Source: Eubacteriales bacterium (GTDB lineage: Bacteria; Bacillota; Clostridia; Oscillospirales; JAAYXM01). Taken from it: a stretch of DNA of 64,000 nucleotides. The stretch is taken from the NCBI GenBank assembly GCA_045586595.1, contig JAZNAQ010000022.1, forward strand, positions 1,605-65,604, in the 5' to 3' direction. The translations under genes and the position numbers were made by a program. Below the pieces are notes generated by a model. The model ran no database searches and was not told the DNA's origin. It worked only from the letters and a program-made list of their open reading frames with translations. Positions 1 through 64,000 of this stretch are shown piece by piece (positions within the stretch are counted from its first letter, which is position 1; the number at the start of each line of letters is the position of its first letter).

Positions 1-1134
1 CTTGCCTGTTTCTACATCGGTAAACGCCTCGTTCTGGACATCGCCACCAGCTACAACTTCAATAATCGGAAGGTTAAACTTCTTTGCAAAGTCCCAGTCA
101 CGTGTGTCGTGTGCCGGAACTGCCATAATTGCACCTGTTCCGTATGACATAAGAACATAGTCTGAAATAAATATAGGTATTTCTTTTCCGTTCACGGGGT
201 TTATTGCAGAAACACCGTCTATTTTTGCGCCTGTTTTCTCTTTAGCAAGCTCTGTACGCTCAAAGTCGGACTTTTTGGATGAAGTTTCAACATATGCCTT
301 TACTTCATCATAGTTTCTGATAAGGTCTTTCCACTTCTCTACATACGGGTGCTCCGGCGAGATAACCATATATGTAGCACCAAAGAGCGTATCCGGGCGA
401 GTTGTATACACGCGAAGAGTATCGTCTGCAGTTGTCTTGAACTCAACCTCTGCCCCTGTAGACTTACCTATCCAGTTCTTTTGCTGAATTTTTACGCGCT
501 CAATAAAATCAACGTCGTCAAGGTCTTCAATAAGGCGCTCTGCATACTCGGTAATCTTGAGCATCCACTGGCTCTTCTCTTTACGAACAACTTCGCTGCT
601 GCAACGCTCGCAAACACCGTTTACTACCTCTTCGTTTGCAAGAACACACTTACATGATGTACACCAGTTGACCGGCATCTGCATCTTATATGCAAGGCCC
701 TTTTCAAACAGCTTTAAGAATATCCACTGTGTCCACTTAAAATAGCTCGGGTCGGTTGTGTTTATCTCGCGGTCCCAGTCGATGGAGTATCCGAGAGACT
801 GAAGCTGAGATTTAAAAAACGCTATGTTCTTCTCAGTAACCTCGGCAGGATGAATTTTATTTTTAATAGCAAAGTTTTCAGTCGGAAGGCCGAATGCGTC
901 CCACCCCATCGGGAATAGGACATTGTAGCCGTCCATACGGCGCTTTCTTGATACAACGTCAAGCGCAGTATACGGACGTGCGTGGCCTACATGCAAGCCA
1001 TTGCCGGACGGATAAGGAAACTCGACAAGTGCATAAAACTTTTCCTTGTCGCCGCCGTTCTCGGCATGGAAAACCTTTTTCTCCTCCCAACGTTTTTGCC
1101 ATTTCTTTTCGATTAAACCAAAATCATACTTCAT
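1..1134 (-). CDS. leuS: Leucyl-tRNA synthetase, N-terminal part (gene runs off the window start)
   Basis: Absent from the ORF track because there is no stop in the window. Hand translation from ATG at 1134-1132: [58 protein letters not shown]. This carries the class I HIGH-region signature typical of LeuS. Confidence 0.85.
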
Positions 1135-1149
1135 TTTATATAACCCCTT

Positions 1150-1512
1150 TTATTCACTCAGCATGTCATCAACCGGTACGGGTATAGCATCCGCCCAGAC
1201 GCGGTCAAGCTGATAAAAACTTCTGCCATCTTGTGTGAAAATATGGATAATAATGCTTCCATAGTCCATAAGCACCCATGTTCCGCCATGGCCTTCGATG
1301 TGGTGCGGAGCAATCCCCGCCTCATCAAACTTCTGCTCAACAGCCTCTTTAAGTGTGTTGACATGAGTGTTTGAATTACCGGTGCAAATTATAAAATACT
1401 CTGCAAGGGTTGTTATTTCTTCAATCCTAAGTACGTTTATGTCTGCGGCAATTTTATCGTCGAGAGCACGCACTGCAAGCTTAACCTGTTCGTTTATATT
1501 CATCGCATTCAC
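1150..1512 (-). CDS. rsfS: Ribosome silencing factor RsfS (iojap family)
   Basis: 120 aa. The ...ICTGNSNTHV...WVLMDYGSIIIHIF motif pattern matches RsfS, and it sits in the conserved nadD-yqeK-rsfS neighbourhood. Confidence 0.85.
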   Translation of the reverse strand: MNAMNINEQVKLAVRALDDKIAADINVLRIEEITTLAEYFIICTGNSNTHVNTLKEAVEQKFDEAGIAPHHIEGHGGTWVLMDYGSIIIHIFTQDGRSFYQLDRVWADAIPVPVDDMLSE

Positions 1513-2534
1513 CTCTTTTGTTTTTGAAACAGATTGAGTTCCTCAATCTGGGTTGTATACGGATTATAATACTCGTTTATAAGAGCAAGGACTTCCTCCT
1601 CATTCGGGAAATAGTATGACAAGCTGTCGTAATAATCTGCATATCCCGGAAGCGTATGCATATTTACATCTGTCTCAAGATTCATTGTAAGCATCTGCTT
1701 GCCGAGCCAGATTTCATTCCCGAGAGAAAGATCCGTCTCAATATTGTCGAGAATAATCTCGGCAAGTTCGGGTATTCTCGAAAAAGTCGTAGGGGTAAGC
1801 ATCTTTTTTATAAGTGCCTCAACAAAAGTATGCTGTACCTTTATTCTGCCAAGGTCGCCATCCACATAGGTTGCACGGTAGCGCATAAACCCCATCGAAT
1901 CATATCCGTCAAGTGTTTGCAAACCTTTTTTAATATTAATTGTAAGGTCCTGAGCAGGGTCTTTATAATACATATCTATCGGAACATCAACCTCTACCCC
2001 GCCGATTGCGTCGATAAAATCAACAAAACCTTCGACCGAAACAAGAACATGTTTATCCGGACGTATGCCCGTTATACTCTCGACCTCGTCATAAAGGGCG
2101 TATATGTCCCCACCCGACGAAGCATATGCTGCATTTATCTTTTTTGTGGTGCGAGATACGTTTACTATTGTATCGCGCGGGATACTGAGTATGTTCATAT
2201 TTTTATTTGCCGTATCGAACATAGCAAGCATAATGGTGTCTGTGCTCCGGCTTGCCGCATCTTTACCTACAACAAGCACCGTAAACACGCCTTCTCGGTG
2301 GCGCAGGTCAATAGTCGGTACTTTTTCATCGCGAATAACGCTGCCCCTGTATTGAGAGCTTGCACTCGACACTGCCGGAGGCTTTACGCGGTTTATCGCC
2401 ACCGCCGCGGCAACCATAACAACTGCCGCTATCACAAGAATAATTGATATTATATATTTAGCCTTGTTGCTGATAGCATATCTTTTCTTCATCTTCAGTA
2501 TTTTTATCCTTTCAGCCGCGCTCCGATATTTCAA
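1509..2534 (-). CDS. LytR-CpsA-Psr (LCP) family cell-envelope phosphotransferase
   Basis: 341 aa with an N-terminal TM helix and LCP-like motifs (TDTIMLA, LSIPRDT, KINAAY). The start may be the internal MKKRY (about 2495), which would remove the overlap with yqeK. Confidence 0.75.
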   Translation of the reverse strand: MKYRSAAERIKILKMKKRYAISNKAKYIISIILVIAAVVMVAAAVAINRVKPPAVSSASSQYRGSVIRDEKVPTIDLRHREGVFTVLVVGKDAASRSTDTIMLAMFDTANKNMNILSIPRDTIVNVSRTTKKINAAYASSGGDIYALYDEVESITGIRPDKHVLVSVEGFVDFIDAIGGVEVDVPIDMYYKDPAQDLTINIKKGLQTLDGYDSMGFMRYRATYVDGDLGRIKVQHTFVEALIKKMLTPTTFSRIPELAEIILDNIETDLSLGNEIWLGKQMLTMNLETDVNMHTLPGYADYYDSLSYYFPNEEEVLALINEYYNPYTTQIEELNLFQKQKR

Positions 2535-3072
2535 AGTTACGCGCCTCTATCATGTTGGCGTCAATCTCGCTTCCTCGCGATATAAGAACGCTAAGCGTTG
2601 TATCAAATCCGCGAATAAGCGCAGCAGACAAATCGCTAAATGCAAGAGATCGAATTTCTGAAACGCCGTCAAAGGTACGTCCCTCTTCGGTTAAGTCTGC
2701 AAGCCAGATAACCTTTTCTAAAAGTGTCATACCTCGATGCGCTGTAGTATGCCAGCGTATGGCCCCGCACACAGCCTCAGGCTCATCAAAGCGAGCCCAG
2801 GCTATAATTGCGCCCGAGAAAGCATGAATTATTTTTTCAGAACGCTGAGTTCCGGTCAATATAATACCATGCTCATCCACTAATTGCAACTGCTGCTCAT
2901 ATGGCATTTCCTTTGCTATGTCGTGCAGGTATGCCGCACGGCGGGCAAGGTCTACATCCGCACCCCAGCGTACAGCAAGCTTTTCGGCCATTTTGACACA
3001 GCCCTCGGTATGGAGAAACCGTTTTTCGCTCATAGATGATTTTACATGAGTTATTATGTCTTTTTCTGTCAA
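2512..3072 (-). CDS. yqeK: HD-domain protein YqeK (bis(5'-nucleosyl)-tetraphosphatase type)
   Basis: 186 aa with an HD motif (YLHDIAK). It overlaps the nadD stop by 4 nt, as in the conserved nadD-yqeK pair. Confidence 0.8.
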   Translation of the reverse strand: MTEKDIITHVKSSMSEKRFLHTEGCVKMAEKLAVRWGADVDLARRAAYLHDIAKEMPYEQQLQLVDEHGIILTGTQRSEKIIHAFSGAIIAWARFDEPEAVCGAIRWHTTAHRGMTLLEKVIWLADLTEEGRTFDGVSEIRSLAFSDLSAALIRGFDTTLSVLISRGSEIDANMIEARNFEISERG

Positions 3073-3686
3073 AATCTATCGCTCCCCGAAATTCCGTAAA
3101 GCTTATTTTTGGCTATATAAGCACGCACCTCTTCAGGTAAAAACTCTAAAAAACCGTTGCTGTTTATATCGGGGCGAAGCTCCGACGATGATATTGTAAC
3201 CGCCTCGGTTTCTATTATCCTCGACACTGCACCGTACTTTTCTTTTAATAGTCTGCCGTGTTTTCTAAGAGTTTCTAAATCGTTTTTATCTCTTGGAACC
3301 GCAGCAATATTTACAAGTTCAAAAATAGTCTGCGGCTCACGCCAGCTTTCTATGCTGAGGAACATATCTGTACCCATAACAAGCCACAGATCGTCTTTGG
3401 GCAACTTACTTTTAATCTCTCTTAGTGTATCTACCGTAAAGCTCTTGCCCTCACGTAAGATTTCAATATCGCTTACCTCAGCATCAACAAGCCTTGCGGC
3501 AATCCGCGTCATCTCAAGCCGGTCCTGAGATGACGGTGAGCCTGCCGCCATTTGCTTATGCGGCGGAACTCCCGTAGGTATAAATATAAGTCTGTCAAGC
3601 TCAAGCTCAACTTTTGCAGCGCGTGCTGCATTTATATGCCCCATATGCGGCGGATTGAATGTGCCGCCCATAAGCCCTGTACGCAT
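3069..3686 (-). CDS. nadD: Nicotinate-nucleotide adenylyltransferase
   Basis: 205 aa with the GGTFNPPHMGH nucleotidyltransferase signature. Confidence 0.9.
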   Translation of the reverse strand: MRTGLMGGTFNPPHMGHINAARAAKVELELDRLIFIPTGVPPHKQMAAGSPSSQDRLEMTRIAARLVDAEVSDIEILREGKSFTVDTLREIKSKLPKDDLWLVMGTDMFLSIESWREPQTIFELVNIAAVPRDKNDLETLRKHGRLLKEKYGAVSRIIETEAVTISSSELRPDINSNGFLEFLPEEVRAYIAKNKLYGISGSDRF

Positions 3687-4280
3687 TTACAAAACTTCCT
3701 CAAGCTTTTTTGCCATTATTTCAAGTGATTTTGCGCGGTGGGATATTTCGTTCTTTCTCTCCTGTGACATCTCCGCCATGGTCATACCCTCACTCGGCAC
3801 AAAGAACACAGGGTCATACCCAAAGCCTCCCTCGCCATGCGGAGAACGCAAAATCTCGCCCTCAATCTCTCCACGCGCCGAAAACTCGCGCCCATCAGGG
3901 AATACACATGTTATAACCGAAACAAATCTAGCACTTCTCTCGCCGTGGGAAACATTACTCAAATTATTAAGGAGATACTCATATCTCTCTGTATCATCTT
4001 TACATTTATCTCCGCCGTAACGGGCAGAGTAAACACCCGGTTCGCCATCAAGTGCATCAACCTCAAGGCCTGAATCGTCGGCGATAGCAGGGAGGTTTGA
4101 CACCTGCATTGCCGCAACGGCCTTTATTCGGGAGTTCTCCTCAAAGGTTGTTCCCGTCTCTTCTGCATCTGACTCGATGCCCGCCTCTGCAAGAGAGAGC
4201 GCCTCTATGCCGAACTTATCAAGTATTGCGCCTATCTCACGGAGCTTTTTTTTATTATTTGTGGCTATGATAAATTTCAT
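3687..4280 (-). CDS. rdgB: Non-canonical purine NTP pyrophosphatase (RdgB/HAM1 family)
   Basis: 197 aa. MKFIIATNNKKKLREI..., FGYDPVF and ISHRAKS are typical RdgB/HAM1 motifs. Confidence 0.85.
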   Translation of the reverse strand: MKFIIATNNKKKLREIGAILDKFGIEALSLAEAGIESDAEETGTTFEENSRIKAVAAMQVSNLPAIADDSGLEVDALDGEPGVYSARYGGDKCKDDTERYEYLLNNLSNVSHGERSARFVSVITCVFPDGREFSARGEIEGEILRSPHGEGGFGYDPVFFVPSEGMTMAEMSQERKNEISHRAKSLEIMAKKLEEVL

Positions 4281-4290
4281 TTAAATCACC

Positions 4291-5196
4291 CTATTCAAAC
4301 AGCGCATCAACAAACGACACAGCGTCAAATTCGGTAAGGTCGTCTATCTGTTCACCTACGCCGATATATTTTATGGGTAAGTTCATCTCATCTGCTATTG
4401 AGATTACGATACCGCCCTTTGCGGTACCGTCAAGTTTTGTAAGTATTATACCGGAAAGATTTGTTACCTCATTGAATTTCTTTGCCTGAATAAGTGCGTT
4501 CTGCCCTGTTGTTGCGTCAAGCACAAGGTATGAATCAATAACCGCGTCGGGAAGCTCACGTTCAAGCACTCTGCGGATTTTTGCAAGCTCGTTCATAAGG
4601 TTCTGGTTGTTGTGGAGTCTTCCTGCAGTATCACAAATAAGAACATCAGCCTTCCTTGCTCTTGCGGCATTTGAAGCATCAAACACAACCGCGGCCGGGT
4701 CAGCCCCCTCACCGTGGCGCACAATCTCCGCACCCGAGCGTTTTGCCCATATATCAAGCTGCTCGCCCGCAGCGGCTCTGAATGTGTCGCCTGCGGCAAG
4801 AATTACACGCTTGCCCTCTGATGTAAACTTTGAAGCAAGCTTTCCGATTGAAGTTGTTTTGCCAACACCATTAACGCCAACTATGAGAATGGCACGCTGA
4901 TTTGGCTCATTTACACTTTTATCGTTGCGGTTTAAAATATCAAGGATGATGTGCTTTAGCTCTGCAATTATTTCCTCGTCGGTCTTGAGCTTCTTTTCCT
5001 TAACATTCTCGCGCAAACGCTCGGTTATGTTCATCGCGGTAGAAACACCGAGGTCTGCCATTATGAGAGTTTCTTCAAGCTCGTCGAGCATTTCATCACG
5101 ATTTGAAGAAAATGAACGGATAACATTGCTTATTTGCCCGCCCACTGCATCGCGCGTTTTTGCAAGACCTTTTTTGAATTTATCAAATAATCCCAT
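4291..5196 (-). CDS. ftsY: Signal recognition particle receptor FtsY
   Basis: 301 aa with the SRP GTPase motifs GVNGVGKTTSIGKLA, DTAGR and TKLDGTAKGG. Confidence 0.92.
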   Translation of the reverse strand: MGLFDKFKKGLAKTRDAVGGQISNVIRSFSSNRDEMLDELEETLIMADLGVSTAMNITERLRENVKEKKLKTDEEIIAELKHIILDILNRNDKSVNEPNQRAILIVGVNGVGKTTSIGKLASKFTSEGKRVILAAGDTFRAAAGEQLDIWAKRSGAEIVRHGEGADPAAVVFDASNAARARKADVLICDTAGRLHNNQNLMNELAKIRRVLERELPDAVIDSYLVLDATTGQNALIQAKKFNEVTNLSGIILTKLDGTAKGGIVISIADEMNLPIKYIGVGEQIDDLTEFDAVSFVDALFE

Positions 5197-5222
5197 TTTT
5201 AAACCTCAATTAAACTATATTA

Positions 5223-8200
5223 TTATGTCAGCTTAACTCCCACAGAGCGCTCTACTTCTGAAATGCTTATTGCAAGCATCTTAGATACACCCTTCTCCTG
5301 CATTGTTACACCGTAAAGAGCATCTGCCTCTTCCATTGTTCCTCGACGGTGAGTTATTACGATGAACTGTGTTGTCTCTGCCAGACGGCGTAAATACTCC
5401 GCATACCTTGCGACGTTTACATCGTCAAGCGCAGCCTCGATTTCGTCCAGTACACAGAACGGAGTCGGGCGAATCTTCATTATTGCAAAGTACAGCGCAA
5501 TAGCAACAAGCGCGCGCTCGCCACCAGAAAGAAGCGTTATTGTCTTAAGCGTCTTCCCCGGGGGCTGGACGCGTATTTCTATTCCGCAATTTAAGATGTC
5601 GCCCTCGTCCTCTAAGACGAGTTCTGCCTTACCGCCACCAAATATCTCGGCAAATGTCTCGCCGAAGTTGCGGTTGATTACCTTGAACTGCTCTGCAAAT
5701 ATAGTCTGCATTTCTTCGGTAATCTCAAAAATCATCTTTTCAAGCTCTGCCTTTGCCTTTTCAAGGTCACCACACTGCTTTGTCATAAACTCATAACGCT
5801 CGGATACGCGCTCATATTCTTCTATCGCATTTACGTTGACATCTCCGAGTTTTCTGACTGCGCTCTTAAGCGCTGATATACGCTTTGTGGCCTCAGACAT
5901 AGACTCTATCGGAACAATGTATTTTTCTGCAGTACCCATCGTAAGTTCATACGACTCCCACAGTTTTTCTGTTATCTGCTCCTCCTCGCGAGCGGCAGAC
6001 TCCTTCTTCATTTCAAGGCGTGAGCGCTCACGCTCAAGCTTTAATATATCATCGTTCTTTTCTTTACTTTCTTTATCCTTGCAGCTGCGCTCCGCTTCAA
6101 GATTAATGCGCGCCTCTGCAATATCACAAAGCCTCTGCTCTATGAGTTTTTTCTTCTCGCGGCGTGCTTCTGCCGCCGCCTTCTTCGCCAAAATTTCAGT
6201 TGCGAGTTCGTCATTCTGCTTTTCAATATCGCGGATGGTCTGCTCCTTTGAGGCGCGGTCTCCCGCCATTGCAGATGAAAGCATTTCTATTTCTTCAAGC
6301 GCACGTCGTGCCTCAGAAGACTCAGCAAGGTTTGCCGCAAGGCTTGCCTGAGCGGTCGCCATCTCCTCAGCGAGTTCGGTCTTTTGCGCGGCAAGGGACG
6401 AATTACCTTCAATAAGAGCCTCTTCCTCCTCGCGAAGCGCACTAAGCTCTTTTTCTTTATCTGCGATACACTCGATCGTTGTTTCTTTAACGCGCAGCGA
6501 CTGGCTTTTCTTCGCCGCAAGAGCTGTAAGCTCATCGTTCAATGAGTCTATAAGCTCGTTTAAGTGGCGGTGTAGCGTCTTGTAATGCTCAATTTCCGTC
6601 TCGGCTTTAAGCAGAACGTCCTCGGCATTGCGCTTATCGTTTCTGCAGACCTCCATCTCATACATAAGCGCATTATAGTCGCGCTCAGCTTCTGCCTTTT
6701 CGGTGTTGGTCTTCTCAATCTTTTCACGAAGTGCGACAATGTCGCCCTCGAGCTTCTTTATCTCATTTGTACGGGTAAGTATTCCGGAGGTCTTGTTCGT
6801 ACTACCGCCGGTATACGTACCGCCCGAGTTTATTATCTGCCCGTCAAGCGTGACTATACGGAAGCTGTAGCCGTATTTTTTCGCAACGGCAGACGCGCTG
6901 TTGATGTTATCGCAAACGACTATTTTGCCAAGCAAATAGCGGATTGCAGGCGCAAACTTCTCGTCATAGCCTACAAGGTTTGATGCAAGCCCGACAAATC
7001 CTGCCTGGTTTGAAAGACCCTGTTTATCAAGTTCGCTTCCCTTAACTGTATCAAGCGGCATGAACGTAGCCCTGCCGCCGTCGGTACGTTTTAAGAATGC
7101 GATTGCTTCTTTTGAGTCGCGCTCATCTGAAACTATTATATTCTGAAGTGCCCCGCCGAGAATCGTCTCAATGGCAACTGTGTACTTATCCTCAACTCGT
7201 ATAAGCTGAGAAACCGTACCGTAAATGCCGCCGAGATTGCCTTTATCCTTCGCTTTCATTATATTTTTAACTGCATACGAATACCCCTGCAAGTCGCGCT
7301 CCATCTCACGGAGCATACGAAGCTTATTCTCCATCGACTCAAGGGAAAGCTCAAGCTTTGAGCTCTGCTCGCGGAGCTTTTCAAAGCGCTCACCACGGGA
7401 TTTATACTTCATCTCAAAGCCGTTTAGCATATTATCCGCGCTTGAACACTTTTCCTCGGCTTCTTCGAGGTTTTCTTTAACAAGTGCAAACTTCTGCTTT
7501 GACTCAGAAAGCTCGGCTTCACGAGTGGCAAGCTCTGCCTCTATATCTGTTTTACGGGTATCAAAACCTGCAATCTCCGCATCAGAGGCGGACATTGCTA
7601 TTTTAAGTTTTGCAATATCGTCTTCGCAAATCCTGAAGCGCAGGCGTAAATCGTCAAGCTTTGCCGCCGCGTCATCACTCTTGCCTGAGGCAAGAAGTGC
7701 GGCTTCGCGCAGGCTCTCTATCTTCTCCTCTATGGTGCGGGCATCCGACTCAAGCTCACTCACACGCTTTTCTCGCGCTTTTATCTGTTCGGCAATGCTC
7801 TGTGCACGGTTTGTTTCGTCATTAATTTCTGCGCGGATACGTTCAATATTATGAAGATTGTTGGTGGAGGTAGACTCGAGCGCAGCTATTTCGCTTGCTA
7901 CCTCGTTTATCTCACGCTCTGCCTCACGCTCTTCGTCACGCGCTGCCTGCGCCTGCACATCCTTTTCGCGCATTTTCTCTGCGAGTTCTTCAACCTCTGC
8001 ATAGAGCGAATCGAGCGCAGCTTTAGAGGCAGCAAACTGACTGCATACCACCTCATAATCATTTATGTATTTCTGAGCATTCTCTTTTGCGCGGGCGAGG
8101 TTTTCTGTCCATACACTGACCTCAAGGCCCCGAAGCTCATCATATATTTTTATGTATTCACGGGCCTTTTCCGCCTGATGCTTAAGCGGGCCGACCTGCG

Positions 8201-8798
8201 ACTCAATCTCGGAGAGAATATCGCGAAGGCGGATAAGATTCTCCTCGGTTGAATTGAGCTTGCGCTCAGACTCCTCTTTGCGGTGACGGAACTTTGAAAT
8301 ACCCGATGCCTCTTCAAAAATCTCACGGCGGTCACCGCTCTTTGCAGAGAGAATTTCGTCAATTCTGCCCTGACCGATGATTGAATATCCGTCACGCCCA
8401 AGGCCGGTATCCATAAACATCTCGTTTATGTCGCGAAGCCTTACGGAACTGCGGTTTATATAGTATTCGCTCTCGCCCGAACGGTAAAGACGGCGGGTAA
8501 CCGTAACCTCGTTATACTCACACGGCAAGACGCCGTCGGAATTATCAATCGTGAGCGAAACCTCAGCAAAACCGACAGCACCGCGTTTTTGCGTACCCGC
8601 AAATATAACGTCCTGCATATTACTGCCGCGGAGCGTTTTTGTGGACTGTTCGCCCAAAACCCAGCGCACAGCGTCTGAAATATTAGATTTACCGCTTCCG
8701 TTAGGGCCGACAATGGCAGTTATGCCGTCGTCAAACGAAATAACAGTTTTGTCGGGGAACGATTTAAACCCCTGAAGTTCAAGACTTTTTAAGCGCAA
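5223..8798 (-). CDS. smc: Chromosome partition protein Smc
   Basis: About 1190 aa with Walker A GPNGSGKSN, a long coiled coil, hinge, the LSGGE signature and Walker B. I place the start at TTG 8798-8796 (MRLKSLELQGFKSF), preceded by AAAGGAGGTG. The track ORF's 15 upstream codons run through that RBS. Confidence 0.92.
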   Translation of the reverse strand: MRLKSLELQGFKSFPDKTVISFDDGITAIVGPNGSGKSNISDAVRWVLGEQSTKTLRGSNMQDVIFAGTQKRGAVGFAEVSLTIDNSDGVLPCEYNEVTVTRRLYRSGESEYYINRSSVRLRDINEMFMDTGLGRDGYSIIGQGRIDEILSAKSGDRREIFEEASGISKFRHRKEESERKLNSTEENLIRLRDILSEIESQVGPLKHQAEKAREYIKIYDELRGLEVSVWTENLARAKENAQKYINDYEVVCSQFAASKAALDSLYAEVEELAEKMREKDVQAQAARDEEREAEREINEVASEIAALESTSTNNLHNIERIRAEINDETNRAQSIAEQIKAREKRVSELESDARTIEEKIESLREAALLASGKSDDAAAKLDDLRLRFRICEDDIAKLKIAMSASDAEIAGFDTRKTDIEAELATREAELSESKQKFALVKENLEEAEEKCSSADNMLNGFEMKYKSRGERFEKLREQSSKLELSLESMENKLRMLREMERDLQGYSYAVKNIMKAKDKGNLGGIYGTVSQLIRVEDKYTVAIETILGGALQNIIVSDERDSKEAIAFLKRTDGGRATFMPLDTVKGSELDKQGLSNQAGFVGLASNLVGYDEKFAPAIRYLLGKIVVCDNINSASAVAKKYGYSFRIVTLDGQIINSGGTYTGGSTNKTSGILTRTNEIKKLEGDIVALREKIEKTNTEKAEAERDYNALMYEMEVCRNDKRNAEDVLLKAETEIEHYKTLHRHLNELIDSLNDELTALAAKKSQSLRVKETTIECIADKEKELSALREEEEALIEGNSSLAAQKTELAEEMATAQASLAANLAESSEARRALEEIEMLSSAMAGDRASKEQTIRDIEKQNDELATEILAKKAAAEARREKKKLIEQRLCDIAEARINLEAERSCKDKESKEKNDDILKLERERSRLEMKKESAAREEEQITEKLWESYELTMGTAEKYIVPIESMSEATKRISALKSAVRKLGDVNVNAIEEYERVSERYEFMTKQCGDLEKAKAELEKMIFEITEEMQTIFAEQFKVINRNFGETFAEIFGGGKAELVLEDEGDILNCGIEIRVQPPGKTLKTITLLSGGERALVAIALYFAIMKIRPTPFCVLDEIEAALDDVNVARYAEYLRRLAETTQFIVITHRRGTMEEADALYGVTMQEKGVSKMLAISISEVERSVGVKLT

Positions 8799-8940
8799 AC
8801 AATCCACCTCCTTTTGTTTTTTTGATGTACATATGTATACCAATATATTTTATCAATTTTTATGGCATTTTGCAAGAAATATTTTCTTTATTTATACATA
8901 TTAAATGACCGGAAGAAAAATCGTTCTCCCGGCCATGGTT

Positions 8941-9648
8941 CTACTCTGTTTCAATTGTGAGCCACATAGCGGGTCTTATCCCGACATCTGTGCGGTTCAT
9001 TTCGCGGCCACGGTGGAAGCGTTTGCCGAGGTCGTCTGCGCAGGCTCCGAACATCTCGTCAACAGTGCTCTCACGAAGCCACCACATAACAGCACCATCA
9101 CGGCGAAGTTCTATCCCCTTTGCCTTTGCATATTCCGTCGGAAAAGCTATGGTTTCCTCACGGTATACGGTGTCGGTATCTCTCGGAAAAAATTCGTAAA
9201 TCTCCTCCATGCTGATTAAAAAGACTTTTTCTCTTGTAGGGGGCATTTCAGGAATACCGTAATCGCGCACGGGTGCGTTTTTGTTTACGGTTTCTGCGAT
9301 TCTTGCTTCTTCCTTTTCAGAAAACGCCGAGCTTATAAACTCTGCATTAAGCCACTTGCGGATTGTACTGTTCTCCCATGTAAGGCCGGATTTTATCTCC
9401 TCATTAAAAGGCACACAATCGATAACCTTCTCAGAAAGAACCAAAACTCTGTTCTCCTCCTTAGCAAGAACCTTCCACTCAATCGCTTCCTTGCCGTTTG
9501 CCTCGTCGTTGTCTTGCTCGTATGTACCGAATGTGATAATGTCGCCAACCTCAGCGTCCTTTAATATCTTCCCTGTCTTGTCTCCGCACGCACAAAGCGA
9601 GAGCGCGAGCAGCGCCGCAAGCATTATAGTAACCAGTTTTTTCATCAT
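8941..9648 (-). CDS. Secreted lipoprotein of unknown function (DUF6273-like)
   Basis: 235 aa. Signal peptide plus lipobox (LALSLC-AC). The FGTYEQDN...IEWKVL pattern is recalled from DUF6273-type proteins, from memory only. Confidence 0.55.
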   Translation of the reverse strand: MMKKLVTIMLAALLALSLCACGDKTGKILKDAEVGDIITFGTYEQDNDEANGKEAIEWKVLAKEENRVLVLSEKVIDCVPFNEEIKSGLTWENSTIRKWLNAEFISSAFSEKEEARIAETVNKNAPVRDYGIPEMPPTREKVFLISMEEIYEFFPRDTDTVYREETIAFPTEYAKAKGIELRRDGAVMWWLRESTVDEMFGACADDLGKRFHRGREMNRTDVGIRPAMWLTIETE

Positions 9649-9723
9649 AAACCTCCTTAATTTGTTCGTTTTTTCATATTACCATTTTCTCAAATGTAAA
9701 TCAACTTTTTTATCCTTGGGGGG

Positions 9724-9752
9724 TTTACTTCAACGGCTTTTTTTGGTATAAT
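9724..9752 (+). promoter_or_regulatory. Putative sigma-A promoter of tRNA-Ala
   Basis: TTTACT (9724-9729), 17 nt spacer, then extended -10 TGgTATAAT (-10 hexamer at 9747-9752), about 20 nt upstream of the tRNA 5' end. Confidence 0.5.
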
Positions 9753-9773
9753 GTATTGTGTATTCAAATATAC

Positions 9774-9849
9774 GGGGGCGTAGCTCAGCTGGGAGAGCGC
9801 TGCGTTCGCAACGCAGAGGTCAAGGGTTCGATCCCCTCCGTCTCCACCA
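9774..9849 (+). tRNA. tRNA-Ala (anticodon CGC), CCA encoded
   Basis: Cloverleaf folded by hand: acceptor GGGGGCG/CGTCTCC with the G3:U70 alanine identity pair, D arm GCTC-AGCTGGGA-GAGC, anticodon arm CTGCG-TTCGCAA-CGCAG, T loop TTCGATC, then ACCA. Confidence 0.9.
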
Positions 9850-9911
9850 AACAGATAACGTACCATCCGCAAGGTTGGTGCGTTTTTTGTTTGGTGCCCG
9901 TGACGGTGAGG
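9830..9911 (+). repeat. Direct repeat copy A (tRNA-Ala from G57 to CCA, plus terminator, plus 23 nt)
   Basis: 82 nt repeated at 9981-10062 with a single mismatch (C9898 vs T10049). The period is 151 bp. Confidence 0.95.
9859..9888 (+). terminator. Intrinsic terminator after tRNA-Ala
   Basis: Hairpin CGTACCATCC-GCAA-GGTTGGTGCG followed by TTTTTT. An identical copy lies at 10010-10039. Confidence 0.7.
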
Positions 9912-9980
9912 GAGCGAACAGGACGGCGGCTCGCAAGCCGTAAAAAGGCTGCCGGTGGCAGGCTTTTTAGTCCGCGGGCA
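9912..9980 (+). ncRNA. Conserved structured core element (copy 1), function unknown
   Basis: 69 nt unique spacer between the repeats, homologous to 32571-32635. P1 is GGAC(9921-9924)/GTCC(9970-9973). Inside are hairpin H1 GCGGCT-CGCA-AGCCGT and GC-rich hairpin H2 AAAAAGGCTGCC-GGT-GGCAGGCTTTTT. It then runs into the duplicated tRNA 3' end (9981-10000). Confidence 0.4.
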
Positions 9981-10062
9981 GATCCCCTCCGTCTCCACCA
10001 AACAGATAACGTACCATCCGCAAGGTTGGTGCGTTTTTTGTTTGGTGTCCGTGACGGTGAGG
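9981..10062 (+). repeat. Direct repeat copy B (orphan tRNA-Ala 3' fragment G57-CCA, plus terminator copy)
   Basis: See copy A. There is no tRNA 5' half upstream of it. Confidence 0.95.
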
Positions 10063-10145
10063 AATCTAATATAACTTCTATTGCAAAAAGAGACAATATA
10101 ATGTATACTTAATTAAAAGAAAACACGCAAAACGGAGGAAATCAA

Positions 10146-11369
10146 ATGAAAAAAGTTTTGGGTTTATACACAAAGTCGCCCCTTATTCTTCGCATTGCAA
10201 TCGGCCTTGTAATAGGCATTTGTCTTGGGCTTTGGGTGCCGCAGGCATCATTTGTCACCATTCTCGGTGATGTCTTCGTAGGCGCACTGAAAGCAATCGC
10301 TCCCATCCTCGTATTCGTTCTCGTAATTGCGTCCCTTGCAAGTGCGGGCACCGGCATTGGCAAGCGTTTTGGCACGGTTATCTTTTTCTATATGCTCACA
10401 ACATTTCTTGCAGCAGTTCTTGCCGTTGTTGCAAGCTATGCTTTCCCTGTTTCAATCCCGCTTACCGAGGCTGTCTCTCAGAGTGCCCCGACAGGGCTTG
10501 GTGAGGTGTTCAGAACGCTTCTCGGCAACATGGTTATGAATCCTGTTTCTGCGATAACCTCCGGTAACTACATCGGTATTCTCACATGGTCTGTAATTCT
10601 CGGCCTTGCGCTCCGACGCGGTGCGAGCGACAAGACAAAAGAGGTTCTCTCAGACATTTCCGGTGCAGTTTCAACAGCCGTTGCCTGGGTTATACAGTTT
10701 GCGCCGTTTGGCATTATGGGGCTTGTCTTTTCCTCCGTCAACGAATACGGTCTTGAAATATTTACCGATTACGGAAAGCTTTTGCTTTTGCTTGTCGGTT
10801 GTATGCTGACAATGGCTCTTGTTATAAGCCCGACAGTCGTCGGCATTGCGCTTCGCAAAAACCCTTATCCTCTCGTTTTCCGCTGTCTTAAAGAGTCAGG
10901 GGTAACAGCGTTCTTTACAAGAAGCTCTGCTGCAAACATCCCGGTCAACATGAGCCTATGCGAAAAGCTCGGTTTAGACCGTGAATATTACTCCGTGTCA
11001 ATCCCGCTCGGCGCAACGATAAATATGGACGGAGCGGCAATAACAATAACTATAATGTCGCTTGCGGCGGCGTTCTCTCAAGGTATTGAGGTTAATATTG
11101 TCGTAGCAATACTTCTAAGCTTTATCGCAACTCTCGGCGCGTGCGGAGCATCAGGTGTTGCGGGTGGCTCACTTCTCCTCATCCCTATGGCGTGCTCGCT
11201 TCTCGGTGTCAGCGCGGATGTCGCTATGCAGGTTGTAGGCGTCGGCTTTATAATCGGCGTAGTTCAGGACTCTTTGGAAACTGCTCTCAATTCTTCGGGA
11301 GATGTTCTCTTCTGCGCTGCAGCAGAATACCTTGAATGGAAAAAGCAAGGCAAAGAAATCAATTTTTAA
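10146..11369 (+). CDS. sstT: Serine/threonine:Na+ symporter SstT (DAACS family)
   Basis: 407 aa, polytopic. Long collinear matches to recalled E. coli SstT (FVGALKAIAPILVFVLV, FFTRSSAANIPVNM, YSVSIPLGATINM, CGASGVAGGSLLLIP). Confidence 0.88.
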   Translation: MKKVLGLYTKSPLILRIAIGLVIGICLGLWVPQASFVTILGDVFVGALKAIAPILVFVLVIASLASAGTGIGKRFGTVIFFYMLTTFLAAVLAVVASYAFPVSIPLTEAVSQSAPTGLGEVFRTLLGNMVMNPVSAITSGNYIGILTWSVILGLALRRGASDKTKEVLSDISGAVSTAVAWVIQFAPFGIMGLVFSSVNEYGLEIFTDYGKLLLLLVGCMLTMALVISPTVVGIALRKNPYPLVFRCLKESGVTAFFTRSSAANIPVNMSLCEKLGLDREYYSVSIPLGATINMDGAAITITIMSLAAAFSQGIEVNIVVAILLSFIATLGACGASGVAGGSLLLIPMACSLLGVSADVAMQVVGVGFIIGVVQDSLETALNSSGDVLFCAAAEYLEWKKQGKEINF

Positions 11370-11377
11370 ACACAAGC

Positions 11378-11416
11378 AAAAAATGCTCTGACATATAAAT
11401 GTCAGAGCATTTTTTA
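11378..11416. terminator. Bidirectional terminator between sstT and pyk
   Basis: Perfect hairpin AATGCTCTGACAT-ATAA-ATGTCAGAGCATT flanked by an A-run and a T-run. Confidence 0.8.
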
Positions 11417-11421
11417 TACCC

Positions 11422-12834
11422 TTAAATAACCTCAACCTTAATTGTGTTGGTGTTTCCGGATTTGCCGTTTATAATTCCTCCGGTGAGGACTATTGCATCG
11501 CCCTCTTGAAGCGGCAGATTTTCCTTCGCGGCGCGTCTTGCATGGTAGAACAAAACGTCGGACGAATTAAACTGTTCGCTGAGTACCGGGAGAACACCCC
11601 ACGAAAGCGCAAGCCTATACCAGACCGACTTATTAGTCGCCATACCGATAATATCTGTAGGCGCACGGAAACGCGATACCATTCGTACGGTCATGCCCGA
11701 CATTGAGCTTACAACAATCGCCTTAGCACCGATATCAATAGCCATGCCGCAGGTTGCATGAGAAATTGCGTCGACCTGATTTTTTATTTTAAAATCTCTG
11801 TTCTTGAAGCGTTTTCCGTAGTTGATGTTTTTCTCTGTCTCCTCGACAATCTCAGCCATTGCCTTGACCGTTGCAACCGGATATTTGCCCGCAGCAGTCT
11901 CACCCGAAAGCATTACTGCACTAGTGCCATCATATACGGCATTTGCAACGTCAGAAATCTCAGCACGGGTCGGGCGCGGGTTGTAAATCATCGACTCGAG
12001 CATCTCGGTCGCCGTAATTACACGTTTGCCGAGCAATCGGCATTTTGTAATCAGGTGCTTCTGAATCGCAGGAAGCTCTGCAAACGGAACTTCAACACCG
12101 AGGTCGCCTCGAGCAACCATTATTCCCTCACAAACCTCGCATATTTCTTCGATATTATCAACGCCTGAGCGATTTTCAATCTTTGAGATAACCTCTATTC
12201 CCTCGCCGCCATTTTCTTTAAGGAAATTTTTAAGGTCGAGTATGTCCTGCTTTGATGAAACAAACGAAGCTGCAATAAAGTCTACATCGTTTTTGATGCC
12301 GAAAAGCAAATCTTCCTTATCCTGCTCGCTGAGATATACTGTACTTAGAACCTTGTTCGGGAAGCTCATGCTCTTACGGTTTGAAAGCTCACCGCCTGCA
12401 ATAACATCACAGATAACATCATTACCTTTTATCTCGCAAACCTCAAATATTACAAGCCCGTTGTTTACAAGCACACGGTCGCCGACAGAAAGGTCGTCTG
12501 CAAGGCCCTTGTAGTTTACTGATACCTTTGTTTCGTCTCCTTCAACCTCTTCAGTGGTAAAAATAAACTTCGTACCTGTATCAACATCAACCTTGCCATC
12601 CTTAAAGGTTTTTATTCTGTATTCCGGCCCCTTTGTATCGAGCATAATTGCAATCGGCATATTAAGCTTTTCGCGGACTCTCTTTATCATATCTATCTTT
12701 TCCTGGTGCTCAGAGTGAGTACCATGTGAAAAGTTAAGTCTTGCAACATTAAGCCCTGCGCGGCACATAGCCTCAAAGGTAGCGTCACTTGAGCTGGAAG
12801 GGCCTATTGTTCCGACAATTTTTGTCTTTCTCAT
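11422..12834 (-). CDS. pyk: Pyruvate kinase
   Basis: 470 aa. MRKTKIVGTIGPSS..., NFSHG and MVARGDLGVE are canonical PK motifs. Confidence 0.93.
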   Translation of the reverse strand: MRKTKIVGTIGPSSSSDATFEAMCRAGLNVARLNFSHGTHSEHQEKIDMIKRVREKLNMPIAIMLDTKGPEYRIKTFKDGKVDVDTGTKFIFTTEEVEGDETKVSVNYKGLADDLSVGDRVLVNNGLVIFEVCEIKGNDVICDVIAGGELSNRKSMSFPNKVLSTVYLSEQDKEDLLFGIKNDVDFIAASFVSSKQDILDLKNFLKENGGEGIEVISKIENRSGVDNIEEICEVCEGIMVARGDLGVEVPFAELPAIQKHLITKCRLLGKRVITATEMLESMIYNPRPTRAEISDVANAVYDGTSAVMLSGETAAGKYPVATVKAMAEIVEETEKNINYGKRFKNRDFKIKNQVDAISHATCGMAIDIGAKAIVVSSMSGMTVRMVSRFRAPTDIIGMATNKSVWYRLALSWGVLPVLSEQFNSSDVLFYHARRAAKENLPLQEGDAIVLTGGIINGKSGNTNTIKVEVI

Positions 12835-12934
12835 ATGTAATGCATCTCCTTGACAATCTGAAAAAATTTTCCTAATTTACAGTATATCACAAACATACGA
12901 AAAGTTAAATAGTTAAAAACACTATTTTTTATGC

Positions 12935-12964
12935 AAAAAAGAACTTCCTCACGGAAGTTCTTTT
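12935..12964. terminator. Terminator downstream of the DUF975 gene
   Basis: GAACTTCC-TCAC-GGAAGTTC hairpin flanked by A6 and T4. Confidence 0.65.
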
Positions 12965-12984
12965 AAAAACAAGTTTTAAGCACT

Positions 12985-13575
12985 TTATGCTTTCGGCTTT
13001 ATGCTGTTATAGAAGTTAGCGTATGTAGCCTGCATATACGGCATAATCCAAATATATGCAACACCAAGCGTTATCAAGCCAACAATCCCCCATCCGATAA
13101 AGGAAAGCTCGAGAATAAACAAATCCATCTTATGACCTTCCATCATCTCTTTAGAACGGTTGATAGCCTCTCTGGCAGACATCCCTTTATTCTCGGCAAG
13201 TATGTAATATGCCTGTGAATAGGAAAGTGCTTTTATTATACCCGGAACTATTAGCAGAAGCATCCAAAGAGATAAAAGCACATACATCAACAAAAATGTT
13301 TTTATGGCGCTCCACAAATCGTCATAACCGACAAACGCATCAACAATCTGCGGTTTTTTATCCTCGTTTACTACGGCAAGATAAATCCGTGCAAGGCTCA
13401 GTGAAAACGGTATTACTGCAACTGTGGCTATAAGTGCACCCACATACGGAACTCTCCCAAGTATAAGCGAAGCTGCCCAAGTTATAACATAAATAATGAG
13501 CATAACTGCGAGCAGGTTCCAAATCTTACCCTTAATCTGTTCCTTTGCCAATGACTTGAGCTGTATTCTGTCCAT
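12985..13575 (-). CDS. DUF975-family integral membrane protein
   Basis: 196 aa with 4-5 TM segments. The MDRIQLKSLAKEQIKGKIW N-terminus is typical of DUF975 (from memory). Confidence 0.6.
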   Translation of the reverse strand: MDRIQLKSLAKEQIKGKIWNLLAVMLIIYVITWAASLILGRVPYVGALIATVAVIPFSLSLARIYLAVVNEDKKPQIVDAFVGYDDLWSAIKTFLLMYVLLSLWMLLLIVPGIIKALSYSQAYYILAENKGMSAREAINRSKEMMEGHKMDLFILELSFIGWGIVGLITLGVAYIWIMPYMQATYANFYNSIKPKA

Positions 13576-13648
13576 AAAGCAACCTCCTTAATATTTGGTG
13601 TAATTTTATTATATCAAAATGTTAAGAAATTGTAAATAATGCTTTTCT

Positions 13649-14353
13649 CTATTTGCCCTTTATTATTTTGTTGTACGCAGTCTTTGCGGCAGAGATGTCC
13701 ATATTGCACGCCAACCTCCAGAACTTAGCGGTTCTCGCAGTTATATCAAGCGCATCAAGCACATTTATAACGCCACTGCCCTGCGGGAGGTGAAGGCTCG
13801 GCAAAAGGTTCTGCACAACCTCGCCTTTTTCAACCTCACAGACGGAGTTTTCTTTTGCGCGCTCCAAAAAGCAGATGTCTGTAAGGCGCACTCGCGCGTT
13901 TTTATTTATCTCTTCCTTTCCGCACCACGGTGTACCGTAGGCGTATGCAATACTGTCAAGTATGCGGATAAGGGGCTTATCGCCGTTTATTATCTCGCAC
14001 CGATCCCCGAGAAGCTTAAGCCAGAGTGCCGCGTGGGTTGTTTTTCCCGTACCGCTCTCAGCGCACAGCAAAATACCGTGGTCCTCTGCCGACATCAGCA
14101 CGCCGTGCATCAGAAAGCCATGAAACTCAGAGAGTTTTTCTGCAATCTTGCGATATATGGCAAGCGTTTCAAGATATTCAGGCGGAAATCCCCCCTGCCC
14201 GTCTCTGCCCTGCTCGCGCATAATCTCCTCGTCTGTTGCGCTGACAGAAAAGTTTGCGACTTCATCTGTTATATAGTCGCGACACATATGCCTTATATAT
14301 TCATATTTATTCTCTATACATATTGATATGTCGGCAATTTTTATATTAAACAT
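13649..14353 (-). CDS. HPr-kinase C-terminal-like P-loop protein, function unknown
   Basis: 234 aa. AESGTGKTTHAALWLKLLGDRCEIINGDKPLI resembles the HprK/P P-loop segment (G-D/E-S-G-x-G-K-S/T...DD). It starts 5 nt after the larC stop. Confidence 0.45.
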   Translation of the reverse strand: MFNIKIADISICIENKYEYIRHMCRDYITDEVANFSVSATDEEIMREQGRDGQGGFPPEYLETLAIYRKIAEKLSEFHGFLMHGVLMSAEDHGILLCAESGTGKTTHAALWLKLLGDRCEIINGDKPLIRILDSIAYAYGTPWCGKEEINKNARVRLTDICFLERAKENSVCEVEKGEVVQNLLPSLHLPQGSGVINVLDALDITARTAKFWRLACNMDISAAKTAYNKIIKGK

Positions 14354-14358
14354 GTCTG

Positions 14359-15519
14359 CTATTCCTCCTCGGAAAGCTTTTTTCGCACGTCCGAAATGCT
14401 CATATCGTTTTCATAGGCAATCCTTGAAAGGTCTGAAAACTCATATTTCTCGCGAGTCACACCAAACCCGCGAGATACCTTTTTTCTCACTGTACCAAGG
14501 CTTGTTTTTACTTCTTCAATGTTGCGTGCTAGCGTGCGGCGCGTACATTTTATTTCGCGCACACCCAGCGTTGTTGTATGTTGGAACATAAGCCGTGACA
14601 TTTTTTCTGAGTCACAAGCCCTGCACAGTACACATAGCATGACCCCCGTGCGGGATTTTTTCATTCCTATGTTCTCTGTCCATACATCAAGCGCGCTCTC
14701 ATCTCGCAGAACTTCAGCCGCATATGAAAGCTCTTCACCTGTCATGTCGTCTATATTTGCACGAAGCTCAACCGTGTCGTTGTTCTCGTTTGTTTCTCCA
14801 AGAAGGGCGCGTACACAATTTACGGCATCAAACTCGCGTTTGCCCATGCCATAGCCTATATGAGTCACCGAGAGCGGCGGGAGATTTCCAAACTCCGATA
14901 CAAAGTATTTAAGCAGAGCGACTCCCGTAGGAGTACACAGCTCTCCACGGATTTCCCCGCCGTAAATAGGCACACCTTTAAGGATCTCTGCCGTTGCAGG
15001 TGCGGGTACAGGCAGTATTCCATGCGCGCACTTCACCTGGCCGGACCCAACATGCACGGGCGATGCAACAACCTTATCGGGTGATAGTTTTTTCATAGCA
15101 AGGCTCACCGCCGCAATATCGGCAACGGCATCAAGCATGCCCACCTCATGGAAATGCACCTCGCGGACGTCCACTCCGTGAACACAGCTCTCTGCCGCGG
15201 CGATTATATCATATATTTCTAGGATGTTTTTCTTTATATCCTCTGTTGTATTAAGTGAGGCAACTATACTCTCAATATCATGCATACAATGGCCGTGGTG
15301 GCTGTGCTTATCTTCCATCGCACCATTGACTTTTACAGAGAGTGATTTGCCAATAATCCCTCCGCGCGAAAGCGGCAAAAGCTCTGCCGAAACACCTGGT
15401 ATATTCATTTGGTTCAGCTCTTTTATGAAGCTGTCTTTATCATCAAGCAAGTCAGCAAGAGATGCAGCAAGCATATCACCCGCCGCGCCCATAGCGCAAT
15501 CGAGATATAATATACTCAT
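14359..15519 (-). CDS. larC: Nickel-pincer cofactor biosynthesis protein LarC (nickel insertion)
   Basis: 386 aa. The N-terminus MSILYLDCAMGAAGDMLAASL is typical of LarC/DUF111, and there is a His-rich KHSHHGH segment. Confidence 0.85.
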   Translation of the reverse strand: MSILYLDCAMGAAGDMLAASLADLLDDKDSFIKELNQMNIPGVSAELLPLSRGGIIGKSLSVKVNGAMEDKHSHHGHCMHDIESIVASLNTTEDIKKNILEIYDIIAAAESCVHGVDVREVHFHEVGMLDAVADIAAVSLAMKKLSPDKVVASPVHVGSGQVKCAHGILPVPAPATAEILKGVPIYGGEIRGELCTPTGVALLKYFVSEFGNLPPLSVTHIGYGMGKREFDAVNCVRALLGETNENNDTVELRANIDDMTGEELSYAAEVLRDESALDVWTENIGMKKSRTGVMLCVLCRACDSEKMSRLMFQHTTTLGVREIKCTRRTLARNIEEVKTSLGTVRKKVSRGFGVTREKYEFSDLSRIAYENDMSISDVRKKLSEEE

Positions 15520-16262
15520 TTTCGCACCTCCATATGGTTTATCATACTTGCAAGATACCCCGCACCAAAGCCGTTATCTATATTGACAACCGAAACACCG
15601 CTCGCACAGGAATTCAGCATTGAAAGAAGCGCCGTCATCCCCTCAAATGCCGCGCCGTAACCGACGCTTGTGGGAACAGCGACTACAGGGCAATCGCAAA
15701 GCCCTCCAACCACGCTGGCAAGTGCGCCCTCCATCCCTGCAACAGCAACAATTACGCTCGCGCTCATTATAACATCAAGGTGGTAGAGCAATCTATGAAG
15801 CCCTGCAACCCCGACATCGTATACACGCTCAACCTCGTTGCCGAGAAATTCTGCCGTGAGCGCCGCCTCCTCAGCAACGGGAATATCGCTCGTGCCACCG
15901 CTCAGTATAACTATTTTACCTATTCCGTCAGGCATTTTTTTCTCTCCGCATATACCAAGCCGTGCCGTTTTATAATATGTTATATCCGAAATCTCGTTTG
16001 CCTTCTCAGGAGAAAGGCGCGTTATCAGAACGTTCTTCTCGCCTGACTCATTTAAAGCCTGTACAATTCTATTTATCTGCTCGGCAGTCTTCCCTTCTCC
16101 GTAGATAATCTCACACGCGCCGTTGCGAAGGTGGCGGTGGGTATCTACTTTTGCGAAATCTATATCGGTAAACGGCTCTGATTTGAGCTTAAGCTCTGCA
16201 TCCTTTACGCTCATCTCGCCGTTTTTGACTGCCGACAATATATCAGTCAGAAAGCTTTTCAT
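15516..16262 (-). CDS. larB: Nickel-pincer cofactor biosynthesis protein LarB (NaAD carboxylase/hydrolase)
   Basis: 248 aa with a PurE-like C-terminal half (GGTSDIPVAEEAALTAEFLG...VAGMEGAL). Confidence 0.85.
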   Translation of the reverse strand: MKSFLTDILSAVKNGEMSVKDAELKLKSEPFTDIDFAKVDTHRHLRNGACEIIYGEGKTAEQINRIVQALNESGEKNVLITRLSPEKANEISDITYYKTARLGICGEKKMPDGIGKIVILSGGTSDIPVAEEAALTAEFLGNEVERVYDVGVAGLHRLLYHLDVIMSASVIVAVAGMEGALASVVGGLCDCPVVAVPTSVGYGAAFEGMTALLSMLNSCASGVSVVNIDNGFGAGYLASMINHMEVRK

Positions 16263-17004
16263 CCCGTGCCTCCATATCCAACAACACGAAGCTGTAATAT
16301 TTTTTAAGTTCAGACAGTATTTGTGTTCTGTGCTTTATAAGCCTTTCTACATCGTACGAGCATATTTCAATTCTTGCAGTCTCACCCGAAATTCTTACAC
16401 GAAAATCCGAAAAGCCTAAGCCTCCCAAAAATGCTTCTGCACATTCAACCGCGTTTAGCTTTTCGCAGGTTATCGCCTCTCCTTTGCACACACGCGTTGC
16501 AAGGCATGCGTATGCAGGCTTGTCCCATGTGAACAACCCCTCTTTGCGTGAAAGGTCTCGCACCTCGTCCTTGGTTATTCCGCAAAGCTTTAAGGGCGAC
16601 AGAACCGAAAGCTCGCATAGCGCACGGTATCCAGGGCGGTCAGCCACATCATCCGATGCATTTGTACCGTCACATATTATGTCATAACCATCACTCATTG
16701 CAGTGGCTAAGATTATCTGCATAATACCTCTTTTGCAATAATAGCAGCGCTCTTCGCCGTTTTCTCGTACATTTTCATCGTCGAGTGCAGAAAAATCAAT
16801 GACACACAGATCAACACCCGCATCATTTGCCGCGCGCCTTGCATCTAAAAGCTCAGACTCGGGTTGGAACTCTGTTTTTGCAAAATAAGCGCGAACATCT
16901 GCACCGTACTTTTTGGCCATATGCAGAAGAAGCACCGAATCTGCCCCACCGGAAAGCGCAACCGCTACCTTCTTATGTATTTTAAAAAACTGCTCAAGCG
17001 TCAT
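16243..17004 (-). CDS. larE: ATP-dependent sulfur transferase LarE (PP-loop)
   Basis: 253 aa with PP-loop ALSGGADS. First gene of the overlapping larE-larB-larC set. Confidence 0.8.
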   Translation of the reverse strand: MTLEQFFKIHKKVAVALSGGADSVLLLHMAKKYGADVRAYFAKTEFQPESELLDARRAANDAGVDLCVIDFSALDDENVRENGEERCYYCKRGIMQIILATAMSDGYDIICDGTNASDDVADRPGYRALCELSVLSPLKLCGITKDEVRDLSRKEGLFTWDKPAYACLATRVCKGEAITCEKLNAVECAEAFLGGLGFSDFRVRISGETARIEICSYDVERLIKHRTQILSELKKYYSFVLLDMEARDEKLSD

Positions 17005-17171
17005 TGCTGCACCTACCGAATTCTAATATACTTATTCAATTATATATTATAATATTTTACAATATTTTTTGTCAAGATTAGCGCTTTGAGATATTGACTT
17101 TTCAGAGAAGATATGTTTTAATATTTCATCATATTTTTTTGCTATCCACTTTTGAAAGGGTGATATATAAA

Positions 17172-18152
17172 ATGAAAATAAGAGTAGCCATCGCAGGATA
17201 CGGCAACCTCGGCCGCGGCGTTGAGAGTGCGGTTTCTACCGCGCCCGACATGGAGCTTTGCGCTCTGTTTACAAGGCGTGACCCCGCCTCGGTTAACCCC
17301 GCATCGGGTGTTTCTGTATACTCAATGGACAAAGCCTTAGAGATGAAAGGCGACATCGACGTTCTCATACTCTGCGGAGGAAGCGCAAACGACCTGCCTG
17401 AGCAAACTCCCGAGCTAGCAAAGCACTTTAACGTAATAGACAGCTTTGACACTCACGCAAAAATCCCCGAGCATTTTGAAAAGGTAAACCGTGAAAGTAT
17501 CAATGCCGGTAAAGTAAGCATTATCTCCGTAGGCTGGGACCCGGGTATGTTCTCCTTAAACCGTCTTTACGGCCAGGCCATTCTGCCCGAGGGCAACGAC
17601 TACACCTTCTGGGGCAAAGGCGTAAGCCAGGGACACTCTGATGCTATCAGAAGAATTGACGGTGTTATCGATGCAAGACAGTACACCGTACCTGTCAACG
17701 CAGCACTTGAGAGTGTAAGAGCCGGCGAAAACCCGTCTCTTTCAACACGCGAGAAGCACACACGCGAATGCTTCGTTGTAGCAGAGGAAGGTGCAGACCT
17801 CAAAAGAATTGAGAGCGAAATTGTAAATATGCCCAACTACTTTGCAGATTACGACACAACGGTTCATTTTATAAGCCAAGAGGAGCTTAACCGTGACCAT
17901 GCAGGAATCCCCCACGGTGGCAGAGTTTTCCGCACAGGTACAACAAACGGCGGCAAAAACAAACACGTTATCGAATACAGCCTAAAGCTCGACAGCAACC
18001 CCGAGTTTACCGCAAGCGTTCTCACAGCATACGCAAGAGCAGCATACCGCCTTAATTCAGAAGGGGTATCAGGCGCAAAAACCGTATTTGACATTCCCCC
18101 TGCATATCTCCATCAGGCAACCGGCGAAGAGCTTCGCCGAAACCTTCTCTAA
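17172..18152 (+). CDS. ddh: meso-Diaminopimelate D-dehydrogenase
   Basis: MKIRVAIAGYGNLGRGVE... (Rossmann). About 326 aa from the ATG at 17172, which has an AAAGGGTG RBS. The track ORF's 26-codon extension is hydrophobic junk. Confidence 0.8.
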   Translation: MKIRVAIAGYGNLGRGVESAVSTAPDMELCALFTRRDPASVNPASGVSVYSMDKALEMKGDIDVLILCGGSANDLPEQTPELAKHFNVIDSFDTHAKIPEHFEKVNRESINAGKVSIISVGWDPGMFSLNRLYGQAILPEGNDYTFWGKGVSQGHSDAIRRIDGVIDARQYTVPVNAALESVRAGENPSLSTREKHTRECFVVAEEGADLKRIESEIVNMPNYFADYDTTVHFISQEELNRDHAGIPHGGRVFRTGTTNGGKNKHVIEYSLKLDSNPEFTASVLTAYARAAYRLNSEGVSGAKTVFDIPPAYLHQATGEELRRNLL

Positions 18153-18164
18153 ACCACGACATCT

Positions 18165-18200
18165 CCGGCTCTCCGACAGCTTCGGCGAGCCGGTTTTTTT
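18165..18200 (+). terminator. Intrinsic terminator after ddh
   Basis: CCGGCTC...GAGCCGG hairpin plus T7. Confidence 0.8.
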
Positions 18201-18206
18201 ATGCCA

Positions 18207-18282
18207 AAACACATTAAACGATATTGACAAAAAATACGATATATGCTAATATTATTCTTACTCACATACAAGATATTGTTTT
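18207..18282 (+). promoter_or_regulatory. nrdDG promoter with two copies of a 16-17 nt operator-like motif (possible NrdR boxes)
   Basis: TTGACA (18224-18229), 17 nt spacer, TAATAT (18247-18252). The motif appears as CACATTAAACGATATTG (18210-18226, overlapping the -35) and CACATACAAGATATTG (18263-18278, just downstream of the -10). Confidence 0.35.
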
Positions 18283-18315
18283 ACATATATAATACTAGAA
18301 AAAGGGAGAAAAGAC

Positions 18316-20493
18316 ATGAAGATTATAAAACGCGACGGTTCTGAAGTTGTTTTTGACATCACCAAAATCATAGTCGCTGTCTCTAAAGCAAACGAAACAG
18401 TTGAGGAAAAGGACCGCATGACTCCGATGCAGATTCAGCGCATTGCAGAGAGTGTTGTTCTTGCCTGCGAAAAGCTCGGCCGCTCGCCTGTTGTTGAAGA
18501 GATTCAGGATATGGTAGAAAAACAGATTATGGCACACGGTGCGTTTGAGGTCGCAAAATCATATATAACCTACCGATACACACGCACGCTTGTCCGTCAG
18601 TCAAACACAACAGATGACAAAATACTCAGCCTTATCGAGTGTAACAACGAAGAGGCAAAGCAGGAAAACTCAAACAAAAACCCTGTTATTAACTCAACCC
18701 AGCGCGACTATATGGCGGGCGAGGTTTCGCGCGATATTACAAACAGAATACTCCTCCCGCAGGATATTGTTGACGCGCATAACGACGGTATTATACACTT
18801 TCACGATTCCGACTATTTTGCGCAGCATATGCACAACTGCGACCTTGTAAACCTCGAAGATATGCTCCAGAACGGAACCGTTATCACAGGCACGCTTATT
18901 GAGCGTCCGCACAGCTTCTCGACCGCGTGCAACATCGCAACTCAGATTATAGCTCAGGTTGCTTCAAACCAGTATGGCGGGCAGTCAATTTCGCTTGCTC
19001 ACCTCGCTCCGTTTGTAAACGTAAGCCGTGAGAAAATACGCCGCGATTTAAAGGACGAGACCGAGTCTATCGGCATCAATCTCCCTCAGTCTGATTTTAA
19101 TAAGATTGTTGAAAAACGCCTGCGCGAAGAAATCCGCCGCGGTGTCCAGACTATTCAGTATCAGGTTGTAACACTTCTTACCACAAATGGCCAGGCTCCG
19201 TTTGTAACTGTGTTCATGTATCTCGGTGAGGCAAAAAACGAACAGGAAAAACGCGACCTTGCGCTTATCATCGAGGAGACCCTCGAGCAACGCTATAGAG
19301 GCGTAAAGAACGAAGACGGCGTATGGGTTACCCCTGCCTTCCCGAAGCTTGTATACGTTCTTGAAGAAGACAACATACACGAAGATTCGCAGTATTTCTA
19401 CCTCACAAAGCTCTCCGCAAAGTGTACGGCACGCAGAATGGTTCCTGACTATATCTCAGAAAAAATCATGCTCCGCGACAAGGTTGACAAAAACGGCAAC
19501 GGTCACTGCTACACCTGCATGGGTTGCCGCTCATTCCTCACACCGTATGTTGACCCCGAAACAAACGAACCGAAGTATTACGGACGCTTCAACCAGGGCG
19601 TTGTCACCATTAACCTCGTTGATATTGCCCTTTCATCGGGCGGAAACCTTGACAAGTTCTGGAAGATATTTGACGAAAGGCTCGACCTCTGCTACCGTGC
19701 GCTCATGTGCCGACATAACCGCTTAAAAGGTACGTTATCCGATGCAGCACCGATTTTGTGGCAGTACGGCGCTCTTGCAAGACTTAAAAAGGGCGAATGC
19801 ATAGACAAGCTCCTATATGGCGGCTATTCAACCATTTCGCTCGGCTATGCAGGCCTTTATGAGTGCGTAAAGTATATGACAGGCAAAAGCCACACAGACC
19901 CATCGGCAACACCATTTGCACTTGATGTTATGAAGTATCTTAACAAGGCGACGAAGGCATGGAAAGAAAAAGAGAACATCGACTTCTCACTCTACGGCAC
20001 GCCGATTGAGTCTACAACATACAAATTTGCAAAGTGTCTCCAGCGCAGATTTGGTATAATTGAAGGCGTAACCGACAAGGGCTATATCACAAACAGCTAC
20101 CACGTCCATGTTTCTGAAGAGATTGATGCGTTTGAGAAGCTCCGCTTCGAGTCGCAGTTCCAGACGCTTTCACCCGGTGGCGCAATAAGCTATGTAGAGG
20201 TTCCCAATATGCAGCACAACCTCGACGCCGTGCTTGAGGTCATGAAGTTTATCTATGACAACATCATGTACGCTGAGCTCAACACAAAGAGCGACTATTG
20301 CCAGGTTTGCGGTTGGGACGGCGAAATTGAAATCCGTGAGGATGACGGAAAGCTTGTATGGACATGCCCCAAGTGCGGCAACACCGACCAGGACAAGATG
20401 AACGTCGCACGCCGCACCTGCGGATATATAGGCACACAGTTCTGGAACCAAGGGCGCACACAAGAGATAAAAGAGCGCGTCCTGCACCTTTAA
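18316..20493 (+). CDS. nrdD: Anaerobic ribonucleoside-triphosphate reductase
   Basis: 725 aa with an N-terminal ATP cone, a C-terminal Zn ribbon (CQVCGW...CPKCG) and the glycyl-radical tail RRTCGYIG. Confidence 0.93.
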   Translation: MKIIKRDGSEVVFDITKIIVAVSKANETVEEKDRMTPMQIQRIAESVVLACEKLGRSPVVEEIQDMVEKQIMAHGAFEVAKSYITYRYTRTLVRQSNTTDDKILSLIECNNEEAKQENSNKNPVINSTQRDYMAGEVSRDITNRILLPQDIVDAHNDGIIHFHDSDYFAQHMHNCDLVNLEDMLQNGTVITGTLIERPHSFSTACNIATQIIAQVASNQYGGQSISLAHLAPFVNVSREKIRRDLKDETESIGINLPQSDFNKIVEKRLREEIRRGVQTIQYQVVTLLTTNGQAPFVTVFMYLGEAKNEQEKRDLALIIEETLEQRYRGVKNEDGVWVTPAFPKLVYVLEEDNIHEDSQYFYLTKLSAKCTARRMVPDYISEKIMLRDKVDKNGNGHCYTCMGCRSFLTPYVDPETNEPKYYGRFNQGVVTINLVDIALSSGGNLDKFWKIFDERLDLCYRALMCRHNRLKGTLSDAAPILWQYGALARLKKGECIDKLLYGGYSTISLGYAGLYECVKYMTGKSHTDPSATPFALDVMKYLNKATKAWKEKENIDFSLYGTPIESTTYKFAKCLQRRFGIIEGVTDKGYITNSYHVHVSEEIDAFEKLRFESQFQTLSPGGAISYVEVPNMQHNLDAVLEVMKFIYDNIMYAELNTKSDYCQVCGWDGEIEIREDDGKLVWTCPKCGNTDQDKMNVARRTCGYIGTQFWNQGRTQEIKERVLHL

Positions 20494-20499
20494 TCAGCC

Positions 20500-21018
20500 A
20501 TGCATTACGGTGAAATAAAAAACAACGACATCGCAAACGGAACAGGTGTGCGCGTAACTCTGTTTGTATCAGGTTGCCGCAACGGGTGCAAGAACTGTTT
20601 CCAGCCCCAGACCTGGGCATTTGACTACGGTAAGGAATTTACCGAGGAGACAGAGAAATACATTCTCTCACTTCTCTCCCCGTCGCACATCAGTGGGCTT
20701 ACGCTCCTCGGTGGCGAGCCGTTTGAGCCTGAGAACCAGCGCGAACTGCTCCCTTTTTTAAAGCGAGTGAAGGAAACATTTCCGCAAAAGACCATATGGG
20801 CGTATTCGGGTTTTACCCTTGAAGAGCTTCTTGGCAACAGCCGCGGAAGCTGCGAAGCAACTCGTGAGCTTCTGGGTCTTATAGACGTGCTTGTTGACGG
20901 AAGATATGTTGATGAGTTAAAGGACATTTCGCTCCGATTCCGCGGTTCGTCAAACCAGCGTATCATCGACCTACCTAAATCATTAAATAGCGGAAACATC
21001 ATTTTATGGGATAAATAG
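20500..21018 (+). CDS. nrdG: Anaerobic RNR activating protein (radical SAM)
   Basis: 172 aa with the CxxxCxxC cluster motif (SGCRNGCKNCF). It begins 7 nt after nrdD. Confidence 0.9.
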   Translation: MHYGEIKNNDIANGTGVRVTLFVSGCRNGCKNCFQPQTWAFDYGKEFTEETEKYILSLLSPSHISGLTLLGGEPFEPENQRELLPFLKRVKETFPQKTIWAYSGFTLEELLGNSRGSCEATRELLGLIDVLVDGRYVDELKDISLRFRGSSNQRIIDLPKSLNSGNIILWDK

Positions 21019-21025
21019 CTCTTTG

Positions 21026-21055
21026 GCGCACACGATAAATTCGTGTGCGCTTTTT
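21026..21055 (+). terminator. Intrinsic terminator after nrdG
   Basis: GCGCACACGA-TAAAT-TCGTGTGCGC plus T5. Confidence 0.85.
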
Positions 21056-21123
21056 ATTGATATTTAAGGTCTTCGGTGCTATAATATGCTCATACGAAAG
21101 ACTTTTAAAAGGGAGTTTTCAAT

Positions 21124-21861
21124 ATGCGTGATTATAAAAAAGAGCTCGAAGAAAGAGTTGCTTATATAAAAAAACTTGTTGCAGAAAGCCATGCCGACGG
21201 CATCGTTTTCGGAAACTCCGGCGGTAAGGACTGCGCGCTTGTCGGCATACTATGTAAAATGGCATGTGATAACACTGTCTGCATACAGCTGCCGTGTTTT
21301 TCAAAGCAGAACTTCGGCTCGGATATGGACGATGCGCTCGCAGTTGCAAAAAAGTTTAATATTGCTAACCGCACGTTTGACCTCACCGATGTACGCGCGG
21401 CTATGCTCTCTATGTTTGGCGATGAGGTTTCGCTTAACAACAACGCGCTCGTAAACCTCCCCCCGAGACTGCGAATGACAACGCTCTACACCGTTGCCGC
21501 AGCAGAAAACCGACTTGTTGCGGGAACAGGCAACAGAAGCGAGCGCTATATGGGCTACTTTACAAAGCATGGCGACGGTGCGTGTGACTTCAACCCAATT
21601 TCAGACCTTACCGTAACAGAGGTGTATGAGTTTTTAACATTCCTTGATGCACCCGAATCCGTCATTAAGAAAGCTCCTTCGGCGGGGCTTTATGAAGGGC
21701 AGACAGACGAGGCGGATATGGGAATCAGCTATGCTAAAATCGACGAATATCTGCTCAACGGCACAGCTACCGACTCTGACCTTGAGATAATAAACCGCTA
21801 CCATTCAAGAAGTGAGCACAAACGCCGCCCGACAAATATGTTTTTTGAAGTGAACGACTGA
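21124..21861 (+). CDS. nadE: NH3-dependent NAD+ synthetase
   Basis: 245 aa with a PP-loop variant (GNSGGKDCALV) and the NadE-like RSERYMGYFTKHGDG. Confidence 0.85.
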   Translation: MRDYKKELEERVAYIKKLVAESHADGIVFGNSGGKDCALVGILCKMACDNTVCIQLPCFSKQNFGSDMDDALAVAKKFNIANRTFDLTDVRAAMLSMFGDEVSLNNNALVNLPPRLRMTTLYTVAAAENRLVAGTGNRSERYMGYFTKHGDGACDFNPISDLTVTEVYEFLTFLDAPESVIKKAPSAGLYEGQTDEADMGISYAKIDEYLLNGTATDSDLEIINRYHSRSEHKRRPTNMFFEVND

Positions 21862-21863
21862 TT

Positions 21864-22598
21864 ATGAAGAAAGCACTTTTTACATCATCGGTTATATGCT
21901 TTATTATATCGTCTATTTTCATCTTCTGCCTTATAGGGTATAAGTTTACGGGCTTTCTCATTTTTGTACTCGGCGCGTTCTTTCTCTATCTCGCGTTGAG
22001 TGTGGGGGTTACAAACAAGCGACTTATATTTCTCAGACGGGTTATTGTAGCTTTTGCAACAGTGGGTATTTTATTTACGGCTTGTATGACCTGCATCGTA
22101 ACAAATGATATGGACGGCGATAAAGAGATTGCCTGCGACTATGTTATTGTGCTCGGCGCAGGGCTTGACGGCACTACCCCGTCACTCACGCTTGTTGACC
22201 GCTTGGAGCGTACGCTTGACTACCTGAACCAATTCCCCGAAGCTATCGCAATAGTCAGCGGAGGTATGGGAGACGGCGAGGACATTACCGAAGCAGAAGC
22301 TATGGAACGTTATCTTACCAAACACGGGATTAACTCTTCACGCATAATAAAAGAAGAAAACGCAACAAACACAAACGAAAATCTTCAGTTTTCAAAAAAG
22401 ATAATTGATGAACGTGGCGGAGGAAGTGTCGCAATAGTATCAAGCGACTACCATATTTTCCGTGCAAGGCGTCTTGCAAACAGTCACGGTATTTCGGCAA
22501 CCATGCTCGCGGCAAAATCGTCACTTCCCATACTTCGCTTAAACTACGCTGTCCGCGAGGGTTTTGCACTCATCAAATCTTACGCTCTGTATATATAG
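21864..22598 (+). CDS. YdcF/DUF218-family membrane-anchored protein
   Basis: 244 aa with N-terminal TM helices followed by a DUF218-like core (VIVLGAGL...SGG...VSSDYHIFRA). Confidence 0.7.
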   Translation: MKKALFTSSVICFIISSIFIFCLIGYKFTGFLIFVLGAFFLYLALSVGVTNKRLIFLRRVIVAFATVGILFTACMTCIVTNDMDGDKEIACDYVIVLGAGLDGTTPSLTLVDRLERTLDYLNQFPEAIAIVSGGMGDGEDITEAEAMERYLTKHGINSSRIIKEENATNTNENLQFSKKIIDERGGGSVAIVSSDYHIFRARRLANSHGISATMLAAKSSLPILRLNYAVREGFALIKSYALYI

Positions 22599-22609
22599 GA
22601 GTTGTTTTT

Positions 22610-23542
22610 ATGAATATTAATAAGTCAATAGAGAGCCTTATCGGAAACACACCGATGCTTGAGCTTACAAATCTTATAAAAGAAAGAAATATCCCTTCAA
22701 AAATAATTGCCAAGCTCGAGTACTTTAACCCGACCGGAAGCGTTAAAGACCGCGCCGCATACGGCATGATAATTGATGCAGAAAAAAGCGGAAAGCTCAA
22801 GCCCGGTGCTGTTATCATAGAGCCCACAAGCGGGAACACTGGCATAGGCCTTGCCGCAATAGGTGCAGCTCGCGGGTATCATGTGGTTCTCACTATGCCG
22901 GACACAATGAGCATTGAGCGGCAAACTCTTCTTGCGGCATACGGTGCCGAGCTTGTTCTTACACCCGGTGCCGAAGGCATGAGCGGAGCTATAAAAAAGG
23001 CGCATGAGCTGCATGAGGAAATTGAAGGAAGCTTTATCCCCAACCAGTTTGAAAACCCTGCAAACCCTGCAATTCACGAGCTCACCACTGCAGAGGAGAT
23101 TTGGAATGACACAGACGGAAAGGTTGATATTGTTGTTGCAGGTGTCGGCTCGGGCGGCACTATAAGCGGTATCGGGCGCGCACTTAAGAAAAAAAATCCG
23201 AACATAAAAATTGTAGCGGTTGAGCCGTGTGACTCGCCCGTTCTCTCAGGAGGGCAGGCCGGTAAGCACAAACTCCAGGGCATAGGCGCAGGCTTTATCC
23301 CAGAGGCTCTCGACACCGATATTTACGACGAGATAATAACAATATCCACAGAGGATGCTTACCGCACAGCGCGCGATGTGTGCCGTCTTGACGGAGCTTT
23401 TGTCGGCATAACCTCAGGCGCGGCGATATATGCCGCCGAAATTGCGGCTTCATTGCCCGAAAACAACGGTAAAATGATTGTTGCAATCGCGCCGGATTCG
23501 GGCACTCGGTATTTATCTACGCCGCATTTGTTCTGCGAATAA
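22610..23542 (+). CDS. cysK: Cysteine synthase A (O-acetylserine sulfhydrylase)
   Basis: 310 aa with PLP-fold motifs (NPTGSVKDR, PTSGNTGIGLA, GVGSGGTISG). Confidence 0.92.
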   Translation: MNINKSIESLIGNTPMLELTNLIKERNIPSKIIAKLEYFNPTGSVKDRAAYGMIIDAEKSGKLKPGAVIIEPTSGNTGIGLAAIGAARGYHVVLTMPDTMSIERQTLLAAYGAELVLTPGAEGMSGAIKKAHELHEEIEGSFIPNQFENPANPAIHELTTAEEIWNDTDGKVDIVVAGVGSGGTISGIGRALKKKNPNIKIVAVEPCDSPVLSGGQAGKHKLQGIGAGFIPEALDTDIYDEIITISTEDAYRTARDVCRLDGAFVGITSGAAIYAAEIAASLPENNGKMIVAIAPDSGTRYLSTPHLFCE

Positions 23543-23552
23543 TTCAAACAGC

Positions 23553-23587
23553 AAAAAAGACAGTACAAAACTTGTACTGTCTTTTTT
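23553..23587. terminator. Bidirectional terminator after cysK
   Basis: GACAGTACAA...TTGTACTGTC hairpin flanked by A6 and T6. Confidence 0.8.
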
Positions 23588-23660
23588 ATACTGTTTTACG
23601 ATTTTTAAAAATACTTCCCCAAAACCCTCTCCCATATCAATTTGCGCAGCTGCTAATAAT

Positions 23661-24557
23661 TTAATAATCCTCGCTTATGTAATCAGGCGGAAGAAGAAGT
23701 AACTCGGGATTCTTAACATAGTACTTAAACAACTTTATCGCGGAAGCAAAGTAATACCCGTCACATATACGCTCATCAAGAACAAAACGCATATTGATAA
23801 CATGCTTATGCTCTGTAGAGCCGTCGCGGTTTACAACATTTATCGCTTCTTTTTTGCCTATCGCCATAAACACCGAGGTTGTGCCAAACTCATACAAATG
23901 ATGATATACCGGGTTTAAACCTATAGACCCTACGTTTGTTACATATGCAGAAGAATGAAACGGGCTTACCCTATTTATTATCTTCGGCATAAGGCCGAAC
24001 GAGTCGAGCGAGCGAAGAACCCATACAACAAATTTTTTGAAAAAGCCGGGAAGGAAATTCACAAGCTTGACTATGAAGTCGGTATCGTTGCCCTTGGCTT
24101 GTGCGGCTTCTTCTTCAGCACGTACCTCTGCAAGCGCGGCGTTAAACTTTTCGGTTACATCACGCAAGGTATCAGTAGGCTCGAAATTGGGCATGAGGTT
24201 TCCCTCTTCACCGTCCTCGTGCATGGATTTTTTCACTGTAAGTGAAACCCTGATATAGCTTCTTGAGAAAATCTTTCTACCGCTGACAAATCGGTTTATG
24301 CGCGGGCGCTGGGCAATCGTACGTACCAACGCCGCGATGAAGAAGTGATACATCGAAAGGCCCGGTATGCTCTCGCGGTTTTCTACGATGAACTTGCGAA
24401 GCCCCGATATATCTATCTGTTCTTCAAAGAAAATCTGGCTGTCTAGCCTTGTCCGCATAATGTACGGAATAATCCCGAAAACAGGGTCAATATTTCTAAC
24501 CCTGTAACCATCATATCTGTCGCCAAGTCTGCGCTTGCGCTTGTTATTACCTGTCAT
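23661..24557 (-). CDS. Stand-alone 2-oxoacid dehydrogenase E2-type (CAT-like) acyltransferase domain protein
   Basis: 298 aa with a C-terminal LDERICDGYYFA, which matches the DHRxxDG catalytic motif class. No lipoyl domain. Confidence 0.5.
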   Translation of the reverse strand: MTGNNKRKRRLGDRYDGYRVRNIDPVFGIIPYIMRTRLDSQIFFEEQIDISGLRKFIVENRESIPGLSMYHFFIAALVRTIAQRPRINRFVSGRKIFSRSYIRVSLTVKKSMHEDGEEGNLMPNFEPTDTLRDVTEKFNAALAEVRAEEEAAQAKGNDTDFIVKLVNFLPGFFKKFVVWVLRSLDSFGLMPKIINRVSPFHSSAYVTNVGSIGLNPVYHHLYEFGTTSVFMAIGKKEAINVVNRDGSTEHKHVINMRFVLDERICDGYYFASAIKLFKYYVKNPELLLLPPDYISEDY

Positions 24558-24607
24558 ATTAAACTTTATCCCCTTATTCCCCCAATTTACTATCTATTAT
24601 AACACAA

Positions 24608-25588
24608 TTACTTAACTTTTTCAACCGCAGGCTTCTTTCTTGGAACCGCACTTTTTGCCCTGCGCTTTCTGTGAGCTTTACGCGCCGCTTCTTTTTTTAC
24701 GCGCTTTTCATAAAAGGCTTCTGCACCGCCGCCCGCGGTATATATAACCTTAGATATATTGTATTCTCCGTTTGTTTTGCTTACGGTCATTCTCGCAATA
24801 TAATCGCCATGCTCCGGGCATGAAGCAAGTGTTATATATCTGTCGTTTCTCTCTGCAACCCACTTGCGGATATCTTCGCATATTTTTTTGCATTCAGGGC
24901 ACCTTACGCTTGATGCATCATGTGAGCGGAATATCTCGTGGCGTGTTTTATACCCCGCATACACTTCACAAAACAATGGCTTTGACTCATCAAGTATTGC
25001 GCGCAGACGGTCTGCATGAATAAGCTCAGCTATACCGAGTGCGAGGTCTAACTTTTGTACAACCAGCGCTGTATAGTACGCATCGTTGAGAGCATCATGG
25101 AGCGGCTCTTCGGGTATAATACCAAAGTTTTCCATAGCAGTCGCAAGAGATTTCTGATTATCTCCTGATTTTGTCTGCATATTATATATCGTCTGAACAT
25201 TAAACCATGTATTTATCCATTCCGAATTATCTCCGTACATCTCAATGTTTCGGCGAAGCATTCGTATGTCATCCGGCCCCCATGTAAGAAAAGCAAAATC
25301 ATCGCCACACCATGAGCGAAGCTTTGACATGGCAGCTCGAAACTCCTCGCCTTTTTCGAGGTCCTCCTGATTAATTCCCGTTATCTGGCGCACTTTTCGA
25401 TGAATTAATTTGTAATACTTCGGCTTGACATTCAGCTTGAGCTCATCTGCAATCTGCAAACCCTCTCCGAGCTTTACTGCGCCAATCTGTATTATCTCAC
25501 CATATAGCTTATTGCCGTCACTGTCTGCAACGACATCACGGTTACTTCGCGCCTGATTCCATTCAAGGTCGATTATAATATATGTCAC
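24608..25588 (-). CDS. DEDDh 3'-5' exonuclease domain protein with Cys-rich C-terminal region and basic tail
   Basis: 326 aa. IIIDLEWNQ (Exo I), HDALNDAYY (Exo III, H-x4-D), CPECKK...CPEHG, and a KR-rich C-terminus. Confidence 0.65.
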   Translation of the reverse strand: MTYIIIDLEWNQARSNRDVVADSDGNKLYGEIIQIGAVKLGEGLQIADELKLNVKPKYYKLIHRKVRQITGINQEDLEKGEEFRAAMSKLRSWCGDDFAFLTWGPDDIRMLRRNIEMYGDNSEWINTWFNVQTIYNMQTKSGDNQKSLATAMENFGIIPEEPLHDALNDAYYTALVVQKLDLALGIAELIHADRLRAILDESKPLFCEVYAGYKTRHEIFRSHDASSVRCPECKKICEDIRKWVAERNDRYITLASCPEHGDYIARMTVSKTNGEYNISKVIYTAGGGAEAFYEKRVKKEAARKAHRKRRAKSAVPRKKPAVEKVK

Positions 25589-25726
25589 TTCTCTTACACG
25601 TCCTTTATTATGCTCCCGCTATATTATATATGTATATTGTATTTTCTGCAAGTGGATATTTCGAGCTTTATTGACATTGAATGTAATACAGAATATAATT
25701 TTTATAAAGGCGGTGATTTTCTTAAA

Positions 25727-26422
25727 ATGAAAAACCAAATTAACTGGAAAAGGGCAATAGGTATATTTGTTTTTGCCTCGCTCTTTTTATCAATAGGATA
25801 TTCAATAGCAAAAATTCTGAGTACACCGGAAAGTGTTGCTACTCCGGATGCAAGCACGCATCTCCGCAGTGATTATGTGCTCATGCTCATTCAATGCTGC
25901 CTCGGTCTTCTCGTTATAGGGCTGCCTGCAGCACTTGAGCAAAAGTGGTCATTTGAGATACCAAACTACATGAGTATTCTTTATTTTATCTTTCTGTACT
26001 GTGCCATATACCTTGGCGAGGTTAGGAATTTTTACTATGCAGTTCCGCACTGGGACACTATTCTTCACGCGTTTTCAGGCGCGATGCTAGGCGCATTCGG
26101 CTTCACGCTTGTGAGAATACTTAACGACTCTGAAAAAGTCAATGTCGCATTAAGCCCGCTCTTTATATGCCTGTTTGCTTTCTGCTTTGCGCTTGCAGTA
26201 GGCGCACTGTGGGAGATATATGAATTTACGGGTGATGCACTATTCGGGCTGAATATGCAAAAATTCCGTCTGGCTGACGGAACTGAGCTTGTTGGCCACA
26301 ACGCACTCGGCGATACTATGAAAGACATTATCATTGACGCCATTGGGGCTTTTATCGTCACCCTTGTCGGTTATCTCACACTACTTGGAAAGAAAAGGTA
26401 CAAAGATCATAACAAGAAATAA
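25727..26422 (+). CDS. Integral membrane protein, unknown function
   Basis: About 231 aa from ATG 25727 (RBS AAAGGCGGTGA) with 5-6 TM helices. The upstream part of the track ORF lacks coding character. Confidence 0.5.
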   Translation: MKNQINWKRAIGIFVFASLFLSIGYSIAKILSTPESVATPDASTHLRSDYVLMLIQCCLGLLVIGLPAALEQKWSFEIPNYMSILYFIFLYCAIYLGEVRNFYYAVPHWDTILHAFSGAMLGAFGFTLVRILNDSEKVNVALSPLFICLFAFCFALAVGALWEIYEFTGDALFGLNMQKFRLADGTELVGHNALGDTMKDIIIDAIGAFIVTLVGYLTLLGKKRYKDHNKK

Positions 26423-26459
26423 AAATAAACTCTCAAACTTTAGTTTGGGAGTTTATTTT
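26423..26459. terminator. Bidirectional terminator
   Basis: AAATAAACTCTCAAAC-TTTA-GTTTGGGAGTTTATTT hairpin between convergent genes. Confidence 0.7.
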
Positions 26460-27180
26460 ATTTAATATACTGTTTAAACTCTGAACGGCTTCCCGCAAAT
26501 ACATTCAGGTCTATATATTCTTCTTCGCCGTCATATCCCGGGAGCTTCCCCGTGTGAGTGTATTGCCAGAATGTCCACTCGCGGCCATCAGGCAATGTAG
26601 GTTTCTTTATTATATCACAAATCCAAATATCGCAGTTTTCATATCCCCCCGAAATATACAGAGAATATGCTCTGCGATTTGTATATATAATTGGCATTTC
26701 TCCGTAAGCCGTATACATCTCTGTCACAAGAGCATCCAGTATCTGCCGTACTGATGCTGCACTCGGTGGCTTTGAGCTGTAATCGCCATAAAGCTCAACA
26801 TCAATCACAGGCGGCAAATCTATCATTTCGCGGGGTACCGCAGAAATAAAGTTTTGTGCCTGAGCCTTACCGTCGCTTTCAAAGCTCATGAAGTGGTATG
26901 CGCCCGACGCTATTGCAGTATTCTGTATATTTTCTATATTATCTTCAAAGAAACGGTCGCGATAGCCACTTCCCTCTGTTGCTTTAATAAACGCAAAGTC
27001 TATATCGTTTTTTTCCATTTCATGCCAATCAATATATCCCTGATACGAGGACACATCAACACCGCGCACCGGATACTCCTCCTGTGCACGCCGACTCATA
27101 TAAATTGTTATACAAAACAATGCGAAAGCAACAAATATTGTAACAACCAGTATTCTGAAAAGTGTCTTTCTCTTTTTCAT
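26458..27180 (-). CDS. Membrane-anchored GH25 muramidase (lysozyme)
   Basis: 240 aa with an N-terminal TM anchor. [14 protein letters not shown] and [10 protein letters not shown] are GH25 signatures. Confidence 0.85.
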
Positions 27181-27593
27181 TCGCCGATTATTTTTATAAG
27201 CGCATGCTTTCGGCGCTTTCCGTCAAACTCAAAATAAAAAATTTGCTCCCATGTACCGAAATCAAGCCTTCCGTCAGTTATAGCAACAACAACCTCACGC
27301 CCCATTATAGTGCGCTTTAGGTGTGCATCCCCATTGTCCTCATATCCGTTGTGCATATATCTGCTATATGGCTTTTCCGGTGCAAGCCCCTCAAGCCACA
27401 CCTCAAAATCGTGGTGAAGCCCGCTCTCATCGTCGTTTATAAACACACTTGCCGTTATGTTCATTGCGTTTACAAGAACAAGCCCCTCTTTTACGCCTGA
27501 TTCTCGTACCGCCGCCTCAACCTGCGGGGTTATATTTACAAGCCCGCGCCGTGTAGGTACATTAAAAAACAATTCTTTCCTGTATGATTTCAT
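27177..27593 (-). CDS. yjbQ: YjbQ/UPF0047 family protein (secondary thiamine-phosphate synthase type)
   Basis: 138 aa. ...[18 protein letters not shown]...GDAHLK... is typical of YjbQ. Confidence 0.8.
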
Positions 27594-29080
27594 CGCTGTT
27601 GCACCTCTTTTATAAATCTGTCAAATGCCGCATTTCCCTTGTTGTCTCTAGCGAATACACCTGCACATTTCAAACATTCTTCAAACGCTTTTCCTATTTC
27701 CCGTTTAAATAAGTCTTCAAAACTTTCGTCCGGTTTTTTATTTTTAATTACCCTTGCTGCCCATATTGCGTGCTTTTTTATCTGCTCACACTCAAAAAAA
27801 CTGCTGCCGTTTTCTGCATACTCACACAACAAGTGAAGCTCTTCCTTGAGCCTTGACGGGAGAACCGCAAGGCCCATCGCCTCAATCAGCCCGATATTCT
27901 CACGCTTTATATGATGAAGTTCCTCATGCGGATGATAGCGCCCTAAAGGATGTTCTTCTGTTGTTATATTATTGCGGAGCACAAGGTCAAGCTCATACAC
28001 TTCCCCACGCCTGCGGGCAATGGGTGTTATTGTATTATGAGGCGTATTATCCGTATATGCAAATATATACGCGTTCTCGTCAGTATATTCAAGCCAAGTG
28101 GCGAGTATTCTCTCTGCGAGAGAGCATACTCGTGCTTTATCTTTGCCGCAGATGCGTATAACAGACATCGGCCATTTTACTCTGCCGACTGTAATATCCT
28201 CATATCCCTTTATAGTATACTCTTTTTCAATCGGCGCGCGCTCCATAGCGAACGTGTATCTGCCGCCCTGAAAATGCTCATGTGAGAGAATTGAGCCTCC
28301 GACAATAGGTAGGTCTGCATTTGAGCCTATGAAATAGTGAGGGAATAAATCAATAAACGACACAAGCTTTGAAAATATTTCCTTATCAATCTTCATCGGC
28401 ACATGAGTTCGGTTAAACACTATGCAATGCTCATTATAATACACATAAGGGGAATATTGCAAGCCCCAATACTCCCCACAAATTTCTATCGGTATAATAC
28501 GGTGGTTTTGACGTGCAGGAAAATCGGTGCGACCTGCATATCCCTCACTCTCAGCACACAAAGCACACCTCGGATACACTGCTTGTCCGATTTCTTTAGC
28601 CTTAGCTATTGTGTGCGGGTCCTTTTCGGGTTTTGCAAGATTTATTGTTATATCAAGCTCTCCGTATTCTGTTTTTACCTTCCAGTTCATATCTCGCGCG
28701 ATACGGTAGCGTCGTATATAATCTGTATCCTGTGAAAAATTATAATACCACTGCGTGGCACGCTCTGGCGACTCGAGATACAGTTCACAAAACCTTGATA
28801 TAACCTCTCCCGGGCGCTGGGTAAGTTCACCCATAATTCGTGTATCAAAGAGGTCAAACTCCGTTGTGCTTCGCTCAATAATTTCCTTATCAGCCGCATA
28901 CTCACAAAGCGATGTGAGAATTTCTTCAAGACTCTTTTTTGAACTTTCTTCATTTTTAAAGCCGCTTATTTTCAAAACGTCAATAAGCCTATTTCTTATA
29001 TATGTTTTATCAAGAGGAGAGATTAGCCCCCGCTCCTCTGCATAAGAAACAAGCGCGTTTATATCCGCAAAAACACTCAT
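27590..29080 (-). CDS. galT: UDP-glucose--hexose-1-phosphate uridylyltransferase (type 2 GalT)
   Basis: 496 aa with the SHEHFQGG active-site motif. Overlaps the galE stop by 4 nt. Confidence 0.88.
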
Positions 29081-30066
29081 TTCAAATATCCTTTCGGATG
29101 AGATTTATGCCAACGCCATGCAGAGCTTACAATCTCATCAAGGTCGGCATGCTTTGGCTTCCATGCGAGGATTGTTCTTGCCTTAGAGGATGATGCTACA
29201 AGCCGCGCAGGGTCTCCTGAGCGGCGAGGTGCGAGCACCTCCGGTATAGGATGCCCTGTAACCCGTCGCGCACTTTTTATAACCTCACGGACAGTAAATC
29301 CTACACCATTGCCGAGATTAAATATATCACTCATGCCACCTTTTTGCAGGTATTCTACCGCGAGGATATGGGCTTCAGCAAGGTCTGTTACATGAATATA
29401 ATCACGAACGCACGAACCGTCTTTTGTATCGTAATCATACCCAAAAACAGAGATGGACTCGCGCATACCGCTTGGAACCTGCAAAATAAGTGGTATAAGG
29501 TGTGATTCAGGATTATGCGCCTCGCCGAAATCCCCGCTTTCGTCTGCTCCGCAGGCATTAAAATAGCGAAGAGATATAAACCTTATTCCGTGTGCAGCCT
29601 CCGCCCATCGAAACATTTTTTCCACTGCAAGCTTTGTTTCGCCGTAAGGGTTTGTCGGGCATGTTCTATCACTCTCAAGTATCGGCACGCGCTCGGGCTC
29701 GCCATATACTGCAGCAGTAGATGAGAAGACTATTTTATCAATTCCCGCCTCAATCATGACCTCAAGAAGAGTAACTGTACCCCCGACATTATTGTTGTAA
29801 TACTTAAGAGGGGCTACTACACTCTCTCCCACAAGCGAACAGGCGGCGAAATGAATGACTGCATCAAAGCCTGCACCGATTAGAACAGAACGCAAAAACT
29901 CTCTATCGCGAATATCTCCACAAAAGAATTCTGCCAAATCATGCACCGCTTCACGATAACCGGTTTGCAAATTGTCTATTACGGTTACCTTATGACCTTT
30001 TTCTATCAATTCTTTAACCGTATGCGAGCCTATATATCCGGCACCGCCAAGAACTGCCACTTTCAT
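29077..30066 (-). CDS. galE: UDP-glucose 4-epimerase
   Basis: 329 aa with GGAGYIGSH Rossmann motif and the SSTAAVYG / YGETK catalytic triad context. Confidence 0.92.
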   Translation of the reverse strand: MKVAVLGGAGYIGSHTVKELIEKGHKVTVIDNLQTGYREAVHDLAEFFCGDIRDREFLRSVLIGAGFDAVIHFAACSLVGESVVAPLKYYNNNVGGTVTLLEVMIEAGIDKIVFSSTAAVYGEPERVPILESDRTCPTNPYGETKLAVEKMFRWAEAAHGIRFISLRYFNACGADESGDFGEAHNPESHLIPLILQVPSGMRESISVFGYDYDTKDGSCVRDYIHVTDLAEAHILAVEYLQKGGMSDIFNLGNGVGFTVREVIKSARRVTGHPIPEVLAPRRSGDPARLVASSSKARTILAWKPKHADLDEIVSSAWRWHKSHPKGYLK

Positions 30067-30078
30067 AACCTACACTCC

Positions 30079-31248
30079 TTAAATTATTCTTATGCCGCCA
30101 TCAAAGCGGAATGAAAGCATTTTGCACATATCATCACCTAACATCTTTTGTATTCCAAGCTTAAACATTTCTGTCATTTCACAAGGAACAAACGCTTCGA
30201 GCGTGCCACCGAATCCCCCGCCCTGTATCCTGACCGCACCCCTGCCGCCGAGAATCTCCTCACATACAGCAAGCGCATATGCCATCTCCTGATTTTTAAC
30301 CGCACCCGATACATATATGTTCTGAAGATACTTAAACGACGAATCACCTGACTCTCTAATAAGCTTTAAGAACCCATCAAAGTTGCCGCATTTCAGGCAT
30401 TTTGCCTCCTCTTTTGCACGTCGGCTGTCACGAAAAAAGTGAACTGCCCGCAATGTGGCGCGGTCTCCCACAAGTTTTCTCACCTGTGAAACCCTGTCGT
30501 AAAACTCGCTCTCAGAAACCTCGCCGAGCACTTTTTCCCCAAATACTTCTGCAACTTTTTTCATCTCAGCAGGAATACTTGCATACTCATCTGTAAGACC
30601 TGCATGGTCAGCCCCTGCATCAATTATTGCAAGGTCATATCCGTATTTTTTTATATCACACTCTATCTTTTCGATTTTTGCCGGAGTATGTGAAAAATCA
30701 ATAAAAACAACTCCGCCCACAGCACATGCAAGCTGGTCCATGAGCCCGCCGGGCTTTCCGAAGTATTCGCGCTCTGCATACTGTCCGATTTCGGCAATTT
30801 CTTCCGGGGTTAAATTTGCGTCAAACATATCAGAAAGCGCAGTTGCCATAAGCACCTCAAATGCCGCAGAAGAGGATAACCCTGAGCCGCGAAGTATATC
30901 TGATACTATATACATATCCGCACCGGATAAATTTTTACCTCTCTTTAAAAATCCGGCTGCAATGCCTCTTACTAATGCCTTGGTCGTGTTTCTTTCTGTT
31001 TCTCTCGGTGATAAATCCGAAAGGTCTATATCTATCTGACGGTATCCTTCGCTTTTTACGCTAATAACACGCTTTCCGTTCTTTGCAACAGCTGCTTTCA
31101 TATCAAGGTTAATACTCGCCGCAAGCACACAACCACACTGATGGTCAGTATGGTTTCCGCCAAGCTCAACTCTTCCGGGCGCACCGTAAACACGAATATC
31201 CTCTTTTTCACCAAACACTCTTTTAAAAGAATTTATAAGTTCTTTCAT
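30079..31248 (-). CDS. galK: Galactokinase
   Basis: 389 aa with the GAPGRVELGGNHTDH galactokinase signature and GHMP motif GSGLSSSAA. Confidence 0.92.
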   Translation of the reverse strand: MKELINSFKRVFGEKEDIRVYGAPGRVELGGNHTDHQCGCVLAASINLDMKAAVAKNGKRVISVKSEGYRQIDIDLSDLSPRETERNTTKALVRGIAAGFLKRGKNLSGADMYIVSDILRGSGLSSSAAFEVLMATALSDMFDANLTPEEIAEIGQYAEREYFGKPGGLMDQLACAVGGVVFIDFSHTPAKIEKIECDIKKYGYDLAIIDAGADHAGLTDEYASIPAEMKKVAEVFGEKVLGEVSESEFYDRVSQVRKLVGDRATLRAVHFFRDSRRAKEEAKCLKCGNFDGFLKLIRESGDSSFKYLQNIYVSGAVKNQEMAYALAVCEEILGGRGAVRIQGGGFGGTLEAFVPCEMTEMFKLGIQKMLGDDMCKMLSFRFDGGIRII

Positions 31249-31323
31249 TTTTTCACCGCCAAATAAGTATTATCTCTATATTATCATTCCCTTTTAAACC
31301 AAAAATACGACCAAATATAAAAT

Positions 31324-31358
31324 AAATATCCACCCCACTCATGGGGTGGATATTTATT
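31324..31358 (-). terminator. Terminator after the cupin gene
   Basis: ATATCCACCCC-ACTCAT-GGGGTGGATAT hairpin flanked by T/A runs. Confidence 0.75.
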
Positions 31359-31703
31359 TTACGGTAATATTATTGCAAATATAACAAGTGGCTCGTTTGT
31401 TCTGTTTTCTATTGAATGGGTTTCTCCAGCAGTTGTCCACATTGCATCGCCTTCACCAAGTTCAAAAACCTTTCCGCAATCGGTAACCGTTGCCGTGCCT
31501 TTCATAACAATGTACATCTCACCCTCTTCGCCATGCGGGTGCTCACCTATAGACTCACCGGGGAGAAGCGTTACCTCAGCAAACATATTCGCCTTATCCT
31601 TCAGCTCTCCTTTTTCAAATATGTGCGAAAACTGTAATGCGCCCTTCCCGCCGCGGAGATTTTCGCGGGTTTCACTTCGTCTTTCACTTTTTAATTTAAT
31701 CAT
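31359..31703 (-). CDS. Cupin-domain protein
   Basis: 114 aa with the cupin motif GESIGEHPHGEEGEMYIV...GETHSIEN. Confidence 0.75.
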   Translation of the reverse strand: MIKLKSERRSETRENLRGGKGALQFSHIFEKGELKDKANMFAEVTLLPGESIGEHPHGEEGEMYIVMKGTATVTDCGKVFELGEGDAMWTTAGETHSIENRTNEPLVIFAIILP

Positions 31704-31816
31704 ATGTGTTTCTCAATCCTCTCGCAAAATATATACCCTATTTTACACTATTTATAACATCAAGTCCAGCAAATAATCGCTATAACACTTGAAAAAACAG
31801 ATGTATCTGGTATATA

Positions 31817-32374
31817 ATGTTAGATGAGGTGAAATATATGCCCGGATTTGGTTTTGTCAGAAGTGAGCTTGAGATAAAAACACTCACTCTTCATGTTCTT
31901 GACTATATTAAACTGTCCGTCACGTTTGACGAGCTTATGCGCTGTGTATTCGTTGACGATGCGATAAACTACTTTAAATTTGCCGACTACTTAAACGGGA
32001 TGGTAGAAACCGGCCATGTTGAAATCTGCTCCGACACCGGAGAGGACAGGTATTCTATAACCCCCAAGGGCGTGCGTGACCTTGAGCACATCCGCACCTC
32101 TGTGCCCGGCTCAGTGCTTCGCAAAGCAGAGAAGGCGTGTGACTCTGTCAGAAAAGAGGTTATCCGTAAGAGCCTTGTAAACGTAAAGGTGGTTGAAGAA
32201 AACGGCAAATTCCGCGCGGACTGCTCGCTTTCTGATGATTCGGGCGAAATATTCTCATTTTCAATGACCGCAATGTCGCGGAGTGATGCAAAAAAGCTTA
32301 CCGCTAATTTTTACAAACACGCCGAGCGCATATATAATGAGTTTCTTCGCGCCATGCTCGATACTTCAGATTAA
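31817..32374 (+). CDS. DUF4364-like hypothetical protein
   Basis: 185 aa (or the start is at MPGFGF, 31838). The family assignment is from memory only. Confidence 0.45.
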   Translation: MLDEVKYMPGFGFVRSELEIKTLTLHVLDYIKLSVTFDELMRCVFVDDAINYFKFADYLNGMVETGHVEICSDTGEDRYSITPKGVRDLEHIRTSVPGSVLRKAEKACDSVRKEVIRKSLVNVKVVEENGKFRADCSLSDDSGEIFSFSMTAMSRSDAKKLTANFYKHAERIYNEFLRAMLDTSD

Positions 32375-32390
32375 TTCCTCAAAAAAACTA

Positions 32391-32419
32391 TTGACAAAGC
32401 CTTATATTTTTTGTATAAT
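32391..32419 (+). promoter_or_regulatory. Consensus sigma-A promoter of the CAU tRNA
   Basis: TTGACA (32391-32396), 17 nt spacer, TATAAT (32414-32419), 17 nt upstream of the tRNA 5' end. Confidence 0.75.
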
Positions 32420-32436
32420 ATATAAGCTTAATATTT

Positions 32437-32513
32437 GGGCCTTTAGCTCAGTTGGCTAGAGCTCCCGGCTCATAACCGGATGGTCCTGGGTTCGAGTCCC
32501 CGAAGGCCCACCA
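32437..32513 (+). tRNA. tRNA with anticodon CAU (elongator Met or lysidine-type Ile2; not distinguishable by eye), CCA encoded
   Basis: Acceptor GGGCCTT/AAGGCCC, D arm GCTC-AGTTGGCTA-GAGC, anticodon loop CTCATAA, T loop TTCGAGT, then ACCA. Confidence 0.88.
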
Positions 32514-32522
32514 AAGAAGATA
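32494..32522 (+). repeat. Direct repeat copy A (CAU-tRNA G57 to CCA, plus 9 nt)
   Basis: GAGTCCCCGAAGGCCCACCAAAGAAGATA is repeated exactly at 32636-32664. Confidence 0.95.
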
Positions 32523-32553
32523 ACACCGATTTTTATCGGTGTTATCTTTTTTT
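32517..32553 (+). terminator. Intrinsic terminator after the CAU tRNA
   Basis: AAGATAACACCGAT-TTTT-ATCGGTGTTATCTT plus T5. Confidence 0.85.
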
Positions 32554-32563
32554 GTGGCATCCT

Positions 32564-32635
32564 GAGGTGGACGAGAACAGCACGGCGACTTGTCGTAAAA
32601 AGGGTGCCGGTGGCACGCTTTTTAGTGCGCGGGTA
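32564..32635 (+). ncRNA. Conserved structured core element (copy 2), function unknown
   Basis: Homologous to 9904-9980. Shared blocks are TGA-N-GGTG, AACAG, P1 GCAC(32580-32583)/GTGC(32625-32628), H1 GCGA-CTTG-TCGT, H2 AAAAAGGGTGCC-GGT-GGCACGCTTTTT, and CGCGGG-YA. It is followed by the tRNA 3' duplicate. Confidence 0.4.
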
Positions 32636-32664
32636 GAGTCCCCGAAGGCCCACCAAAGAAGATA
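32636..32664 (+). repeat. Direct repeat copy B (orphan tRNA 3' fragment)
   Basis: Exact 29-nt copy with no tRNA 5' half preceding it. Confidence 0.95.
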
Positions 32665-32702
32665 CCGCACAGGAGATCAAAATTTCCGTGCGGTATCTTC
32701 TT
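32656..32702. terminator. Hairpin terminator after the orphan tRNA 3' fragment (also abuts the stop of the convergent EAL gene)
   Basis: AAGAAGATACCGCAC...GTGCGGTATCTTCTT, a 15-bp stem. Confidence 0.6.
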
Positions 32703-34096
32703 TAGTTTTTGTCATGCTTATATCTTTTCATAAACAGCTCACTCTCTTCAACCGGAAGCGGTTTCGAATAATACCATCCCTGAACATAATCGCAGTCTGA
32801 TTCTGATACAAGTTTGTTTTGTGCTTCGGTCTCAACACCCTCGCAAATCACCTTAATATTCAGATTGTGCGCAAGAGCGATAATGCCGGAGAAGAGGTCT
32901 CTTCCTTTTTTCGTATCCGTCTTAAGAAGAATATCGCGGTCGATTTTGACAACATCAATCGGATAATCGCAAAGATTAACAAGTGAAGTATATCCGCTTC
33001 CGAGGTCATCGAGATAGACATTAAAGCCGAGCGCCTTGCACTTTGCAACATTCTCCGTTGCCAGTTCCCTGTCTTTTTCCATCGCATCTTCGGTAATCTC
33101 AATAACAAGCTTTGACTTGTCAAATTTATAGCTGTTTGCAATCTCTGTAAATCTGTCAATAAAATTCTCTTCTGAGAGCGTAATTCGCGTGAAGTTACAG
33201 GAAATCATAATATCTTTACATTCTGTATCATTCCACTTTTCAAGCTGACGGCAGACAAGCTCAAACATATAAAAATCAAGTTTACTGATGAGGCCCACCG
33301 TTTCCATGTTTTCTATATACATACTCGGTGGAAGTAACCCCTTGTCCACACTATTCCATCTTGAAAGAGCTTCGGCGGATACTATTTTTTTCGTTTTGTT
33401 GTCAACAACAAACTGCAGATACATCTTAAACTCGTTGTTTTCAAAGCCCTTGAGTATATTCTCTGTAATTTGTTTTTCTTGCTGAATCGAACTCATAGAA
33501 TTGGAATCGCAATATACAATCTGTTTTTCGGTACCAAAAATCCTGTTGCAGTTTTTTCTCAGATTAAAAAGCAAAAGCTCACAGTTTAAATCAGATTCTG
33601 AAAGCGGATATACTGCTGCGTAGAACATAAGCTTTCGCCTTCTGTCTTCTGTCTTTCCAAAAGCATTGAGCGCACCCATAAGCTCATTCAGCCTTTTTTT
33701 GGCGTTCTCATCATCCGTCGCACGGAAAGCAAAAGCAAACCCGTTTTCGGTAATTCTTGCGGAGATTTCTTTTTCTTCTGTATGCTCCGTCAAAACAGAT
33801 GCGGCATACTTCAGCACATCCGTAAATGAATTTCCGTCGTGATACGGTCTTAAATAAGTGCTGTCCAAAATAATATACGCAACATGATACGTACTTCTCA
33901 GGATATCACCTATAGTGTACTTGAAATGATACTTAAAAAACTGCAGGTTCCCTATCCCTGTTTCAGTATCCGTCATTTTGCCTGCTTCTTTTTCTTTTTT
34001 TACTTGCCTTATTTTCACGAGCAAAACCGCTATCAAAACGAGCAAAACAGGAACAAGAACAAACCTTATCAAAATTTTATCCATCGGACTGATCAC
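32702..34096 (-). CDS. Membrane-anchored c-di-GMP phosphodiesterase (degenerate GGDEF-like region + EAL)
   Basis: 464 aa with an N-terminal TM helix and EAL motifs (SAEALSRW, DDLGSGYTSL, VKIDRD, EGVE). Confidence 0.8.
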   Translation of the reverse strand: MISPMDKILIRFVLVPVLLVLIAVLLVKIRQVKKEKEAGKMTDTETGIGNLQFFKYHFKYTIGDILRSTYHVAYIILDSTYLRPYHDGNSFTDVLKYAASVLTEHTEEKEISARITENGFAFAFRATDDENAKKRLNELMGALNAFGKTEDRRRKLMFYAAVYPLSESDLNCELLLFNLRKNCNRIFGTEKQIVYCDSNSMSSIQQEKQITENILKGFENNEFKMYLQFVVDNKTKKIVSAEALSRWNSVDKGLLPPSMYIENMETVGLISKLDFYMFELVCRQLEKWNDTECKDIMISCNFTRITLSEENFIDRFTEIANSYKFDKSKLVIEITEDAMEKDRELATENVAKCKALGFNVYLDDLGSGYTSLVNLCDYPIDVVKIDRDILLKTDTKKGRDLFSGIIALAHNLNIKVICEGVETEAQNKLVSESDCDYVQGWYYSKPLPVEESELFMKRYKHDKN

Positions 34097-34160
34097 CTCT
34101 TTTACAGAACATCATATTCCTTTTTATTTATATAAGGTGTACCACAGACAACTGAAAATA

Positions 34161-34208
34161 AAAAACTGCAACAATAAGAAGCCCTATTACGGGCCCTTAT
34201 TATTGCAG
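34161..34208 (-). terminator. Intrinsic terminator after the GGDEF gene
   Basis: On the minus strand, a roughly 18-bp stem CTGCAATAATAAGGGCCC...GGGCTTCTTATTGTTGCAG followed by U5. Confidence 0.75.
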
Positions 34209-34327
34209 CTGGACTGGCATAGTATAAAACCTTAGCCTCTTGGCTTTGCGTCGCCGACTTTCGCCGGTTTTGCCAAATGTTCAATTTTCACCAGTTTATC
34301 ACACTAAAGCATTTTTGTCAAACACTT

Positions 34328-36628
34328 TTAATCTTTTGCAAAAACCCAGAGTGTTTCGTTAACACGCTCTTCTTCGTCGTTTAACTTATATACGCTGAGA
34401 ATAACAATTTCTCCGTTTACCCTCTTATAAGTAATTTTTGGAGTCTTACCTGCCATAAGCTGTTTTCTGATAGCGTCATAATTCAAGAAACTTGCCATAG
34501 ATCTGTGAAAATCGGGATGCACCATGTCACCCACATACGCTTCCAGTAGCTTTGAAAACTGTTCTTCATTTTCTTTATATCCCAGGTATGATGGCATAAG
34601 GATTCTGTATGCTCTATTCGTATCAAGAGAAACACGGTAGATTCCGTTATAATGCTCTTTCAACACAGAAATCATAGTATCAATTTCGCGAATTCCTGTT
34701 TTAGTCTGAACATAGCTGATATCTTCTGTTTCAACCGTACTCTTGTTTTCTTTGTTCTGGTAATACTGAGCCTTTGCTTCATACATTCTTATCTCAGCTT
34801 CTCTTACCATCTCTTCAGTGTCAGTGTTCTGGGTTCTGTAAGATGTACCGATTGCAACATTATAATTCATCGGCTTGAGTCGCTCTACAAGGAGAGATAC
34901 CCCATTTTTAATCAAACTCGCATCGGTTTCTTTTGCGAAAACAAGGAACTCGTCGCCGCCCATACGGTATATGTTGTGCCCATAAAATACTTCTTTTAAT
35001 GTATTTGCGATAAATATCAACATCTCATCGCCTTTGGCATGGCCGTATTTATTGTTTATGAGATGGAGCTCATTTACGTCAATGTAAACACAAGAAAAAT
35101 CTCTCGGTTTTTCGTTGTCAAACTCGTATAAATCCCTCTTATAAACAACGCGGTTGAGCACGCCCGTGAGCGAGTCTGTTGTTGCTGCATGCTCTGTTCT
35201 GTTGAGATGCTTCTTGTTGTAGAGTGCAATAGAGAAGCAAACGGCAATATTCTCTGCAAGAAGTCTTGCAGCTCTGCTCCTTGCCGGATTTATTGTACCG
35301 ATAATGGTGATCTGATTATCCTTGCTTGTTACGGCAGCAAAAGAAGCTTCTCTTATGCCATGAACTTTTAAAAATTCAAAAAATCTCGGGTTAGTTTTTG
35401 AAAGATGCTCATTCGGAACAATGCGCATGACACTGACGGTTGATTCACTTGTCTTTCGAAGCTGCGCTGAATAATGCAAGAGCTCTTCAATAAAATATTT
35501 TCTGTTCTCGCCGACTAAAAGATTATTTTCGTCTGTCGGCAAAACATAATGATAATTTTCTCCGTCAGTATCAAAAAAATATGCCGACTTTGCCCTTGGA
35601 AATTCACAGATCTTACGGAGTGCTTCTGTTATATTATTCTGCTGCTGATTTATCTCGAGAAGAGTTTTTCTCACATGCGAAGCACAGATAGTTACAGCAT
35701 TCCTCCGTCTTTCGTCAGCCATAACAATCAGCACATACAACACCATTACAACAGCCATCGCAAGGAAGGTGTAAACCAAAACACTTAATATGTTATGCGT
35801 ATCGGCAAAAACCTGTGACTCATATCGAGCAAGCATAATTCCCCAGTTAGAATCCTCTAACGTGGAGTAATGAACATACAAATCCTCTCCCGTAAGTATT
35901 GACTTGAACGAGGAGAATCCTTTATCAGATGTTTTTAACTCTTCATATGTATATCCGTCATTATACTTTCTGTTTTCAAATTGCGATAATTCGCCGGGAG
36001 TTTTGTTGATTGTATCAATAACAAACTTTCCGCTTTCTTTGTCGTACACAAAAAGCTGTGCATCAAGCTCTCTTGCCATTGTTACATACTTCTCACCTAT
36101 TGTTTCAAGCTTTATAACGCCGTACAACATGCCTACTGTCTTTTCGCCAACTTTAATCGGAACAGCGCTTCTTATAATCTCATAATCTTTTCGTGTAAGG
36201 TCAGAAACTCTACCGCTTATATATGCACCTTTACGGGCTTCTTCCTCAAAAGAAATTTTGCCGTTTAAATCCAGCGAGCCCGCTTTTGTAACAAACGTAT
36301 TATCCGGATTCAGAATGCCAATATTCGAGAACAAGCCTATTGGTTCAAATGACGCAAACATCCTGTCATAGTTTTCGCCGTCAGCATACAGCTTTGCAGC
36401 AAAATGCGCCATCGTAACAAGATTTTCTCTGTCAGATTTTATCTGCAGTGTCAAGTCGTCTTTAATCTGCTTTGTCTGAAGATGGAGCATTTCGTATGCC
36501 TCATCTTCAGCCTTTGTATGCAACCAGCTGACCATAGATAAAAATATCGCGCACAACAAAACAACGGTTATAACCGTATAAACAATGTTATTTTGTCTCT
36601 GCTTTCTTTTCCCGTATGTTGCTGCCAT
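34328..36628 (-). CDS. Sensor diguanylate cyclase (TM, extracytoplasmic Cache-like domain, TM, GAF/PAS-like, GGDEF, extra C-terminal domain)
   Basis: 766 aa with an intact RMGGDEF active site. About 190 aa of unassigned domain follow the GGDEF. Confidence 0.8.
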   Translation of the reverse strand: MAATYGKRKQRQNNIVYTVITVVLLCAIFLSMVSWLHTKAEDEAYEMLHLQTKQIKDDLTLQIKSDRENLVTMAHFAAKLYADGENYDRMFASFEPIGLFSNIGILNPDNTFVTKAGSLDLNGKISFEEEARKGAYISGRVSDLTRKDYEIIRSAVPIKVGEKTVGMLYGVIKLETIGEKYVTMARELDAQLFVYDKESGKFVIDTINKTPGELSQFENRKYNDGYTYEELKTSDKGFSSFKSILTGEDLYVHYSTLEDSNWGIMLARYESQVFADTHNILSVLVYTFLAMAVVMVLYVLIVMADERRRNAVTICASHVRKTLLEINQQQNNITEALRKICEFPRAKSAYFFDTDGENYHYVLPTDENNLLVGENRKYFIEELLHYSAQLRKTSESTVSVMRIVPNEHLSKTNPRFFEFLKVHGIREASFAAVTSKDNQITIIGTINPARSRAARLLAENIAVCFSIALYNKKHLNRTEHAATTDSLTGVLNRVVYKRDLYEFDNEKPRDFSCVYIDVNELHLINNKYGHAKGDEMLIFIANTLKEVFYGHNIYRMGGDEFLVFAKETDASLIKNGVSLLVERLKPMNYNVAIGTSYRTQNTDTEEMVREAEIRMYEAKAQYYQNKENKSTVETEDISYVQTKTGIREIDTMISVLKEHYNGIYRVSLDTNRAYRILMPSYLGYKENEEQFSKLLEAYVGDMVHPDFHRSMASFLNYDAIRKQLMAGKTPKITYKRVNGEIVILSVYKLNDEEERVNETLWVFAKD

Positions 36629-36795
36629 TTTGAATATCTTCTTTCATAATTATATATGTATAGCTCTGTTTTTTATATTATACCACTAATTCTTACCTAA
36701 AACAACATAAATGTGTTTTAAAGTGCAAGTATTCTCCACAAAACGCATACACCGCACGGGTGTTTTCGCTTCCCATACGGCGTATTTTGAATAAT

Positions 36796-37467
36796 TTATC
36801 CGTGATATTCACCGTTGTACTGGATGAGAGTAACGTCCTCTACGCCCTCAACTGCGCGTATTTTCTCAAGGATGAAGGTGTCGTTGTTCTTGCAGTAAAC
36901 CTCAACTGCCATTTCAACGACATCCTTTCTGACAGTTTTTGATTTTATGAAATACTTCATCTTACCAAACGCGCGAAGGATGTTGTCCCCTGCCTCGTCT
37001 GTAACGTAATGTATAACCGCTATGTAGATTCTGCCTTTAAGCTGATGCTTGTTGAATATTATGATAATCAATACCATAACTGCGGCAGCCACAAGCACCA
37101 AAAGGTACATATTTGCACCTGAAGCAATGCCTGATGTTATTGCCCAGAACAGGTAAAGAAGGTCAAGCGGGTCTTTTACCGCAGTTCGGAAACGGACAAT
37201 TGAAAGCGCACCAACCATACCGAGCGATATTACGATGTTTGTACTTATGGCAAGAGTTATTACCGCGGTCATAATCGTCATACCAATAAGCGTTACGGCA
37301 AAGCTTCTTGAATAAATAACACCTGTATAGAACTTCTGATAGGTCAGGTATATAACCGAGCCGATTATAATTGCGGTAACGAGTCCGAGCGCAATGTTTG
37401 TCAGACTCAGCCCGTCAAATGCGCCTGATTCAAGTATTGATTTTTTAATAACGTCTTGAATGCTCAT
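36796..37467 (-). CDS. DUF4956-family membrane protein
   Basis: 223 aa with 4 TM helices and a cytoplasmic C-terminal domain. The SIVRFRTAVKDPLDL motif is typical of the family that accompanies VTC/CotH genes. Confidence 0.7.
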   Translation of the reverse strand: MSIQDVIKKSILESGAFDGLSLTNIALGLVTAIIIGSVIYLTYQKFYTGVIYSRSFAVTLIGMTIMTAVITLAISTNIVISLGMVGALSIVRFRTAVKDPLDLLYLFWAITSGIASGANMYLLVLVAAAVMVLIIIIFNKHQLKGRIYIAVIHYVTDEAGDNILRAFGKMKYFIKSKTVRKDVVEMAVEVYCKNNDTFILEKIRAVEGVEDVTLIQYNGEYHG

Positions 37468-37481
37468 ATTTCTATCTCCCC

Positions 37482-38204
37482 TTAATTATCATACCAGTAT
37501 TTTGTAAAAGCGTTCATATATTCGGTTTTCTCGTAGCAAAGAACATATTTTGATACCGCTGTGAACTCCGAACCTCTATCAGGCAGTATCTCGCGAACAC
37601 CCTGCGGAAGAAACTCCGTAAATTTCACTTCCATAACACATTTCCCCGGTTCAAGCACCGGAAGGGTCGGAAGGGTTGAATCAAATATATCAAAGCTCCC
37701 GACAGCCGCCCGAACATCCATATCAAAAGTTATTCTGACCGTACCCTCATCAGCAATCCACGGCTCACGATCATAGTCAACGGTCACCCTCGGGCGCATA
37801 ACATTAGATACACACTCAAAATAAAACTCTCTTAAGAGGGGCTTATCACTCTGAAGCAGAAAATCATAATGTCCATCTAAAATTTTATAAACTTCATCTC
37901 GTGAAAGGCTCGCCGCTTCTTTGAAAATGTAGCTTCCGTATTTTTTCTTTCGTTCTAATTTTATGCTTGAATCAGAGCAGTTGTATATGCGGATGCGGTA
38001 TTTTTTTCGTTGAAGAAAACCACCCTCTTTTTCTTCATAAGCCGTATTGTAGTAATCGTCAAAATAAAGACTTCGTATCATATATCCGCCGTTTTTCGCG
38101 TGTTTATCAAGTTCGAGATACGGTGAAAGCCTTTTGCAGATTACCTCTTTTTGTGCAGTATCAATAAGATACTTCCACTCGTTTCTGTATCTCTCAGCCT
38201 TCAT
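37482..38204 (-). CDS. VTC-domain (polyphosphate polymerase-like, CYTH-type) protein
   Basis: About 240 aa from ATG 38204 (RBS GGAGGA 6 nt upstream, inside the cotH 3' end). YRNEWKY...RSLYFD...RKKYRIRIY are typical of bacterial VTC-domain proteins. Confidence 0.72.
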   Translation of the reverse strand: MKAERYRNEWKYLIDTAQKEVICKRLSPYLELDKHAKNGGYMIRSLYFDDYYNTAYEEKEGGFLQRKKYRIRIYNCSDSSIKLERKKKYGSYIFKEAASLSRDEVYKILDGHYDFLLQSDKPLLREFYFECVSNVMRPRVTVDYDREPWIADEGTVRITFDMDVRAAVGSFDIFDSTLPTLPVLEPGKCVMEVKFTEFLPQGVREILPDRGSEFTAVSKYVLCYEKTEYMNAFTKYWYDN

Positions 38205-39960
38205 ATATATCCTCCACGACGTTGCCGCGAGCATCTATATAGAAGCACTTCGTACCGTACTTTTTAGCACCGTCAACATAATAATAGTCAAAAGCTGTCT
38301 GAGTGTATCCGCTTTTGTTTGTTGCGGTTACCTTTATGAAGTACTGCCCCTGTGGAAGCATATTTATTTCGGTGATAGGAAGTGATACATCCTGCTTGTT
38401 AAGGATGAGATTGCTGAAATTAAAGTCCCTTGCGACCTGTATATCGTATGTGATTTGCTCGGCATCAAAGTCAAACGCGCTCTGGCTTGAAATGATAAGT
38501 TTGTCACCATTCTTTCTCGGCACATCTATATAAAACGGCATAGGTTTTTCAAATGATGCCTTGTACAGTTTGTGGTTCAGTTCAATTTCCGAGGACAAAC
38601 CGTTCACAACCCTGTCATACTGCCCGGAGGTGAGCGGTATGTGGAGAATGTCAGGATAAGAATAAACATACGGTTTTACTATGGCCGCATATCTCTTTGC
38701 AATACTATCTACTTTCTCTTTTGACAGGTAGTTTGTTTTAAGGTCGCTTATTGCATCGTCAAGAGCCTTCCTAAATTTTTCGCTCTTGAGCGCTCTCTGA
38801 AACAGCACGTTACCCCAGTAGTTACTGACGCCCGTTTCCCACTCTGCATAAGAGACCCTGTTCTGCTCAGAATACTCTGTTTTATTCAGCATGCCGTCGT
38901 TATCCCATGATATAAAATACCATTTATCAAGGTTTAACGGGCTGTATATGTATACATTTCGGCTCTGCGTGTCGGCATTACCCGTAAGGATATGGAATGC
39001 CATCCAATAGCTTAGGTTCTCGATGTCGAAATGCTTGTCGAGGATCTCTTCAATAGGCTTTGAAAAATCGTTTACATCCTCAAGCATTTTAATGAGCTTT
39101 TCGTGGTTATCGTTACCTTTTGTTTCTATGAGCTCTTCAAATGCCGCCTCGTTAAATGTCGGGTCCTCCTTCATTTTTATTACATCTTCGTATCTGTAAA
39201 ACTCAAACACATTTATTTTATAAAGGTGTCCGTTTGCATCAAGGCCGTGCGCCTTCAGCGCTTTTTTGTTAAGCTGTTCAACAAAAGTATAGATGCCGTA
39301 ATCGGTAAATTCGTTGTTTCCGCCGACAGTAGTATCCTTTACATACAGATGAACAAATTTCGTACGGAGTGCCATCATCTGCGGAACTCCGGCAATAAGG
39401 TCATATGCCATCTTGTTGCGGAACCTGAGCCCCTCGTTGATGTGCTTATTCAAAGGAATAGAGGTATTCCCCATCCACATTCCTTTGTTGTCCTTAAGGC
39501 TTATCTTATAGTTTTTTACAGACTGACGGCTTGACGTCTGACCGCGGATCTGTATCGTGCAGTTTGGTGAAACCTGACCATAACCGAGTTTTCCGGGAAG
39601 CGGACCTGACTCATCGCCAATCTGCAAAAGTCCCTCAACCTTGTATCTTTCAACGCCCATATCCTCATAGTCGAATACGGAATATGTATTTATCTCGCTC
39701 CAGGTATGGTTTGTTTTTTCGCCTTCGTTGCCTCCTGAAACGGTAAGATACATTGTTACAACGTCTTCGGGTTTATCAACTGTATATAAATCCTTTTTAT
39801 CGCGGAGCTTATATTTTTCATTGTATTCCAAATCAGGCACATAAACACTCTCAGGTGCTTGGGACTCCGTTTCTTCCTCCTGCGGCAAAAAGACAGCGCA
39901 GCCCGACAAAAGGATACTCAATATAGTCAGCAAAGAGATAATTTTTAATGTGTTTTTCAT
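38194..39960 (-). CDS. CotH-family atypical kinase, predicted lipoprotein
   Basis: 588 aa with a lipobox (LLSGC-AV). CotH-like core plus a C-terminal beta-rich (Ig/FN3-like) domain. Its ATG overlaps the pelG TGA (ATGA). Confidence 0.72.
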   Translation of the reverse strand: MKNTLKIISLLTILSILLSGCAVFLPQEEETESQAPESVYVPDLEYNEKYKLRDKKDLYTVDKPEDVVTMYLTVSGGNEGEKTNHTWSEINTYSVFDYEDMGVERYKVEGLLQIGDESGPLPGKLGYGQVSPNCTIQIRGQTSSRQSVKNYKISLKDNKGMWMGNTSIPLNKHINEGLRFRNKMAYDLIAGVPQMMALRTKFVHLYVKDTTVGGNNEFTDYGIYTFVEQLNKKALKAHGLDANGHLYKINVFEFYRYEDVIKMKEDPTFNEAAFEELIETKGNDNHEKLIKMLEDVNDFSKPIEEILDKHFDIENLSYWMAFHILTGNADTQSRNVYIYSPLNLDKWYFISWDNDGMLNKTEYSEQNRVSYAEWETGVSNYWGNVLFQRALKSEKFRKALDDAISDLKTNYLSKEKVDSIAKRYAAIVKPYVYSYPDILHIPLTSGQYDRVVNGLSSEIELNHKLYKASFEKPMPFYIDVPRKNGDKLIISSQSAFDFDAEQITYDIQVARDFNFSNLILNKQDVSLPITEINMLPQGQYFIKVTATNKSGYTQTAFDYYYVDGAKKYGTKCFYIDARGNVVEDIYEG

Positions 39961-41417
39961 TTCTTATCCGCCTCCAGCTTATCTTCAAGAAATACCTTCA
40001 TTTTTCGGAACACTCCCGACTTGTCCTCATTCACAAGCGGTTGAACCGCAAGTATATAGTAAGGCAAGCGTTTTGTGAAATAATCAAGCCTTACAATCGC
40101 CGTTATCACGAAAATCATCGATGCTATTAAAAACCCGAACCCGTAATAAACCTGTGGCAAAAACAGAGATATCACGGAAAGAACAACAGAGCCTGCCGCA
40201 AAAAGCCCCGTTGCAAAAAAAGCACCTTTATAGTCGGTAAAATACAAAAGCATAAGCATCGTCATATTTCCGATGGCGTAAAGCCCGTATCCTACGCACA
40301 GAGTTCTGAAATACCCTCTCATCATTTCGTTGAACCCGAGAGGCAAAATATCAAGCAAGAATCCGCCAGCCGCTATGAACAGCGCTGTACACAAAAGCTG
40401 TTTTATTGCAGTATAGAGCATTTCTGTTTTCAGTGTATCAAGCATTTCTTTTTCTGCCTGAAGAATATCTTTTACAGTGCCCTTATCGTTGTATAGGCTA
40501 TAATGATTTCTATACTTCCCATAAAAATTAACCTCAACCGATACAACAAAGTTTACGGTTGTGATAAGCGTAGTCATAAAAGCAAGAAGTGCAGGAACAT
40601 CGTGTTCCGGAGCACCGTAGAAAAGCCCTTGCACCTTTATGCCTATATCAGAAAACCACATTATCACAAGGTGCGAAAACATTCCGATATTCACAAAAAA
40701 ACCCGACAGTGCAAGATACAAATATTCATCTACCCATTCAAGGAAAACAAATGCGCCGACATCTGATTTTGGAAAATATTTGTGAAGAAGTACTAAATTC
40801 CATATGACCATAACGCCATATCCTACTGTTATGGAAAGAAGAAGCATTTCTATTACATATGTTTTAAAAGCAAACGTCAAAACAAAACCGAGAACAAATA
40901 TCACAAGTATCGCAACAAAATACGAAAGAAAGATTCCTCTATAATCCTTTATGGCTGTGAGATAGCTCATGGCATTCCATACTACTATCATCTCGTTGAA
41001 GAATATAAACATAAGCGCACAGCATAAAAGGTTTGCGCCCGAGAATGCAAGAAACGCCGTCCACAGTACGCTTCCAATTGTCATCATGAGCGCACTGCTT
41101 CCCCAGAACGACGGAAGCACTGCACTCTTTTTTTCTTCATAGAGCATATCTGCGGTAAATCTGGTTATTGTCATTGAGAAGAAGGACGTAACAATAATTG
41201 ACGCGAGTAGCGTATAGGTTATCATGCATATAAGAAGTTCTCTCGACTGGGTTTCTATCCCTGCCCTTTTGCACAAAAACATTATGCCGAGCAACAGAAT
41301 AACACCAAGAAGCATTGGTCCTGAACAAATAACTGTAGCATAACCGTATGCCTTAGCCGAATTGAGTATTCCCTTTTTTTGAAAGAGCTTCTTAAGTTCA
41401 AACCCTATGCCTGCCAA
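39957..41417 (-). CDS. pelG: Pel exopolysaccharide export/polymerisation membrane protein PelG
   Basis: 486 aa, about 12 TM helices. The MAGIGFELKKL N-terminus is characteristic of PelG. Confidence 0.8.
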   Translation of the reverse strand: MAGIGFELKKLFQKKGILNSAKAYGYATVICSGPMLLGVILLLGIMFLCKRAGIETQSRELLICMITYTLLASIIVTSFFSMTITRFTADMLYEEKKSAVLPSFWGSSALMMTIGSVLWTAFLAFSGANLLCCALMFIFFNEMIVVWNAMSYLTAIKDYRGIFLSYFVAILVIFVLGFVLTFAFKTYVIEMLLLSITVGYGVMVIWNLVLLHKYFPKSDVGAFVFLEWVDEYLYLALSGFFVNIGMFSHLVIMWFSDIGIKVQGLFYGAPEHDVPALLAFMTTLITTVNFVVSVEVNFYGKYRNHYSLYNDKGTVKDILQAEKEMLDTLKTEMLYTAIKQLLCTALFIAAGGFLLDILPLGFNEMMRGYFRTLCVGYGLYAIGNMTMLMLLYFTDYKGAFFATGLFAAGSVVLSVISLFLPQVYYGFGFLIASMIFVITAIVRLDYFTKRLPYYILAVQPLVNEDKSGVFRKMKVFLEDKLEADKK

Positions 41418-42835
41418 CCTTCTTCTACCTCCTTGTAAAGATTTCTGTATTTGCCAAGCATTATCGCATATCGGTAATACTCATATGCTCTCTTTTTGGC
41501 AATTTCTCCCATTTTGAGTCTCAACTGTCTCGACTCACACATAACTTCCATTCGGTCAGCGAGCTTTTCTCTCTGCATAGGCGGAACGCAATATCCCGCT
41601 ACACCGAAAGTGTCTTCAGGGCTTCCTTCCAGTAGTTCCCTGCAACAACCGACATCGGTGGTTACGCACGGCCTTCCTGCGGCAAACGACTCGAGCACAG
41701 ACAGCGGCTGACCTTCAGAAATACTCGTAAGTATTGTAAAGTCAAGCTTTTCAAAATATTTGACAACATCAACTCTTCCCGGCATTATGACCTTGTCATC
41801 TATACCCAGCTGTGTAATCAGATCTCTGCATTCTGCCGCATATTCCTCGTCGTCCACGCCACCCATTATGTGCAATCTGACGTTATCCATTCGGGTAGAC
41901 AGCTCAAAAAAGGAATAGATCATCGTTTTGATATCCTTGATCGGCGCAAATCTGACAACTGCCCCGATATCAACATATCCGTCATCTTCTTTTAGCGGTA
42001 TGTCGCAGAATCGCTCATAGCTTATGCCGTTTTCTATAACATAGCATTTAGTCTCATCACAGCCCATTTCCACCTGCGTTGCCTTGGCACGCGTAAAAAG
42101 TGATGTAACACGAAACGCACGGCCATATATAAGGTCAGAAAGCATATAAAAGAATTTAACCCACTGACCTTTAAATGCCTTCTCAACCCATTTTGCTCTT
42201 ATTATTTCCTCTTCTCTTTCTCGGGTATATATGCCGTGTTCGGTCAAGAGAACAGGTTTTTTCTTGGCATATCCGCCAAGGCTTGCGAGCAACCCGCCGT
42301 ACCCGGTTGAAATAGCGTGATAGCAGTCCGCCTCAGGCACCTCTGCGCCCATAAGATACAAAACGGGCAAAAGTCTTGAGCGCACCGAATGGAACGCATC
42401 TGAAAAAGCGGTGTATGGAAACTCCGCTTTACATATTTCTATGAGAGTTTTCAAAAAGTGTTCACTCTTCAAATAGCTCATCGGGTTTATTTTCTTTGTA
42501 TGGTACATATTAAAGAGCAAATCCCAGTCGGGTTTGTCAGAAAAAACGAGTCGTCTGAGAGCCTCGTTTTCCTTTTCTGAAAAGGTATGGTTAAATACCT
42601 TGTTAGGTTTAACCTTCAGGGCATCATCAAGAAATACCTGACGCACTTCCACAACATTTTCGGGAAGCTTATATGCAAACTTGTCCTTATCCTCGGATTT
42701 TGCGCCGATAACCCAAAGAACAAATTCGTGTTCGGGCATCTCCGTTATATATTGGTGTGCCCAGGTGGACACGCCGCCGTTTATAAAAGGGTAACACCCT
42801 TCAAGAACCATACAAATTCTCATCGTTTTCACCAA
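41405..42835 (-). CDS. pelF: Pel glycosyltransferase PelF (GT4)
   Basis: 476 aa. EGCYPFINGGVSTW at the N-terminus and the GT4 E-x7-E region (SISEGQPLSVLESFAAGRP). Confidence 0.8.
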   Translation of the reverse strand: MVKTMRICMVLEGCYPFINGGVSTWAHQYITEMPEHEFVLWVIGAKSEDKDKFAYKLPENVVEVRQVFLDDALKVKPNKVFNHTFSEKENEALRRLVFSDKPDWDLLFNMYHTKKINPMSYLKSEHFLKTLIEICKAEFPYTAFSDAFHSVRSRLLPVLYLMGAEVPEADCYHAISTGYGGLLASLGGYAKKKPVLLTEHGIYTREREEEIIRAKWVEKAFKGQWVKFFYMLSDLIYGRAFRVTSLFTRAKATQVEMGCDETKCYVIENGISYERFCDIPLKEDDGYVDIGAVVRFAPIKDIKTMIYSFFELSTRMDNVRLHIMGGVDDEEYAAECRDLITQLGIDDKVIMPGRVDVVKYFEKLDFTILTSISEGQPLSVLESFAAGRPCVTTDVGCCRELLEGSPEDTFGVAGYCVPPMQREKLADRMEVMCESRQLRLKMGEIAKKRAYEYYRYAIMLGKYRNLYKEVEEGWQA

Positions 42836-42838
42836 ACA

Positions 42839-44689
42839 CTACTTCAGATTAATTGTTACCGTTTCTTCTTCCGCACAGAGCAGATATAAGTTTCCCGTAA
42901 GATGAGAAAAACTTCCGCCTTCTACGCTTTCATATTCACCTTCATTGAAGCGGACAAAGAAGTATCCCTCATCATAAAAATTGCCGATTTTAAGCACGAG
43001 TTTGTCTTCTGTGTGCTCCTTTTCTACAGTAATTGCCGCATATCTCTGCACCGCCGCAGAAGTTTCAGAGCCTGTGAAGTTTCTGATTGTCGGCGCCGAT
43101 GTGTAGAGATAGTTTAGATATTTATCAAAGCTTACAGAAAGACTTCTCCAACCCTTTTCCGCCCCTCGCTCTGGGTCAAGCGCATCGTCAGGGTGTGTAA
43201 AGTGGCTGTTTACAAAGTGCATATTAAGCTCAGACACAAGTGCAAGCTCCATAAACGGGGTAAGCTCGCAGCTTGATATAATTCGCGGCTGATACACTCT
43301 GCCGTCGGGCAGAACGTCAAACTCCTGTGTACATCCGAATTTAAAATCGCCGTCCGGGAAATATATCCCCGATATCGTCTTTATGTGTGGATATGTACTG
43401 AACAAAAACTCTTCGCCAACCTTGGACATAATGTTTGATGGCGGAACATATAGCGACACATCAACACCGGGAAAAAGCCTTTCGCAAAGGTCTACAAGCG
43501 AGTCAAACGCACTTTTCATTGCCCACTTACTTTCCCACGTTTTATAGTCGTACAGATCTCCATAATCACATTCGCTCATACAGAGAGGCTGATGGTTATA
43601 TCCGTGGTATCCAACCTCGCCGCCCTGTCGGAGAAGCATATTTCCAAAGTTCAAAAACGTGCCCTCGTCAGGCTCTGACGGGGTTGTTCCGTCAACATTG
43701 TCATCATATCCCGTAATCGCAAGTCCCGTGTATTTTATACCGTACTTATCTGCGAAGTCCATCATTGCAGGCCACCAGATGTTGACGTAAAAATCTCTTG
43801 TTGTCGCCCCGAAATCACGCATTATATACTCATTACTGCCCTGCGGAATCTGCGACGGAAAGTCGTCGAGATAGAAGGTTGATGCATTTATAACCGGATA
43901 AACGGATATATCATCGAGCAAGCTGAAGGATGCAGCATAGAATCCGCGCGTAACCTTTTCACAAAGGCCTAAGTTATTTACAACAAACTTACCTTCTCCG
44001 TGTTTTGTTTCCCATATAAGCGGGGTGCGGCTTTCATTGTCAATCCATGCATGAACTTTCGCTCTCTGTTCATCAAGTCGAACCTCCCAAACTGAATCGT
44101 ATCCGTCCTCAACAACAAAGCCTCTGCCGCCACCAACCATAAATCCATCTTCAATATATATGCTTTCAAGATGTGCATTTTCCCACGATGCTTCCATGAT
44201 ACCGAGTGAGCTTTCAAGCACAGATACATATATATCTCTCTGAAGTGTAAGCGCAAACAAAACTTTTCCGCCAGCATACACCCAATCACTCAGGCTAATA
44301 ATATTTTCTCCTATCGGAGACAAACTGCCCAAGAGAATGACTACCTTATCATACTTTGACAAGTCCGGAAATGCACATTTTGACAAATCAGCGATGTCAT
44401 ATCCCACTTTCATATCCGACAGGATTAGAGGAAATTCATCAAGGGCTTCTTTGCTTTCAGGCTGACTCGTGTCGCACAGAACAAGTGTGTTTTTGGCAAG
44501 CGTCTCATTTGCCTGCCTCTTGGTAACAATATTCGAAGTTTCTAAAAGCTGAAGGTCGGGCTTGTTATAATTATATTGAATTCCGCTTCGCTCAACAAAA
44601 AGAACTACTGCCATAAGCGCAAACATCAAGATAACTACAAGCATGCCGTTATATCTGAATTTTAAAAATCTTTCTTTCAATCTTTCCAA
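42839..44689 (-). CDS. PelA-like polysaccharide deacetylase-type protein (DUF2194-like), membrane anchored
   Basis: 616 aa with an N-terminal TM helix and CE4-like motifs (YLDDFP, GYHGYNH). It sits between pelE-like and pelF, as in Gram-positive pel operons. Confidence 0.5.
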   Translation of the reverse strand: MERLKERFLKFRYNGMLVVILMFALMAVVLFVERSGIQYNYNKPDLQLLETSNIVTKRQANETLAKNTLVLCDTSQPESKEALDEFPLILSDMKVGYDIADLSKCAFPDLSKYDKVVILLGSLSPIGENIISLSDWVYAGGKVLFALTLQRDIYVSVLESSLGIMEASWENAHLESIYIEDGFMVGGGRGFVVEDGYDSVWEVRLDEQRAKVHAWIDNESRTPLIWETKHGEGKFVVNNLGLCEKVTRGFYAASFSLLDDISVYPVINASTFYLDDFPSQIPQGSNEYIMRDFGATTRDFYVNIWWPAMMDFADKYGIKYTGLAITGYDDNVDGTTPSEPDEGTFLNFGNMLLRQGGEVGYHGYNHQPLCMSECDYGDLYDYKTWESKWAMKSAFDSLVDLCERLFPGVDVSLYVPPSNIMSKVGEEFLFSTYPHIKTISGIYFPDGDFKFGCTQEFDVLPDGRVYQPRIISSCELTPFMELALVSELNMHFVNSHFTHPDDALDPERGAEKGWRSLSVSFDKYLNYLYTSAPTIRNFTGSETSAAVQRYAAITVEKEHTEDKLVLKIGNFYDEGYFFVRFNEGEYESVEGGSFSHLTGNLYLLCAEEETVTINLK

Positions 44690-45564
44690 AATGCTATAGC
44701 CTCCTTCACTCGTCTGGAAACAAACATTTTCTTGGACTGTATGTCAGAAATAAGCGCTTTTATTTTATCGGCCTGCTTAAGCTGAGAATAGTATTTAAGC
44801 TTAAGCAAAATGATTTCTTCATAATCTCCGTATCGCTCATCTGCCTCTGCAAGTATCTTGCCTGCAATACTGTAATTCCCAAGTGCAAACTCATTTTCGA
44901 AGTAATGCATGTAGTCTTCAAATGTTTTTACGTATCCAAGCTTTTTTGAAATGAGCTGCGAATATAGGTTTCTGTTCATAACCTCAACCTGACCGGAGAG
45001 AAGCTTCTGCTCAAGCACCTCCCATAAAAAGTCGCAGTAGCTGGAAAGAACATTGATATCATCGGGGTTTTCTTCATATTGCTTGCTGAATCTTTGAAGG
45101 GCTTCATCGTTTTCATTTGAGATTTCAACCATTGCCGTAACAGCATAATGAACAACCTCAGGGTCCTCGTTGTTTCCCGCTTTTTGCAGAAATTCAACAT
45201 ATTCCGCCGGATTATCGTTAAGAACATCCATTATTATCTCGCGGCGGACTTTGGGGGAGTTTATAATAAGAGCTTCTTCGATTGCCACAAGCGAGTCATC
45301 GTTTTTCTTTTCTTCAACTGCTATACCCTTGTAAAGTGCAGAATCAAGTTTCATCTTCTGCACCCCTACCGCTATCGTGTCGTCTTTTTCAAACACTACC
45401 TGGAAATGAAGAAACATAACCGCCATAAATCCCCAGAAAGGAAGGCATAGCACCACAAAAAACATATATTTATGGACTTTTAGAAACTTAAACCGAGTAC
45501 CAAGGAACGTAAAAATGCATAAAAGGATATGTATGAAAATCAAAACAGCAGCCAAATAATTCAT
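44677..45564 (-). CDS. PelE-like membrane-anchored helical-repeat protein
   Basis: 295 aa with 2 N-terminal TM helices and a TPR-like helical region. Assignment rests mainly on position between pelD and the pelA-like gene. Confidence 0.45.
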   Translation of the reverse strand: MNYLAAVLIFIHILLCIFTFLGTRFKFLKVHKYMFFVVLCLPFWGFMAVMFLHFQVVFEKDDTIAVGVQKMKLDSALYKGIAVEEKKNDDSLVAIEEALIINSPKVRREIIMDVLNDNPAEYVEFLQKAGNNEDPEVVHYAVTAMVEISNENDEALQRFSKQYEENPDDINVLSSYCDFLWEVLEQKLLSGQVEVMNRNLYSQLISKKLGYVKTFEDYMHYFENEFALGNYSIAGKILAEADERYGDYEEIILLKLKYYSQLKQADKIKALISDIQSKKMFVSRRVKEAIAFWKD

Positions 45565-45578
45565 ACATACCCCTCCTT

Positions 45579-48359
45579 TTATCTTATATTTATTTCTATA
45601 TCAAGACCTTCAAACCTTGGCAGAATATACTGCAAATCGCTCTTGGTCGCTTGCGACAAAAGAATCCCGAGCTTCCCGTCTTCAACCTCGCCCTGAATAT
45701 CATTTGCGCGGATTTTGCCGGCCAGCATCGCATCGACTTCCTGATATGAGTGCCCTTTTGCATCAACTTCTATAAACTCGTATGTAAACACTTTTCGCTC
45801 TGCCATACTCTTGAAGTTTGTGTGAATCTTATCAAACTCTTCTCTGTTCAGAATATGAGTATCTCGTATGTACTGACTTTCATATAAATGCTGGTTATAG
45901 TCATACGCTCTGAGAAGTGATATCTCAACGAGATCGCGCAGTATCTTAAACAGGTTTACATAGTAAAGCGAATTCTGCTCCGGCTTCACATGCCATATAA
46001 AGATCAAAAGCTCAAGCTTTTCTCGTCGCCACACGCCTGCCGCATACATTGGCAAATTCGGCAGAAATTCTGTATTTCTCCAGATTTCGTCCTTTTTAAT
46101 CTTGTCAAGAATCGGCTTGTATGTATCAAGAGATATCGATCTTGAAACCTCGCTCAATATATCTCTTGACGCTACCTCAAGCCTCCCGAACGCGCTCTTT
46201 TCGTTTATTGAATACACGCTCAGGCACTTGTTTTCAAGTGTATCCTCGAATGTATCCATAATCTTGAGGTAAAGCCTGTGCGGTTCAACTGTATCCAATT
46301 GTCTCGTAACATCAAATATTTTGCCAAAGCTGTCTTTTGAACCTATAATCTGCTTCTTAAGATCACGCTTTTCACCGAATGTATCCTGATAAAGTTCACG
46401 CGTAAACTCAAGCTTTTCTTCGAGAAGACCAATCTGTTCATTCCCGAATTTTATTTTATCATCCTTGGCAAGACGGATATATCCCGAAACCGCTCCAACG
46501 AGAAAGTAATAAACAAACGCAAACCAGTTTGACGGCTCGTAGAATATGGTAAGCCAGCTTGTTCCGGAAAGAACCTTTGCAACAAACCAAGCAACCGACG
46601 AAAGACCTGCCGCCATAAGTCCCGAATAAAGGCCGTGAACAGTTGCAACTATCACAATAAACGCCATTCTGAAATCAACGATCGCAAAAATTACCGACGA
46701 ACCTGTTGCCAAATTCAAAAGCTCTGTTACAATGAACATAAGCGCAATCTCTACGGCCTTTATGACAGGAGTATGCTCGCTCATCCATTTTTTTACTTTG
46801 CTCCTAAAGTCTGTGGCTTTGATGTTTTTTGCAACAAGATAGTTTTCATATTCCTCTTCAAGGTCATCTATAATTGATATTCTTGAAAACCAACCGTATT
46901 CGTTCCGAAGGGCAGTGTTTTTCATTTCCAGTAGCGCGCCTTCATCTTCGCCTGTAAACTTAACATAAAGGCCAGGCCAAAAGCCAGAGATTCGTTTCAT
47001 TACATCTCCAAATGTAATGTTGAACTCATCCCCTACATTAAGAGTTCCTACTCCCTCCTGCCAGTTCTCGATGAAACGAGCAACCAAAACCGAAACATCG
47101 TGCATCGAAATAAAGATTGCTCTTGAGCCTTCAATCTCCTTTAATGTAACAATTCCCGTTTCCATTTCTGAGAAAATGCCATTCAAAAAGTCGCCCTCAA
47201 GTATTCCGCTGTATAGATGAGGAATTCTCACTATCTTTATGTCAACACCAAAATGCTTCGTGTAAAATTCACACAAATTTTCCTTTGACAGTGTAATTAC
47301 ACTTATATCCTTTTTATTTGAGTACGCACCGTCAAGGGATGAGAAATATATAACTTTTGCGCCTTTCTGATATTTCGCAGTGTAGCTTAAAACTTCTCTC
47401 AGTTTTTCTGTGTCAGGCTCTGCTTTCGAGCGATATGTAAGCTCTCTTGCAAAAAAAAGCACAATGTCAAAATCGTATGTTTCAAATATTCTTTCATAAG
47501 GAATTTGTTTTCCGTTATACACCTTAACTCTGCCCTTGGATTTGAGATGTGTTTCACCGGCAATAATGATGTTGTTGTTCTCAAAAGTGTCTTCAATAAA
47601 TTTTTCCGTAATGTATCCGGTGTTTCCTATGAGCAGGATTCGTTTTGTTACAAGTGTGTTCGGTTCTGTAACGATTCTGTTTTTATTGGCAAGCTGCTCT
47701 CTTATTTCCAAAAGGTCGTTGTTGTTGACAACGTTAAGCAAGCACTCAACAAGAAAATCATCAAACACGCCACTCATGCCGTTCGCAATCATTTCTATTG
47801 CAACATCCTGTGAGAAAGCGTCTTTATAGCTTCTTGTGCTTGTGAGTGCATCAAAAGAGTCCGCTATCGAAACAACGCGCGCAGAGATGGGAATTTCTTC
47901 ACCTCTTAAGCCGTTGGGATATCCTGTTCCGTCTATTCTCTCGTGGTGGTATTTTGCAATATCCTTTGCATGTTTTATGATTTGCTCATCAATGCCCGAT
48001 GATATTTCATCAATCATCTCATGCCCTAAAACAGTGTGCTTTTTGACTATATCATACTCTATCGGAGAAAGCTTTCCCGGAAAATTAAGGATACTTTCAG
48101 GTATTCTACTCTTTCCTATATCATGAAGCGAGGATGCTATGGATATAAATCTTATGTCTTCTTCTGACAATGAGTACTTATCCGTTACGTTATTAAGCTC
48201 ACGAAGCATAAGCTCAGTGAGCATTCTGACGTGATAAATATGAAATCCCGCTTCACCGTTTAACATCTCAGGTATATTATCACTTGAAATATCAACTACT
48301 TCGAGATGTTTTTCGTCAGTTTCAGTATTCAGCACAAGAAGAGATTTTACTGATGCCAT
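45579..48359 (-). CDS. pelD: PelD-like c-di-GMP receptor fused to N-terminal HD-GYP and SDR/epimerase-like domains
   Basis: 926 aa. HD-GYP (HDIGK...HHERIDGTGYPNGL), then Rossmann LLIGNTGYIT, then 4 TM helices, then a GAF-like domain. The C-terminal degenerate GGDEF has an intact I-site (RAND, five residues, then EDGKL in place of GGDEF). Confidence 0.6.
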   Translation of the reverse strand: MASVKSLLVLNTETDEKHLEVVDISSDNIPEMLNGEAGFHIYHVRMLTELMLRELNNVTDKYSLSEEDIRFISIASSLHDIGKSRIPESILNFPGKLSPIEYDIVKKHTVLGHEMIDEISSGIDEQIIKHAKDIAKYHHERIDGTGYPNGLRGEEIPISARVVSIADSFDALTSTRSYKDAFSQDVAIEMIANGMSGVFDDFLVECLLNVVNNNDLLEIREQLANKNRIVTEPNTLVTKRILLIGNTGYITEKFIEDTFENNNIIIAGETHLKSKGRVKVYNGKQIPYERIFETYDFDIVLFFARELTYRSKAEPDTEKLREVLSYTAKYQKGAKVIYFSSLDGAYSNKKDISVITLSKENLCEFYTKHFGVDIKIVRIPHLYSGILEGDFLNGIFSEMETGIVTLKEIEGSRAIFISMHDVSVLVARFIENWQEGVGTLNVGDEFNITFGDVMKRISGFWPGLYVKFTGEDEGALLEMKNTALRNEYGWFSRISIIDDLEEEYENYLVAKNIKATDFRSKVKKWMSEHTPVIKAVEIALMFIVTELLNLATGSSVIFAIVDFRMAFIVIVATVHGLYSGLMAAGLSSVAWFVAKVLSGTSWLTIFYEPSNWFAFVYYFLVGAVSGYIRLAKDDKIKFGNEQIGLLEEKLEFTRELYQDTFGEKRDLKKQIIGSKDSFGKIFDVTRQLDTVEPHRLYLKIMDTFEDTLENKCLSVYSINEKSAFGRLEVASRDILSEVSRSISLDTYKPILDKIKKDEIWRNTEFLPNLPMYAAGVWRREKLELLIFIWHVKPEQNSLYYVNLFKILRDLVEISLLRAYDYNQHLYESQYIRDTHILNREEFDKIHTNFKSMAERKVFTYEFIEVDAKGHSYQEVDAMLAGKIRANDIQGEVEDGKLGILLSQATKSDLQYILPRFEGLDIEINIR

Positions 48360-48711
48360 AAAATTTCATCCTCCTTTCACAAAAGTAAAATAATTATATT
48401 TTCGCATTTTAAATTTCATTCTTATTTTATTATATAGCATTATACGCCTTTTTTCAACATTTAAAGTGTATTTGAAAGCAGGCACCTCTGTGAATAATAT
48501 TGCACAAAATATATAAGCGTGAAACAAGGCACTTCTTTTTAGCGGGAAAGCCTTAATTTGTTGGTATATACACTTAAACTTAATTTTAAAACAGCGATTT
48601 TTAGATGTTCGGCGCCTGTTTCATCGGTTTTATCGGCACTTTTCTTTATTTACAAATTTTCTGTTTCATGTTATTATAAAGATATAATTCGACAATAAGG
48701 AGGCCGAGTTT

Positions 48712-49203
48712 ATGGCTTTTTGTACTAAATGCGGAGTCGAGCTCAAAGACGGTTCAAGCTTTTGTCATGCTTGCGGAACTAAAGTCGGAGGCGACGCGCC
48801 TAAATATGACTTTTCCTCATATGTAAATCAATTTACAGGCACAACGGACACAACGGATAAATACGACCCGATAGATATTGCTCAGAACAAAGCAGTCAGC
48901 GTAATCGCATATATATCATGGCTCGTGCTTATCCCTCTTCTCAAAGCAAAAAACTCGCCATTTGCGCGTTTCCACACAAATCAGGGCTTGGTATTATGGC
49001 TTCTGAGCATTGGCTGGAGCGTTGCGCAAGCGGTTATTTCTTTTGTCTTACTCTCAATTTCACATTATCTCAAACCCGTTGTATCACTTCTCAGCCTTAT
49101 GGACATTGTATTTATCGTGCTTATGGTTATAGGAATAGTCAATGCCGCCCAAGGCAAGGCAAAAGAACTCCCTATTATCGGGAAAATAAAGCTTATAAAG
49201 TAG
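48712..49203 (+). CDS. Zinc-ribbon + DUF4870-like membrane protein
   Basis: 163 aa with an N-terminal CTKCG...CHACG ribbon, then a 3-TM region with HTNQGL. Confidence 0.55.
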   Translation: MAFCTKCGVELKDGSSFCHACGTKVGGDAPKYDFSSYVNQFTGTTDTTDKYDPIDIAQNKAVSVIAYISWLVLIPLLKAKNSPFARFHTNQGLVLWLLSIGWSVAQAVISFVLLSISHYLKPVVSLLSLMDIVFIVLMVIGIVNAAQGKAKELPIIGKIKLIK

Positions 49204-49210
49204 ACTATAC

Positions 49211-49246
49211 AAAAGGCTCTGTACTGTGTCGGGTACAGAGCCTTTT
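49211..49246. terminator. Bidirectional terminator (end of the ilvE-oxidoreductase operon)
   Basis: AAAAGGCTCTGTAC-TGTGTCGG-GTACAGAGCCTTTT. Confidence 0.85.
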
Positions 49247-49255
49247 GATTTTGTT

Positions 49256-49789
49256 TTAGTCTTTGTAGTTAATTCCGCAGTTGATTGCCTTTAAGTTTAC
49301 TTCTAAAAGGTTTGCGCGCTTTGCAGAAACAACCTTCTTGAGTGAATCCTCAATATTGTCAGTTCTCATGCCGCTTTCCTTCATGAGCTTACCTGTGATA
49401 ATCATGTTTGCGAGCGTCGGTGCCTCCATAGCCTGTGCAAGCTGTGTTGCTGGGATATAGAACACCTTGACGTCGTCTCTCTTAACCTTGCGCTCGATAA
49501 GAGTTGAGTCAACGATAATCATACCGCCGGGTACAACTGCATCCTCATACTTATCAAGTGACGGAAGGTTCATTGCAACAAGAATATCGGGGTTTGAAAC
49601 AATGGGTGAGCCTACAGGGTCATCAGAGAGGATAACGCTGCAGTTTGCTGTGCCGCCGCGCATCTCCGGACCATAGGACGGAAGCCAGCTGAGCTGTTTT
49701 CCCTCAAGAAGGCCTTTATATGCAAGGAACTTACCCGCGAACAGGATGCCCTGGCCTCCAAAGCCCGCTAAAAGCAACTGTGTTGTCAT
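49256..49789 (-). CDS. 2-oxoacid:ferredoxin oxidoreductase, gamma subunit
   Basis: About 177 aa from [20 protein letters not shown]. That start is 2 nt after the beta stop, so the track ORF's 27-codon extension overlaps the beta subunit. Confidence 0.85.
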
Positions 49790-49791
49790 AA

Positions 49792-50544
49792 TTATGCTTC
49801 CTCCTTCTGTGCGCTCTTGTCTCTGTAAACACCGAGCGGATAGTATGGAATCATCTTCTCGTCTACCCACTTGAGAGCGTCATTCGGAGTCATACCCCAG
49901 TTTGTCGGGCAGGTAGAGACAACCTCGATAAGAGAGAATCCCTTTCCCTCAACCTGATTGCGAAACGCCTTGAGAATTGCCTTACCCGCAGCCTTTACAT
50001 TTTTAACGCTGTTTACTGCAACACGCTCAATATACTCAGGTCCGTCGAGAGTTGAGAGCATTTCGCTGACTCTTATCGGGTAGCCTGCTGTTGTTACATC
50101 ACGCCCGTACGGAGATGTCTGAGTTACCTGGCCGGGGAGTGATGTCGGGGCCATCTGGCCTCCGGTCATACCGTAGATTGCGTTATTTACAAATATAACG
50201 GTAATGTTTTCATTACGAGCTGCTGCGTGGACTGTCTCTGCCATACCGATTGAGGCAAGGTCTCCGTCGCCCTGATATGTAAAGATAACATTCTCAGGGA
50301 AAGCTCGCTTAAGGCCCGTTGCGACAGCCGGAGCACGGCCGTGAGCCGCCTCTACCATATCGCATGAAAAGTAATCATATGCCATAACAGAGCATCCGAC
50401 CGGTGCGACACCGATTGTCTTGCCCTCTACGCCGAGTGCGTCAATCGCCTCAGCAACAAGGCGGTGAATAATGCCGTGGGTGCAGCCCGGGCAGTAGTGA
50501 AGCGGTGCGTCTGTTAAGCTTTTCGGTTTTTCAAATACTACCAT
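49792..50544 (-). CDS. 2-oxoacid:ferredoxin oxidoreductase, beta (TPP-binding) subunit
   Basis: 250 aa with YCPGCTHG and the GDGD TPP motif. Confidence 0.88.
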   Translation of the reverse strand: MVVFEKPKSLTDAPLHYCPGCTHGIIHRLVAEAIDALGVEGKTIGVAPVGCSVMAYDYFSCDMVEAAHGRAPAVATGLKRAFPENVIFTYQGDGDLASIGMAETVHAAARNENITVIFVNNAIYGMTGGQMAPTSLPGQVTQTSPYGRDVTTAGYPIRVSEMLSTLDGPEYIERVAVNSVKNVKAAGKAILKAFRNQVEGKGFSLIEVVSTCPTNWGMTPNDALKWVDEKMIPYYPLGVYRDKSAQKEEA

Positions 50545-51605
50545 TAGTTGCTACCTCCCTTGACTTCTTTAATTTTTTCAAGAACCTGCTCAGGTGACGG
50601 AATCATGCCGCCGACGCGGTTACAGAGATGAACAGGCTTTTTGCAGTCTGTTGCAAGGCGGATGTCTTCAATCATCTGGCCCATTGAAAGCTCAACGCTG
50701 ATAAATGCCTGTACCTTATCTGCAGCCTCAGCAAGCGGTGCCTTCGGGAACGGCCATACGGTAATCGGGCGAATCATACCGACCTTTATACCCTCTTTTC
50801 GTGCTGCAACAACTGCGTTCTTTGCAACACGGGCAGCGATACCGAATGCGACAACACAGTACTCTGCATCATCCATCATAAAGCTTTCGTATCTTGCCTC
50901 TGTCTCTTCTATAAGCTTATATCTCTCATAGCGCTCGATATTCTTCTGCTCGAGCTCTTCAGGCTTTAAGTAGAGCGAGTTTATGATGTTATGCTCGCGC
51001 TTCATATCAGTTCCGGTTACTGCCCACGGCTTATCTGTTGTATTAACGCTTTCTTCAGGAAGCTCAACCGGCTCCATCATCTGCCCCATTGTGCCGTCTG
51101 CAAGAAGCATAGCAGGCATACGATATTTTTCGGCAAGCTCAAACGCAAGAGCTGTCATATCAGCCATTTCCTGAACGGATTCAGGTGTAAGGACTATCAT
51201 GCGATAGTCGCCGTGACCTCCGCCCTTTGTTGACTGGAAGTAGTCTGACTGAGACGGCTGGATGCCGCCGAGACCGGGGCCGCCGCGCTGTACGTTAACG
51301 ATAAGTGCCGGAAGGTCTGCACCTGCAATATAGGAGATACCCTCCTGCTTAAGCGAGATACCGGGGCTTGAGGAGGAGGTCATAACACGCTTGCCTGTAC
51401 CCGCAACTCCGTATACCATATTAATAGCCGAGATTTCACTCTCTGCCTGGAGGAATGTCCCCCCGATTTTCGGCATTCTCTTTGCCATGTATGCCGCAAC
51501 CTCTGTCTGCGGTGTTATCGGATAACCGAAGTAATGGCGACAGCCCGCACGGATAGCGGCTTCTGCGATTGCTTCGTTACCTTTCATCAAAACTTTTTCT
51601 GCCAT
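50544..51605 (-). CDS. 2-oxoacid:ferredoxin oxidoreductase, alpha subunit
   Basis: About 353 aa from MAEKVLMKGNEAIAEAA, with RBS GAGGTG 8 nt upstream. Typical VOR/KOR alpha N-terminus. Confidence 0.88.
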   Translation of the reverse strand: MAEKVLMKGNEAIAEAAIRAGCRHYFGYPITPQTEVAAYMAKRMPKIGGTFLQAESEISAINMVYGVAGTGKRVMTSSSSPGISLKQEGISYIAGADLPALIVNVQRGGPGLGGIQPSQSDYFQSTKGGGHGDYRMIVLTPESVQEMADMTALAFELAEKYRMPAMLLADGTMGQMMEPVELPEESVNTTDKPWAVTGTDMKREHNIINSLYLKPEELEQKNIERYERYKLIEETEARYESFMMDDAEYCVVAFGIAARVAKNAVVAARKEGIKVGMIRPITVWPFPKAPLAEAADKVQAFISVELSMGQMIEDIRLATDCKKPVHLCNRVGGMIPSPEQVLEKIKEVKGGSN

Positions 51606-51617
51606 TTTCCGCACACC

Positions 51618-51824
51618 TCACTTTTCTACCTTGATTACGCAGTCCGGGCACATAGTTGCACAGAATGCGCAAGCGATACATTTCTCCTGGTCGGTTATCT
51701 CCGCCGGAGAATGACCCTTTTTGTTGATTTTGTCTTTTGCAAGACGGATTATCCCCTTCGGACAAGCTGTAACACAAAGGCCACAACCCTTACAAATGTC
51801 CGAGTCGAATGTTACCTTAGCCAT
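51618..51824 (-). CDS. 2-oxoacid:ferredoxin oxidoreductase, delta subunit (2x[4Fe-4S] ferredoxin)
   Basis: 68 aa with two CxxCxxCxxxCP motifs. Confidence 0.88.
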   Translation of the reverse strand: MAKVTFDSDICKGCGLCVTACPKGIIRLAKDKINKKGHSPAEITDQEKCIACAFCATMCPDCVIKVEK

Positions 51825-51845
51825 AATAACACTCCTTTTTCTGTA

Positions 51846-52514
51846 TTAAAATAATTTTTCTTGTAATTTGAGTTTAAAGAAAGACGTATTTTGCGCCTGC
51901 TCGCAAAGATTCTTTTCTGATGTTGTCATAACAACGGGAACGCCGGATATTTCCGCAAGTTCTTCAGCAAATGCCAAGGTGTTCACAACATCGTCGATTG
52001 TCGTCTCGACCCCGATATTGGAGTTATTGACAATCCCCGTAAACGGAATCCCCGATGCTGTTTCTATCTCGCGAAAAACCTCAAGCGCTTCTTTTGCCGT
52101 ACGCGTAAGCGGGCGATAGAAGTTTACAACGAACAGGTTTGCAAAGTCGTTCTCTTCTAAAATATACGGACGGTATCTGCCAAGAGCATACGCACCGCGG
52201 TCATCGCCGCCTATGTCCATAACAACCCGGCGGTCTCTCCTCTGCACAAGGCCATAGACCTCCTGCGGAAGCGAGGGCAAATCTACGCTTGTGTTTGCAA
52301 ACGGTAGCGCAATAACCTCAACACCTGCATCGGTAAGCTCTTTTAAGCTATCCTTTGTGCGGAAATACGGATTTACAATATCAATATCAGCGATACTTAC
52401 GGGAAAACCTTTCTCGCTTAAGTGGAGCGCATAGTTTACCGCGATGTTGGTTTTGCCGCTGCCGTAGTGGCCGCAGAAAAGAGTAACTCTTTTATTTAAA
52501 GCGTGATTGTCCAA
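51846..52514 (-). CDS. MinD/CooC-like P-loop NTPase, function unknown
   Basis: 222 aa with a deviant Walker A (GHYGSGKTN). Embedded between ilvE and the delta subunit, overlapping ilvE by 19 nt. Confidence 0.5.
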   Translation of the reverse strand: MDNHALNKRVTLFCGHYGSGKTNIAVNYALHLSEKGFPVSIADIDIVNPYFRTKDSLKELTDAGVEVIALPFANTSVDLPSLPQEVYGLVQRRDRRVVMDIGGDDRGAYALGRYRPYILEENDFANLFVVNFYRPLTRTAKEALEVFREIETASGIPFTGIVNNSNIGVETTIDDVVNTLAFAEELAEISGVPVVMTTSEKNLCEQAQNTSFFKLKLQEKLF

Positions 52515-53563
52515 TTAAACTTATCCTCACACTTGCCCCACTGAATACCTGTGATGGTGTCATAGAGCTTCTGGCTGACCTCGCCTATTGTGTTGTTATT
52601 GATAAGCATAACATCGTCTTTATAACGAAGCTTACCAACCGGCGAGATTACGGCTGCCGTGCCTGTTCCGAAGCACTCTTCAAGCTTGCCGCTCTTCTGT
52701 GCATTTAAAAGCTCCTCAACGCTTATTTTGCGTTCCTCAACCTCATATCCCCAGGACTTACATACCTCAATTACCGAGTTTCTTGTGATACCCGGCAGAA
52801 TGCTGCCGGAGTGCTCCGGGGTTACGATTTTGCCGTCAATCTTAAAGAAGATGTTCATAGCACCGACTTCTTCGATGTACTTTCTCTCTACACCGTCAAG
52901 CCAGAGAACCTGTGAATAGCCCTCGTCGTGAGCCTTGACCTGAGCCGCAAGAGAAGCTGCGTAGTTACCGCCTGTCTTTGCAAAGCCCATACCGCCCTTG
53001 ACAGCGCGGACATAGTCGTCTTCAATCCAGATACCTACAGGAGCAAGGCCGCTTGCGTAATATGCGCCTGACGGAGAAAGGATGATGATAAAGAGATATG
53101 TCTTTGACGGTGCAACACCGAGGAACTCGTCTGTTGCGATGATAAACGGTCTTATGTAGAGCGATGTGCCGGGGGCTGTGGGTATCCAATCCTCATCAAC
53201 CTTGACAACTGCTTTACATGCCTCTACAAAAAGCTCCTCAGGAAGCTGAGGGATGCAAAGACGCTCGTTTGTGGCGTTTGTTCTCTTTGCGTTCATATCA
53301 GGTCTGAAAAGGCGAGCCTTTCCGTCACGTCCTCTGTATGCCTTAAGGCCTTCAAACATTTCCTGACCGTAGTGGAAAACCATTGCGGACGGGTCGAGAG
53401 AGAGCTTCTCATACGGGACTATTCTCCCGTCGTGCCAGCCTTTTCCCTCGGTATAGTTCATAACAAACATATGGTCTGTAAACACCTTGCCAAAGCCGAG
53501 CTTTGACTCATCTTCTGGTCGCTGTTTAGGATTTGTTGTTTTTGTTATCGGAAAATTATACAT
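52496..53563 (-). CDS. ilvE: Branched-chain amino acid aminotransferase
   Basis: 355 aa, fold-type IV PLP enzyme (long IlvE form) with motifs FEGLKAY, GGNYAASL and GITR. Confidence 0.9.
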   Translation of the reverse strand: MYNFPITKTTNPKQRPEDESKLGFGKVFTDHMFVMNYTEGKGWHDGRIVPYEKLSLDPSAMVFHYGQEMFEGLKAYRGRDGKARLFRPDMNAKRTNATNERLCIPQLPEELFVEACKAVVKVDEDWIPTAPGTSLYIRPFIIATDEFLGVAPSKTYLFIIILSPSGAYYASGLAPVGIWIEDDYVRAVKGGMGFAKTGGNYAASLAAQVKAHDEGYSQVLWLDGVERKYIEEVGAMNIFFKIDGKIVTPEHSGSILPGITRNSVIEVCKSWGYEVEERKISVEELLNAQKSGKLEECFGTGTAAVISPVGKLRYKDDVMLINNNTIGEVSQKLYDTITGIQWGKCEDKFNWTITL

Positions 53564-53588
53564 TTCAAATCTCTCCTTTTTATTTATA

Positions 53589-55877
53589 TCACAGCTTATT
53601 TCTCTGAATCTTTCCGCTTACTGTCTTGGGCAGCTCGTCACGGAATACGACGAGGCGCGGATATTTATACGGAGCTGTATGCTCTTTAACATAGTTCTGA
53701 ATCTCTTTCTTGAGTTCTTCTGTAGGCTCTGTGCCCTTTGTAAGAACGATACTTGCCTTTACTATCTGGCCGCGAACCTCATCAGGTGCTGCAGAAACGC
53801 CACACTCAAGGACGTACGGAAGCTCCATGATAACGCTTTCAATCTCAAACGGCCCGATGCGGTAGCCGGATGACTTGATAACGTCATCAACACGGCCGAC
53901 ATACCAATAGAAGCCGTCCTCATCACGCCATGCGGTATCTCCTGTGTGATAGTATCCGTCGTGGAGAACCTCAAGAGTTTTTTCCTCGTCGCGGTAGTAC
54001 TCAACAAAGAGGCCGCAGGGCTTGCCGTTCTTTACGTTAATTACGATTTCGCCGGTCTCACCGACAGCTACGGGCTCGCCTTTGTCATTTACAAGCTCAA
54101 CATTGTATATCGGAGCAGGCTTACCCATAGAACCAATTTTGTGCGGAGCACCTATCATGTTACCGATAATCATTGTGCTCTCTGTCTGGCCAAAGCCCTC
54201 AATTATCTGAAGGCCTGTTGCCTTTTCAAATTGCTTATAGACCTCGGGGTTTAAAGCCTCGCCCGCTGTTGACATATGCTTGACAGACGAGAAGTCATAC
54301 TGCGAAATATCTTCTTTAACAAGCATACGAAGCATTGTAGGCGGTGCGCAGAAGGTCGTGATGTTATGACGCGCAAACATCGGAAGAATTTCTTTCGCAT
54401 CAAAGCGGTCAAAGTCATAAACGAATATTGCCGCCTCGCAAAGCCACTGGCCGTAGAGCTTACCCCACATAGACTTTGCCCAGCCTGTATCTGAAATTGT
54501 GAAGTGTAGCCCATCAGGGTCAACATTGTGCCAATACTTTGCTGTATGGAAGTGACCGAGCGGATATTTATGGTTGTGTGCCGCAATCTTCGGGTATCCG
54601 GTAGTGCCGGATGTAAAGAACATCAGAAGCAAATCATCGCCGCACGGTGAATCATCGTTTCTTTCAAAGTGTGAGCTGTATAGCGGGTACTCGTCAGCAA
54701 AGCTTCTCCAACCCTCACGCTCGCCACCGACTATAATCTTATGTATAAGCTCAGGGCAGGTCTTTGCCGCCTCATCTACCTGTGCGGTACACTCTCCGTC
54801 TGCCGTGCAGAGGATTGTGTTTACGCCCGCCGCCTGAAAACGATACTCAAAGTCATGAACCTGAAGCTGGTTTGTGGCGGGGATAGCGATTGCGCCGAGC
54901 TTATTAAGACCAATCATAGCATACCAGAATTCGTAATGACGCTTCAGTACGAGCATAACTCTGTCGCCTTTTTTGATACCGAGTGACTTAAAGTAGTTTG
55001 CGCATCTTGCTGATTCACGCTTTACATCCTCAAAAGTAATGCGGCGTTCTACTTTATTCTTGTCGATATGAAGCATCGCAAGCTTATCAGGCTCGCGTTC
55101 TGCCAAAGCATCTACAAGGTCGAAAGCAAAGTTAAAGTTTTCGGTGTTTTTAAACTCAATCTTTGTAGGTGTTCCCTTTTCGTTCTCTTCAACAGAAATA
55201 TACTTACGGTAAATTCTGTCCTTAGTGTCACGCTTGACCTCGCGGGGATCGTCGATAGCTTTTATCGGAGTAAGCTCAGGAATGGGCTCACCTGACGGAT
55301 TCAAAACGATTGCATAGAAAACACAATCACGACCGTTTACGGCAATCATACCGTGTGGGGTATTACTGTCAAAGTAAATGCTGTCACCCGCGCGGAGAAC
55401 CTCGCGGTGCTCGCCTATCTGAACCATAAGCTCGCCCTCAACGACTATGTCACACTCCTGACCATCGTGAGTGGTAAGCTCAATATCGCGGTTTTGCGCG
55501 CTCTCATCATAAGCACATCTGACGTAGAGCGGCTCTGCGATTCTGTTCTGAAAAGCATATGCAAGGTTATAATATGTCATGCCATGAGCATTTGCTATTT
55601 CCTGCCCCAAACCGTTTCTTGTAACCGTAAACGATTTAAGAGTAGGGCTGTAGCCCTCAATAATATCTGTTACGTTAACACGCAATGCAAGCGCGCAACG
55701 GTAAAGGAATGCAAAGTTAAGGTCTTGCTTGCCTTCTTCACACAAAATATACTCTTCAACCGAAACATCGGTCTTTTCGGCCATCTCTGCCGGGGTCAAC
55801 CCCTCAATCTCACGAAGTTCGCGTATACGAGATGCCATCTCTTGAATTTTGTAGTCAAGTCCTGATATAGGTTGCAT
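53589..55877 (-). CDS. XRE-HTH + cupin + medium/short-chain acyl-CoA synthetase (AMP-forming) fusion, paralog 1 (behind the Val T-box)
   Basis: 762 aa from ATG 55877 (MQPISG..., RBS GAAAGGATGG). HTH (LTPAEMAEKTDVSVEEY), cupin (GDSIYFDSNTPHGMIA), then AMP-binding motifs FTSGTTGYPK, YHTGDTAWRDEDGFYWYVGRVDDVIKSSGYRIGPFEIE and SGKIQR. Confidence 0.85.
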   Translation of the reverse strand: MQPISGLDYKIQEMASRIRELREIEGLTPAEMAEKTDVSVEEYILCEEGKQDLNFAFLYRCALALRVNVTDIIEGYSPTLKSFTVTRNGLGQEIANAHGMTYYNLAYAFQNRIAEPLYVRCAYDESAQNRDIELTTHDGQECDIVVEGELMVQIGEHREVLRAGDSIYFDSNTPHGMIAVNGRDCVFYAIVLNPSGEPIPELTPIKAIDDPREVKRDTKDRIYRKYISVEENEKGTPTKIEFKNTENFNFAFDLVDALAEREPDKLAMLHIDKNKVERRITFEDVKRESARCANYFKSLGIKKGDRVMLVLKRHYEFWYAMIGLNKLGAIAIPATNQLQVHDFEYRFQAAGVNTILCTADGECTAQVDEAAKTCPELIHKIIVGGEREGWRSFADEYPLYSSHFERNDDSPCGDDLLLMFFTSGTTGYPKIAAHNHKYPLGHFHTAKYWHNVDPDGLHFTISDTGWAKSMWGKLYGQWLCEAAIFVYDFDRFDAKEILPMFARHNITTFCAPPTMLRMLVKEDISQYDFSSVKHMSTAGEALNPEVYKQFEKATGLQIIEGFGQTESTMIIGNMIGAPHKIGSMGKPAPIYNVELVNDKGEPVAVGETGEIVINVKNGKPCGLFVEYYRDEEKTLEVLHDGYYHTGDTAWRDEDGFYWYVGRVDDVIKSSGYRIGPFEIESVIMELPYVLECGVSAAPDEVRGQIVKASIVLTKGTEPTEELKKEIQNYVKEHTAPYKYPRLVVFRDELPKTVSGKIQRNKL

Positions 55878-55905
55878 AATAAGCCATCCTTTCACGGAAC
55901 GAATT

Positions 55906-56191
55906 AAAAAGCACTCGTCCCAAAGCTGATAATCTTTGAGACGAGTGTCAGAATTTCTAATACACCCGCGGTACCACTCAAATTGCGCTTTACGCGCCAC
56001 TCAGACTCAAACAAGCCGTATGCATTTACGCAGCAGTCACGGAAAGGTTCTACTCGCCTTATATAAGACTTTCTTCCTCTCAGCTCAGAAGCTACAGACA
56101 CAAGTAACAATGCCGATAGTTCACACCCACCACTATCTCTCTGAAGGACTGTACACTCACGCTCTCTTCGTCAACGCCTTTATATTCATTT
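55906..56191 (-). promoter_or_regulatory. T-box riboswitch, specifier GUA (Val)
   Basis: Promoter TTGACA (56226-56221), 17 nt spacer, TATAAT (56203-56198). Stem I has the GA motif UUGACGAAG, AGAGAG bulge and a GGUG distal loop. Specifier loop GUCU-GUA-G-CUUC (codon at plus 56093-56095). CCGUGA F-box. T-box UUUGAGUGGUACCGCGGG (55965-55984). Terminator CACUCGUC...GACGAGUG plus U5 (55906-55947). Confidence 0.85.
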
Positions 56192-56278
56192 GTGGTTATT
56201 ATATATCAGTCAAGGGAATTTGTCAATACCTATTTGTGGCATATTATGAGTTTTTATGCGAGTTTTTGCGATTATCTA

Positions 56279-58546
56279 TCAAAGTTTATTCCTCTGAATT
56301 TTACCGCTTATTGTCTTGGGGAGTTCATCACGGAATACAACAAGGCGCGGGTATTTATACGGCGCTGTATGCTCCTTGACGTAGTTCTGGATTTCTTTCT
56401 TAAGCTCTTCCGTCGGCTCCGTCCCCTTTGTAAGAACAATGCTTGCCTTTACAATCTGACCGCGGAGCTCATCGGGAGCTGCAGAAACGCCGCACTCGAG
56501 AACATACGGAAGCTCCATAATGACACTCTCAATCTCACACGGCCCGATGCGGTAACCGGATGATTTGATAACATCGTCAATTCGGCTGACATACCAGAAA
56601 TAGCCGTCCTCATCACGCCATGCGGTATCTTCTGTGTGGTACATTCCGCCACGCATACACTCTTCCATTTTTTCTTCATCATCAAGATACTGTCTGAAGA
56701 GGCCAACAGGAGTTCCGTTATCAAGGCGTACAACAATTTCACCGACCTCACCATTTGCAACCGGGTTGCCGTCGAGGTCAACAATATCAATATCATACTG
56801 CGGAGATGCCTTGCCCATTGCGCCTACGCGCGGAGTCGTACCATAGAGGTTTGCGATAACAAGGGTTGTTTCTGTTTGGCCGAAGCCCTCCATTATCTTA
56901 AGGCCTGTTGCCTTTTCAAATTGCTTATACACTTCGGGGTTGAGTGCCTCTCCTGCTGTTGTCATATGGTGGATGGAGGAAAGGTCGTATTTTGAAAGGT
57001 CTTCTTTTATGAACATACGAAGCATTGTTGGCGGCGCGCAGAAGGTTGTGATGTTGTATTTTGCAAACATCGGGAGAATTTCGTTTGCAGAAAAGCGGTC
57101 AAAGTCGTAAACGAATACTGCCCCCTCGCAGAGCCATTGGCCATAGAGCTTACCCCAGAGGGATTTGCCCCAGCCTGTGTCAGAGATTGTAAAGTGGAGC
57201 CCATCACGCTCGCAGCAGTGCCAGTATTTTGCAGTCACAAAGTGACCAAGGCCGTATGTGTGCTTATGCTCGACCATTTTCGGGTTACCTGTTGTTCCCG
57301 ACGAGAAGAACATAAGAGCCGCCTCATCGCCGCAGGGGGTATCATCGCTTCTGTCAAAGTGGCTTGAGAACATTGCATATTCGCTGTCAAAATCATGCCA
57401 GCCATCGCGATGACCGCCGACAAGTACAAGAGTTTTTACACTCGGGCATTTCTTTGCTGCAGCCTCTGCGATTGTAGCCGTATCATCATCAGCGGTGCAG
57501 ACAACAGCCTTTACGTTTGCCGCCTCATAGCGGTATACAAAGTCGTGGTCCTTAAGCTGATGTGTTGCAGGGATTGCAACAGCACCGAGCTTATGAAGCG
57601 CAACCATCGCAAACCAGAACTGATAATGGCGCTTGAGAACAAGCATTACGCGGTCACCCTGACCGATGCCGAGTGACTTGAAATAGTTTGCACATCGTGC
57701 CGATTCTTTTCTTATATCATCAAATGTAAAGCGGCGCTCAACCATGTTCTTGTCAACATGGAGCATCGCAAGCTTATCGGGAGTTTTCTTTGCAATTTCG
57801 TCGACAACATCGAAGCCGAAGTTGAATGTATCAGTATTCATAAACTCGATTTTTTCGAGTACGCCCGGCTCGCTCTCTGTACATTTTACAAACTTCTCAC
57901 ACGCGAGCTTTGTTGCCGGACGAAGAGATACAACGCTCTCGCGCACTTCTTCTTCCTTTGCATCCTCTCCAGGGAGAACTACTGCACAGAATACGCAGTC
58001 TTCACCGTTTACAGCTATCATACCGTGCGGTGTGGAGCTGTTATAGTAGATGCTGTCACCCTCGCTTAAAACTTCGGTGTGAGTGCCGACCTGAACCTTG
58101 AGCGAGCCCTTGAGAACGAGGTCAAACTCCTGCCCGCTATGCTTTGTAAGGTGTATCGGCTTATTCTGCTGCTCCTCAGAGTATTCATATCTTACCCAAT
58201 AGGGCTCAGCTATTTTGTTTTTAAACTTCGGGGCAAGGTTTGAAATGCTGATACCCTCCTCTTTAGCCGTCTCCTGCCCCTTGCCCTTACGAGTTACGGT
58301 GTAAGAGGAAAGATGCGCCGTGCGGCCCTCCAAAAGTTCTGTAAGCTCAATACCAAAGGCAAGCGCGCATTTGTGAAGAAACGAGAACGGCATATCCGCC
58401 GCACCGTTTTCGAACTTTTTGTATTCATCAAGTGTTACTTCGGTTTTCTCTGCCATCTGGTTTGCAGTCATACCCATAACCTCACGCATCTCACGGATGC
58501 GGGCTGCAACCTCGCCGAGTTGTGTCATAGTTTTTTCTGTGCTCAT
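56279..58546 (-). CDS. XRE-HTH + cupin + acyl-CoA synthetase (AMP-forming) fusion, paralog 2 (behind the Ile T-box)
   Basis: 755 aa from ATG 58546 (MSTEKT..., RBS AAAGGAG). Same architecture as paralog 1, with the C-terminal ~85 aa nearly identical. Confidence 0.85.
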   Translation of the reverse strand: MSTEKTMTQLGEVAARIREMREVMGMTANQMAEKTEVTLDEYKKFENGAADMPFSFLHKCALAFGIELTELLEGRTAHLSSYTVTRKGKGQETAKEEGISISNLAPKFKNKIAEPYWVRYEYSEEQQNKPIHLTKHSGQEFDLVLKGSLKVQVGTHTEVLSEGDSIYYNSSTPHGMIAVNGEDCVFCAVVLPGEDAKEEEVRESVVSLRPATKLACEKFVKCTESEPGVLEKIEFMNTDTFNFGFDVVDEIAKKTPDKLAMLHVDKNMVERRFTFDDIRKESARCANYFKSLGIGQGDRVMLVLKRHYQFWFAMVALHKLGAVAIPATHQLKDHDFVYRYEAANVKAVVCTADDDTATIAEAAAKKCPSVKTLVLVGGHRDGWHDFDSEYAMFSSHFDRSDDTPCGDEAALMFFSSGTTGNPKMVEHKHTYGLGHFVTAKYWHCCERDGLHFTISDTGWGKSLWGKLYGQWLCEGAVFVYDFDRFSANEILPMFAKYNITTFCAPPTMLRMFIKEDLSKYDLSSIHHMTTAGEALNPEVYKQFEKATGLKIMEGFGQTETTLVIANLYGTTPRVGAMGKASPQYDIDIVDLDGNPVANGEVGEIVVRLDNGTPVGLFRQYLDDEEKMEECMRGGMYHTEDTAWRDEDGYFWYVSRIDDVIKSSGYRIGPCEIESVIMELPYVLECGVSAAPDELRGQIVKASIVLTKGTEPTEELKKEIQNYVKEHTAPYKYPRLVVFRDELPKTISGKIQRNKL

Positions 58547-58597
58547 TGCATTTTCTCCTTTCAAATTAAAAACCTTAAAATTTTTAATTGAATAACA

Positions 58598-58879
58598 AAG
58601 ACTCGTCTCAAAGCTTTTATACTTTGAGACGAGCCGAATAAACTATATCCGATACCCGCGGTACCACTCAAATTGCGCTTTACGCGCCACTCAGGCTCAA
58701 ACAAGCCTTATGCATTAACGCAGCAATCACGGAAAGCGTCTACTCGTCAAATCAAACTTTCGGGCTTCCAGCTCAGAAGTGATAGGCAAAAAACATTTCG
58801 CTACCGGGATTACACCGTCCCCGACTCTCTGTAAGCTACCTTGCTTTTCCGTCTTCGTCATAGCCTTTGCTATTCAATT
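58598..58879 (-). promoter_or_regulatory. T-box riboswitch, specifier AUC (Ile)
   Basis: Promoter TTGACA (58914-58909), 17 nt spacer, TAAACT (58891-58886). Stem I has AUGACGAAG, AGAGAG and a GGUGUAA distal loop. Specifier loop GCCU-AUC-A-CUUC (plus 58781-58783). T-box UUUGAGUGGUACCGCGGG (58655-58674). Terminator GGCUCGUCUCAAAG...CUUUGAGACGAGUC plus U run (58598-58635). Confidence 0.85.
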
Positions 58880-58924
58880 GAATACAGTTTACACCTGTTT
58901 TTTCTCTTTGTCAAGACCTTTTTG

Positions 58925-61384
58925 TTATTTTTTAAGACCAAGAATTTTCTCTGATTCCTCACGCATTTTATATTTAAGAATCTTACCCGCGGCGTTCATT
59001 GGGAACTCATTGACAAACAAGAAATATCTCGGCACCTTATGGCGCGCGATAGACGCGTTTCCGAACTCGCGCATCTCTGCCTCGTCGGAGGTTTCGCCCT
59101 TATGGAGAATAATCCACGCGCAACATTCCTCACCGTAACGCTCATCGGGAACTCCTACAATCTGAACATCTCGTATCTTCGGATTTGTCAGGTAGAACTC
59201 CTCAATTTCACGCGGATAGAGGTTTTCGCCACCGCGGATAATCATGTCCTTAAGTCGGCCTGTTACCTTATAATATCCGTCAGGCGTACGGCAACAAATA
59301 TCACCGGAGTGAAGCCAGCCGTCAGCATCAATAGTCTGTGCTGTTGCGTTGGGCATTTTGTAGTAGCCCTTCATTATGTTAAAGCCTCGCGCAACAAACT
59401 CGCCGCTCTCACCGTCAGGAAGCTCCTCACCCGTTTCAGGATCAATGACCTTACACTCAACACCCGGGAAAGCACTTCCGACAGTCTCGACCCTGTGGTC
59501 GAGGTCTTCATTAACCTCTCCCATGGTACAGCCGGGAGAAGCCTCAGTCTGGCCGTAAACGGAGATAATCTCGCGCATATTCATCTCAACAGAGGCACGG
59601 CGCATAAGGTCAGCAGGGCAGTTTGCTCCCGCCATGATGCCCGTACGCATATATGAAAAATCTGTCTTTTCAAAGTCAGGGTGGTTAAACATTGCGATAA
59701 ACATAGTAGGAACACCGTTAAAGCATGTGATATGCTCATCGTTAACGCACGCAAGTGACGATTTCGGTGAGAAGTACGGCATCGGGCAAAGCGTGCCGCC
59801 GTGAGTCATCATTGACGTCATCGAAAGCACCATTCCGAAGCAGTGGAACATCGGCACCTGAATCATCATTCGATCGGCAGTGGAAAGGTCCATCCTGTCA
59901 CCGATTGTCTTGCCGTTGTTTACAATATTTCTGTGTGTGAGCATAACGCCCTTCGGGAAACCGGTTGTACCTGAGGTGTATTGCATATTACATACATCGT
60001 CAGGCTTTACCATTGATGCACGACGGCGTACCTCCTCCTTCGGAACAAGTGCCGCGCGGTCAAGCATCTGCCCCCATGTAAGACAGCCGTGCATAGAGAA
60101 GCCAGCAGTAACAACATTGCGTAAAAACGGCAACTTTTTTGAGTAAAGCGCATCGCCCGGCTTCATATTTTCAAGCTCGGGGCAAAGCTCCTGGATGATT
60201 TCGCGGTAGTTTATATCCTTGCAGTCCTCAATCATAACAAGTGTATGGGTGTCAGACTGCTTTAGCAGATACTCAATCTCGTGGATTTTATATGCTGTAT
60301 TAACTGTTACAAGAACTGCCCCTATTTTAGTTGTTGCCCAGAAGGTTATGAACCACTGAGGAACATTTGTAGCCCATACTGCAACATGGTCGCCCGCTTT
60401 TACGCCGAGCGAAATAAGCGCCGCAGCGCACTCGTCGACATCACGCCGAAACTGTGAATATGTCCTTGTATAGTCGAGCGTAGTATACTTAAACGCATAC
60501 TGGTCAGGATAAGTCTCCGCCATGGTATCAAGCACCTGCGAGAAGGTCTTATCTATAACATCATACTTTTTCCATACAAATGTGCCTGTTCCCGCACGGT
60601 TATAATACAACTTATCATACTCTTTCTTCTCGCGTGAAAGGTTTGCAATATAGTTTGCAAAATGAGTAAGAACGATGTCTGCATCATTTATCTCGTCATT
60701 CCATGCAACCGATACAAAGCCGTCGAAGTTAAGAGACGAAAGTGCGTTTATAAACTCGGTTACAGGAAGAGAGCCTTCACCGATGAGGACGTTTTGTCCG
60801 TCCTTCTTATCGCCGAGGCGTACATACTTAATATATGCGCCAAGGTTTGTAATTGTTTTCTCCGCGCTCTCGCCTGCGCCGAAGTATGTTTCGCGGACAT
60901 TCCATGACGCGCCAACTACTGCAGAAGAAAAGAAATTGATAATATCAATGACATTCTCGGTTGCAGAGAGGTGTCCTGCAGTTTCAAGAAGAATCTGAAT
61001 ATCTGTTTCTTCAGCGCGTTTGATTGCCGGAGCGAGCTTTTTTGAAAGTTCTTCGTTTGACATTTTCTCCTCTATCCTGAGGATAATGCGCTCAACACCG
61101 GCGCTTGAAGCCATATTGACATATTTGAGTATTTCATCTGCGCTTGCATAATCACTTCCTGCATCATGAGGATATACAAGAGCGGATACCTCAAGCCCGC
61201 GATTTACGAGTTTTCTCTTTGCATCGGCCACTCTGTCACTGCGGAGAATGCTGTCGTAGTGCTTCTTTCTTTCACCAAGAGCGTCATAAATCTCAAACCC
61301 CGAATAACCGTAGTCATATGCATAACGACACATATCGAGAAACGACGGGCGGTTTACATTTTTTGTCGAAAAGGTAAGCTTCAT
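58925..61384 (-). CDS. Xylose-isomerase-like TIM-barrel domain fused to a FadD-type AMP-forming acyl-CoA ligase
   Basis: 819 aa from ATG 61384 (MKLTFSTK; RBS GAGGAGGA lies inside the upstream gene's end). The N-terminal ~260 aa are AP-endonuclease-2/sugar-isomerase-like. The C-terminal part carries YTSGTTGFPKGV, YGQTE, GWLHSGD and RGGENLYPREIE. Confidence 0.75.
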   Translation of the reverse strand: MKLTFSTKNVNRPSFLDMCRYAYDYGYSGFEIYDALGERKKHYDSILRSDRVADAKRKLVNRGLEVSALVYPHDAGSDYASADEILKYVNMASSAGVERIILRIEEKMSNEELSKKLAPAIKRAEETDIQILLETAGHLSATENVIDIINFFSSAVVGASWNVRETYFGAGESAEKTITNLGAYIKYVRLGDKKDGQNVLIGEGSLPVTEFINALSSLNFDGFVSVAWNDEINDADIVLTHFANYIANLSREKKEYDKLYYNRAGTGTFVWKKYDVIDKTFSQVLDTMAETYPDQYAFKYTTLDYTRTYSQFRRDVDECAAALISLGVKAGDHVAVWATNVPQWFITFWATTKIGAVLVTVNTAYKIHEIEYLLKQSDTHTLVMIEDCKDINYREIIQELCPELENMKPGDALYSKKLPFLRNVVTAGFSMHGCLTWGQMLDRAALVPKEEVRRRASMVKPDDVCNMQYTSGTTGFPKGVMLTHRNIVNNGKTIGDRMDLSTADRMMIQVPMFHCFGMVLSMTSMMTHGGTLCPMPYFSPKSSLACVNDEHITCFNGVPTMFIAMFNHPDFEKTDFSYMRTGIMAGANCPADLMRRASVEMNMREIISVYGQTEASPGCTMGEVNEDLDHRVETVGSAFPGVECKVIDPETGEELPDGESGEFVARGFNIMKGYYKMPNATAQTIDADGWLHSGDICCRTPDGYYKVTGRLKDMIIRGGENLYPREIEEFYLTNPKIRDVQIVGVPDERYGEECCAWIILHKGETSDEAEMREFGNASIARHKVPRYFLFVNEFPMNAAGKILKYKMREESEKILGLKK

Positions 61385-61385
61385 C

Positions 61386-62774
61386 TTAATCCTCCTCAAA
61401 CACTATCTTATTCAGCGCGTTGATATACGCTCTGATGCTTGCTGCCACAATATCAGTAGAGATTCCGTTGCCGGAATAGAGTTTTCCATCCACGCGAAGC
61501 TTTACAACAGCCGAGCCAAGAGCCTCCTTGCCCTCAGTAACGGCATGGATCTGGAAATCGTCAAGCTCATAGTGATAGCCTATGCACTGTTCTATTGCAC
61601 GAAATGCTGAGTCTACAGCGCCGTCACCCATACTTACGCCGCAGAGAATTTCGTCACCGCACTTGAGCGTAACCTGTGACATGGCACTTGTGAGATTGCC
61701 GCAGTTTGTGGTGTAGCTCTCAAGGTGATATGTTGACGGTGCCTGCATGGCAGAGCTTGCTATAAGTGCCTCAAGCTCCTTCGCGCCGACTGTGCTCTTC
61801 TTCTCGCATACCTGCACAAGAGCACGGTATACATTTCCGTTATCCTCATCGGAAAGGTCATATCCGAGAACCTTTGCAGCCTGTGCAACATCTGAAAGCG
61901 TACTGTCGCAATCAAGAACGATTTTTTTCTTCTCACTTGCAGCATCTGCGCTCTCGTAAGCATCATGATTTATCTTTCGGAGCATCTCATCTACACTTGA
62001 ATGTATCTGGGTAGCTACAATAGAAGTGGATATGCCGAGAGCTTCGCCTCTTGCGCTTATTGCGTCAGAGAGCTCGCCTACAGACAAAACATTCTTTCCT
62101 GCCATCGCACACTTAAGCCCGTCAGCCCCTGCCTTTACCGCAGCAATAGCAGTTGCAACAGCCATATTGATACTGTCGGATACCTGAACATATACCGATG
62201 TGTTTACCTGAGCCTTTATTGCAGCGGTAAGCTCTGCAATCTCCTCAGGAAGTGAAACTCCGGCGTCGTCGCAGATAGTTACGATTCCTGCGCCGCTTGC
62301 CTCAGCCGCTTTAACTGCATTAATAATGAAGTCACGGTCTGCACGAGTTGCATCAAGTGCAACAAATTCGACATCGGGGCAGAATTTCTTTGCCTCGGCT
62401 ACAAGCTCTTCAATCTTTGTAAGCATCTTATCTGCCTTGAGATGATATATATACTCCATCTGCACCGTAGAAGTAGGGAGGGCTACCTGAAGGCGCGGCT
62501 TTGCTGCATCTTTTATACACTCCCATGCGACAGACACCTCGTCTGCCGTAAAGCCGACAGGGAGAGCGACTGCGCTGCTTTTAACGTTTGATGCAATCGT
62601 TTTATAAATAATTGTATCCTCGCGAACATTCTTTATTGGCGCAAGCTCAACAGCATCCGCACCGAGAGAATCTGCACACGCCGCTATAGCTGTTTTCTCT
62701 CTGAAGAGCAGTGAAACCTCACGGTCTTGTGAAAGCTCCTTTAACGTGATGTCAGTAACTAAAATTTTCTTCAT
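61386..62774 (-). CDS. 2-isopropylmalate synthase (LeuA) homolog lacking the catalytic and metal-binding residues but retaining the C-terminal LeuA regulatory domain
   Basis: 462 aa, collinear with recalled B. subtilis LeuA. DTTLRDGEQ is replaced by DITLKELSQ, HCHDD by QVSDS, and GIGERAGN by GKNVLSVG. The C-terminus (TEGKEALGSAVVKL...GISTDIVAASIRAYINALNKI) matches the LeuA_dimer domain. Confidence 0.7.
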   Translation of the reverse strand: MKKILVTDITLKELSQDREVSLLFREKTAIAACADSLGADAVELAPIKNVREDTIIYKTIASNVKSSAVALPVGFTADEVSVAWECIKDAAKPRLQVALPTSTVQMEYIYHLKADKMLTKIEELVAEAKKFCPDVEFVALDATRADRDFIINAVKAAEASGAGIVTICDDAGVSLPEEIAELTAAIKAQVNTSVYVQVSDSINMAVATAIAAVKAGADGLKCAMAGKNVLSVGELSDAISARGEALGISTSIVATQIHSSVDEMLRKINHDAYESADAASEKKKIVLDCDSTLSDVAQAAKVLGYDLSDEDNGNVYRALVQVCEKKSTVGAKELEALIASSAMQAPSTYHLESYTTNCGNLTSAMSQVTLKCGDEILCGVSMGDGAVDSAFRAIEQCIGYHYELDDFQIHAVTEGKEALGSAVVKLRVDGKLYSGNGISTDIVAASIRAYINALNKIVFEED

Positions 62775-62820
62775 AGGTAAAACCCCTTTCTCTGCAATTT
62801 AAATTTTCAGATGTTCGACA

Positions 62821-63127
62821 AAAACGCTTTCATCTCTTTGTTATCCTTTAATAACTCAAAGAGACGAAAGCGTTAAAACTCAAGTATTTAAACCTTTCGC
62901 GGTACCACTCTTTTTCATCCTACGGCGAGGATGCACCTCAGGTGCTGACACACCTTGACTCTGTTACGGGAGCTCCCGTCCGCCCCTACTCTCTTTCAAT
63001 TTCACGGCAGCCGCTCCGTGGTGAGTTCAACGAGGCTAACCCAATGCCTTGCACCAACCGGCATCTCTCTGCGCGGGTATAAGCTTTTCGCATACTATTC
63101 CACATCATCGCGTTTGTTTTCAATTTG
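62821..63127 (-). promoter_or_regulatory. T-box riboswitch, specifier CUC (Leu)
   Basis: Promoter TTGACA (63162-63157), 17 nt spacer, TATAAT (63139-63134). Stem I has GCGAUGAUGUGG, the AGUA S-turn, AGAGAG and a GGUGCAA distal loop. Textbook specifier loop GAA-CUC-A-CCAC (plus 63023-63025). T-box AGAGUGGUACCGCGAAAGG (62896-62912). Terminator AACGCUUUC...GAAAGCGUU plus U4 (62821-62874). Confidence 0.9.
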
Positions 63128-63186
63128 GTAAACATTATATCACTGCATTTTTTGTTTGTCAACAGTTTTCAAAAAATTTTATTAAC

Positions 63187-63633
63187 CTAATTCGCGGCTT
63201 GTGTGTTAGATATTATTTCAATCAGTTTTTCATAAAAGCTATTATCCTGCTCTTTTGTGCGCTTGGGCGGGCCTTTGAGCCTGCCGCCTGCGTTTCTTAT
63301 TTTCTTTGCAGTATGGCGAGCAAGAAGCAGAGCGTCAATATTCTCATTTGTGTACTCAAGCCCATCCTGGTTTATACACACTGCCCCTCGAGAGAGCGCC
63401 ATAGAAGCAAGACCGTAGTCCTGCGTTATCACAACGTCACCTTTCGAAACAAAGTTTACAAGGGCAAAGTCCGCACTGTCTGCTCCCTTAGGAACAACAT
63501 GGGTCTCTGCACCGTTTTTATCAAATATATGTGCGGTATCACAAAATATGTGGCAGTCTTTTTTTAAGCTTTGCGCCGCTTTTATCGCAATATCAACAAC
63601 CGGGCATCCGTCGGCATCTATAAGCACTCGCAC
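63187..63633 (-). CDS. YaiI/YqxD (UPF0178, DUF188) family protein
   Basis: 148 aa with the family-typical MRVLIDADGCPVV N-terminus. Confidence 0.78.
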   Translation of the reverse strand: MRVLIDADGCPVVDIAIKAAQSLKKDCHIFCDTAHIFDKNGAETHVVPKGADSADFALVNFVSKGDVVITQDYGLASMALSRGAVCINQDGLEYTNENIDALLLARHTAKKIRNAGGRLKGPPKRTKEQDNSFYEKLIEIISNTQAAN

Positions 63634-63755
63634 ACCATCACCACCTTTATTTTATTGTATCATAAAAATAAATATAAAACAAAATTTTTATACTGAATAA
63701 AAAACCATTTAGTATAGATACTAAATCCGACTACTAAATTTTTGGAGGAATTTAT

Positions 63756-64000
63756 ATGAGACCCAAAGACCTTATAGATACACAGGATTTTTCAAAGCCC
63801 GAAATACTCCATATTATAAATATCGGGCTTGCACTCAAAAAGTGTATCAAAAACGGCTATTACCCGCCAATTCTCAGAAACAAAACGCTGGGCATGATTT
63901 TCCAGCAGAGTTCAACACGTACAAGAGTTTCGTTTGAAACCGCTATGGAGCAGCTTGGCGGTCATGCTCAGTATCTCGCACCGGGCCAGATTCAGCTTGG
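63756..64000 (+). CDS. Carbamoyltransferase (ornithine/putrescine carbamoyltransferase-like), N-terminal part, runs off the window
   Basis: Hand translation from ATG 63756 (RBS GGAGGA): [29 protein letters not shown]...[19 protein letters not shown]. It contains the S-T-R-T-R carbamoyl-phosphate binding motif. Confidence 0.7.

Follow-up and report, generated by a model that had tools for sequence, protein, structure and literature searches.

Geneless ~150-bp units with a conserved folded core at the 3' ends of tRNA and tmRNA genes in Eubacteriales

Integron attC sites and the attP(+) site of CTX phage are imperfect hairpins with bulges at conserved positions, and their structure is conserved above their sequence. 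REP/BIME repeats and the palindrome-associated elements of the IS200/IS605 type are small, non-coding and hairpin-based, lie after terminators and contain conserved hairpin mismatches. Islands that integrate into tRNA and tmRNA genes regenerate the target gene and displace its 3' fragment (Islander-type, PMC4383910). The units described here follow a single plan: A1 (tRNA nucleotides 57-76), a terminator hairpin (Term1), A' (an imperfect inverted copy of A), a core of 61-66 nt and A2, the second copy of nucleotides 57-76. They resemble the islands in that the target is split and regenerated by element sequence with the displaced 3' fragment at the far end, that tmRNA is among the targets and that copies accrete in tandem. 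Unlike the islands, a unit measures ~150 bp and is geneless, carries a tRNA-specific inverted copy and a covarying three-helix core, and has an integrase neither within it nor nearby. Integrase-less relatives of the islands include cis-mobilisable elements and tycheposon remnants (covered in part by bioRxiv 10.1101/2020.12.28.424599). The ssrA-specific islands of Dehalococcoides are kilobase-sized and carry a CcrB-like serine recombinase module; unlike the present units, they are described without mention of a hairpin, stem-loop or inverted repeat (PMC3146451). With attC and CTX attP(+) the units share the imperfect bulged hairpin, tandem arrays and an integrated order of inverted copy, loop and direct copy or target hybrid, whereas the stem of a unit is the target tRNA's own 3' end and varies with the tRNA, and the proposed crossover would fall either where the A':A2 stem meets its loop or at the foot of the A1-Term1-A' hairpin. 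Size, hairpins and mismatches are shared with the REP/BIME and IS200/IS605 elements, and one helix of the core, P3, is by itself REP-like in another genome; strict linkage to tRNA and tmRNA genes and long target-derived direct and inverted repeats set the units apart, and no RAYT or TnpA gene was seen in the loci examined.

In the 64,000-nt stretch analysed here (the window), the only tRNA genes detected by ARAGORN and Rfam are tRNA-Ala(CGC) at 9774-9849 (+) and tRNA-Met(CAT) at 32437-32513 (+). Each has its own promoter (9724-9752 and 32391-32419, respectively), and the element has none. A preliminary description of the Ala locus reported an 82-nt repeat with one mismatch, a period of 151 nt and a start at G57 of the T-loop, and all of these are present in the sequence. 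A repeat search of the window places the direct repeat at 9830-9918 / 9981-10069, beginning immediately 3' of GGGTTC; C9897 versus T10048 is the one mismatch across its first 82 nt. The first copy opens with A1 (9830-9849, +), which spans G57 to CCA, and continues into Term1 (9850-9891, +), a hairpin of the type GTACCAnCC-loop-GGTTGGTGCG-T run whose palindrome arms (9845-9868 / 9873-9896) reach into the CACCA of the tRNA. A' (9892-9915, +; TGGTG-ccc-GTGACGGTGAGGGAGC) is bulged and terminates at the complement of G57. The core (9916-9980, +; covariance-model match 9916-9981, 91.5 bits) runs through GAACA, helix P1 (9921-9924 with 9970-9973), the P2 hairpin (9926-9941), the P3 hairpin (9942-9968, +; AAAAAGGCTGCC-GGT-GGCAGGCTTTTT) and GCGGGCA, and repeat comparison places A2 directly after it (9981-10000, +). 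A second, truncated unit follows at 10001-10062 (+), with a second Term1 and the start of a second A', of which only the first 20 nt are present (10043-10062) before the likeness stops at 10062. The "151-bp partial duplication" is one complete unit plus one truncated unit, or ~1.5 tandem copies. The preliminary description captured the repeat geometry but overlooked A', the covarying three-helix core and this 1.5-unit nature. Its "unique 69-nt insert" (9912-9980) exists as sequence but not as a natural unit: the conserved core is 9916-9980, and the 24 nt upstream of it (9892-9915) are the inverted copy of the tRNA 3' end and part of the element.

A related insert with the same G57 boundary had also been claimed for a second tRNA, and the tRNA-Met locus bears this out. 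An exact 29-nt repeat, 32494-32522 / 32636-32664, starts at G57 with a spacing of 142 nt, and the inserts of the two loci are ~80% identical on alignment. A 32-nt degenerate insert pattern matches the window twice, at the Ala and Met loci only, where shuffles predict 0 matches. The Met locus holds a single unit, composed of A1 (32494-32513, +, from the direct repeat), Term1 (32514-32553, +; palindrome arms 32508-32530 / 32535-32557), A' (32554-32574, +; GTGGcatCCTgaGGtGGACGA), which is complementary to the tRNA-Met 3' end, the core (32575-32635, +; covariance-model match 32575-32636, 82.3 bits) and A2 (32636-32664, +), in which nucleotides 57-76 are followed by nine more repeated nt (AAGAAGATA). 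This core has P1 as GCAC/GTGC, a short P2 and a P3 with GTGCC/GGCAC. Term2 (32652-32706, +; arms 32652-32670 / 32688-32706), a hairpin unlike Term1, lies 3' of A2 and adjoins the 3' end of a convergent EAL-domain gene. The genes neighbouring the two loci encode SMC, FtsY, pyruvate kinase, a dicarboxylate/amino-acid symporter, the gal operon and the EAL protein. The earlier statement that the window has no integrase stands as far as the analysis reached: the 20 ORFs examined around both loci are housekeeping, and tblastn detects no large serine recombinase homologue in the window. Two leader RNAs were also recorded in the window. A c-di-GMP-I riboswitch (34201-34284, -, 62.5 bits) lies directly 5' of the EAL (weak GGDEF) gene (32702-34096, -), thus placing a c-di-GMP-sensing leader on a c-di-GMP phosphodiesterase gene whose 3' end abuts the terminator beyond the Met-locus element. 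A T-box leader (62857-63117, -, 107 bits) lies 5' of a 462-aa ORF (61386-62774).

The two loci belong to a family found in many gut and rumen Clostridia. A P3-pattern scan of GTDB, limited to a single genome for each species and with the stem positions left free, returned 77 loci (loci are cited below by their L numbers), and this pattern under-samples divergent members such as L061, L057, L072 and L076. The complete main-family architecture is present in ~46 units from 20 assemblies, which a covariance model raises to ~22 assemblies; the possibility that the core is private to two loci and without conservation in relatives, entertained in the preliminary description, is thereby set aside. Hosts are metagenome-assembled genomes (MAGs) of Oscillospiraceae/Eubacteriales from human, goat and buffalo gut, together with the isolate Angelakisella massiliensis. 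The core lies ~90-100 nt 3' of the tRNA gene on the same strand, and within a tRNA cluster the element invariably comes after the final gene. The main targets are tRNA-Ser (TGA, GGA, GCT), Ala (CGC, GGC), Met, Val, Tyr, Lys and Leu, as well as tmRNA. Divergent versions lie 3' of tRNA-Pro and another tRNA-Ala. The targets number 11 tRNA species plus tmRNA. Subfamilies with longer or different cores (L009/L016/L021/L047, L072, L076, L061 and L057) keep the plan unchanged, with A' running to the complement of nucleotide 57, then GAA.., a CCGGTGG-type hairpin enclosed by a closing helix, and the tRNA 3' end, which resumes at nucleotide 57 (59 in L057). Cores cluster by tRNA type across species, and no identical cores were found at different tRNAs within one genome among the family copies, so recent tRNA-to-tRNA movement is not evident, a point against a mobile element. 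The copies also differ from miniature inverted-repeat transposable elements (MITEs): the inverted repeats (A'/A) vary by tRNA, the direct repeat ranges from 7 to >60 nt, and copies occur at tRNA and tmRNA 3' ends only, unlike dispersed MITE copies. Against Rfam 15, the tRNAs alone reach the gathering threshold, and the core has no match even at E up to 10. Pattern scans and blastn detected no core copies in viral contigs, phage records or plasmids. A single metagenome match to the junction pattern lies inside a coding region with no nearby tRNA and was rejected as chance. Full-text literature searches returned no description of the element, which does not in itself prove that none exists; its novelty lies in the small size (~150 bp, geneless), in an inverted copy matched to the tRNA and in a folded core that is conserved.

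The first bases of the core, GAAC, extend the inverted T-loop, and its last are GCGGG(T/C)A. Its helices are the closing P1, the variable hairpin P2 and the P3 hairpin with an almost invariant loop, CCGGTGG. This fold is backed by covariation. Across 24 distinct cores, P1-P3 are paired in 97.6% of cells, compared with 33-50% when partners are slid, and eight core pairs have changes on both sides; P1, for example, occurs as GGAC/GTCC, GCAC/GTGC and GGGC/GCCC. The P3 stem positions left free in the scan are complementary in every case, and the P3 mismatch persists as such, as G.G in almost every copy and as A.C in L079. G-U pairs in the core occur on the tRNA-sense strand only, six of them at one position. 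P3 itself scores as a bidirectional terminator in the main family, and its A/T tracts are missing in some subfamilies.

A' is specific to the tRNA beside which it lies. The A':A duplex averages -18.9 kcal/mol for cognate and -13.6 kcal/mol for non-cognate combinations, and cognate pairing ranks top among the alternatives in 12 of 18 units. A' tracks the Watson-Crick complement of the tRNA 3' strand, not the tRNA's 5' strand, and is bulged at conserved sites, with 2-4 nt after TGGTG/GCGG and, in most units, an extra A opposite nucleotide 62/63. Mismatches between A' and A are mainly transversions (65 of 79) without wobble bias, and a wobble test of strand gives 7 versus 7, the remainder being transversions. 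Folded as single-stranded DNA, the whole unit reaches z = -8.5 (Ala) and -6.8 (Met) relative to shuffles. GTTC (nucleotides 53-56), A1, Term1, A' and GAAC together form one 90-nt hairpin with GTTC:GAAC at its base, and the core forms a three-way fold of its own. Conserved A':A bulges, covarying helices and a strong single-strand fold are features of folded sites of the attC/attP(+) type. A tRNA-like cloverleaf or aminoacylatable minihelix was considered and rejected: A' corresponds to the complement of the 3' strand and not to the tRNA 5' strand, position 3:70 of the Ala copy is T.T and the CCA is paired. GC skew is negative across the whole + strand of the window, placing both tRNA genes on the lagging strand and head-on to replication, and does not support a lagging-strand-template orientation of the folded (tRNA-sense) strand.

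The boundaries of the repeat are equally regular. GGGTTC precedes the upstream copy in 24 units, so the repeat always starts at nucleotide 57, with a spacing of 142-155 nt; both window loci are included, and the attL/attR-like geometry that the preliminary description saw at the Ala locus thus recurs throughout. In these units the repeat is exactly 20 nt long, to CCA, in five cases, 21-35 nt in nine and at least 53 nt in the others. A second class of units has a repeat of 7-11 nt (nucleotides 57-63 and slightly beyond). As read from the sequences, these two discrete boundaries, seven bases apart, would match what a tyrosine-recombinase overlap leaves. Arrays of 2-3 tandem units and derivatives with internal deletions are both present in the family.

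Copies are polymorphic at the strain level. At a tRNA-Met locus with an identical DUF4364 neighbour, L085 is filled and L084, L086 and L087 are empty. Upstream, L085 and L086 agree at every one of 3178 nt (100%), and downstream their identity is 99.5%; they differ in the 143-nt element and also in the terminator stem-loop 3' of the A2 position. Since this terminator differs as well, tract replacement, that is, allele exchange by homologous recombination, fits better than simple insertion. Neither a free or circular form of the element nor a clean pair of empty and filled sites was seen in the sequences compared, which counts against an integrative element. The tRNA-Met site is also empty in another species (L082/L083), and in L079, where a neighbouring protein is 98% identical to that of the window organism, the element is present but its Term1 and A' are strongly divergent. 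In most complete units A2 matches the tRNA 3' end exactly, despite differences in Term1 and A' even between close relatives; such identity amid drifting neighbouring sequence could also signal function, again at the expense of the mobile-element reading. In the close relatives L080, L081 and L079, contigs stop within tRNA-Met or right after the element, which suggests that short-read assemblies break at the repeat. Another small repeat, whose ends are inverted (ACTTATTACC..CTTCACTATTCC ... GGTAATAGTGAATAAGG), occurs in different genomes at L084 3190-3310, L005 2650-2760 and L061 5775-5850, immediately 3' of the tRNA-Met, tRNA-Ser and tRNA-Ala terminators, respectively. Exchange of element-bearing alleles may draw its right-hand homology from this repeat.

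Several tRNA and tmRNA genes that carry the element also host larger insertions. An all-against-all BLAST of locus ORFs yielded no recurrent protein family beside the units, only local synteny and spurious ORFs within the element. The L054 locus has a 3.6-kb island with tRNA-Met on one side and half a Term1, a degenerate A' and a core on the other; the island encodes an HTH protein and two ORFs without a Pfam match, read as restriction-modification genes. At L005, tRNA-Ser is separated from a decayed A copy by AraC and creatininase genes. A cassette platform with cargo was considered for L054 and L005/L032 and rejected: the extra genes lie between the tRNA and a degenerate A copy or half Term1 and so were inserted independently into the tRNA 3' end, upstream of a resident copy of the element. 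The junctions of iteron-bearing islands are at the CCA end of A1 or A2; in L011 and L012 the island lies after A2, which can offer islands a further attachment site. Large-serine-recombinase prophages are found at L031/L088, L089, L090, L050 and L047. For L031/L088, L089 and L090, the prophage-host joint lies in the last 8-11 nt of ssrA or the tRNA, upstream of Term1, and in L090 a Term1-type terminator adjoins the prophage without a core. The large serine recombinase, which lies directly upstream at three loci, was rejected as the element's enzyme: these are prophage integrases, their joint is elsewhere and L090 is coreless. The prophage family at L088 8147-9712, L089 10001-11734 and L090 10001-11692, whose large serine recombinase uses the acceptor 3' strand of ssrA or a tRNA, has two further features. 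Some members carry a reverse transcriptase and bAvd, which are genes of diversity-generating retroelements, and the recombinase reading frame continues into the host-derived tRNA end and terminator.

Parts of the unit also occur on their own. The P3-type hairpin alone (ATGCAAAAAGGCCGCC-GGT-GGCGGGCTTTTTGCAT, often after CCCATAGG) is a REP-like dispersed repeat in the Lachnospiraceae MAG UBA7729. Its loci there number at least 14 (L015, L017, L023, L027-L029, L034, L036, L040, L052, L063, L064, L068 and L070); they lie right after gene terminators without tRNA linkage, and no transposase was seen nearby. In mouse-gut 'Alphaproteobacteria' MAGs (L065 3930-4170, -; also L075 and L042), the first 24 nt of tRNA-Met are duplicated ~230 nt upstream of the intact gene, followed directly by a hairpin with 27-nt identity to the window P3, a mirror-image, 5'-side arrangement in another phylum. 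A conserved terminator (GTACCAGCC-GNAG-GGTTGGTGCG-T run), in which one fixed position is mismatched (G.T or A.A), lies 3' of many tRNAs, for example at window 9860-9884 and L090 11545-11575. As the L090 copy lacks a core, this terminator may be a repeat element in its own right.

Our favoured reading, held tentatively and with slightly less than an even chance, is that the units are miniature, non-autonomous integrative elements targeting tRNA and tmRNA genes, with recombination in the T-loop by a trans-acting recombinase, probably on a folded substrate. The unit would enter a tRNA gene by site-specific recombination in the T-loop, with a crossover segment that begins at C56/G57 and probably covers nucleotides 57-63. 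It would replace the tRNA 3' end and terminator and displace the old 3' end downstream, as tRNA-integrating islands do. A precedent exists in phage Ms6, where strand exchange likely occurs in a 7-bp T-loop segment and attP changes retarget the phage to other tRNA-Ala genes (PMC1762012). The short class of repeats, 7-11 nt, has the size of a tyrosine-recombinase overlap and counts in favour of this reading. We infer the recombination at nucleotides 56/57, the trans-acting enzyme and the folded substrate: an element without a recombinase gene would need an enzyme acting in trans, and A' and the core would let the unit fold on itself almost fully, as the 90-nt hairpin with its GTTC:GAAC base at the crossover plus the three-way junction. 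Given this near-complete self-folding, the substrate is probably a folded strand or an extruded structure, like integron attC or CTX-phage attP. Counting against the integrative element, no recombinase was found in or adjoining any unit, and Term1 is followed directly by A'. An att site of the classical double-stranded kind has no need of A'. All integrative elements known to us are far larger than 150 bp. A related account, rather unlikely in our estimate, has either a dumbbell-shaped unit recombining as a folded strand at the T-loop of any tRNA that it matches, or a module that the host retains as an RNA or DNA copy of the tRNA 3' end and that gives islands a second landing site, as used by the two islands after A2 in L011 and L012. 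In the dumbbell, the tRNA 3' end and its inverted copy would pair as the stem, with the terminator hairpin at one end and the three-way junction at the other. A unit of this kind would parasitise a recombinase acting in trans and be the tRNA-directed counterpart of integron cassettes or of CTX-phage attP.

Alternatively, the unit may act as RNA. It could be a structured non-coding RNA made from the tRNA 3' trailer by read-through of Term1, in which A':A2 would form an acceptor/T-arm-like helix that imitates the 3' strand of the upstream tRNA and is capped by the core; such an RNA might be a mimic, decoy or sponge for readers of tRNA 3' ends, or might control tRNA maturation as a rival of the tRNA's own 3' half for pairing with A'. 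The covariation of P1-P3 with G-U pairs confined to the tRNA-sense strand, the complementarity of A' to its cognate tRNA, the preservation of A2 in most complete units despite divergent Term1 and A' between close relatives, and the presence of the element at orthologous tRNA-Met and ssrA loci of several species all speak for it, as does a weak, sub-threshold Rfam match to permuted tmRNA over the T-arm, Term1 and A' (E = 0.1). Like permuted tmRNA (RF04321), the unit has a T-arm, 3' acceptor strand and CCA, an intervening hairpin and a 5' acceptor-like strand; unlike it, the tRNA is intact and there is no tag frame, and the match scores 18 bits against a gathering threshold of 47. However, the element has no promoter and a terminator separates it from the tRNA; the main-family P3 is itself terminator-like, with a U-tract upstream of the P1 3' strand; the A':A mismatches are mostly transversions and show no wobble bias; truncated, tandem and tRNA-detached copies are common; the core has no Rfam 15 counterpart; and the 3' CCA would be paired, unlike that of a tRNA mimic. 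On this balance we consider a trailer RNA unlikely. The preliminary description raised a different origin, in which the core would be the end of ordinary integrase-encoding islands and the units deletion remnants. Such remnants would be the joined ends of islands or prophages that formerly occupied these tRNA genes. Their direct repeats are attL/attR-like, and the same tRNA and tmRNA 3' ends are used by the L054 and L005 islands and by the serine-recombinase prophages. These islands and prophages nevertheless join elsewhere, the prophages in the acceptor 3' strand upstream of Term1 and the iteron islands at the CCA end, upstream of an intact or half-intact resident element. The element thus resides at these loci and is not the terminus of those islands. 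Moreover, more than 40 units in ~22 assemblies share one precise architecture with an empty Term1-A' gap and covarying helices, which independent deletions would not be expected to produce, and the core is absent from the viral contigs, phage records and plasmids searched. Deletion remnants are, in our judgement, improbable.

IS91 targets GTTC, and families of the IS200/IS605, IS91 and REP/RAYT types have hairpin ends. The unit could accordingly be the remnant of a hairpin-dependent single-strand DNA transposon (REP/RAYT-like, or non-autonomous of the IS200/IS605 or IS91 type) that inserts 3' of the T-loop GTTC and carries a tRNA 3' end along. In keeping with this, insertion is exactly 3' of GGTTC in every unit, the core has an invariant hairpin loop, covarying stems and the retained G.G (A.C in L079) mismatch, a 25-27-nt hairpin is dispersed after terminators at the UBA7729 loci, and in the mouse-gut MAGs the hairpin adjoins a 5' partial duplication of tRNA-Met. 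Yet no HUH transposase or RAYT gene was found in ~500 kb of loci examined, such families leave no long direct repeats and need no 20-nt inverted copy of the target, the folded strand in the window is not the lagging-strand template by GC skew, and the right end is GGTA, not GTTC; we regard this origin as quite improbable. Slippage during replication or a tandem duplication, as a local accident confined to a single tRNA locus, has next to no probability. In isolation the Ala locus does resemble a 151-bp tandem duplication, but the same core and boundaries recur at the window tRNA-Met and at dozens of tRNA and tmRNA loci elsewhere, and the family data refute such an accident. The preliminary description had argued against random slippage, and the repeat family with its fixed nucleotide-57 boundary at tRNA genes of many genomes agrees with that view.

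The known occupants of tRNA and tmRNA genes are kilobase-sized and carry their own integrase, whereas here a geneless 150-bp unit shows the same geometry at about a dozen genes, each unit bearing a direct and an inverted copy of its target. In practical terms, assemblies break at these tRNA genes, with contigs of close relatives ending inside the element, and island-finding software will mis-score it as the att sites of missing islands. If mobile, the unit would be the smallest known tRNA-targeting element and would imply a trans-acting recombinase that reads the universal T-loop, probably on a folded substrate. If functional, it would represent a new class of tRNA-linked structured RNA or DNA.

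Follow-up and report, generated by a model that had tools for sequence, protein, structure and literature searches.

The window analysed here, a 64,000-nt stretch of DNA from an Eubacteriales bacterium taken at its full length, hosts genes for tRNA-Ala(CGC) and tRNA-Met(CAT), both on the + strand and both followed by short elements of related sequence. The locus raises the question of what these elements are, and whether they encode, as held by the original prediction, a folded RNA in which a three-way junction is joined to a pseudo T-arm and to an acceptor strand ending in CCA. Behind either gene the same modules follow one another: a spacer with a hairpin (T) and its T-run, the tRNA 3' end in inverted form (X'), a core, and the tRNA 3' end repeated in direct orientation (X2), X1 being the matching end of the tRNA gene itself. 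X, T, X' and the core make up a modular insertion unit, which is followed by the second direct copy of X in an attR-like arrangement. The parts are located as follows.

9774-9849, + strand: tRNA-Ala(CGC) gene (ARAGORN; Rfam tRNA, 58.7 bits).
9830-9849, + strand: X1 of the Ala repeat, the final 20 nt of tRNA-Ala, from T-loop G57/A58 to CCA (direct repeat).
9850-9889, + strand: A-rich spacer, terminator hairpin T and T-run of the Ala unit (inverted repeat; unit comparison).
About 9858-9883, + strand: stem-loop of the Ala T hairpin, ACGTACCATCC-GCAA-GGTTGGTGCGT (inverted repeat).
9890-9919, + strand: Ala X', TTTGGTG CCC GTGACGG TGAGGG AGCGAAC, the tRNA-Ala 3' end in inverted, diverged form (MFE fold, duplex energy).
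9914-9982, + strand: conserved Ala core, 69 nt (covariance model R1, 93.9 bits; pair counts; RNAalifold), with P1 at 9921-9924/9970-9973, H1 at 9926-9941, H2 with its A5/T5 tracts at 9942-9968, and the tail GCGGGCAGA at 9974-9982.
9981-10000, + strand: Ala X2, the tRNA-Ala 3' end with its CCA, repeated in direct orientation (9981-10000 equals 9830-9849).
10001-10062, + strand: truncated second Ala unit, with spacer, T hairpin and partial X' (10041-10062) (Ala direct repeat).
32437-32513, + strand: tRNA-Met(CAT) gene (ARAGORN; Rfam; repeat).
32494-32513, + strand: X1 of the Met repeat, the repeat running on to 32522 (direct repeat).
32514-32549, + strand: Met spacer and terminator hairpin T, AAGAAGATAACACCGAT-TTTT-ATCGGTGTTATCTTT (inverted repeat with 23-nt arms, 91% complementary; fold).
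32550-32578, + strand: Met X', TTTTGTGGCATCCTGAGGTGGACGAGAAC, the tRNA-Met 3' end in inverted, diverged form (fold, duplex energy).
32573-32637, + strand: conserved Met core (covariance model R1, 79.6 bits; terminator-like on both strands), with P1 at 32580-32583/32625-32628, H1 at 32585-32596, H2 at 32597-32623, and the tail GCGGGTAGA at 32629-32637.
32636-32664, + strand: Met X2, which repeats the tRNA-Met 3' end and 9 further nt in direct orientation, displaced (32636-32655 equals 32494-32513; empty-site alleles give the same boundary).
32652-32706, + strand: native terminator behind the Met X2 (inverted repeat).

Units measure about 137-151 nt and include no ORF. The Ala direct repeat is 89 nt long (9830-9918 and 9981-10069, 96% identical, spacing 151), and the Met repeat 29-34 nt. 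The truncated second Ala unit abuts native DNA directly (..AATCTAATATAACTTC), and in a related strain (locus L119) the native TATAACTTC is found immediately 3' of the T hairpin. A 40-nt core pattern has two matches in the window, in the Ala and Met units, with 0 expected by chance, and the two cores resemble each other beyond chance.

Homologues were searched in one scan of species-representative genomes, using the H2 hairpin as query. The scan identified 100 loci, mostly in Oscillospiraceae, 'Eubacteriales' and Lachnospiraceae MAGs from animal guts. The full core was found in 40 instances, the two window copies included, and wherever the contig permits checking it is located 65-70 nt 3' of a same-strand gene. 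Hosts are genes for tRNA-Ser(TGA), Ser(GGA), Met, Tyr, Val, Ala(GGC), Ala(CGC), Lys and tmRNA; the same 69-nt core is found at more than 10 different tRNA/tmRNA genes. The lineage-specific P1 and H1 of the Met unit recur in L006, L016, L046, L069, L106 and L111. The covariance model R1, built on 28 distinct cores, places copies at exactly two sites of the window, scoring 93.9 and 79.6 bits (next + strand match below 9 bits, best minus-strand match 18.9 bits), and detects 42 copies of 54-101 bits in the fetched loci. Genes neighbouring the units are housekeeping genes, among them those encoding SMC, SstT, pyruvate kinase, DUF4364 and EAL/GGDEF proteins, and no downstream gene is consistent across the loci examined. 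Matches L105 and L101, the latter the only one obtained from JGI metagenomes, were rejected as chance matches in coding DNA. No true copy of the unit was detected among 2.9 M viral contigs, INPHARED phages and PLSDB plasmids. The H2 hairpin, with its CCGGTGG loop, is also a REP-like repeat at many Lachnospiraceae gene ends.

Gathering and permissive Rfam scans of the element revealed no family, the best non-tRNA match being tmRNA_permuted at 18.2 bits (gathering threshold 47), and no account of the element was found in the literature searched for the hairpin sequence, for motifs 3' of tRNA genes and for folded attP at tRNA genes. The family of units lying behind tRNA and tmRNA genes of gut Oscillospiraceae is therefore apparently undescribed so far. 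The logic of displaced tRNA fragments is already known; what appear to be undescribed are the gene-less unit of ~140 bp with its conserved three-way junction, the inverted copy matched to the tRNA, and the heterogeneous arrays of mini-cassettes.

The differences between the two window copies from which a folded RNA had been predicted are all present. P1 pairs GGAC (9921-9924) to GTCC (9970-9973) in the Ala unit, and GCAC (32580-32583) to GTGC (32625-32628) in the Met unit. H1 is a stem capped by a tetraloop, CGCA in Ala (9926-9941) and CUUG in the shorter Met hairpin (32585-32596). H2 is in both an A5-stem-T5 hairpin with a shared internal G.G mismatch, a C-G pair of one copy being replaced by G-C in the other. 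An alignment of the 28 distinct cores was scored against the P1/H1/H2 three-way junction. Standard pairs fill 99.3% of the cells, and double, compensatory changes are found in 8 of the 21 pairs. The P1 change is compensatory in this larger set as well, the stem occurring as GGAC/GTCC, GCAC/GTGC and GGGC/GCCC, plus G-U forms; four H1 pairs vary, and one H2 pair is GC, CG or UA. The covariation score is 0.258, against 0.089 ± 0.010 in shuffled alignments, and was reached in none of 500 shuffles. Pairing falls to 34-50% when registers are shifted by 1-3 columns, and RNAalifold yields independently the same core structure. Junction and loop nucleotides are invariant, and the core terminates at the 3' end with GCGGGYAGA. 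The near-invariance of H2 partly reflects ascertainment, because H2 was the search seed; in units found by other routes H2 varies, L010a featuring a U-A stem pair and L106 an A.C in place of the G.G mismatch. Core wobbles include 10 G-U cells on the tRNA-sense strand and no A-C, which identifies the tRNA-sense strand as the folding strand. The P1/H1/H2 junction is a genuinely selected fold of this strand.

Of the folded RNA originally predicted, the selected sense-strand fold is thus retained, but its RNA nature does not follow. Single-stranded DNA sites, attC among them, are likewise picked up by covariation methods, which cannot separate RNA from ssDNA (PMC5737381); the core fold may act as either, covariation alone being unable to tell them apart. 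In addition, transcription from the tRNA promoter would meet the T and H2 terminator-like hairpins before reaching the 3' strand of P1. H2 fits the intrinsic-terminator pattern, a GC-rich hairpin plus a T-run, on both strands in the Ala and Met units; T features long stems and T-runs, and the pattern covers T and H2, not P1 and H1. No promoter-like site was found upstream of the core. The caveat that H2 and its T5 tract could be a simple terminator is correct as to the pattern, but P1, which is not a terminator, covaries too.

Conservation sets the core apart from its surroundings, and supports the earlier view that these are not mere recombination scars. Mean pairwise identity of orthologous units across species is 0.90-0.98 in the core, 0.67-0.87 in X', 0.66-0.70 in T and 0.52-0.54 in native downstream DNA. 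Cores of tmRNA units are identical at 69/69 positions in four genomes, with downstream DNA ~15% different by eye, and cores are 100% identical between orthologous loci having flanks about 15-45% diverged. Cores at different tRNAs of one genome keep distinct H1, P1 and H2 variants. Concerted evolution was therefore rejected as the source of conservation, as within-genome paralogues differ and orthologues are identical. The core sequence is constrained, and the unit is more than a neutral scar. The units might still be thought of as inert remnants, attL/attR arms of decayed islands combined with ordinary terminators, the covariation denoting merely terminator upkeep. Displaced tRNA fragments are common integration debris (PMC4383910, PMC9897764), some X2 copies are decayed, and T and H2 look like terminators. 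However, this explanation is unlikely, as it accounts neither for the covariation of P1 nor for the invariance of junction and loops, and the same 69-nt core would not be expected at so many tRNA/tmRNA genes; the excess of core over T conservation measured within the same unit already speaks against it.

The flanking parts differ from the core in several respects. X' tracks the cognate tRNA: the mean duplex energy is -20.2 kcal/mol with the cognate end vs -15.3 kcal/mol with non-cognate ends, and the corresponding values in the window are -29.4 vs -16.8 kcal/mol for Ala, and -24.3 vs -14.9 kcal/mol for Met. In the Ala(GGC) lineage, X' sequences share the same indel pattern and follow changes in the acceptor stem (CCGTCTC/GAGACGG in L060, CCATCTC/GAGATGG in L091). 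In context, the MFE structure is a ~45-bp imperfect hairpin formed by X1, T and X' (9826-9919 in the Ala unit, z = -7.35), which recurs in nearly all loci; when X1 is omitted, X' is paired with X2, closing the P1/H1/H2 junction. The T part features 28 G-U pairs on the + strand vs 0 on the - strand, as expected for an RNA terminator of the tRNA. The X:X' part features 6 on the + and 15 on the - strand; lacking a + strand bias, X' may be just a DNA-level inverted repeat. The T hairpin type of the Ala unit (ACCAGCCGnAGGTTGGT) travels with units at different tRNAs. Among related units the T hairpin loop occurs in both orientations (ACCAACCTTACGGATGGT in L070, ACCATCCGTAAGGTTGGT in L092). Repeats end at CCA plus 0-9 nt, and the DNA 3' of X2 is locus-specific. 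Acceptor strand and CCA are missing from the X2 of L050, L055, L060, L070, L075, L077 and L092, all with intact cores, and in the Ala(GGC) lineage the truncated X2 is followed by housekeeping genes. As acceptor strand and CCA are lost where the core is unchanged, a CCA minihelix cannot explain the conservation of the core.

The tRNA-like parts of the original prediction receive in this light another meaning. The T-arm-like hairpin has only three G-C pairs, does not covary and is absent from MFE folds; it corresponds to the joint of the core tail with the tRNA repeat. The pseudo T-arm, acceptor strand and CCA belong to X2, the direct repeat of the tRNA end, whose acceptor strand and CCA several lineages have lost. 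The TGA-N-GGTG motif, likened to a T-box/NCCA-type box, forms the edge of X', in which the whole tRNA 3' end is inverted over ~30 nt (9890-9919; 32550-32578), and in the MFE structure X' is paired with the tRNA's own 3' end across the terminator. A T-box leader was discarded, because T-box models match the window solely at 62857-63117 and not at the element, which sits 3' of tRNA genes. An aminoacylatable tRNA-like minihelix was similarly discarded, the X':X helix being bulged and the X2 CCA/acceptor strand dispensable; tRNA and tmRNA covariance models applied to the element matched only the true tRNAs.

A structured RNA could nevertheless be kept by the host in the 3' trailer of tRNA and tmRNA transcripts, the unit being spread by DNA duplication. 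It possibly acts as a processing, termination or stability module, or as a tRNA-like X':X2 helix with a 3' CCA capped by the junction. G-U pairs restricted to the transcribed, tRNA-sense strand in both core and T point in this direction, as does the full identity of orthologous cores in diverged flanks, which is typical of a function selected in place; lineage-specific H1 and P1 variants persist at different tRNAs of one genome with no homogenising. The constant distance of 113-118 nt from X' to CCA, and the MFE structure obtained without X1, are also in line with a trailer RNA. Against it, a core lacking a promoter-like site is preceded by a strong T hairpin and interrupted by H2 and its T5 tract before the 3' strand of P1, the X2 acceptor strand and CCA are lost in lineages with intact cores, and the X':X helix, bulged, shows no + strand G-U bias. 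The lack of an Rfam match and of a consistent downstream gene also disfavours it. We regard a trailer RNA as possible, and as the main alternative to the explanation favoured below, only somewhat less probable than that.

The boundaries of the units suggest another explanation. Direct repeats of tRNA 3' ends bound the window units and 37 other units, an intact tRNA gene lying on one side and a displaced repeat fragment on the other. Islands behave alike, in that the tRNA gene they interrupt is made whole again and a fragment of it is left displaced (PMC4383910), and the T-loop sublocation is the classical site of integrase att (Williams 2002, as relayed by PMC9897764). The units have the architecture of tDNA integration hot spots, shrunk to a gene-less form.

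Empty sites were found at the Met locus, by comparing contigs gathered through homologues of the DUF4364 gene next to tRNA-Met. In strains encoding an identical DUF4364 protein, tRNA-Met is directly followed by a terminator in L109, L110 and L112-L114, and by one additional 137-nt unit in L111. The L111 unit is bounded by the repeat GAGTCCCCGAAGGCCCACCAAAA, at which the boundaries in the five empty alleles fall; the flanks are otherwise identical, save for an exchanged terminator hairpin right of the repeat. A more distant relative, L107, also has an empty site. In L106, where the neighbouring protein is 98% identical to that of the window, T and X' are wholly different, and the core is the same. 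For the Ala locus, L119 is the sole informative relative, the other SstT homologues not being syntenic.

Units are also arranged in tandem (L001, L010, L031, L046, L056, L092, L099), and the window Ala locus has its truncated second unit. Unrelated modules share a fixed joint in the T loop, marked here by a slash: core-1 (..GGGTA/GA.TCCC), a second core, core-2 (..CAGAAAAGC/GA.TCCC), and a 'Z' module. Core-2 (..CCGTGGCTTTTCCGCAGAAAAGC/GA.TCCC) is found in L010 and in L119, a 96% SstT relative of the Ala locus; the 'Z' module (GATCCCC-AAGTAAA..) is found behind Ala and tmRNA units. Larger inserts hosted by the same genes are a 2-kb AraC/creatininase islet (L002) and LSR prophages in tmRNA. Between close strains, units come and go or are exchanged, and they accumulate as tandem arrays.

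The best explanation, to which we assign a probability of roughly 0.4, is that the units are non-autonomous, cargo-less, site-specific cassettes that enter the T loop, the folded core being the recognition structure. The native tRNA 3' end is pushed downstream as X2, the X of the unit replacing the tRNA end from G57/A58 to CCA. Recombination at one set T-loop position, after TTCGA in the tRNA and after GTAGA at the core end, would let the units enter and leave, through a recombinase supplied in trans and encoded elsewhere. The machinery would read the folded core, probably together with the X/X' inverted repeat, by analogy with integron attC and CTX attP, and T and H2 may double as transcription terminators insulating the tRNA. 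More tentatively, the units would represent a new class of site-specific mini-cassettes, forming integron-like arrays, in which a three-way junction, as ssDNA or RNA, directs insertion into the T loop of many different tRNA and tmRNA genes via a trans-acting enzyme, the widespread H2 hairpin with its CCGGTGG loop serving as recognition mark.

Some observations count against the cassettes. Neither a recombinase nor a viral or plasmid carrier was found in the searched sets, and copy number and alleles could be altered by ordinary homologous recombination between repeats, or between tRNA and core. In L060, L070 and L092 the orthologous cores are identical though X2 is decayed, which looks more like selection in situ than hopping. 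The pairing of X with X' lacks a strand bias, and integron R-boxes are absent.

A retro-type origin was also considered, in which X' is a primer-binding site, and read-through trailers are copied by tRNA-primed or snap-back reverse transcription and then integrated. X' complements the final ~25 nt of its cognate tRNA, stopping exactly at the T loop; the T hairpin loop found in both orientations in L070 and L092 would fit, and reverse transcriptases are encoded in these genomes, as the DGR reverse transcriptases of L103 and L104. None is associated with the units, however, and X' is imperfect, with indels shared within lineages, and thus inherited rather than freshly copied each time; loop inversion is explicable by recombination between stem arms. 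Such an origin is very improbable. Both the retro-type origin and the inert scars are less likely than the cassettes or a trailer RNA.

The search for an enzyme and for known relatives of the cassettes gave the following results. No recombinase was identified in or adjoining the units among the loci examined. In L033 and in L063, a locus of the cultured Angelakisella massiliensis Marseille-P3217, LSR genes immediately precede the units; they were rejected as mobilising enzymes since they belong to prophages (CI repressor, SSB, DGR) located in the tmRNA X1, upstream of the resident unit; a close LSR relative in L104 is found without a unit. Prophages carrying LSR genes integrated independently of the units. 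By inspection of the aligned units, the R-box consensus RYYYAAC/GTTRRRY of integron attC is absent: left ends read ..(T/G)CGAAC or GAGAAC and right ends GTAGA(N)T, having only AAC and GT in common with R-boxes. No integron integrase or cassette platform was found in the loci examined. A MITE or IS-derived repeat was rejected because the repeat is the tRNA end, is tRNA-specific and varies from 20 to 89 nt, with no fixed-length duplication. IS200/IS605-type ends are unlikely, as lineages differ in the left hairpin T. Units with truncated X2 were not accepted as island junctions, the downstream genes encoding DinB, IMPDH and similar proteins.

Genes for tRNA and tmRNA are classic landing sites for islands and prophages. 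Displaced tRNA fragments, hitherto taken as passive marks of large elements, are found here as part of a family of gene-less units of 140-150 bp. If the units are mobile cassettes, they indicate an as yet unrecognised recombination system in abundant gut Clostridia, and a possible programmable att module targeting tRNAs; if the core is an RNA, it represents a new class of structured RNAs tied to tRNA 3' trailers. Either way, these copies should be masked when island ends are mapped by tRNA fragments.

In several known systems some of these traits are combined. In tDNA islands and prophages (Williams 2002, NAR 30:866; Islander, PMC4383910), as in the units, insertion splits and rebuilds the tRNA gene, displacing a native 3' fragment that runs to the CCA or a few nt past it; tmRNA is targeted too, and elements accrete in tandem and vary in presence among strains. 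Unlike islands, the units are only about 140-150 bp long, have no integrase or any other gene, and carry a covarying 69-nt core, conserved at more than 10 different tRNAs, plus an inverted copy of the tRNA end.

Integron attC and CTX-phage attP(+) sites share with the units an imperfect inverted repeat around a structured centre, head-to-tail arrays of small modules with one fixed junction, and the possibility of being found by RNA-style covariation (PMC5737381). Such sites fold in a strand-specific way; in the units the core is specific to the + strand, and the X:X' part is not biased towards it. The units differ because they feature neither R-boxes nor an intI/attI platform or dif site, and the target is the tRNA T loop; their centre keeps its sequence and not just its shape, and X:X' has no strand bias.

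Small palindromes that serve also as terminators in both directions (REP/BIME, Correia, DUS-pair terminators) are, as the units, short, multi-copy and intergenic, and include hairpins made of A-tract, GC-stem and T-tract. In contrast, the units are tied to tRNA 3' ends with tRNA-specific repeats, and fold as a three-way junction, not as a single hairpin. tRNA-like RNAs, such as the tRNA-like domain of tmRNA, minihelices and the bacterial Y-RNA module, and T-box leaders share with the units an authentic acceptor 3' strand and NCCA with a complementary upstream strand, and a branched insertion at the T-loop position. The units match none of their models, dispense in some lineages with CCA and acceptor strand, have neither anticodon nor specifier, and, unlike these RNAs, host terminators upstream of and inside the core.

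Beside the units built on core-1, the 69-nt three-way junction, variant units with other cores were found. They keep the grammar of the core-1 units, in which the tRNA is followed by a terminator, an inverted copy, P1 with an H2-type hairpin and, last, a copy of the tRNA end. The genes they follow encode tRNA-Tyr, tRNA-Arg(ACG) and tRNA-Ser(CGA).

L005 (3450-3940, minus strand), L008 and L093: variant units at tRNA-Tyr
L022, 4560-4860: variant unit at tRNA-Arg(ACG)
L021, 5434-5580: variant unit at tRNA-Ser(CGA)

The two arms of the inverted repeat in L022, GGCAGGATTCG/CGAATCCTGCC, match perfectly. A different arrangement is found in MAGs labelled Alphaproteobacteria (L053, about 1270-1580; L085; L094), where the H2 hairpin lies 3' of a partial 5' copy of tRNA-Met (GGGCCCTTAGCTCAGTTGGTTAGC). 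Since the complete tRNA-Met follows about 200 nt downstream of this partial copy and its hairpin, the duplication is on the 5' side of the gene.

A second type of small cassette, core-2 (..AGTCCGGTGGACT..CCGTGGCTTTTCCGCAGAAAAGC), features the same T-loop junction with the tRNA-end repeat. It alternates with core-1 units in L010, and is found in L119 at the locus matching the Ala locus of the window. A module of about 110 nt, consisting of the terminator AAAAATCGACATTCTTC.ACAGAGGAATGTCGATTTT followed by ACTTATTACC..CACTATTCC..GGTAATAGTGAA, follows tRNA-Ser(GGA) in one species and, at an unrelated locus, tRNA-Met in a second species; it is a further small repeated element of tRNA 3' flanks.

L010, 1-470: core-2
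L119, 1-120: core-2
L002, 2650-2760: module of about 110 nt
L109-L114 (tRNA-Met contigs), about 2185-2300: module of about 110 nt

In L092 (about 5356-5420) some 46 additional nucleotides (CTTGCGGGGAACTCGACAGAGTTCACCGGAGCCGATAGTTCGGCTC) interrupt the anticodon-arm region of the tRNA-Ala(GGC) gene upstream of the units, and the gene is no longer called by ARAGORN. In units otherwise homologous, the loop of the terminator hairpin is found in opposite orientations, ACCAACCTTACGGATGGT in L070 (about 2150-2200) versus ACCATCCGTAAGGTTGGT in L092 (about 5460-5510), so that the centre of the palindrome is inverted between the two.

Prophages encoding a large serine recombinase and a CI-type repressor were identified in L102 (1-9712), L103 (1-11734) and L104, the latter two encoding also a DGR-like reverse transcriptase and bAvd. 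Those of L102 and L103 sit in the tmRNA 3' end, just upstream of the resident unit, and their integration left the hybrid site GTGTTCGTTT(T/A)A(C/G)CTCCCCAA..TCCACCA. In a species with an 82% identical SstT (L123-L131), the region upstream of sstT varies among strains in which the protein is identical; among the variable genes 5' of the sstT homologue are those for a tyrosine integrase, together with YpsA, AbiEii and DUF5131. No tRNA was found there within the 1.2 kb examined, and the region is a separate variable hot spot.

The tRNA-Met unit of the window is convergent with an EAL/GGDEF protein gene, immediately 5' of which, on the same strand, lies a c-di-GMP-I riboswitch. A full-length T-box leader is also present, and bears no relation to the tRNA-linked elements.

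32702-34096, minus strand: EAL/GGDEF protein gene
34201-34284, minus strand: c-di-GMP-I riboswitch (62.5 bits)
34328-36628: second GGDEF gene
62857-63117, minus strand: T-box leader (107 bits)

Clostridiales RUG12722 hosts a distinct multi-copy element, in which the H2 hairpin is accompanied by another GC hairpin and by boxes of the form GGGCTCGAA.. / ..GGCCTCGAAC. The H2 hairpin (AAAGG..GCCGGTGGC..GCTTT) is also a REP-like multi-copy repeat of Lachnospiraceae and Blautia genomes, exceeding 10 copies in UBA7729.

L027, L028, L034, L048, L052, L061, L082, L095: RUG12722 element
L009, L011-L015, L018, L020, L026, L029, L030, L036, L040-L044, L047, L049, L051, among others: REP-like H2 copies

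The REP-like copies are flanked by ..ATGCA(A/G) and (T/C)TGCAT.., and are located 3' of gene-end terminators, without linkage to tRNA genes.

Follow-up and report, generated by a model that had tools for sequence, protein, structure and literature searches.

Prophages and islands land mainly in genes for tRNA and tmRNA, and what lies 3′ of these genes is usually regarded as a scar. The closest described counterparts of the locus studied here are islands integrated in tRNA genes (tDNA islands) and CIMEs. The (Islander) principle of tRNA-gene integration, which leaves a regenerated target and a displaced 3′ fragment, and the T-stem class of attP are described in PMC4383910, and CIMEs and their accretion in PMC5704250. 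Like the module that we describe here, tDNA islands and CIMEs show direct repeats of a t(m)RNA 3′ end from the T-arm region (PMC4383910, PMC5704250), the element supplies a new 3′ end and terminator, tmRNA and single-copy tRNA genes are targets, and tandem arrays and present/absent alleles occur. Tycheposons have a comparable target set. Unlike islands and CIMEs, the module is only ~140 bp long, contains neither gene nor integrase, has no detectable parent, and has as its interior a covarying core that is conserved like a functional RNA. It also carries an antisense copy of the attachment sequence, whereas the att sites of tyrosine integrases need none. An intact t(m)RNA gene with a 3′ fragment in the same orientation, the layout of islands and CIMEs, was found at the loci of this family, tmRNA loci included; no integrase was found inside the unit, nor any integrase-bearing element with matching ends from which the unit could descend.

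Three further systems offer partial parallels. The attC sites of integrons and the attP(+) site of phage CTX are imperfect hairpins with conserved bulges, in which structure is conserved and sequence is free. The module shares with them the imperfect hairpins, the conserved bulges and the arrays of small units by a fixed site; unlike them, it has no IntI-like or phage gene, and its arms are copies of the neighboring tRNA. The polarity of the GTT/AAC triplets is reversed relative to attC, with 5′-GTTC…GAAC-3′ at the hairpin base; the combination of 5′-AAC…GTT-3′ polarity with IntI was not found, and there is no tyrosine recombinase nearby. Like the module, REPINs and MITEs are small, multi-copy elements that encode nothing, form hairpins and carry inverted arms on either side of a center. 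In contrast to them, the module occurs only at t(m)RNA 3′ ends, its arms differ from locus to locus and equal the local gene, and no short target duplication, RAYT or transposase was seen; rather than dispersed copies with constant inverted ends and a short duplication, we found repeats spanning 14–92 nt. Finally, the 3′ETS-leuZ sponge of E. coli is a functional RNA cut from a tRNA precursor, from a trailer that is short, unstructured and locus-specific. RNAs of this type would share with the module, as proposed below, the tRNA promoter and the trailer or spacer position (one relative of the module fills a tRNA–tRNA spacer), but the module belongs to a family of structured repeats that adjoins many tRNAs and has arms in both the sense and the antisense direction.

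Results

Anatomy of the two loci in the window

The window, i.e. the whole 64,000-nt stretch of DNA that was analyzed, contains two tRNA genes in all (ARAGORN, Rfam), encoding tRNA-Ala(CGC) and a tRNA with anticodon CAU, and both are followed by a module (Table 1). The order of the unit is: X (the tRNA 3′ end), T1 (a terminator hairpin), X′ (antisense), core, and X again (sense). The initial annotation had described tRNA(CAU), its terminator, a core that can be aligned to that of the Ala locus, a 29-nt stretch identical to the tRNA end and a different terminator, all of which we confirm. Two features had been overlooked: the antisense arm X′, and T1 as part of the repeated unit.

Table 1. Features of the modules behind tRNA(CAU) and tRNA-Ala(CGC); positions are those of the window.
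Feature	Position	Strand	Description
Promoter of the tRNA(CAU) gene	32391–32419	+	consensus sigma-70, TTGACA-17-TATAAT
tRNA, anticodon CAU	32437–32513	+	ARAGORN, Rfam
Left copy of X	32494–32513	+	tRNA(CAU) 3′ part from G57
T1, first terminator hairpin	32508–32557	+	inverted repeat, 23-nt arms, 91% complementary
X′, antisense arm	32554–32578	+	GTGGCATCCTGAGGTGGACGAGAAC; imperfect reverse complement of tRNA positions 53 to ~75
Core	32579–32635	+	P2, hp1, hp2, invariant tail
P2	32580–32583 with 32625–32628	+	GCAC with GTGC
hp1	32585–32596	+	
hp2	32597–32623	+	A5-GGGTGCC-GGT-GGCACGC-T5
Invariant tail	32629–32635	+	GCGGGTA
X, exact direct copy	32636–32664	+	tRNA(CAU) G57 through CCA, then 9 nt of trailer
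Second terminator	32652–32706	+	inverted repeat; common to the convergent EAL-domain gene
Whole sister locus	9774–10062	+	
tRNA-Ala(CGC)	9774–9849	+	ARAGORN, Rfam
T1 of Ala locus	9845–9896	+	
X′ of Ala locus	9893–9919	+	
Core of Ala locus	9920–9980	+	
X of Ala locus	9981–10000	+	
Second T1 of Ala locus	9996–10047	+	
Truncated second X′ of Ala locus	10044–10062	+	

At the CAU locus, positions 32494–32522 and 32636–32664 are identical over 29 nt, which comprise G57 to CCA and the trailer AAAGAAGATA. The 20-nt end of tRNA(CAU), like the end of tRNA-Ala, occurs exactly twice in the window, and a 40-nt core pattern has two matches without mismatch; shuffles led us to expect 0 occurrences of either tRNA end, and 0 matches were likewise expected for the core pattern. 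In the lower stem of T1, the CCA end and the trailer are paired with the T-run and GTGG; the second terminator has this lower stem in common with T1 but a different, unrelated upper stem. From position 53 of the tRNA to X′, T1 included, the sequence forms one long quasi-palindrome, and the long hairpin at 32489–32585, made up of the terminator, X′ and the tRNA end, has a predicted energy of −51.2 kcal/mol (z = −8.35). The tRNA promoter is the sole promoter-like site able to drive the module at the CAU locus, and no such site lies inside the module. X′ is an imperfect reverse complement of the tRNA end, so the core is flanked by inverted arms that both derive from the tRNA. The Ala locus shows the same arrangement, with a direct repeat of 89 nt at 96% identity (9830–9918 and 9981–10069). 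Orthologs of this locus were sought via the neighboring gene sstT, and synteny was not kept.

Distribution and conservation of type-1 units

We scanned 185,579 species genomes with a 20-base core pattern and obtained 27 real loci, all in Oscillospiraceae/Eubacteriales gut MAGs and several per genome. Two further matches (L012 and L014) were discarded as chance, as were all three matches in a scan of JGI metagenomes. Additional loci were fetched via the neighboring protein, giving a total of 35 type-1 cores from about 14 MAGs. Copies beyond the two window loci thus exist: the 35 type-1 cores are distributed over at least six t(m)RNA types, and relatives adjoin further tRNAs, among them Pro, Arg, His and Trp. 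The core lies ~50 nt downstream of a t(m)RNA gene, on the same strand, in every case; the host genes encode tRNA-Ser(TGA), tRNA(CAU), tRNA-Val(CAC), tRNA-Ala (GGC or CGC), tmRNA and two unidentified tRNAs, and at some loci the upstream t(m)RNA gene is missing or replaced.

The junction is constant. The end of the core, …AGTNCGCGGG(T/C/G)A, runs directly into the cognate 3′ end from position 57/58, and in the 35 cores from other genomes the core ends in …CGCGGG(T/C/G)A; only in the tRNA-Val copies is the junction offset, by one base (TAGA|AGTCCC). To the left of the junction stands GTCCGCGGGTAGA, which resembles the variable loop and T arm of a tRNA, GTCCTGGGTTCGA. What the initial annotation had observed at the two window loci, one core joined at an identical T-loop position to the 3′ ends of different t(m)RNAs, in each case the cognate one, holds for 35 type-1 cores. 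As had been anticipated, the two window loci are not segmental duplicates of each other. T1 is homologous between the units at Ser, Val, Ala and tmRNA loci (consensus ACGTACCAGCCGNAGGTTGGTGCGTTTTT), and, given this homology across different tRNAs, T1 is part of the unit rather than the native terminator of the tRNA.

Between orthologous loci, core identity is 0.90–0.99, like that of the tRNA, against 0.33–0.85 for the upstream flank, 0.63–0.90 for T1 and 0.38–0.93 for the downstream flank. Twenty core positions were fixed by the search pattern, by which part of the core conservation in the loci from the genome scan is forced; L033 and L037, which were found independently of the DNA pattern via the neighboring protein, show the same core conservation. 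Cores cluster by tRNA type across genomes, which indicates that inheritance is mostly vertical. Identical cores at different tRNAs within one genome were seen in two cases, one being the Ser and Ala loci of JAZQDV.

The arms are matched to the host tRNA

The pairing of X′ with the tRNA end is specific to each locus. In 14 of 22 units, the duplex of X′ with its cognate X beats all non-cognate duplexes, or all but one or two. Changes in the tRNA are answered in X′: the T at position 64 in L023 by an A, and the Ser variants CTTCTCC and TCCCTCC by AGAAGG and GGGAGG, respectively. Beyond GATCCCC the downstream X is decayed at L016, L019 and L027, all of them Ala(GGC) loci; X′ nonetheless matches the real tRNA, in L027 over 26 Watson–Crick positions with 0 mismatches. 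In general, both arms are kept matched to the host tRNA; the means would be gene conversion and selection, as discussed below.

The duplex is imperfect in a recurrent way. X′ of the CAU locus forms a bulge and tandem G·A mismatches with the tRNA end, and its terminal GAAC complements G53-T-T-C56. Tandem G·A opposite G57-A58 is present in half of the types. When the reverse complement of X′ is aligned to the tRNA, the Ala, Val and L024-type units show an extra base opposite positions 63/64 and an insertion of 2–6 nt opposite 71/72, a bulge architecture that these units have in common despite differing arm sequences. We also considered X′ as a sense copy of the 5′ strands of the acceptor and T stem (a minihelix with an insertion in its T loop) and rejected this: in Ala, Val and Pro units, 10 of 10 positions at which the sense and antisense readings differ agree with the reverse complement, and X′ carries A, not G, opposite U68 and U70. 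The initial annotation had suggested an RNA that needs a matching mimic of the acceptor and T arm. A matching partner does exist, namely X′, which covaries with the tRNA; however, since X′ is the reverse complement of positions 53–72, T-loop bases included, the pairing is a long bulged duplex and not a T-arm mimic.

Fold and covariation of the core

The RNAalifold consensus consists of a three-way junction, formed by P2, hp1 and hp2, followed by a GGG/CCC hairpin. In 22 distinct units, 99.4% of cells are paired, as compared with 37–55% when the partners are slid; seven pairs are changed on both sides, and the covariation score is reached by 0 of 500 shuffles. The compensatory covariation that supports the consensus fold, as expected for a structured non-coding RNA, spans four helices. 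P2 appears as GGAC/GTCC or GCAC/GTGC, hp1 occurs in 16 variants with compensated stems, and hp2 retains one non-Watson–Crick position (G·G, or A·C in L033). Taken singly, the two window units have fold z-scores of only −1.3 and −2.0. A small open reading frame through the core was rejected because indels in hp1 do not come in multiples of three; from one type to another its length changes by 4 nt.

Several pairs bear on the strand. The closing pair of hp1 switches between G-C and G-U in five sequences, the stems of T1 contain G·T pairs that would be A·C on the other strand, and a G-to-A change in X between L099 and L062 converts U·G to U-A with the 5′ arm. Judged from the sequences, these G-U/G·T pairs point to the strand of the tRNA as the one that would fold. 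In type-1 units hp2 is G+C-rich with a U-run on both strands and resembles a bidirectional terminator. Despite this appearance the sequence that follows it is invariant in type-1 units, and in many relatives the homologue of hp2 lacks the U-run while its loop and mismatch are conserved; on this comparative evidence, hp2 may not be a terminator as such.

A wider family around the GGT hairpin

Relatives built on AACAGTCC-GGT-GGACTGTT adjoin many other tRNAs and, in one case, lie within a tRNA operon. A related unit behind tRNA-Pro(TGG), L020, has as X′ GGGCTCGAAC, a perfect complement of positions 53–62, the hairpin AAAACAGTCC-GGT-GGACTGTTTT, and a repeat of ~70 nt starting at position 59. Scanning of viral contigs for AACAGTCCGGTGGACTGTT gave 46 loci, and the invariant 19-nt hairpin recurs there in 42 distinct contexts. 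About half of these loci show a tRNA 3′ end, an X′-like …T(C/T)GAA, the hairpin and then, 25–81 nt further on, a copy of the 3′ end that is 14–92 nt long. They adjoin Arg(TCT), His, Pro(CGG), Trp and other tRNAs and are sometimes in tandem; others lie elsewhere, for example L060 in an intergenic region of a phage- or ICE-like element. L072 bridges the two types, with GAACAGCACGG, hp1, the GGT hairpin and GTTTAGTGCC. In L099, L062 and L103 the unit fills the spacer between tRNA-Arg(TCT) and tRNA-His and has no T-run; this spacer unit has a z-score of −3.66, with its 5′ end paired with X, and the same group includes a type-1-like unit with an AGT loop behind tRNA-His.

Among the ORFs neighboring the relatives on proviral contigs, 11 of 81 are tyrosine integrases and 4 of 81 large serine recombinases. 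The layout of integrase and fragment was checked at L071, where the integrase is directly adjacent to a piece of tRNA whose start lies near the variable loop and not at position 57. The module lies beyond this fragment, as host DNA would, so these integrases look like those of prophages that share the tRNA rather than like the enzyme of the module.

Gain and loss of units, and searches for a partner

Near-identical strains, as judged by an identical neighboring protein, differ in the presence of the module: L036, L038, L040 and L041 have only the tRNA and a terminator, while L037 holds one 137-nt unit between 23-nt repeats. Because filled and empty alleles also have different terminators behind the last X, a single clean insertion does not account for the difference between them. 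No unit is present at L034, L035 and L047 either, L048 retains only a T1-type terminator, and L050 retains X-T1 and part of X′; decayed or partial units are L050, L022 and L018. Tandem arrays are present at L004, L005, L010, L013, L015, L027 and L029, many of them at contig ends, and L013 has adjacent units with unlike terminators. The arrays end at scattered positions: within X′ (Ala locus of the window), after GAACAG (L013) and after GAACAGCAC (L005). The initial annotation had offered insertion into the T-loop with a long target duplication as one origin of the copied tRNA end. These data do not support a long target-site duplication made by a staggered cut: the repeat is not of fixed length but varies from ~14 to 92 nt, it can take in the element-borne terminator and part of X′, and the array ends are scattered. 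A fixed-length target-site duplication was accordingly discarded.

No integrase or transposase was found in or beside any chromosomal copy among 116 neighboring ORFs, which comprise housekeeping genes and a single unrelated resolvase. The window itself holds core housekeeping genes and no recombinase. A serine recombinase at L027 was considered as the enzyme of the module and belongs to another island. No cargo-bearing parent with the core pattern was found in the 185,579 species genomes, and the type-1 core has no match in viral contigs, phages or plasmids. A 3.6-kb island at L018 was considered as a cargo-bearing version and rejected: the ‘iteron’ module that it represents follows any A5G-hairpin-CT5 terminator (L003, L004, L018 and L046) and is therefore a separate element.

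We also searched for known RNA families. At the gathering threshold, Rfam detects in the window only tRNAs, one T-box and one c-di-GMP-I riboswitch. In permissive mode the best match on the module is a permuted tmRNA, with 18 bits against a threshold of 47, and the relatives give nothing, so that membership in a known Rfam family (tRNA-like, T-box, ribozymes, permuted tmRNA) was rejected in both modes. Neither ARAGORN nor the Rfam tRNA model makes a call on the module. The module bears, to our knowledge, no resemblance to the cores of self-cleaving ribozymes (hammerhead, twister, pistol, hatchet), and we found no description of it in the literature. The module is real and conserved, and apparently undescribed.

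Discussion

The reading that we tentatively prefer, although it falls somewhat short of an even chance, is that the module is a structured RNA made from tRNA read-through or operon transcripts, and that its anatomy in the DNA is that of a cargo-less tRNA-gene integration scar. It is favored because the 140-bp interior contains no gene or recombinase and has no detectable parent element, and because vertical descent predominates, the core shows tRNA-like conservation, the helices covary and the antisense arm appears to be under selection. We infer that the module is transcribed and that it folds as RNA, not as single-stranded DNA. Indirect support for a transcript comes from the place of the Arg–His spacer module (L099, L062 and L103) inside an operon, which would be one such setting, and from the G-U pairs on the tRNA strand. 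The module would act as RNA on the tRNA strand. Its source would be transcripts that start at the very strong tRNA promoter and read through T1 or, inside a tRNA operon, the precursor of which it is simply a part. X′ would pair with tRNA-3′-end sequence, usually that of the downstream X and alternatively the tRNA’s own 3′ third in a read-through precursor, and the resulting long bulged stem would present the conserved core of ~57–63 nt, a three-way junction with a hairpin tipped by CC-GGT-GG. Gene conversion, with the tRNA ~140 bp away as donor, probably maintains X, and selection for pairing probably maintains X′; the direct repeats of X may allow units to be gained, lost and multiplied by recombination. 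Against an RNA function stand the lack of a promoter of its own, the position behind a good terminator, the modest fold z-scores of the two window units and the terminator-like look of hp2 in type-1 units. In addition, covariation and G·T pairs would also fit a folded single-stranded DNA, the need for a stem alone would not require X to equal the tRNA, and exact copies, arrays, present/absent alleles and tmRNA and single-copy tRNA targets are the classic signature of site-specific integration.

This signature is taken at face value if X-T1-X′-core (~137–155 bp) is a miniature non-autonomous integrative element moved by a recombinase in trans, which we judge unlikely but well within consideration. 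On this reading, insertion would have regenerated its target as the present tRNA and displaced the fragment seen as the downstream X, and X′ and the hairpins would fold a single strand into a double-stranded attachment site, as in attC and attP(+). Such an element would account for direct repeats that run from the T loop to CCA and beyond, with tmRNA also a target; for a T1 that is homologous across tRNAs and would be supplied to the regenerated gene; for GTCCGCGGGTAGA left of the junction, which resembles a variable loop and T arm as in attP cores; for the filled and empty alleles of near-identical strains (L037 versus L036, L038, L040 and L041); for tandem arrays of unlike units (L013); and for the identical cores at the Ser and Ala loci of JAZQDV. 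However, no integrase is present in or beside chromosomal copies or in the window, no cargo-bearing parent was found in species genomes, viral contigs, phages or plasmids, one insertion is not enough to convert the empty allele into the filled one, and the proviral integrases near relatives appear to belong to prophages on the same tRNA (L071). Cores that cluster by tRNA type and descend mostly vertically also count against mobility, and a double-stranded circle of 140 bp would be a poor recombination substrate. A functionless by-product, arising by tandem duplication of the tRNA 3′ end and extension of the terminator hairpin by template switching, would explain why position 53 to X′ forms one quasi-palindrome, why array ends are scattered and why some units are decayed or partial. 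This reading is already disfavored, and we consider it improbable: the same core stands at unrelated tRNAs in many species and is conserved like tRNA, four helices show compensatory covariation, the bulges of X′ are common to tRNA types, and the 19-nt hairpin is invariant in 42 distinct contexts.

Two further readings assign other tasks to the arms. If the module were a tRNA-like RNA, X′ would be the acceptor 5′ strand, GGG-UAGAnU-CCC the T arm, and X the acceptor 3′ strand with CCA; the product, matured by RNase P and 3′ trimming, might serve as decoy or substrate for enzymes or toxins that recognize the acceptor/T minihelix of the tRNA concerned. The consensus fold does place a T-arm-like GGG/CCC hairpin by an acceptor 3′ strand with CCA, a tRNA-type terminator follows X, and L099 lies in a tRNA operon. 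We nevertheless give this idea little credence, since X′ is the reverse complement of 53–72 and not a copy of the 5′ strand, the pairing leaves C72 unpaired or extends over ACC, the G3·U70 identity pair of alanine becomes A-U in Ala and tmRNA units, the pseudo T loop is one base short and has no U55 or C56, and ARAGORN and Rfam call no tRNA. It is most improbable that the module is a programmable guide comparable to bridge RNAs and omega-RNAs, with a constant core as scaffold and arms that direct a recombinase or nuclease, acting in trans, to the cognate tRNA gene. A constant scaffold with arms that change with the target while the bulge architecture is kept, an X′ that remains matched to the actual tRNA gene at loci with a decayed downstream X, and the many different tRNAs colonized would all suit a guide, but no locus has an associated protein gene and Rfam shows no similarity to a known guide-RNA family. 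We know of no guide geometry that fits ~20-nt arms in both senses over one segment. In a broader form, which we regard as a long shot, the module would be a programmable device specific to tRNA genes, its arms rewritten for each t(m)RNA end and its guiding species, RNA or single-stranded DNA, leading a candidate enzyme in trans to integration, homing or site protection. If true, this would be a new guided system and would explain how one core comes to stand on more than ten tRNAs.

For annotation, the units matter as a source of orphan tRNA fragments and of breaks in MAG assemblies at tRNA loci. The flank of the CAU tRNA is, instead of a scar, a conserved, structured and repeated module with arms matched to the host tRNA, and related modules are found in gut Clostridia behind many tRNA and tmRNA genes and also on proviral contigs. 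Should the module act as RNA, as we tentatively prefer, tRNA transcripts would be the source of an RNA class that is both new and fairly widespread; should it be mobile, it would be the smallest tRNA-targeting element yet seen, with an attachment logic that requires an antisense copy. Either way, it provides a searchable signature and poses the question of how one core takes on the end of each new tRNA.

The CAU tRNA and its neighbourhood

The tRNA(CAU) that carries the module in the window (32437-32513) contains two mismatches, T50.C64 in the T stem and C27.A43 in the anticodon stem, both of which are kept in related genomes; this tRNA may be closer to tRNA-Ile2 of the lysidine type than to tRNA-Met. 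Features that neighbour the modules, together with other features of the window and of the loci retrieved from other genomes and from viral or proviral contigs (L numbers), are listed in the table. Within hp2, the second hairpin of the module core, GCCGGTGG is present at both window loci (32606-32613 and 9951-9958), and this sequence is one base off the E. coli Chi site GCTGGTGG.

Coordinates of features in the window and at related loci
Feature	Location	Strand	Remarks
c-di-GMP-I riboswitch	window 34201-34284	minus	directly upstream of EAL/GGDEF-domain gene
EAL/GGDEF-domain gene	window 32705-34096	minus	converges on the module's second terminator
T-box leader	window 62857-63117	minus	Rfam, 107 bits; upstream of ORF 61389-62774
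Weak promoter-like site, TTGTCT-17-TATATT	window 10068-10096	minus	directed into the tRNA-Ala(CGC)-locus module
Small serine recombinase	L027 702-1325		carried by the other island
Iteron module	L003 6093-6300
Iteron module	L004 270-480	minus
Iteron module	L018 2078-2330
Iteron module	L046 2299-2540

Iteron modules abutting terminators

The four iteron modules are 200-240 nt long and are built of 8-mer repeats that run in either orientation, GTGATAT(T) or GATGAAAT, and a tiny GC hairpin comes after each. The T-run of an A5G-hairpin-CT5 terminator directly abuts the start of every iteron module, the junction reading ...TTTTT followed by CA(G/A)(T/C)TA(A/T)AT, and in L046 hp2 of the core is followed by the iteron module in place of the remaining unit. 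In L018, the iteron module is followed by a 3.3-kb stretch that contains an XRE-type HTH gene and two further ORFs; these ORFs, of 218 and 509 aa, have no Pfam match. The iteron module looks like a separate element with terminators as its target.

Cores and hairpins away from intact tRNA genes

At L027, only a fragment of tRNA-Ala(GGC), beginning in the anticodon loop, precedes the unit (about 5415-5470), and this is a displaced fragment of another island. The array at L005 (1-470) contains no tRNA; here, cores of the type found at the two window loci alternate with spacers of ~180 nt, which include ACAGTCCGGTGGACTG, and the arms are shrunk to GGGACTC/GAGTCCC.

The invariant, GGT-looped hairpin of related modules (AACAGTCCGGTGGACTGTT) is found at L060 (9341) as the tip of a longer, imperfect intergenic hairpin in an element that resembles a phage or ICE, with ParB-methylase, amidoligase, DUF4314 and Fic. 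The same context recurs in L064, L065, L067, L069, L076, L092 and L094, and a tRNA is absent from the vicinity. In the G+C-rich contigs of L083, L088, L089, L093 and L104, the invariant hairpin is bordered by repeats, such as CCCCTTGGCTCTCCCTCTGGG, that do not correspond to tRNA ends, and as judged from these bordering sequences the hairpin may also accompany other genes or repeats at their 3' ends.

Follow-up and report, generated by a model that had tools for sequence, protein, structure and literature searches.

Accessory genes encoding CotH, a poly-phosphate polymerase ('PPP') and a DUF4956 protein, along with a DUF4832 protein, have been described in the pel operons of Gram-positive bacteria, both streptococci and clostridia, by Whitfield et al. 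(2020; PMC7112168), who proposed that CotH regulates Pel synthesis via protein phosphorylation and who also reported a bifidobacterial variant with DGC/PDE genes. The orthologues in S. intermedius (SIR_1594, SIR_1593 and SIR_1592) were deleted in a 2025 mBio study (PMC12345266), in which loss of CotH lowered Pel and reduced aggregation, loss of DUF4956 raised Pel and reduced aggregation, and loss of the VTC-domain protein gave no aggregation or Pel phenotype; in the S. intermedius preprint its authors suggested that polyphosphate (polyP) may remain cytoplasmic. In yeast, polyP synthesis by the VTC complex is mechanically coupled to translocation through a channel with a ring of basic residues (PMC9911596). 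A review of polyP treats VTC as eukaryotic and gives bacteria PPK1/PPK2 only, and no assay of polyP synthesis by any bacterial VTC-domain protein was found in the literature searched.

A CotH, VTC and DUF4956 trio was found on the minus strand at positions 36796-39960 of a 64,000-nucleotide stretch (the window) of contig JAZNAQ010000022.1 from an Eubacteriales bacterium genome, and as it has already been published as a Pel accessory set the trio itself is not new. ORF coordinates and Pfam matches (PF08757, PF09359 and PF16316) place the three genes where the initial annotation had put them, and its reading of the context as a Pel operon was also borne out: immediately upstream come genes for PelG, PelF, a PelA deacetylase-like protein, a PelE-like protein and a PelD-like protein. 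The trio closes a compact pelD-E-A(DA)-F-G operon, in which start and stop coordinates show neighbours overlapping or separated by gaps of no more than 14 nt, and it seems to share a transcript and translational coupling with those genes. Chance ORFs are excluded because a CotH entry of 100% identity is recorded (P0121) and homologues of each of the three proteins number in the thousands.

All of the upstream genes are also on the minus strand. pelG (39957-41417; Pfam PelG, E 4e-132) has a stop codon which overlaps the cotH start by 4 nt, and is preceded by the glycosyltransferase gene pelF (41405-42835; Pfam DUF3492, E 3e-76, and Glycos_transf_1 (GT1)) and the pelA deacetylase-like gene (42839-44689; Pfam DUF2194, E 3e-145). 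The product of the pelE-like gene (44677-45564), whose position is conserved across more than 100 related loci, has two N-terminal membrane helices seen by hydropathy and then TPR repeats, with weak TPR/HEAT Pfam matches. The pelD-like gene (45579-48359) encodes an added N-terminal HD-GYP domain (Pfam HD_5, E 1e-26; motif HHERIDGTGYP), which is found in only 2 of 104 related loci, and a putative SDR/epimerase-like segment which, with the C-terminal part, is conserved in related loci; residues 230-520, with a Rossmann-like LLIGNTGYI motif, are conserved in 95 of the 104 related PelD proteins and no Pfam epimerase match was seen in the window protein at E < 0.01. The best promoter-like site upstream of pelD (48429-48457, minus strand; TTGAAA-17-TATAAT, 11/12 matches in a consensus scan) is, as a pattern match, the probable operon promoter. 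A terminator-like scan found a weak hairpin past the DUF4956 stop (36749-36763, minus strand), possibly marking the operon end, and this is followed by an extended -10 element (TGgTATAAT) ahead of the next gene, which encodes a membrane GGDEF protein (34328-36628, minus strand; Pfam GGDEF, E 8e-21), is followed in turn by a gene for a GGDEF-EAL protein, and is probably under its own promoter. Since the gene 3' of DUF4956 varies among related loci, the GGDEF gene is a variable add-on outside the conserved unit.

Compared with the published Gram-positive set, the window has its three families in unchanged order immediately 3' of pelDEA(DA)FG. Also in common are a secreted CotH with a C-terminal FN3 domain, a PelD with a putative extra N-terminal SDR/epimerase-like segment, and a 4-TM DUF4956 with a predicted likeness to MgtC and a predicted ACT domain. 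The window differs in that its PelD has the additional HD-GYP domain, its CotH is a lipoprotein, and the DUF4832 (glycoside hydrolase) gene, which follows DUF4956 in about 25 related loci, is absent as a fourth accessory gene, the GGDEF and GGDEF-EAL genes standing there instead (compare the bifidobacterial variant).

The cotH-like gene (38194-39960, minus strand) encodes a 588-residue protein with a signal peptide, a CotH kinase domain (Pfam PF08757, E 6e-66; 223.5 bits, cut-off 23.8) and, at the C-terminus, an FN3-like domain. The signal peptide and lipobox (residues 1-21, MKNTLKIISLLTILSILLSGC; 39898-39960), read directly from the sequence, lie in a hydrophobic segment at residues 3-28, and bear out the proposed lipoprotein signal, with an L-S-G-C lipobox which fits [LVI][ASTVI][GAS]C and a Cys21 which is invariant in 28 homologues. 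A profile of the homologues matched B. cereus CotH (5jd9, E 2e-8) and the AF2 model (pLDDT 78.6, pTM 0.80) matched 5jda/5jd9 (Foldseek E 1e-13, target-normalised TM approximately 0.8; 0.79 for 5jda). Lack of kinase catalytic residues, which the initial annotation had named as an outcome that would count against its interpretation, was not seen: within the kinase domain (residues 136-464 by the Pfam stretch; 38569-39555), D330, N335 and D353 align with D224, N229 and D247 of 5jd9 (chain numbering), are invariant in the 28 homologues, and are predicted to be the catalytic-loop Asp and Asn and the metal-binding Asp respectively. From a constant +4 offset from the B. cereus numbering we infer that D330 and D353 correspond to D228 and D251 of B. 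subtilis CotH, of which the D228Q and D251A mutants are inactive (PMC7821199). The C-terminal Ig/FN3-like domain also stood up to modelling, residues ~478-585 (38206-38529) forming an all-beta sandwich (pLDDT 87-95, exceeding 90 in places) for which Ig/FN3 matches in Pfam were faint only, and the final ~105 residues gave Foldseek matches to FN3 domains, 6hyf and 4wtw among them.

The window CotH thus shares the fold and the catalytic Asp/Asn/Asp with the Bacillus spore-coat Ser/Thr kinase (5jd9/5jda) at only 16% identity, but it has the extra FN3 domain and is exported and lipid-anchored, whereas the Bacillus protein works in the mother-cell cytoplasm. No CotB/CotG-like substrates are encoded near the window cotH, and CotH of this type is present in non-sporulating lineages, including Collinsella and streptococci.

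The second gene encodes a VTC-domain (triphosphate tunnel metalloenzyme) protein (Pfam VTC PF09359, E 5e-35; 121.7 bits against a cut-off of 23). Its ORF was listed as 37482-38234 (250 aa), but the start is most likely the ATG at 38204, giving 240 aa at 37482-38204 on the minus strand, because nearly all close homologues are of 238-242 aa and this ATG is preceded, at a distance of 6 nt, by a Shine-Dalgarno sequence (GGAGG) within the cotH 3' end. Hydropathy detected no hydrophobic segment in this single-domain protein, and by sequence it is cytoplasmic, as first proposed, and shares homology with the catalytic domain of Vtc4. The profile built from 70 diverse homologues matched yeast Vtc4 (3g3q, E 7e-12) and, more weakly, non-catalytic Vtc2 (E 4e-5). 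The suggested polyP-polymerase-like motifs are present: in alignments made against 3g3q and 8i6v, Vtc4 K200, R264, R266, K281, E426, S457 and K458 correspond to K11, R70, R72, K86, E192, S218 and K219 of the window protein, and these tunnel columns are invariant or nearly so among the 70 homologues. K200 is said to have been named as a Vtc4 catalytic residue by Hothorn in 2009. The yeast VTC complex is inactivated by mutating R264, R266 and E426 (PMC9911596). The window protein therefore shares with yeast VTC a homologous tunnel domain with conserved catalytic Lys/Arg/Glu, placed on the cytoplasmic side, and its gene adjoins one for a small multi-pass membrane protein. Unlike eukaryotic VTC, it is without an SPX domain and without a fused DUF202 three-helix channel domain, and its membrane partner is instead DUF4956, which is MgtC-like and unrelated to DUF202.

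That partner, a 223-residue protein (36796-37467, minus strand; Pfam PF16316, E 1.5e-11) with abundant homologues at 76-95% identity, agrees with its initial description as a 4-TM protein with a soluble C-terminal domain. AF2 helices and hydropathy give a membrane domain of 4-5 helices (residues 22-139; 37051-37404) containing the signature SLGMVGALSIVRFRTAVKDPLD at residues 81-102, which is nearly unchanged between proteins only 27-32% identical overall. The C-terminal domain (residues 145-216; 36820-37035), predicted to be cytoplasmic, is modelled with an ACT-like beta-alpha-beta-beta-alpha-beta fold (pLDDT 67-84, in a whole model of low confidence at pLDDT 60.7); Foldseek matched it weakly (E 1e-3 to 5e-3) to the ACT domains 2ko1 and 3ibw and to the C-terminal domain of MgtC (2lqj). 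The window protein did not match Pfam MgtC/SapB (PF02308); 15 of 36 close homologues did, all below threshold (E of 0.033 or higher), and the Planococcus homologue scored 25.2 bits against a cut-off of 31.4. These comparisons and the model suggest that DUF4956 is of MgtC type. As in MgtC/SapB of Salmonella and M. tuberculosis, a multi-pass membrane domain would precede a cytoplasmic ACT-like domain, but DUF4956 differs in falling below the Pfam gathering score, in its own signature GALSIVRFRTAxKD, and in always being paired with a VTC gene. Characterised members of the MgtC family are regulators rather than channels. The authors of the mBio study also cite MgtC proteins as regulators (PMC12345266).

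Of 135 related loci from genomes and metagenomes that could be assessed, 134 showed the colinear order pelDEAFG-cotH-VTC-DUF4956. The locus as a whole has clearly moved between phyla, since Collinsella and Clostridia have the same gene order and VTC proteins of 68% identity. Trios without Pel were found in Planococcus, Pseudobutyrivibrio and Nonomuraea, the Pseudobutyrivibrio trio lying in a heteropolysaccharide cluster with pyruvyl transferases and that of Nonomuraea having no adjoining polysaccharide operon, with one GT2 gene ~5 kb upstream. In a Paenibacillus VTC-DUF4956 pair CotH is replaced by a Cthe_2159 lipoprotein of carbohydrate-binding type. Five non-Pel contexts had both genes visible (the above four, analysed here, and, from published descriptions, C. 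perfringens NELoc-2), and VTC and DUF4956 were adjacent in all five; the third partner was extracytoplasmic in the window and in 4/4 of the non-Pel loci analysed, being either the Cthe_2159 lipoprotein or a CotH that carries a lipobox or is fixed by a signal anchor or TM anchor. C. perfringens NELoc-2 and a Planococcus maritimus plasmid resemble the window in that all three families sit together in an uninterrupted block by a synthase-type exopolysaccharide system, but there the order is VTC-DUF4956-CotH, followed by a 685/689-aa protein, a HEAT protein and a chitin-synthase-like GT2. The partner there is not Pel, no Pel homologues being present; identity to the window's VTC and DUF4956 is only 31-38%, and the CotH, of 472 aa, is without the FN3 domain. 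Both loci also contain a polysaccharide deacetylase.

Across these contexts CotH is much more divergent than VTC or DUF4956, and a profile search with the window CotH did not detect the Planococcus and Pseudobutyrivibrio CotH proteins. The module is thus self-contained, portable and not specific to Pel, serving Pel in most gut Clostridia and in Collinsella and other polysaccharide systems elsewhere, and this weakens the initial suggestion that Pel is its target. What is new here is the extent of the Pel linkage, the Pel-free trios, the lipoprotein swap in Paenibacillus and the extracytoplasmic third partner. The observations of the initial annotation were confirmed by this analysis and its interpretation, of phosphate passed from inside the cell to an external kinase, was partly supported.

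Our preferred reading, a tentative one which may well be wrong, is that this known Gram-positive pel accessory module is a portable relay of polyP to an exported CotH. The cytoplasmic VTC-type tunnel enzyme would make a phosphate polymer from ATP on the inner side of the membrane, and the MgtC-like DUF4956, as its obligate partner and with its conserved basic RFRTxxKD motif probably at the cytoplasmic membrane interface, would stand in for the yeast VTC membrane channel and pass or gate the chain outward. The lipid-anchored CotH kinase, with intact catalytic residues, would then use or handle the phosphate polymer outside the cell, where a surface or matrix component would receive phosphate (or polyP) from it, and this modification would tune the cell-retained cationic exopolysaccharide and the strength of aggregation. 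Such a relay is compatible with the topology and has a precedent in yeast VTC, given the conservation of Vtc4 residues in the window protein, the coupling of synthesis to membrane passage in yeast (PMC9911596), and the position of the CotH kinase outside the cell, where ATP is scarce. Several points count against it. The likeness of DUF4956 to a regulator family disfavours a channel role, and the lack of SPX and of a DUF202-type channel domain disfavours a VTC-like relay, as does, for polyP as donor, the fact that, to our knowledge, all characterised CotH kinases phosphorylate protein serines from ATP. A linear relay also predicts that VTC loss should equal CotH loss, so the null VTC phenotype in S. 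intermedius argues against a simple linear form, to which the opposite Pel changes in the CotH and DUF4956 deletions are likewise a poor fit.

These divergent mutants (more Pel without DUF4956, less without CotH, unchanged without VTC) would suit a regulatory reading in which polyP stays cytoplasmic, as suggested in the S. intermedius preprint, and DUF4956, in line with its MgtC-like and ACT-like features, is a sensor for polyP, phosphate or a metabolite, modulating either the Pel synthase complex or energy/phosphate homeostasis. CotH would then act independently, phosphorylating a surface or secreted protein with trace extracellular ATP or before export, in keeping with the proposal of Whitfield et al. 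(PMC7112168), and the three genes would have only regulation and a phosphate theme in common. We consider this rather unlikely, as it leaves unexplained both the constant extracytoplasmic partner of VTC-DUF4956, even where that is not CotH, and the movement of the trio between unrelated polysaccharide systems, and it names no phosphoryl donor for a kinase anchored outside the membrane.

Alternatively, exported polyP may itself be the product, cross-linking or neutralising a cationic, partly deacetylated amino-sugar polymer (Pel in the window, a PNAG/chitin-like polymer in NELoc-2-type loci), which CotH or Cthe_2159 would not use as a donor; the polyP would instead be bound, anchored or trimmed by these proteins. 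In Pseudomonas, Pel binds the polyanion eDNA ionically, and both recurrent polysaccharide partners have deacetylases and so should be cationic (PelA(DA) in the window, a deacetylase with a chitin-synthase-like GT2 in NELoc-2 and Planococcus); the Paenibacillus third partner, a carbohydrate-binding-type lipoprotein and no kinase, would also suit such a role. The strictly conserved CotH catalytic residues, however, argue for catalysis over mere binding, VTC deletion in S. intermedius left aggregation unchanged, and the Pseudobutyrivibrio polymer is probably anionic already, given its pyruvyl transferases, making this decidedly unlikely.

The TTM/CYTH superfamily is diverse in function, and the VTC protein could be another triphosphate-tunnel enzyme (a triphosphatase or nucleotide cyclase/pyrophosphohydrolase) making a small signal molecule that the DUF4956 ACT domain would sense, such domains being binders of small ligands and the bacterial VTC-domain proteins being without assays in the literature searched; this is very improbable because the Pfam match is to VTC rather than CYTH, the profile is closer to catalytic Vtc4 than to Vtc2, and the Vtc4 polymerase residues are kept, including the Lys aligned with K200. 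Least probable of all is that CotH is a glycan kinase or pseudokinase-like scaffold on nascent polysaccharide, unlinked to VTC-DUF4956, with a gene order that is a frozen accident spread through whole-locus horizontal transfer, since transfer between phyla and the greater divergence of CotH would agree with this but the trio's occurrence in at least four different neighbourhoods, in two orders (cotH-VTC-DUF4956 and VTC-DUF4956-cotH), would be difficult to account for if no functional link existed.

In its strongest form, which we regard as unlikely, the polyP relay would make VTC-DUF4956 a bacterial polyP synthase-translocase, analogous to the VTC complex with an MgtC-like partner, feeding polyP to the outer side of the membrane, where for an exported CotH it would serve as an ATP-independent phosphoryl donor or would itself be transferred, to exopolysaccharide or surface proteins as acceptors. 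If true, this would be the first bacterial VTC-type polyP polymerase, the first dedicated polyP exporter and the first extracellular kinase driven by polyP, in a portable system serving Pel, PNAG/chitin-like and heteropolysaccharide pathways.

As the initial annotation had indicated, the trio lies within 36796-39960 as three minus-strand ORFs encoding CotH (38194-39960; Pfam CotH, E 6e-66), VTC (listed as 37482-38234; Pfam VTC, E 5e-35) and DUF4956 proteins (36796-37467; Pfam DUF4956, E 1.5e-11). Pfam assignments in the window place five pel genes immediately upstream of the trio and on its strand, encoding a PelD-like protein of 926 aa (45579-48359), a membrane-anchored PelE-like protein with TPR (44677-45564), a PelA deacetylase-like protein (DUF2194; 42839-44689, E 3e-145), PelF (DUF3492 and GT1; 41405-42835) and PelG (39957-41417, E 4e-132). 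Adjacent genes from pel through the trio overlap or are separated by 14 nt at most (the cotH start overlaps the pelG stop by 4 nt), the strongest promoter-like site of the region (TTGAAA-17-TATAAT) is upstream of pelD, and DUF4956 is set off from the GGDEF gene that follows it by a weak hairpin and by an extended -10 element, and so the sequence supports a putative single eight-gene transcription unit from pelD to DUF4956. The VTC start is most likely the ATG at 38204, because close homologues are about 240 aa long and a GGAGG lies 6 nt 5' of this codon, within the final codons of cotH; VTC residues are numbered here on this 240-aa protein.

Whitfield et al. 2020 reported that pelDEA(DA)FG of streptococci and clostridia is contiguous with genes encoding DUF4956, DUF4832, a CotH-like kinase and a poly-phosphate polymerase; in a bifidobacterial variant a DGC/PDE gene replaces DUF4832. 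They linked this accessory set to PelD proteins that have an additional epimerase domain (PMC7112168). The window trio is another member of this published class and not a discovery; what is added here is modest, being the mapping of catalytic residues, synteny shown outside Pel loci, and VTC-DUF4956 plus an exported partner as a general pattern. Two scans, one of genome and one of metagenome contigs (the latter mostly human-gut samples), gave 160 loci from Collinsella, Faecalibacterium, Blautia, Lachnospiraceae and Bulleidia, and both are biased to close relatives, so that they give no unbiased frequency of the trio outside Pel. All hits of the genome scan were close relatives linked to Pel, mostly from Collinsella, at 66-96% identity to the window VTC. 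The metagenome scan was seeded with a consensus sequence for breadth; its loci share 52-58% identity with that seed and are nearly all Pel-linked. In these loci pelG was upstream in 134 of the 135 having at least 1.6 kb of upstream sequence, and the complete pelD-E-A-F-G-cotH-VTC-DUF4956 order was found wherever the extent of the contig allowed. VTC proteins of Collinsella (Actinomycetota; L011-L080) and Clostridia share 67-68% identity in colinear pel-cotH-VTC-DUF4956 loci, and this identity together with the identical gene order suggests that the whole locus has spread horizontally between phyla among gut bacteria. The gene after DUF4956 differs between loci (DUF4832, LacI, PLP enzyme, GGDEF/EAL proteins or unrelated genes) and therefore the conserved unit ends at DUF4956.

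The GGDEF gene of the window (34328-36628, minus strand, encoding a membrane protein) was considered as a part of the conserved module and rejected, given this variation and its own TGnTATAAT-type promoter-like element. With the gene for a GGDEF-EAL protein (32702-34096, minus strand), also downstream of the operon, it makes up a predicted local c-di-GMP synthesis/degradation pair (32702-36628), and the bifidobacterial pel variant likewise carries such genes. At its N-terminus the PelD-like protein carries an HD-GYP domain (Pfam HD_5, E 1e-26; motif HHERIDGTGYP), a putative phosphodiesterase of c-di-GMP joined to the putative receptor of c-di-GMP in the Pel machinery; of 104 related loci with PelD, only 2 (L002 and L005) share this domain. 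Galactokinase and GalE-like NAD-dependent epimerase genes a few kb downstream of the pel locus (29077-31248, minus strand) could supply UDP-Gal/GalNAc precursors.

Previous work on S. intermedius sought the three-gene synteny outside Pel loci and did not find it (PMC12345266). Non-Pel cases were obtained here by tblastn of plasmid and chromid records, along with one sediment contig. In Pseudobutyrivibrio xylanivorans pNP95 the order is GT2-cotH-VTC-DUF4956-GT4, within a heteropolysaccharide cluster that includes GT61, acyltransferase, DUF6056, pyruvyl transferase and GH99-like genes. On a Planococcus maritimus plasmid, VTC-DUF4956-cotH is followed by genes for a 689-aa protein, a HEAT protein and a chitin-synthase-like GT2, and C. 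perfringens NELoc-2 has, by its published description, the same arrangement and also a polysaccharide deacetylase. In Nonomuraea gerenzanensis the neighbours of VTC-DUF4956-cotH (lipobox FLAAC) are genes for a luciferase-like enzyme, a PEP-utilising enzyme and a LuxR-type regulator, and a GT2 gene lies about 5 kb upstream; in Paenibacillus cellulosilyticus a two-component system precedes VTC-DUF4956 and a Cthe_2159-family lipoprotein replaces CotH. Pel homologues were absent from the Pseudobutyrivibrio, Planococcus, Nonomuraea and Paenibacillus loci. On the sediment contig (L092), VTC is adjoined by genes for a sugar-phosphate transferase and a beta-helix protein. In each of the four loci without Pel homologues the third partner has a signal peptide, a lipobox or a membrane anchor, and between contexts CotH diverges far more than VTC or DUF4956. 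It is firmly supported that the trio is a real, conserved and self-contained module, that the VTC-DUF4956 pair is its invariant core, that its third member is extracytoplasmic, and that it usually, not always, accompanies an exopolysaccharide system, most often Pel.

Further features of these loci were seen in passing. In the Paenibacillus locus (8935-14026 of L163, from a 2.7-Mb replicon) the PF14262 lipoprotein gene is followed by a second lipoprotein gene, the two-component system is divergent and OmpR-type, and no polysaccharide genes lie within 9 kb. On the Planococcus plasmid, the gene that separates cotH from the HEAT/GT2 synthase genes (8270-10339 of L082) encodes a membrane-anchored protein of a conserved type of about 685 aa, whose counterpart in NELoc-2 is CP4_0466 (from the literature), and no Pfam domain was found in either. 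In B. thetaiotaomicron a DUF4956 gene is listed as adjoining a DUF2490 gene (BT3498-BT3499; PMC10434189), which might encode an outer-membrane partner in a Gram-negative form of the module.

The domain reading of the initial annotation proved accurate. The CotH N-terminus, MKNTLKIISLLTILSILLSGC, reads as a signal peptide with lipobox, and Cys21 is unchanged in all 28 homologues. Single-sequence searches of PDB sequences with all three proteins gave nothing useful and so profiles were used; that from the 28 CotH homologues matched B. cereus CotH (5jd9; E 2e-8), aligning D330, N335 and D353 of the window protein, all invariant among the homologues, with D224, N229 and D247. The kinase catalytic residues are therefore present, and at a constant offset of +4 D330 and D353 would correspond to B. 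subtilis D228 and D251, mutation of either of which inactivates the kinase (PMC7821199). An AlphaFold2 model (pLDDT 78.6, pTM 0.80) matched the Bacillus CotH structures 5jda/5jd9 (E 1e-13, target-normalised TM 0.8), and its C-terminal ~105 residues matched FN3 domains.

The VTC protein has no hydrophobic segment, in keeping with its cytoplasmic assignment. Among clusters of 50% identity it has 4,858 representative relatives (E <= 1e-3), and a profile built from 70 diverse homologues with 33-53% identity matched yeast Vtc4 with E 7e-12 but the non-catalytic Vtc2 with only 4e-5. Counting along the printed alignment, with the offset of 3g3q to the full-length chain 8i6v, placed Vtc4 K200, R264, R266, K281, E426, S457 and K458 at window VTC K11, R70, R72, K86, E192, S218 and K219, and all seven are invariant or nearly so across the bacterial family in the 70-homologue alignment. 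The role of K200 was reportedly described by Hothorn et al. 2009. The R264A/R266A/E426N mutant of Vtc4 is catalytically impaired (PMC9911596), and it is firmly supported that VTC and CotH both retain their catalytic residues. Long VTC homologues (360-590 aa) were considered as DUF4956 or CotH fusions and rejected, as their N-terminal extensions are low-complexity, basic and disordered with no Pfam domain; in many homologues, for example of Christensenellaceae (P0380, P0387, P0404 and P0413 are listed), these are 130-360 aa, Lys/Arg/Pro/Gln-rich and apparently disordered, and such polycationic tails could bind polyP or nucleic acid.

In a weak AF2 model of the DUF4956 protein (pLDDT 60.7), helices spanning about aa 22-46, 54-73, 77-93, 100-117 and 121-139 precede a beta-alpha-beta-beta-alpha-beta domain; the shallow alignment left the membrane domain at low confidence and with no trustworthy fold match. 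The C-terminal domain matched ACT domains, including the MgtC C-terminal domain 2lqj, with marginal E-values, and matches to Pfam MgtC were all sub-threshold. The motif SLGMVGALSIVRFRTAxKDxxD, almost identical among DUF4956 proteins of only 27-32% overall identity, should lie at the cytoplasmic membrane interface by the positive-inside rule. The S. intermedius orthologues have been described from AlphaFold models in terms identical to ours: a secreted CotH that carries FN3, a tunnel enzyme resembling VTC, and a 4-TM protein that is MgtC-like and has an ACT domain (PMC12345266).

The initial annotation had suggested, as speculation, that polyP or another phospho-donor made inside is passed through the membrane protein and used by CotH on the matrix, with Pel or its proteins as candidate targets. 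This mechanism is an attractive hypothesis, and the occurrence of the trio outside Pel loci weakens its Pel-specific part. A relay or export of polyP, made by VTC inside, passed by DUF4956 in the membrane and used or handled by CotH outside, is the most economical reading, because it accommodates one enzyme in the cytoplasm, a small polytopic protein in the membrane, a catalytic protein outside and the yeast precedent, in which synthesis is coupled to translocation (PMC9911596); we rank it first, and tentatively. It is weakened by S. intermedius, where VTC deletion caused no change and CotH and DUF4956 deletions respectively lowered and raised Pel (either reducing aggregation in sputum medium by >50%; PMC12345266), and by the MgtC-like, regulator-type character of DUF4956. 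A literature search found no paper proposing or testing polyP export or a polyP-dependent CotH, and papers on S. sanguinis, C. perfringens RNA-seq, the Bacteroides iron response and B. adolescentis list the genes in tables only, with no functional information. A cytoplasmic regulatory model, favoured by the same mutants and the MgtC likeness, is possible if doubtful, and does not account for the extracytoplasmic third member. That polyP itself acts in the matrix, as the polyanion that pairs with cationic deacetylated polymers, is unlikely; in its favour, deacetylase genes occur in the window and NELoc-2. A non-polymerase TTM activity of VTC is improbable given the conserved Vtc4 residues, and it is very improbable that the members lack any functional link, the divergence of CotH notwithstanding, as the trio recurs in different neighbourhoods and in two gene orders.

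Among the polysaccharides of biofilms and virulence Pel is a major one, and the trio accompanies it in many human-gut Clostridia, Collinsella, Faecalibacterium and streptococci; the module is nevertheless not confined to Pel, contrary to what the 2025 S. intermedius paper states. Should the trio export polyphosphate or phosphorylate components of the matrix, it would be a third bacterial polyP route besides PPK1 and PPK2, would answer the question of the source of the phosphoryl donor for an extracellular kinase, and would explain charge tuning of cationic matrix polymers.
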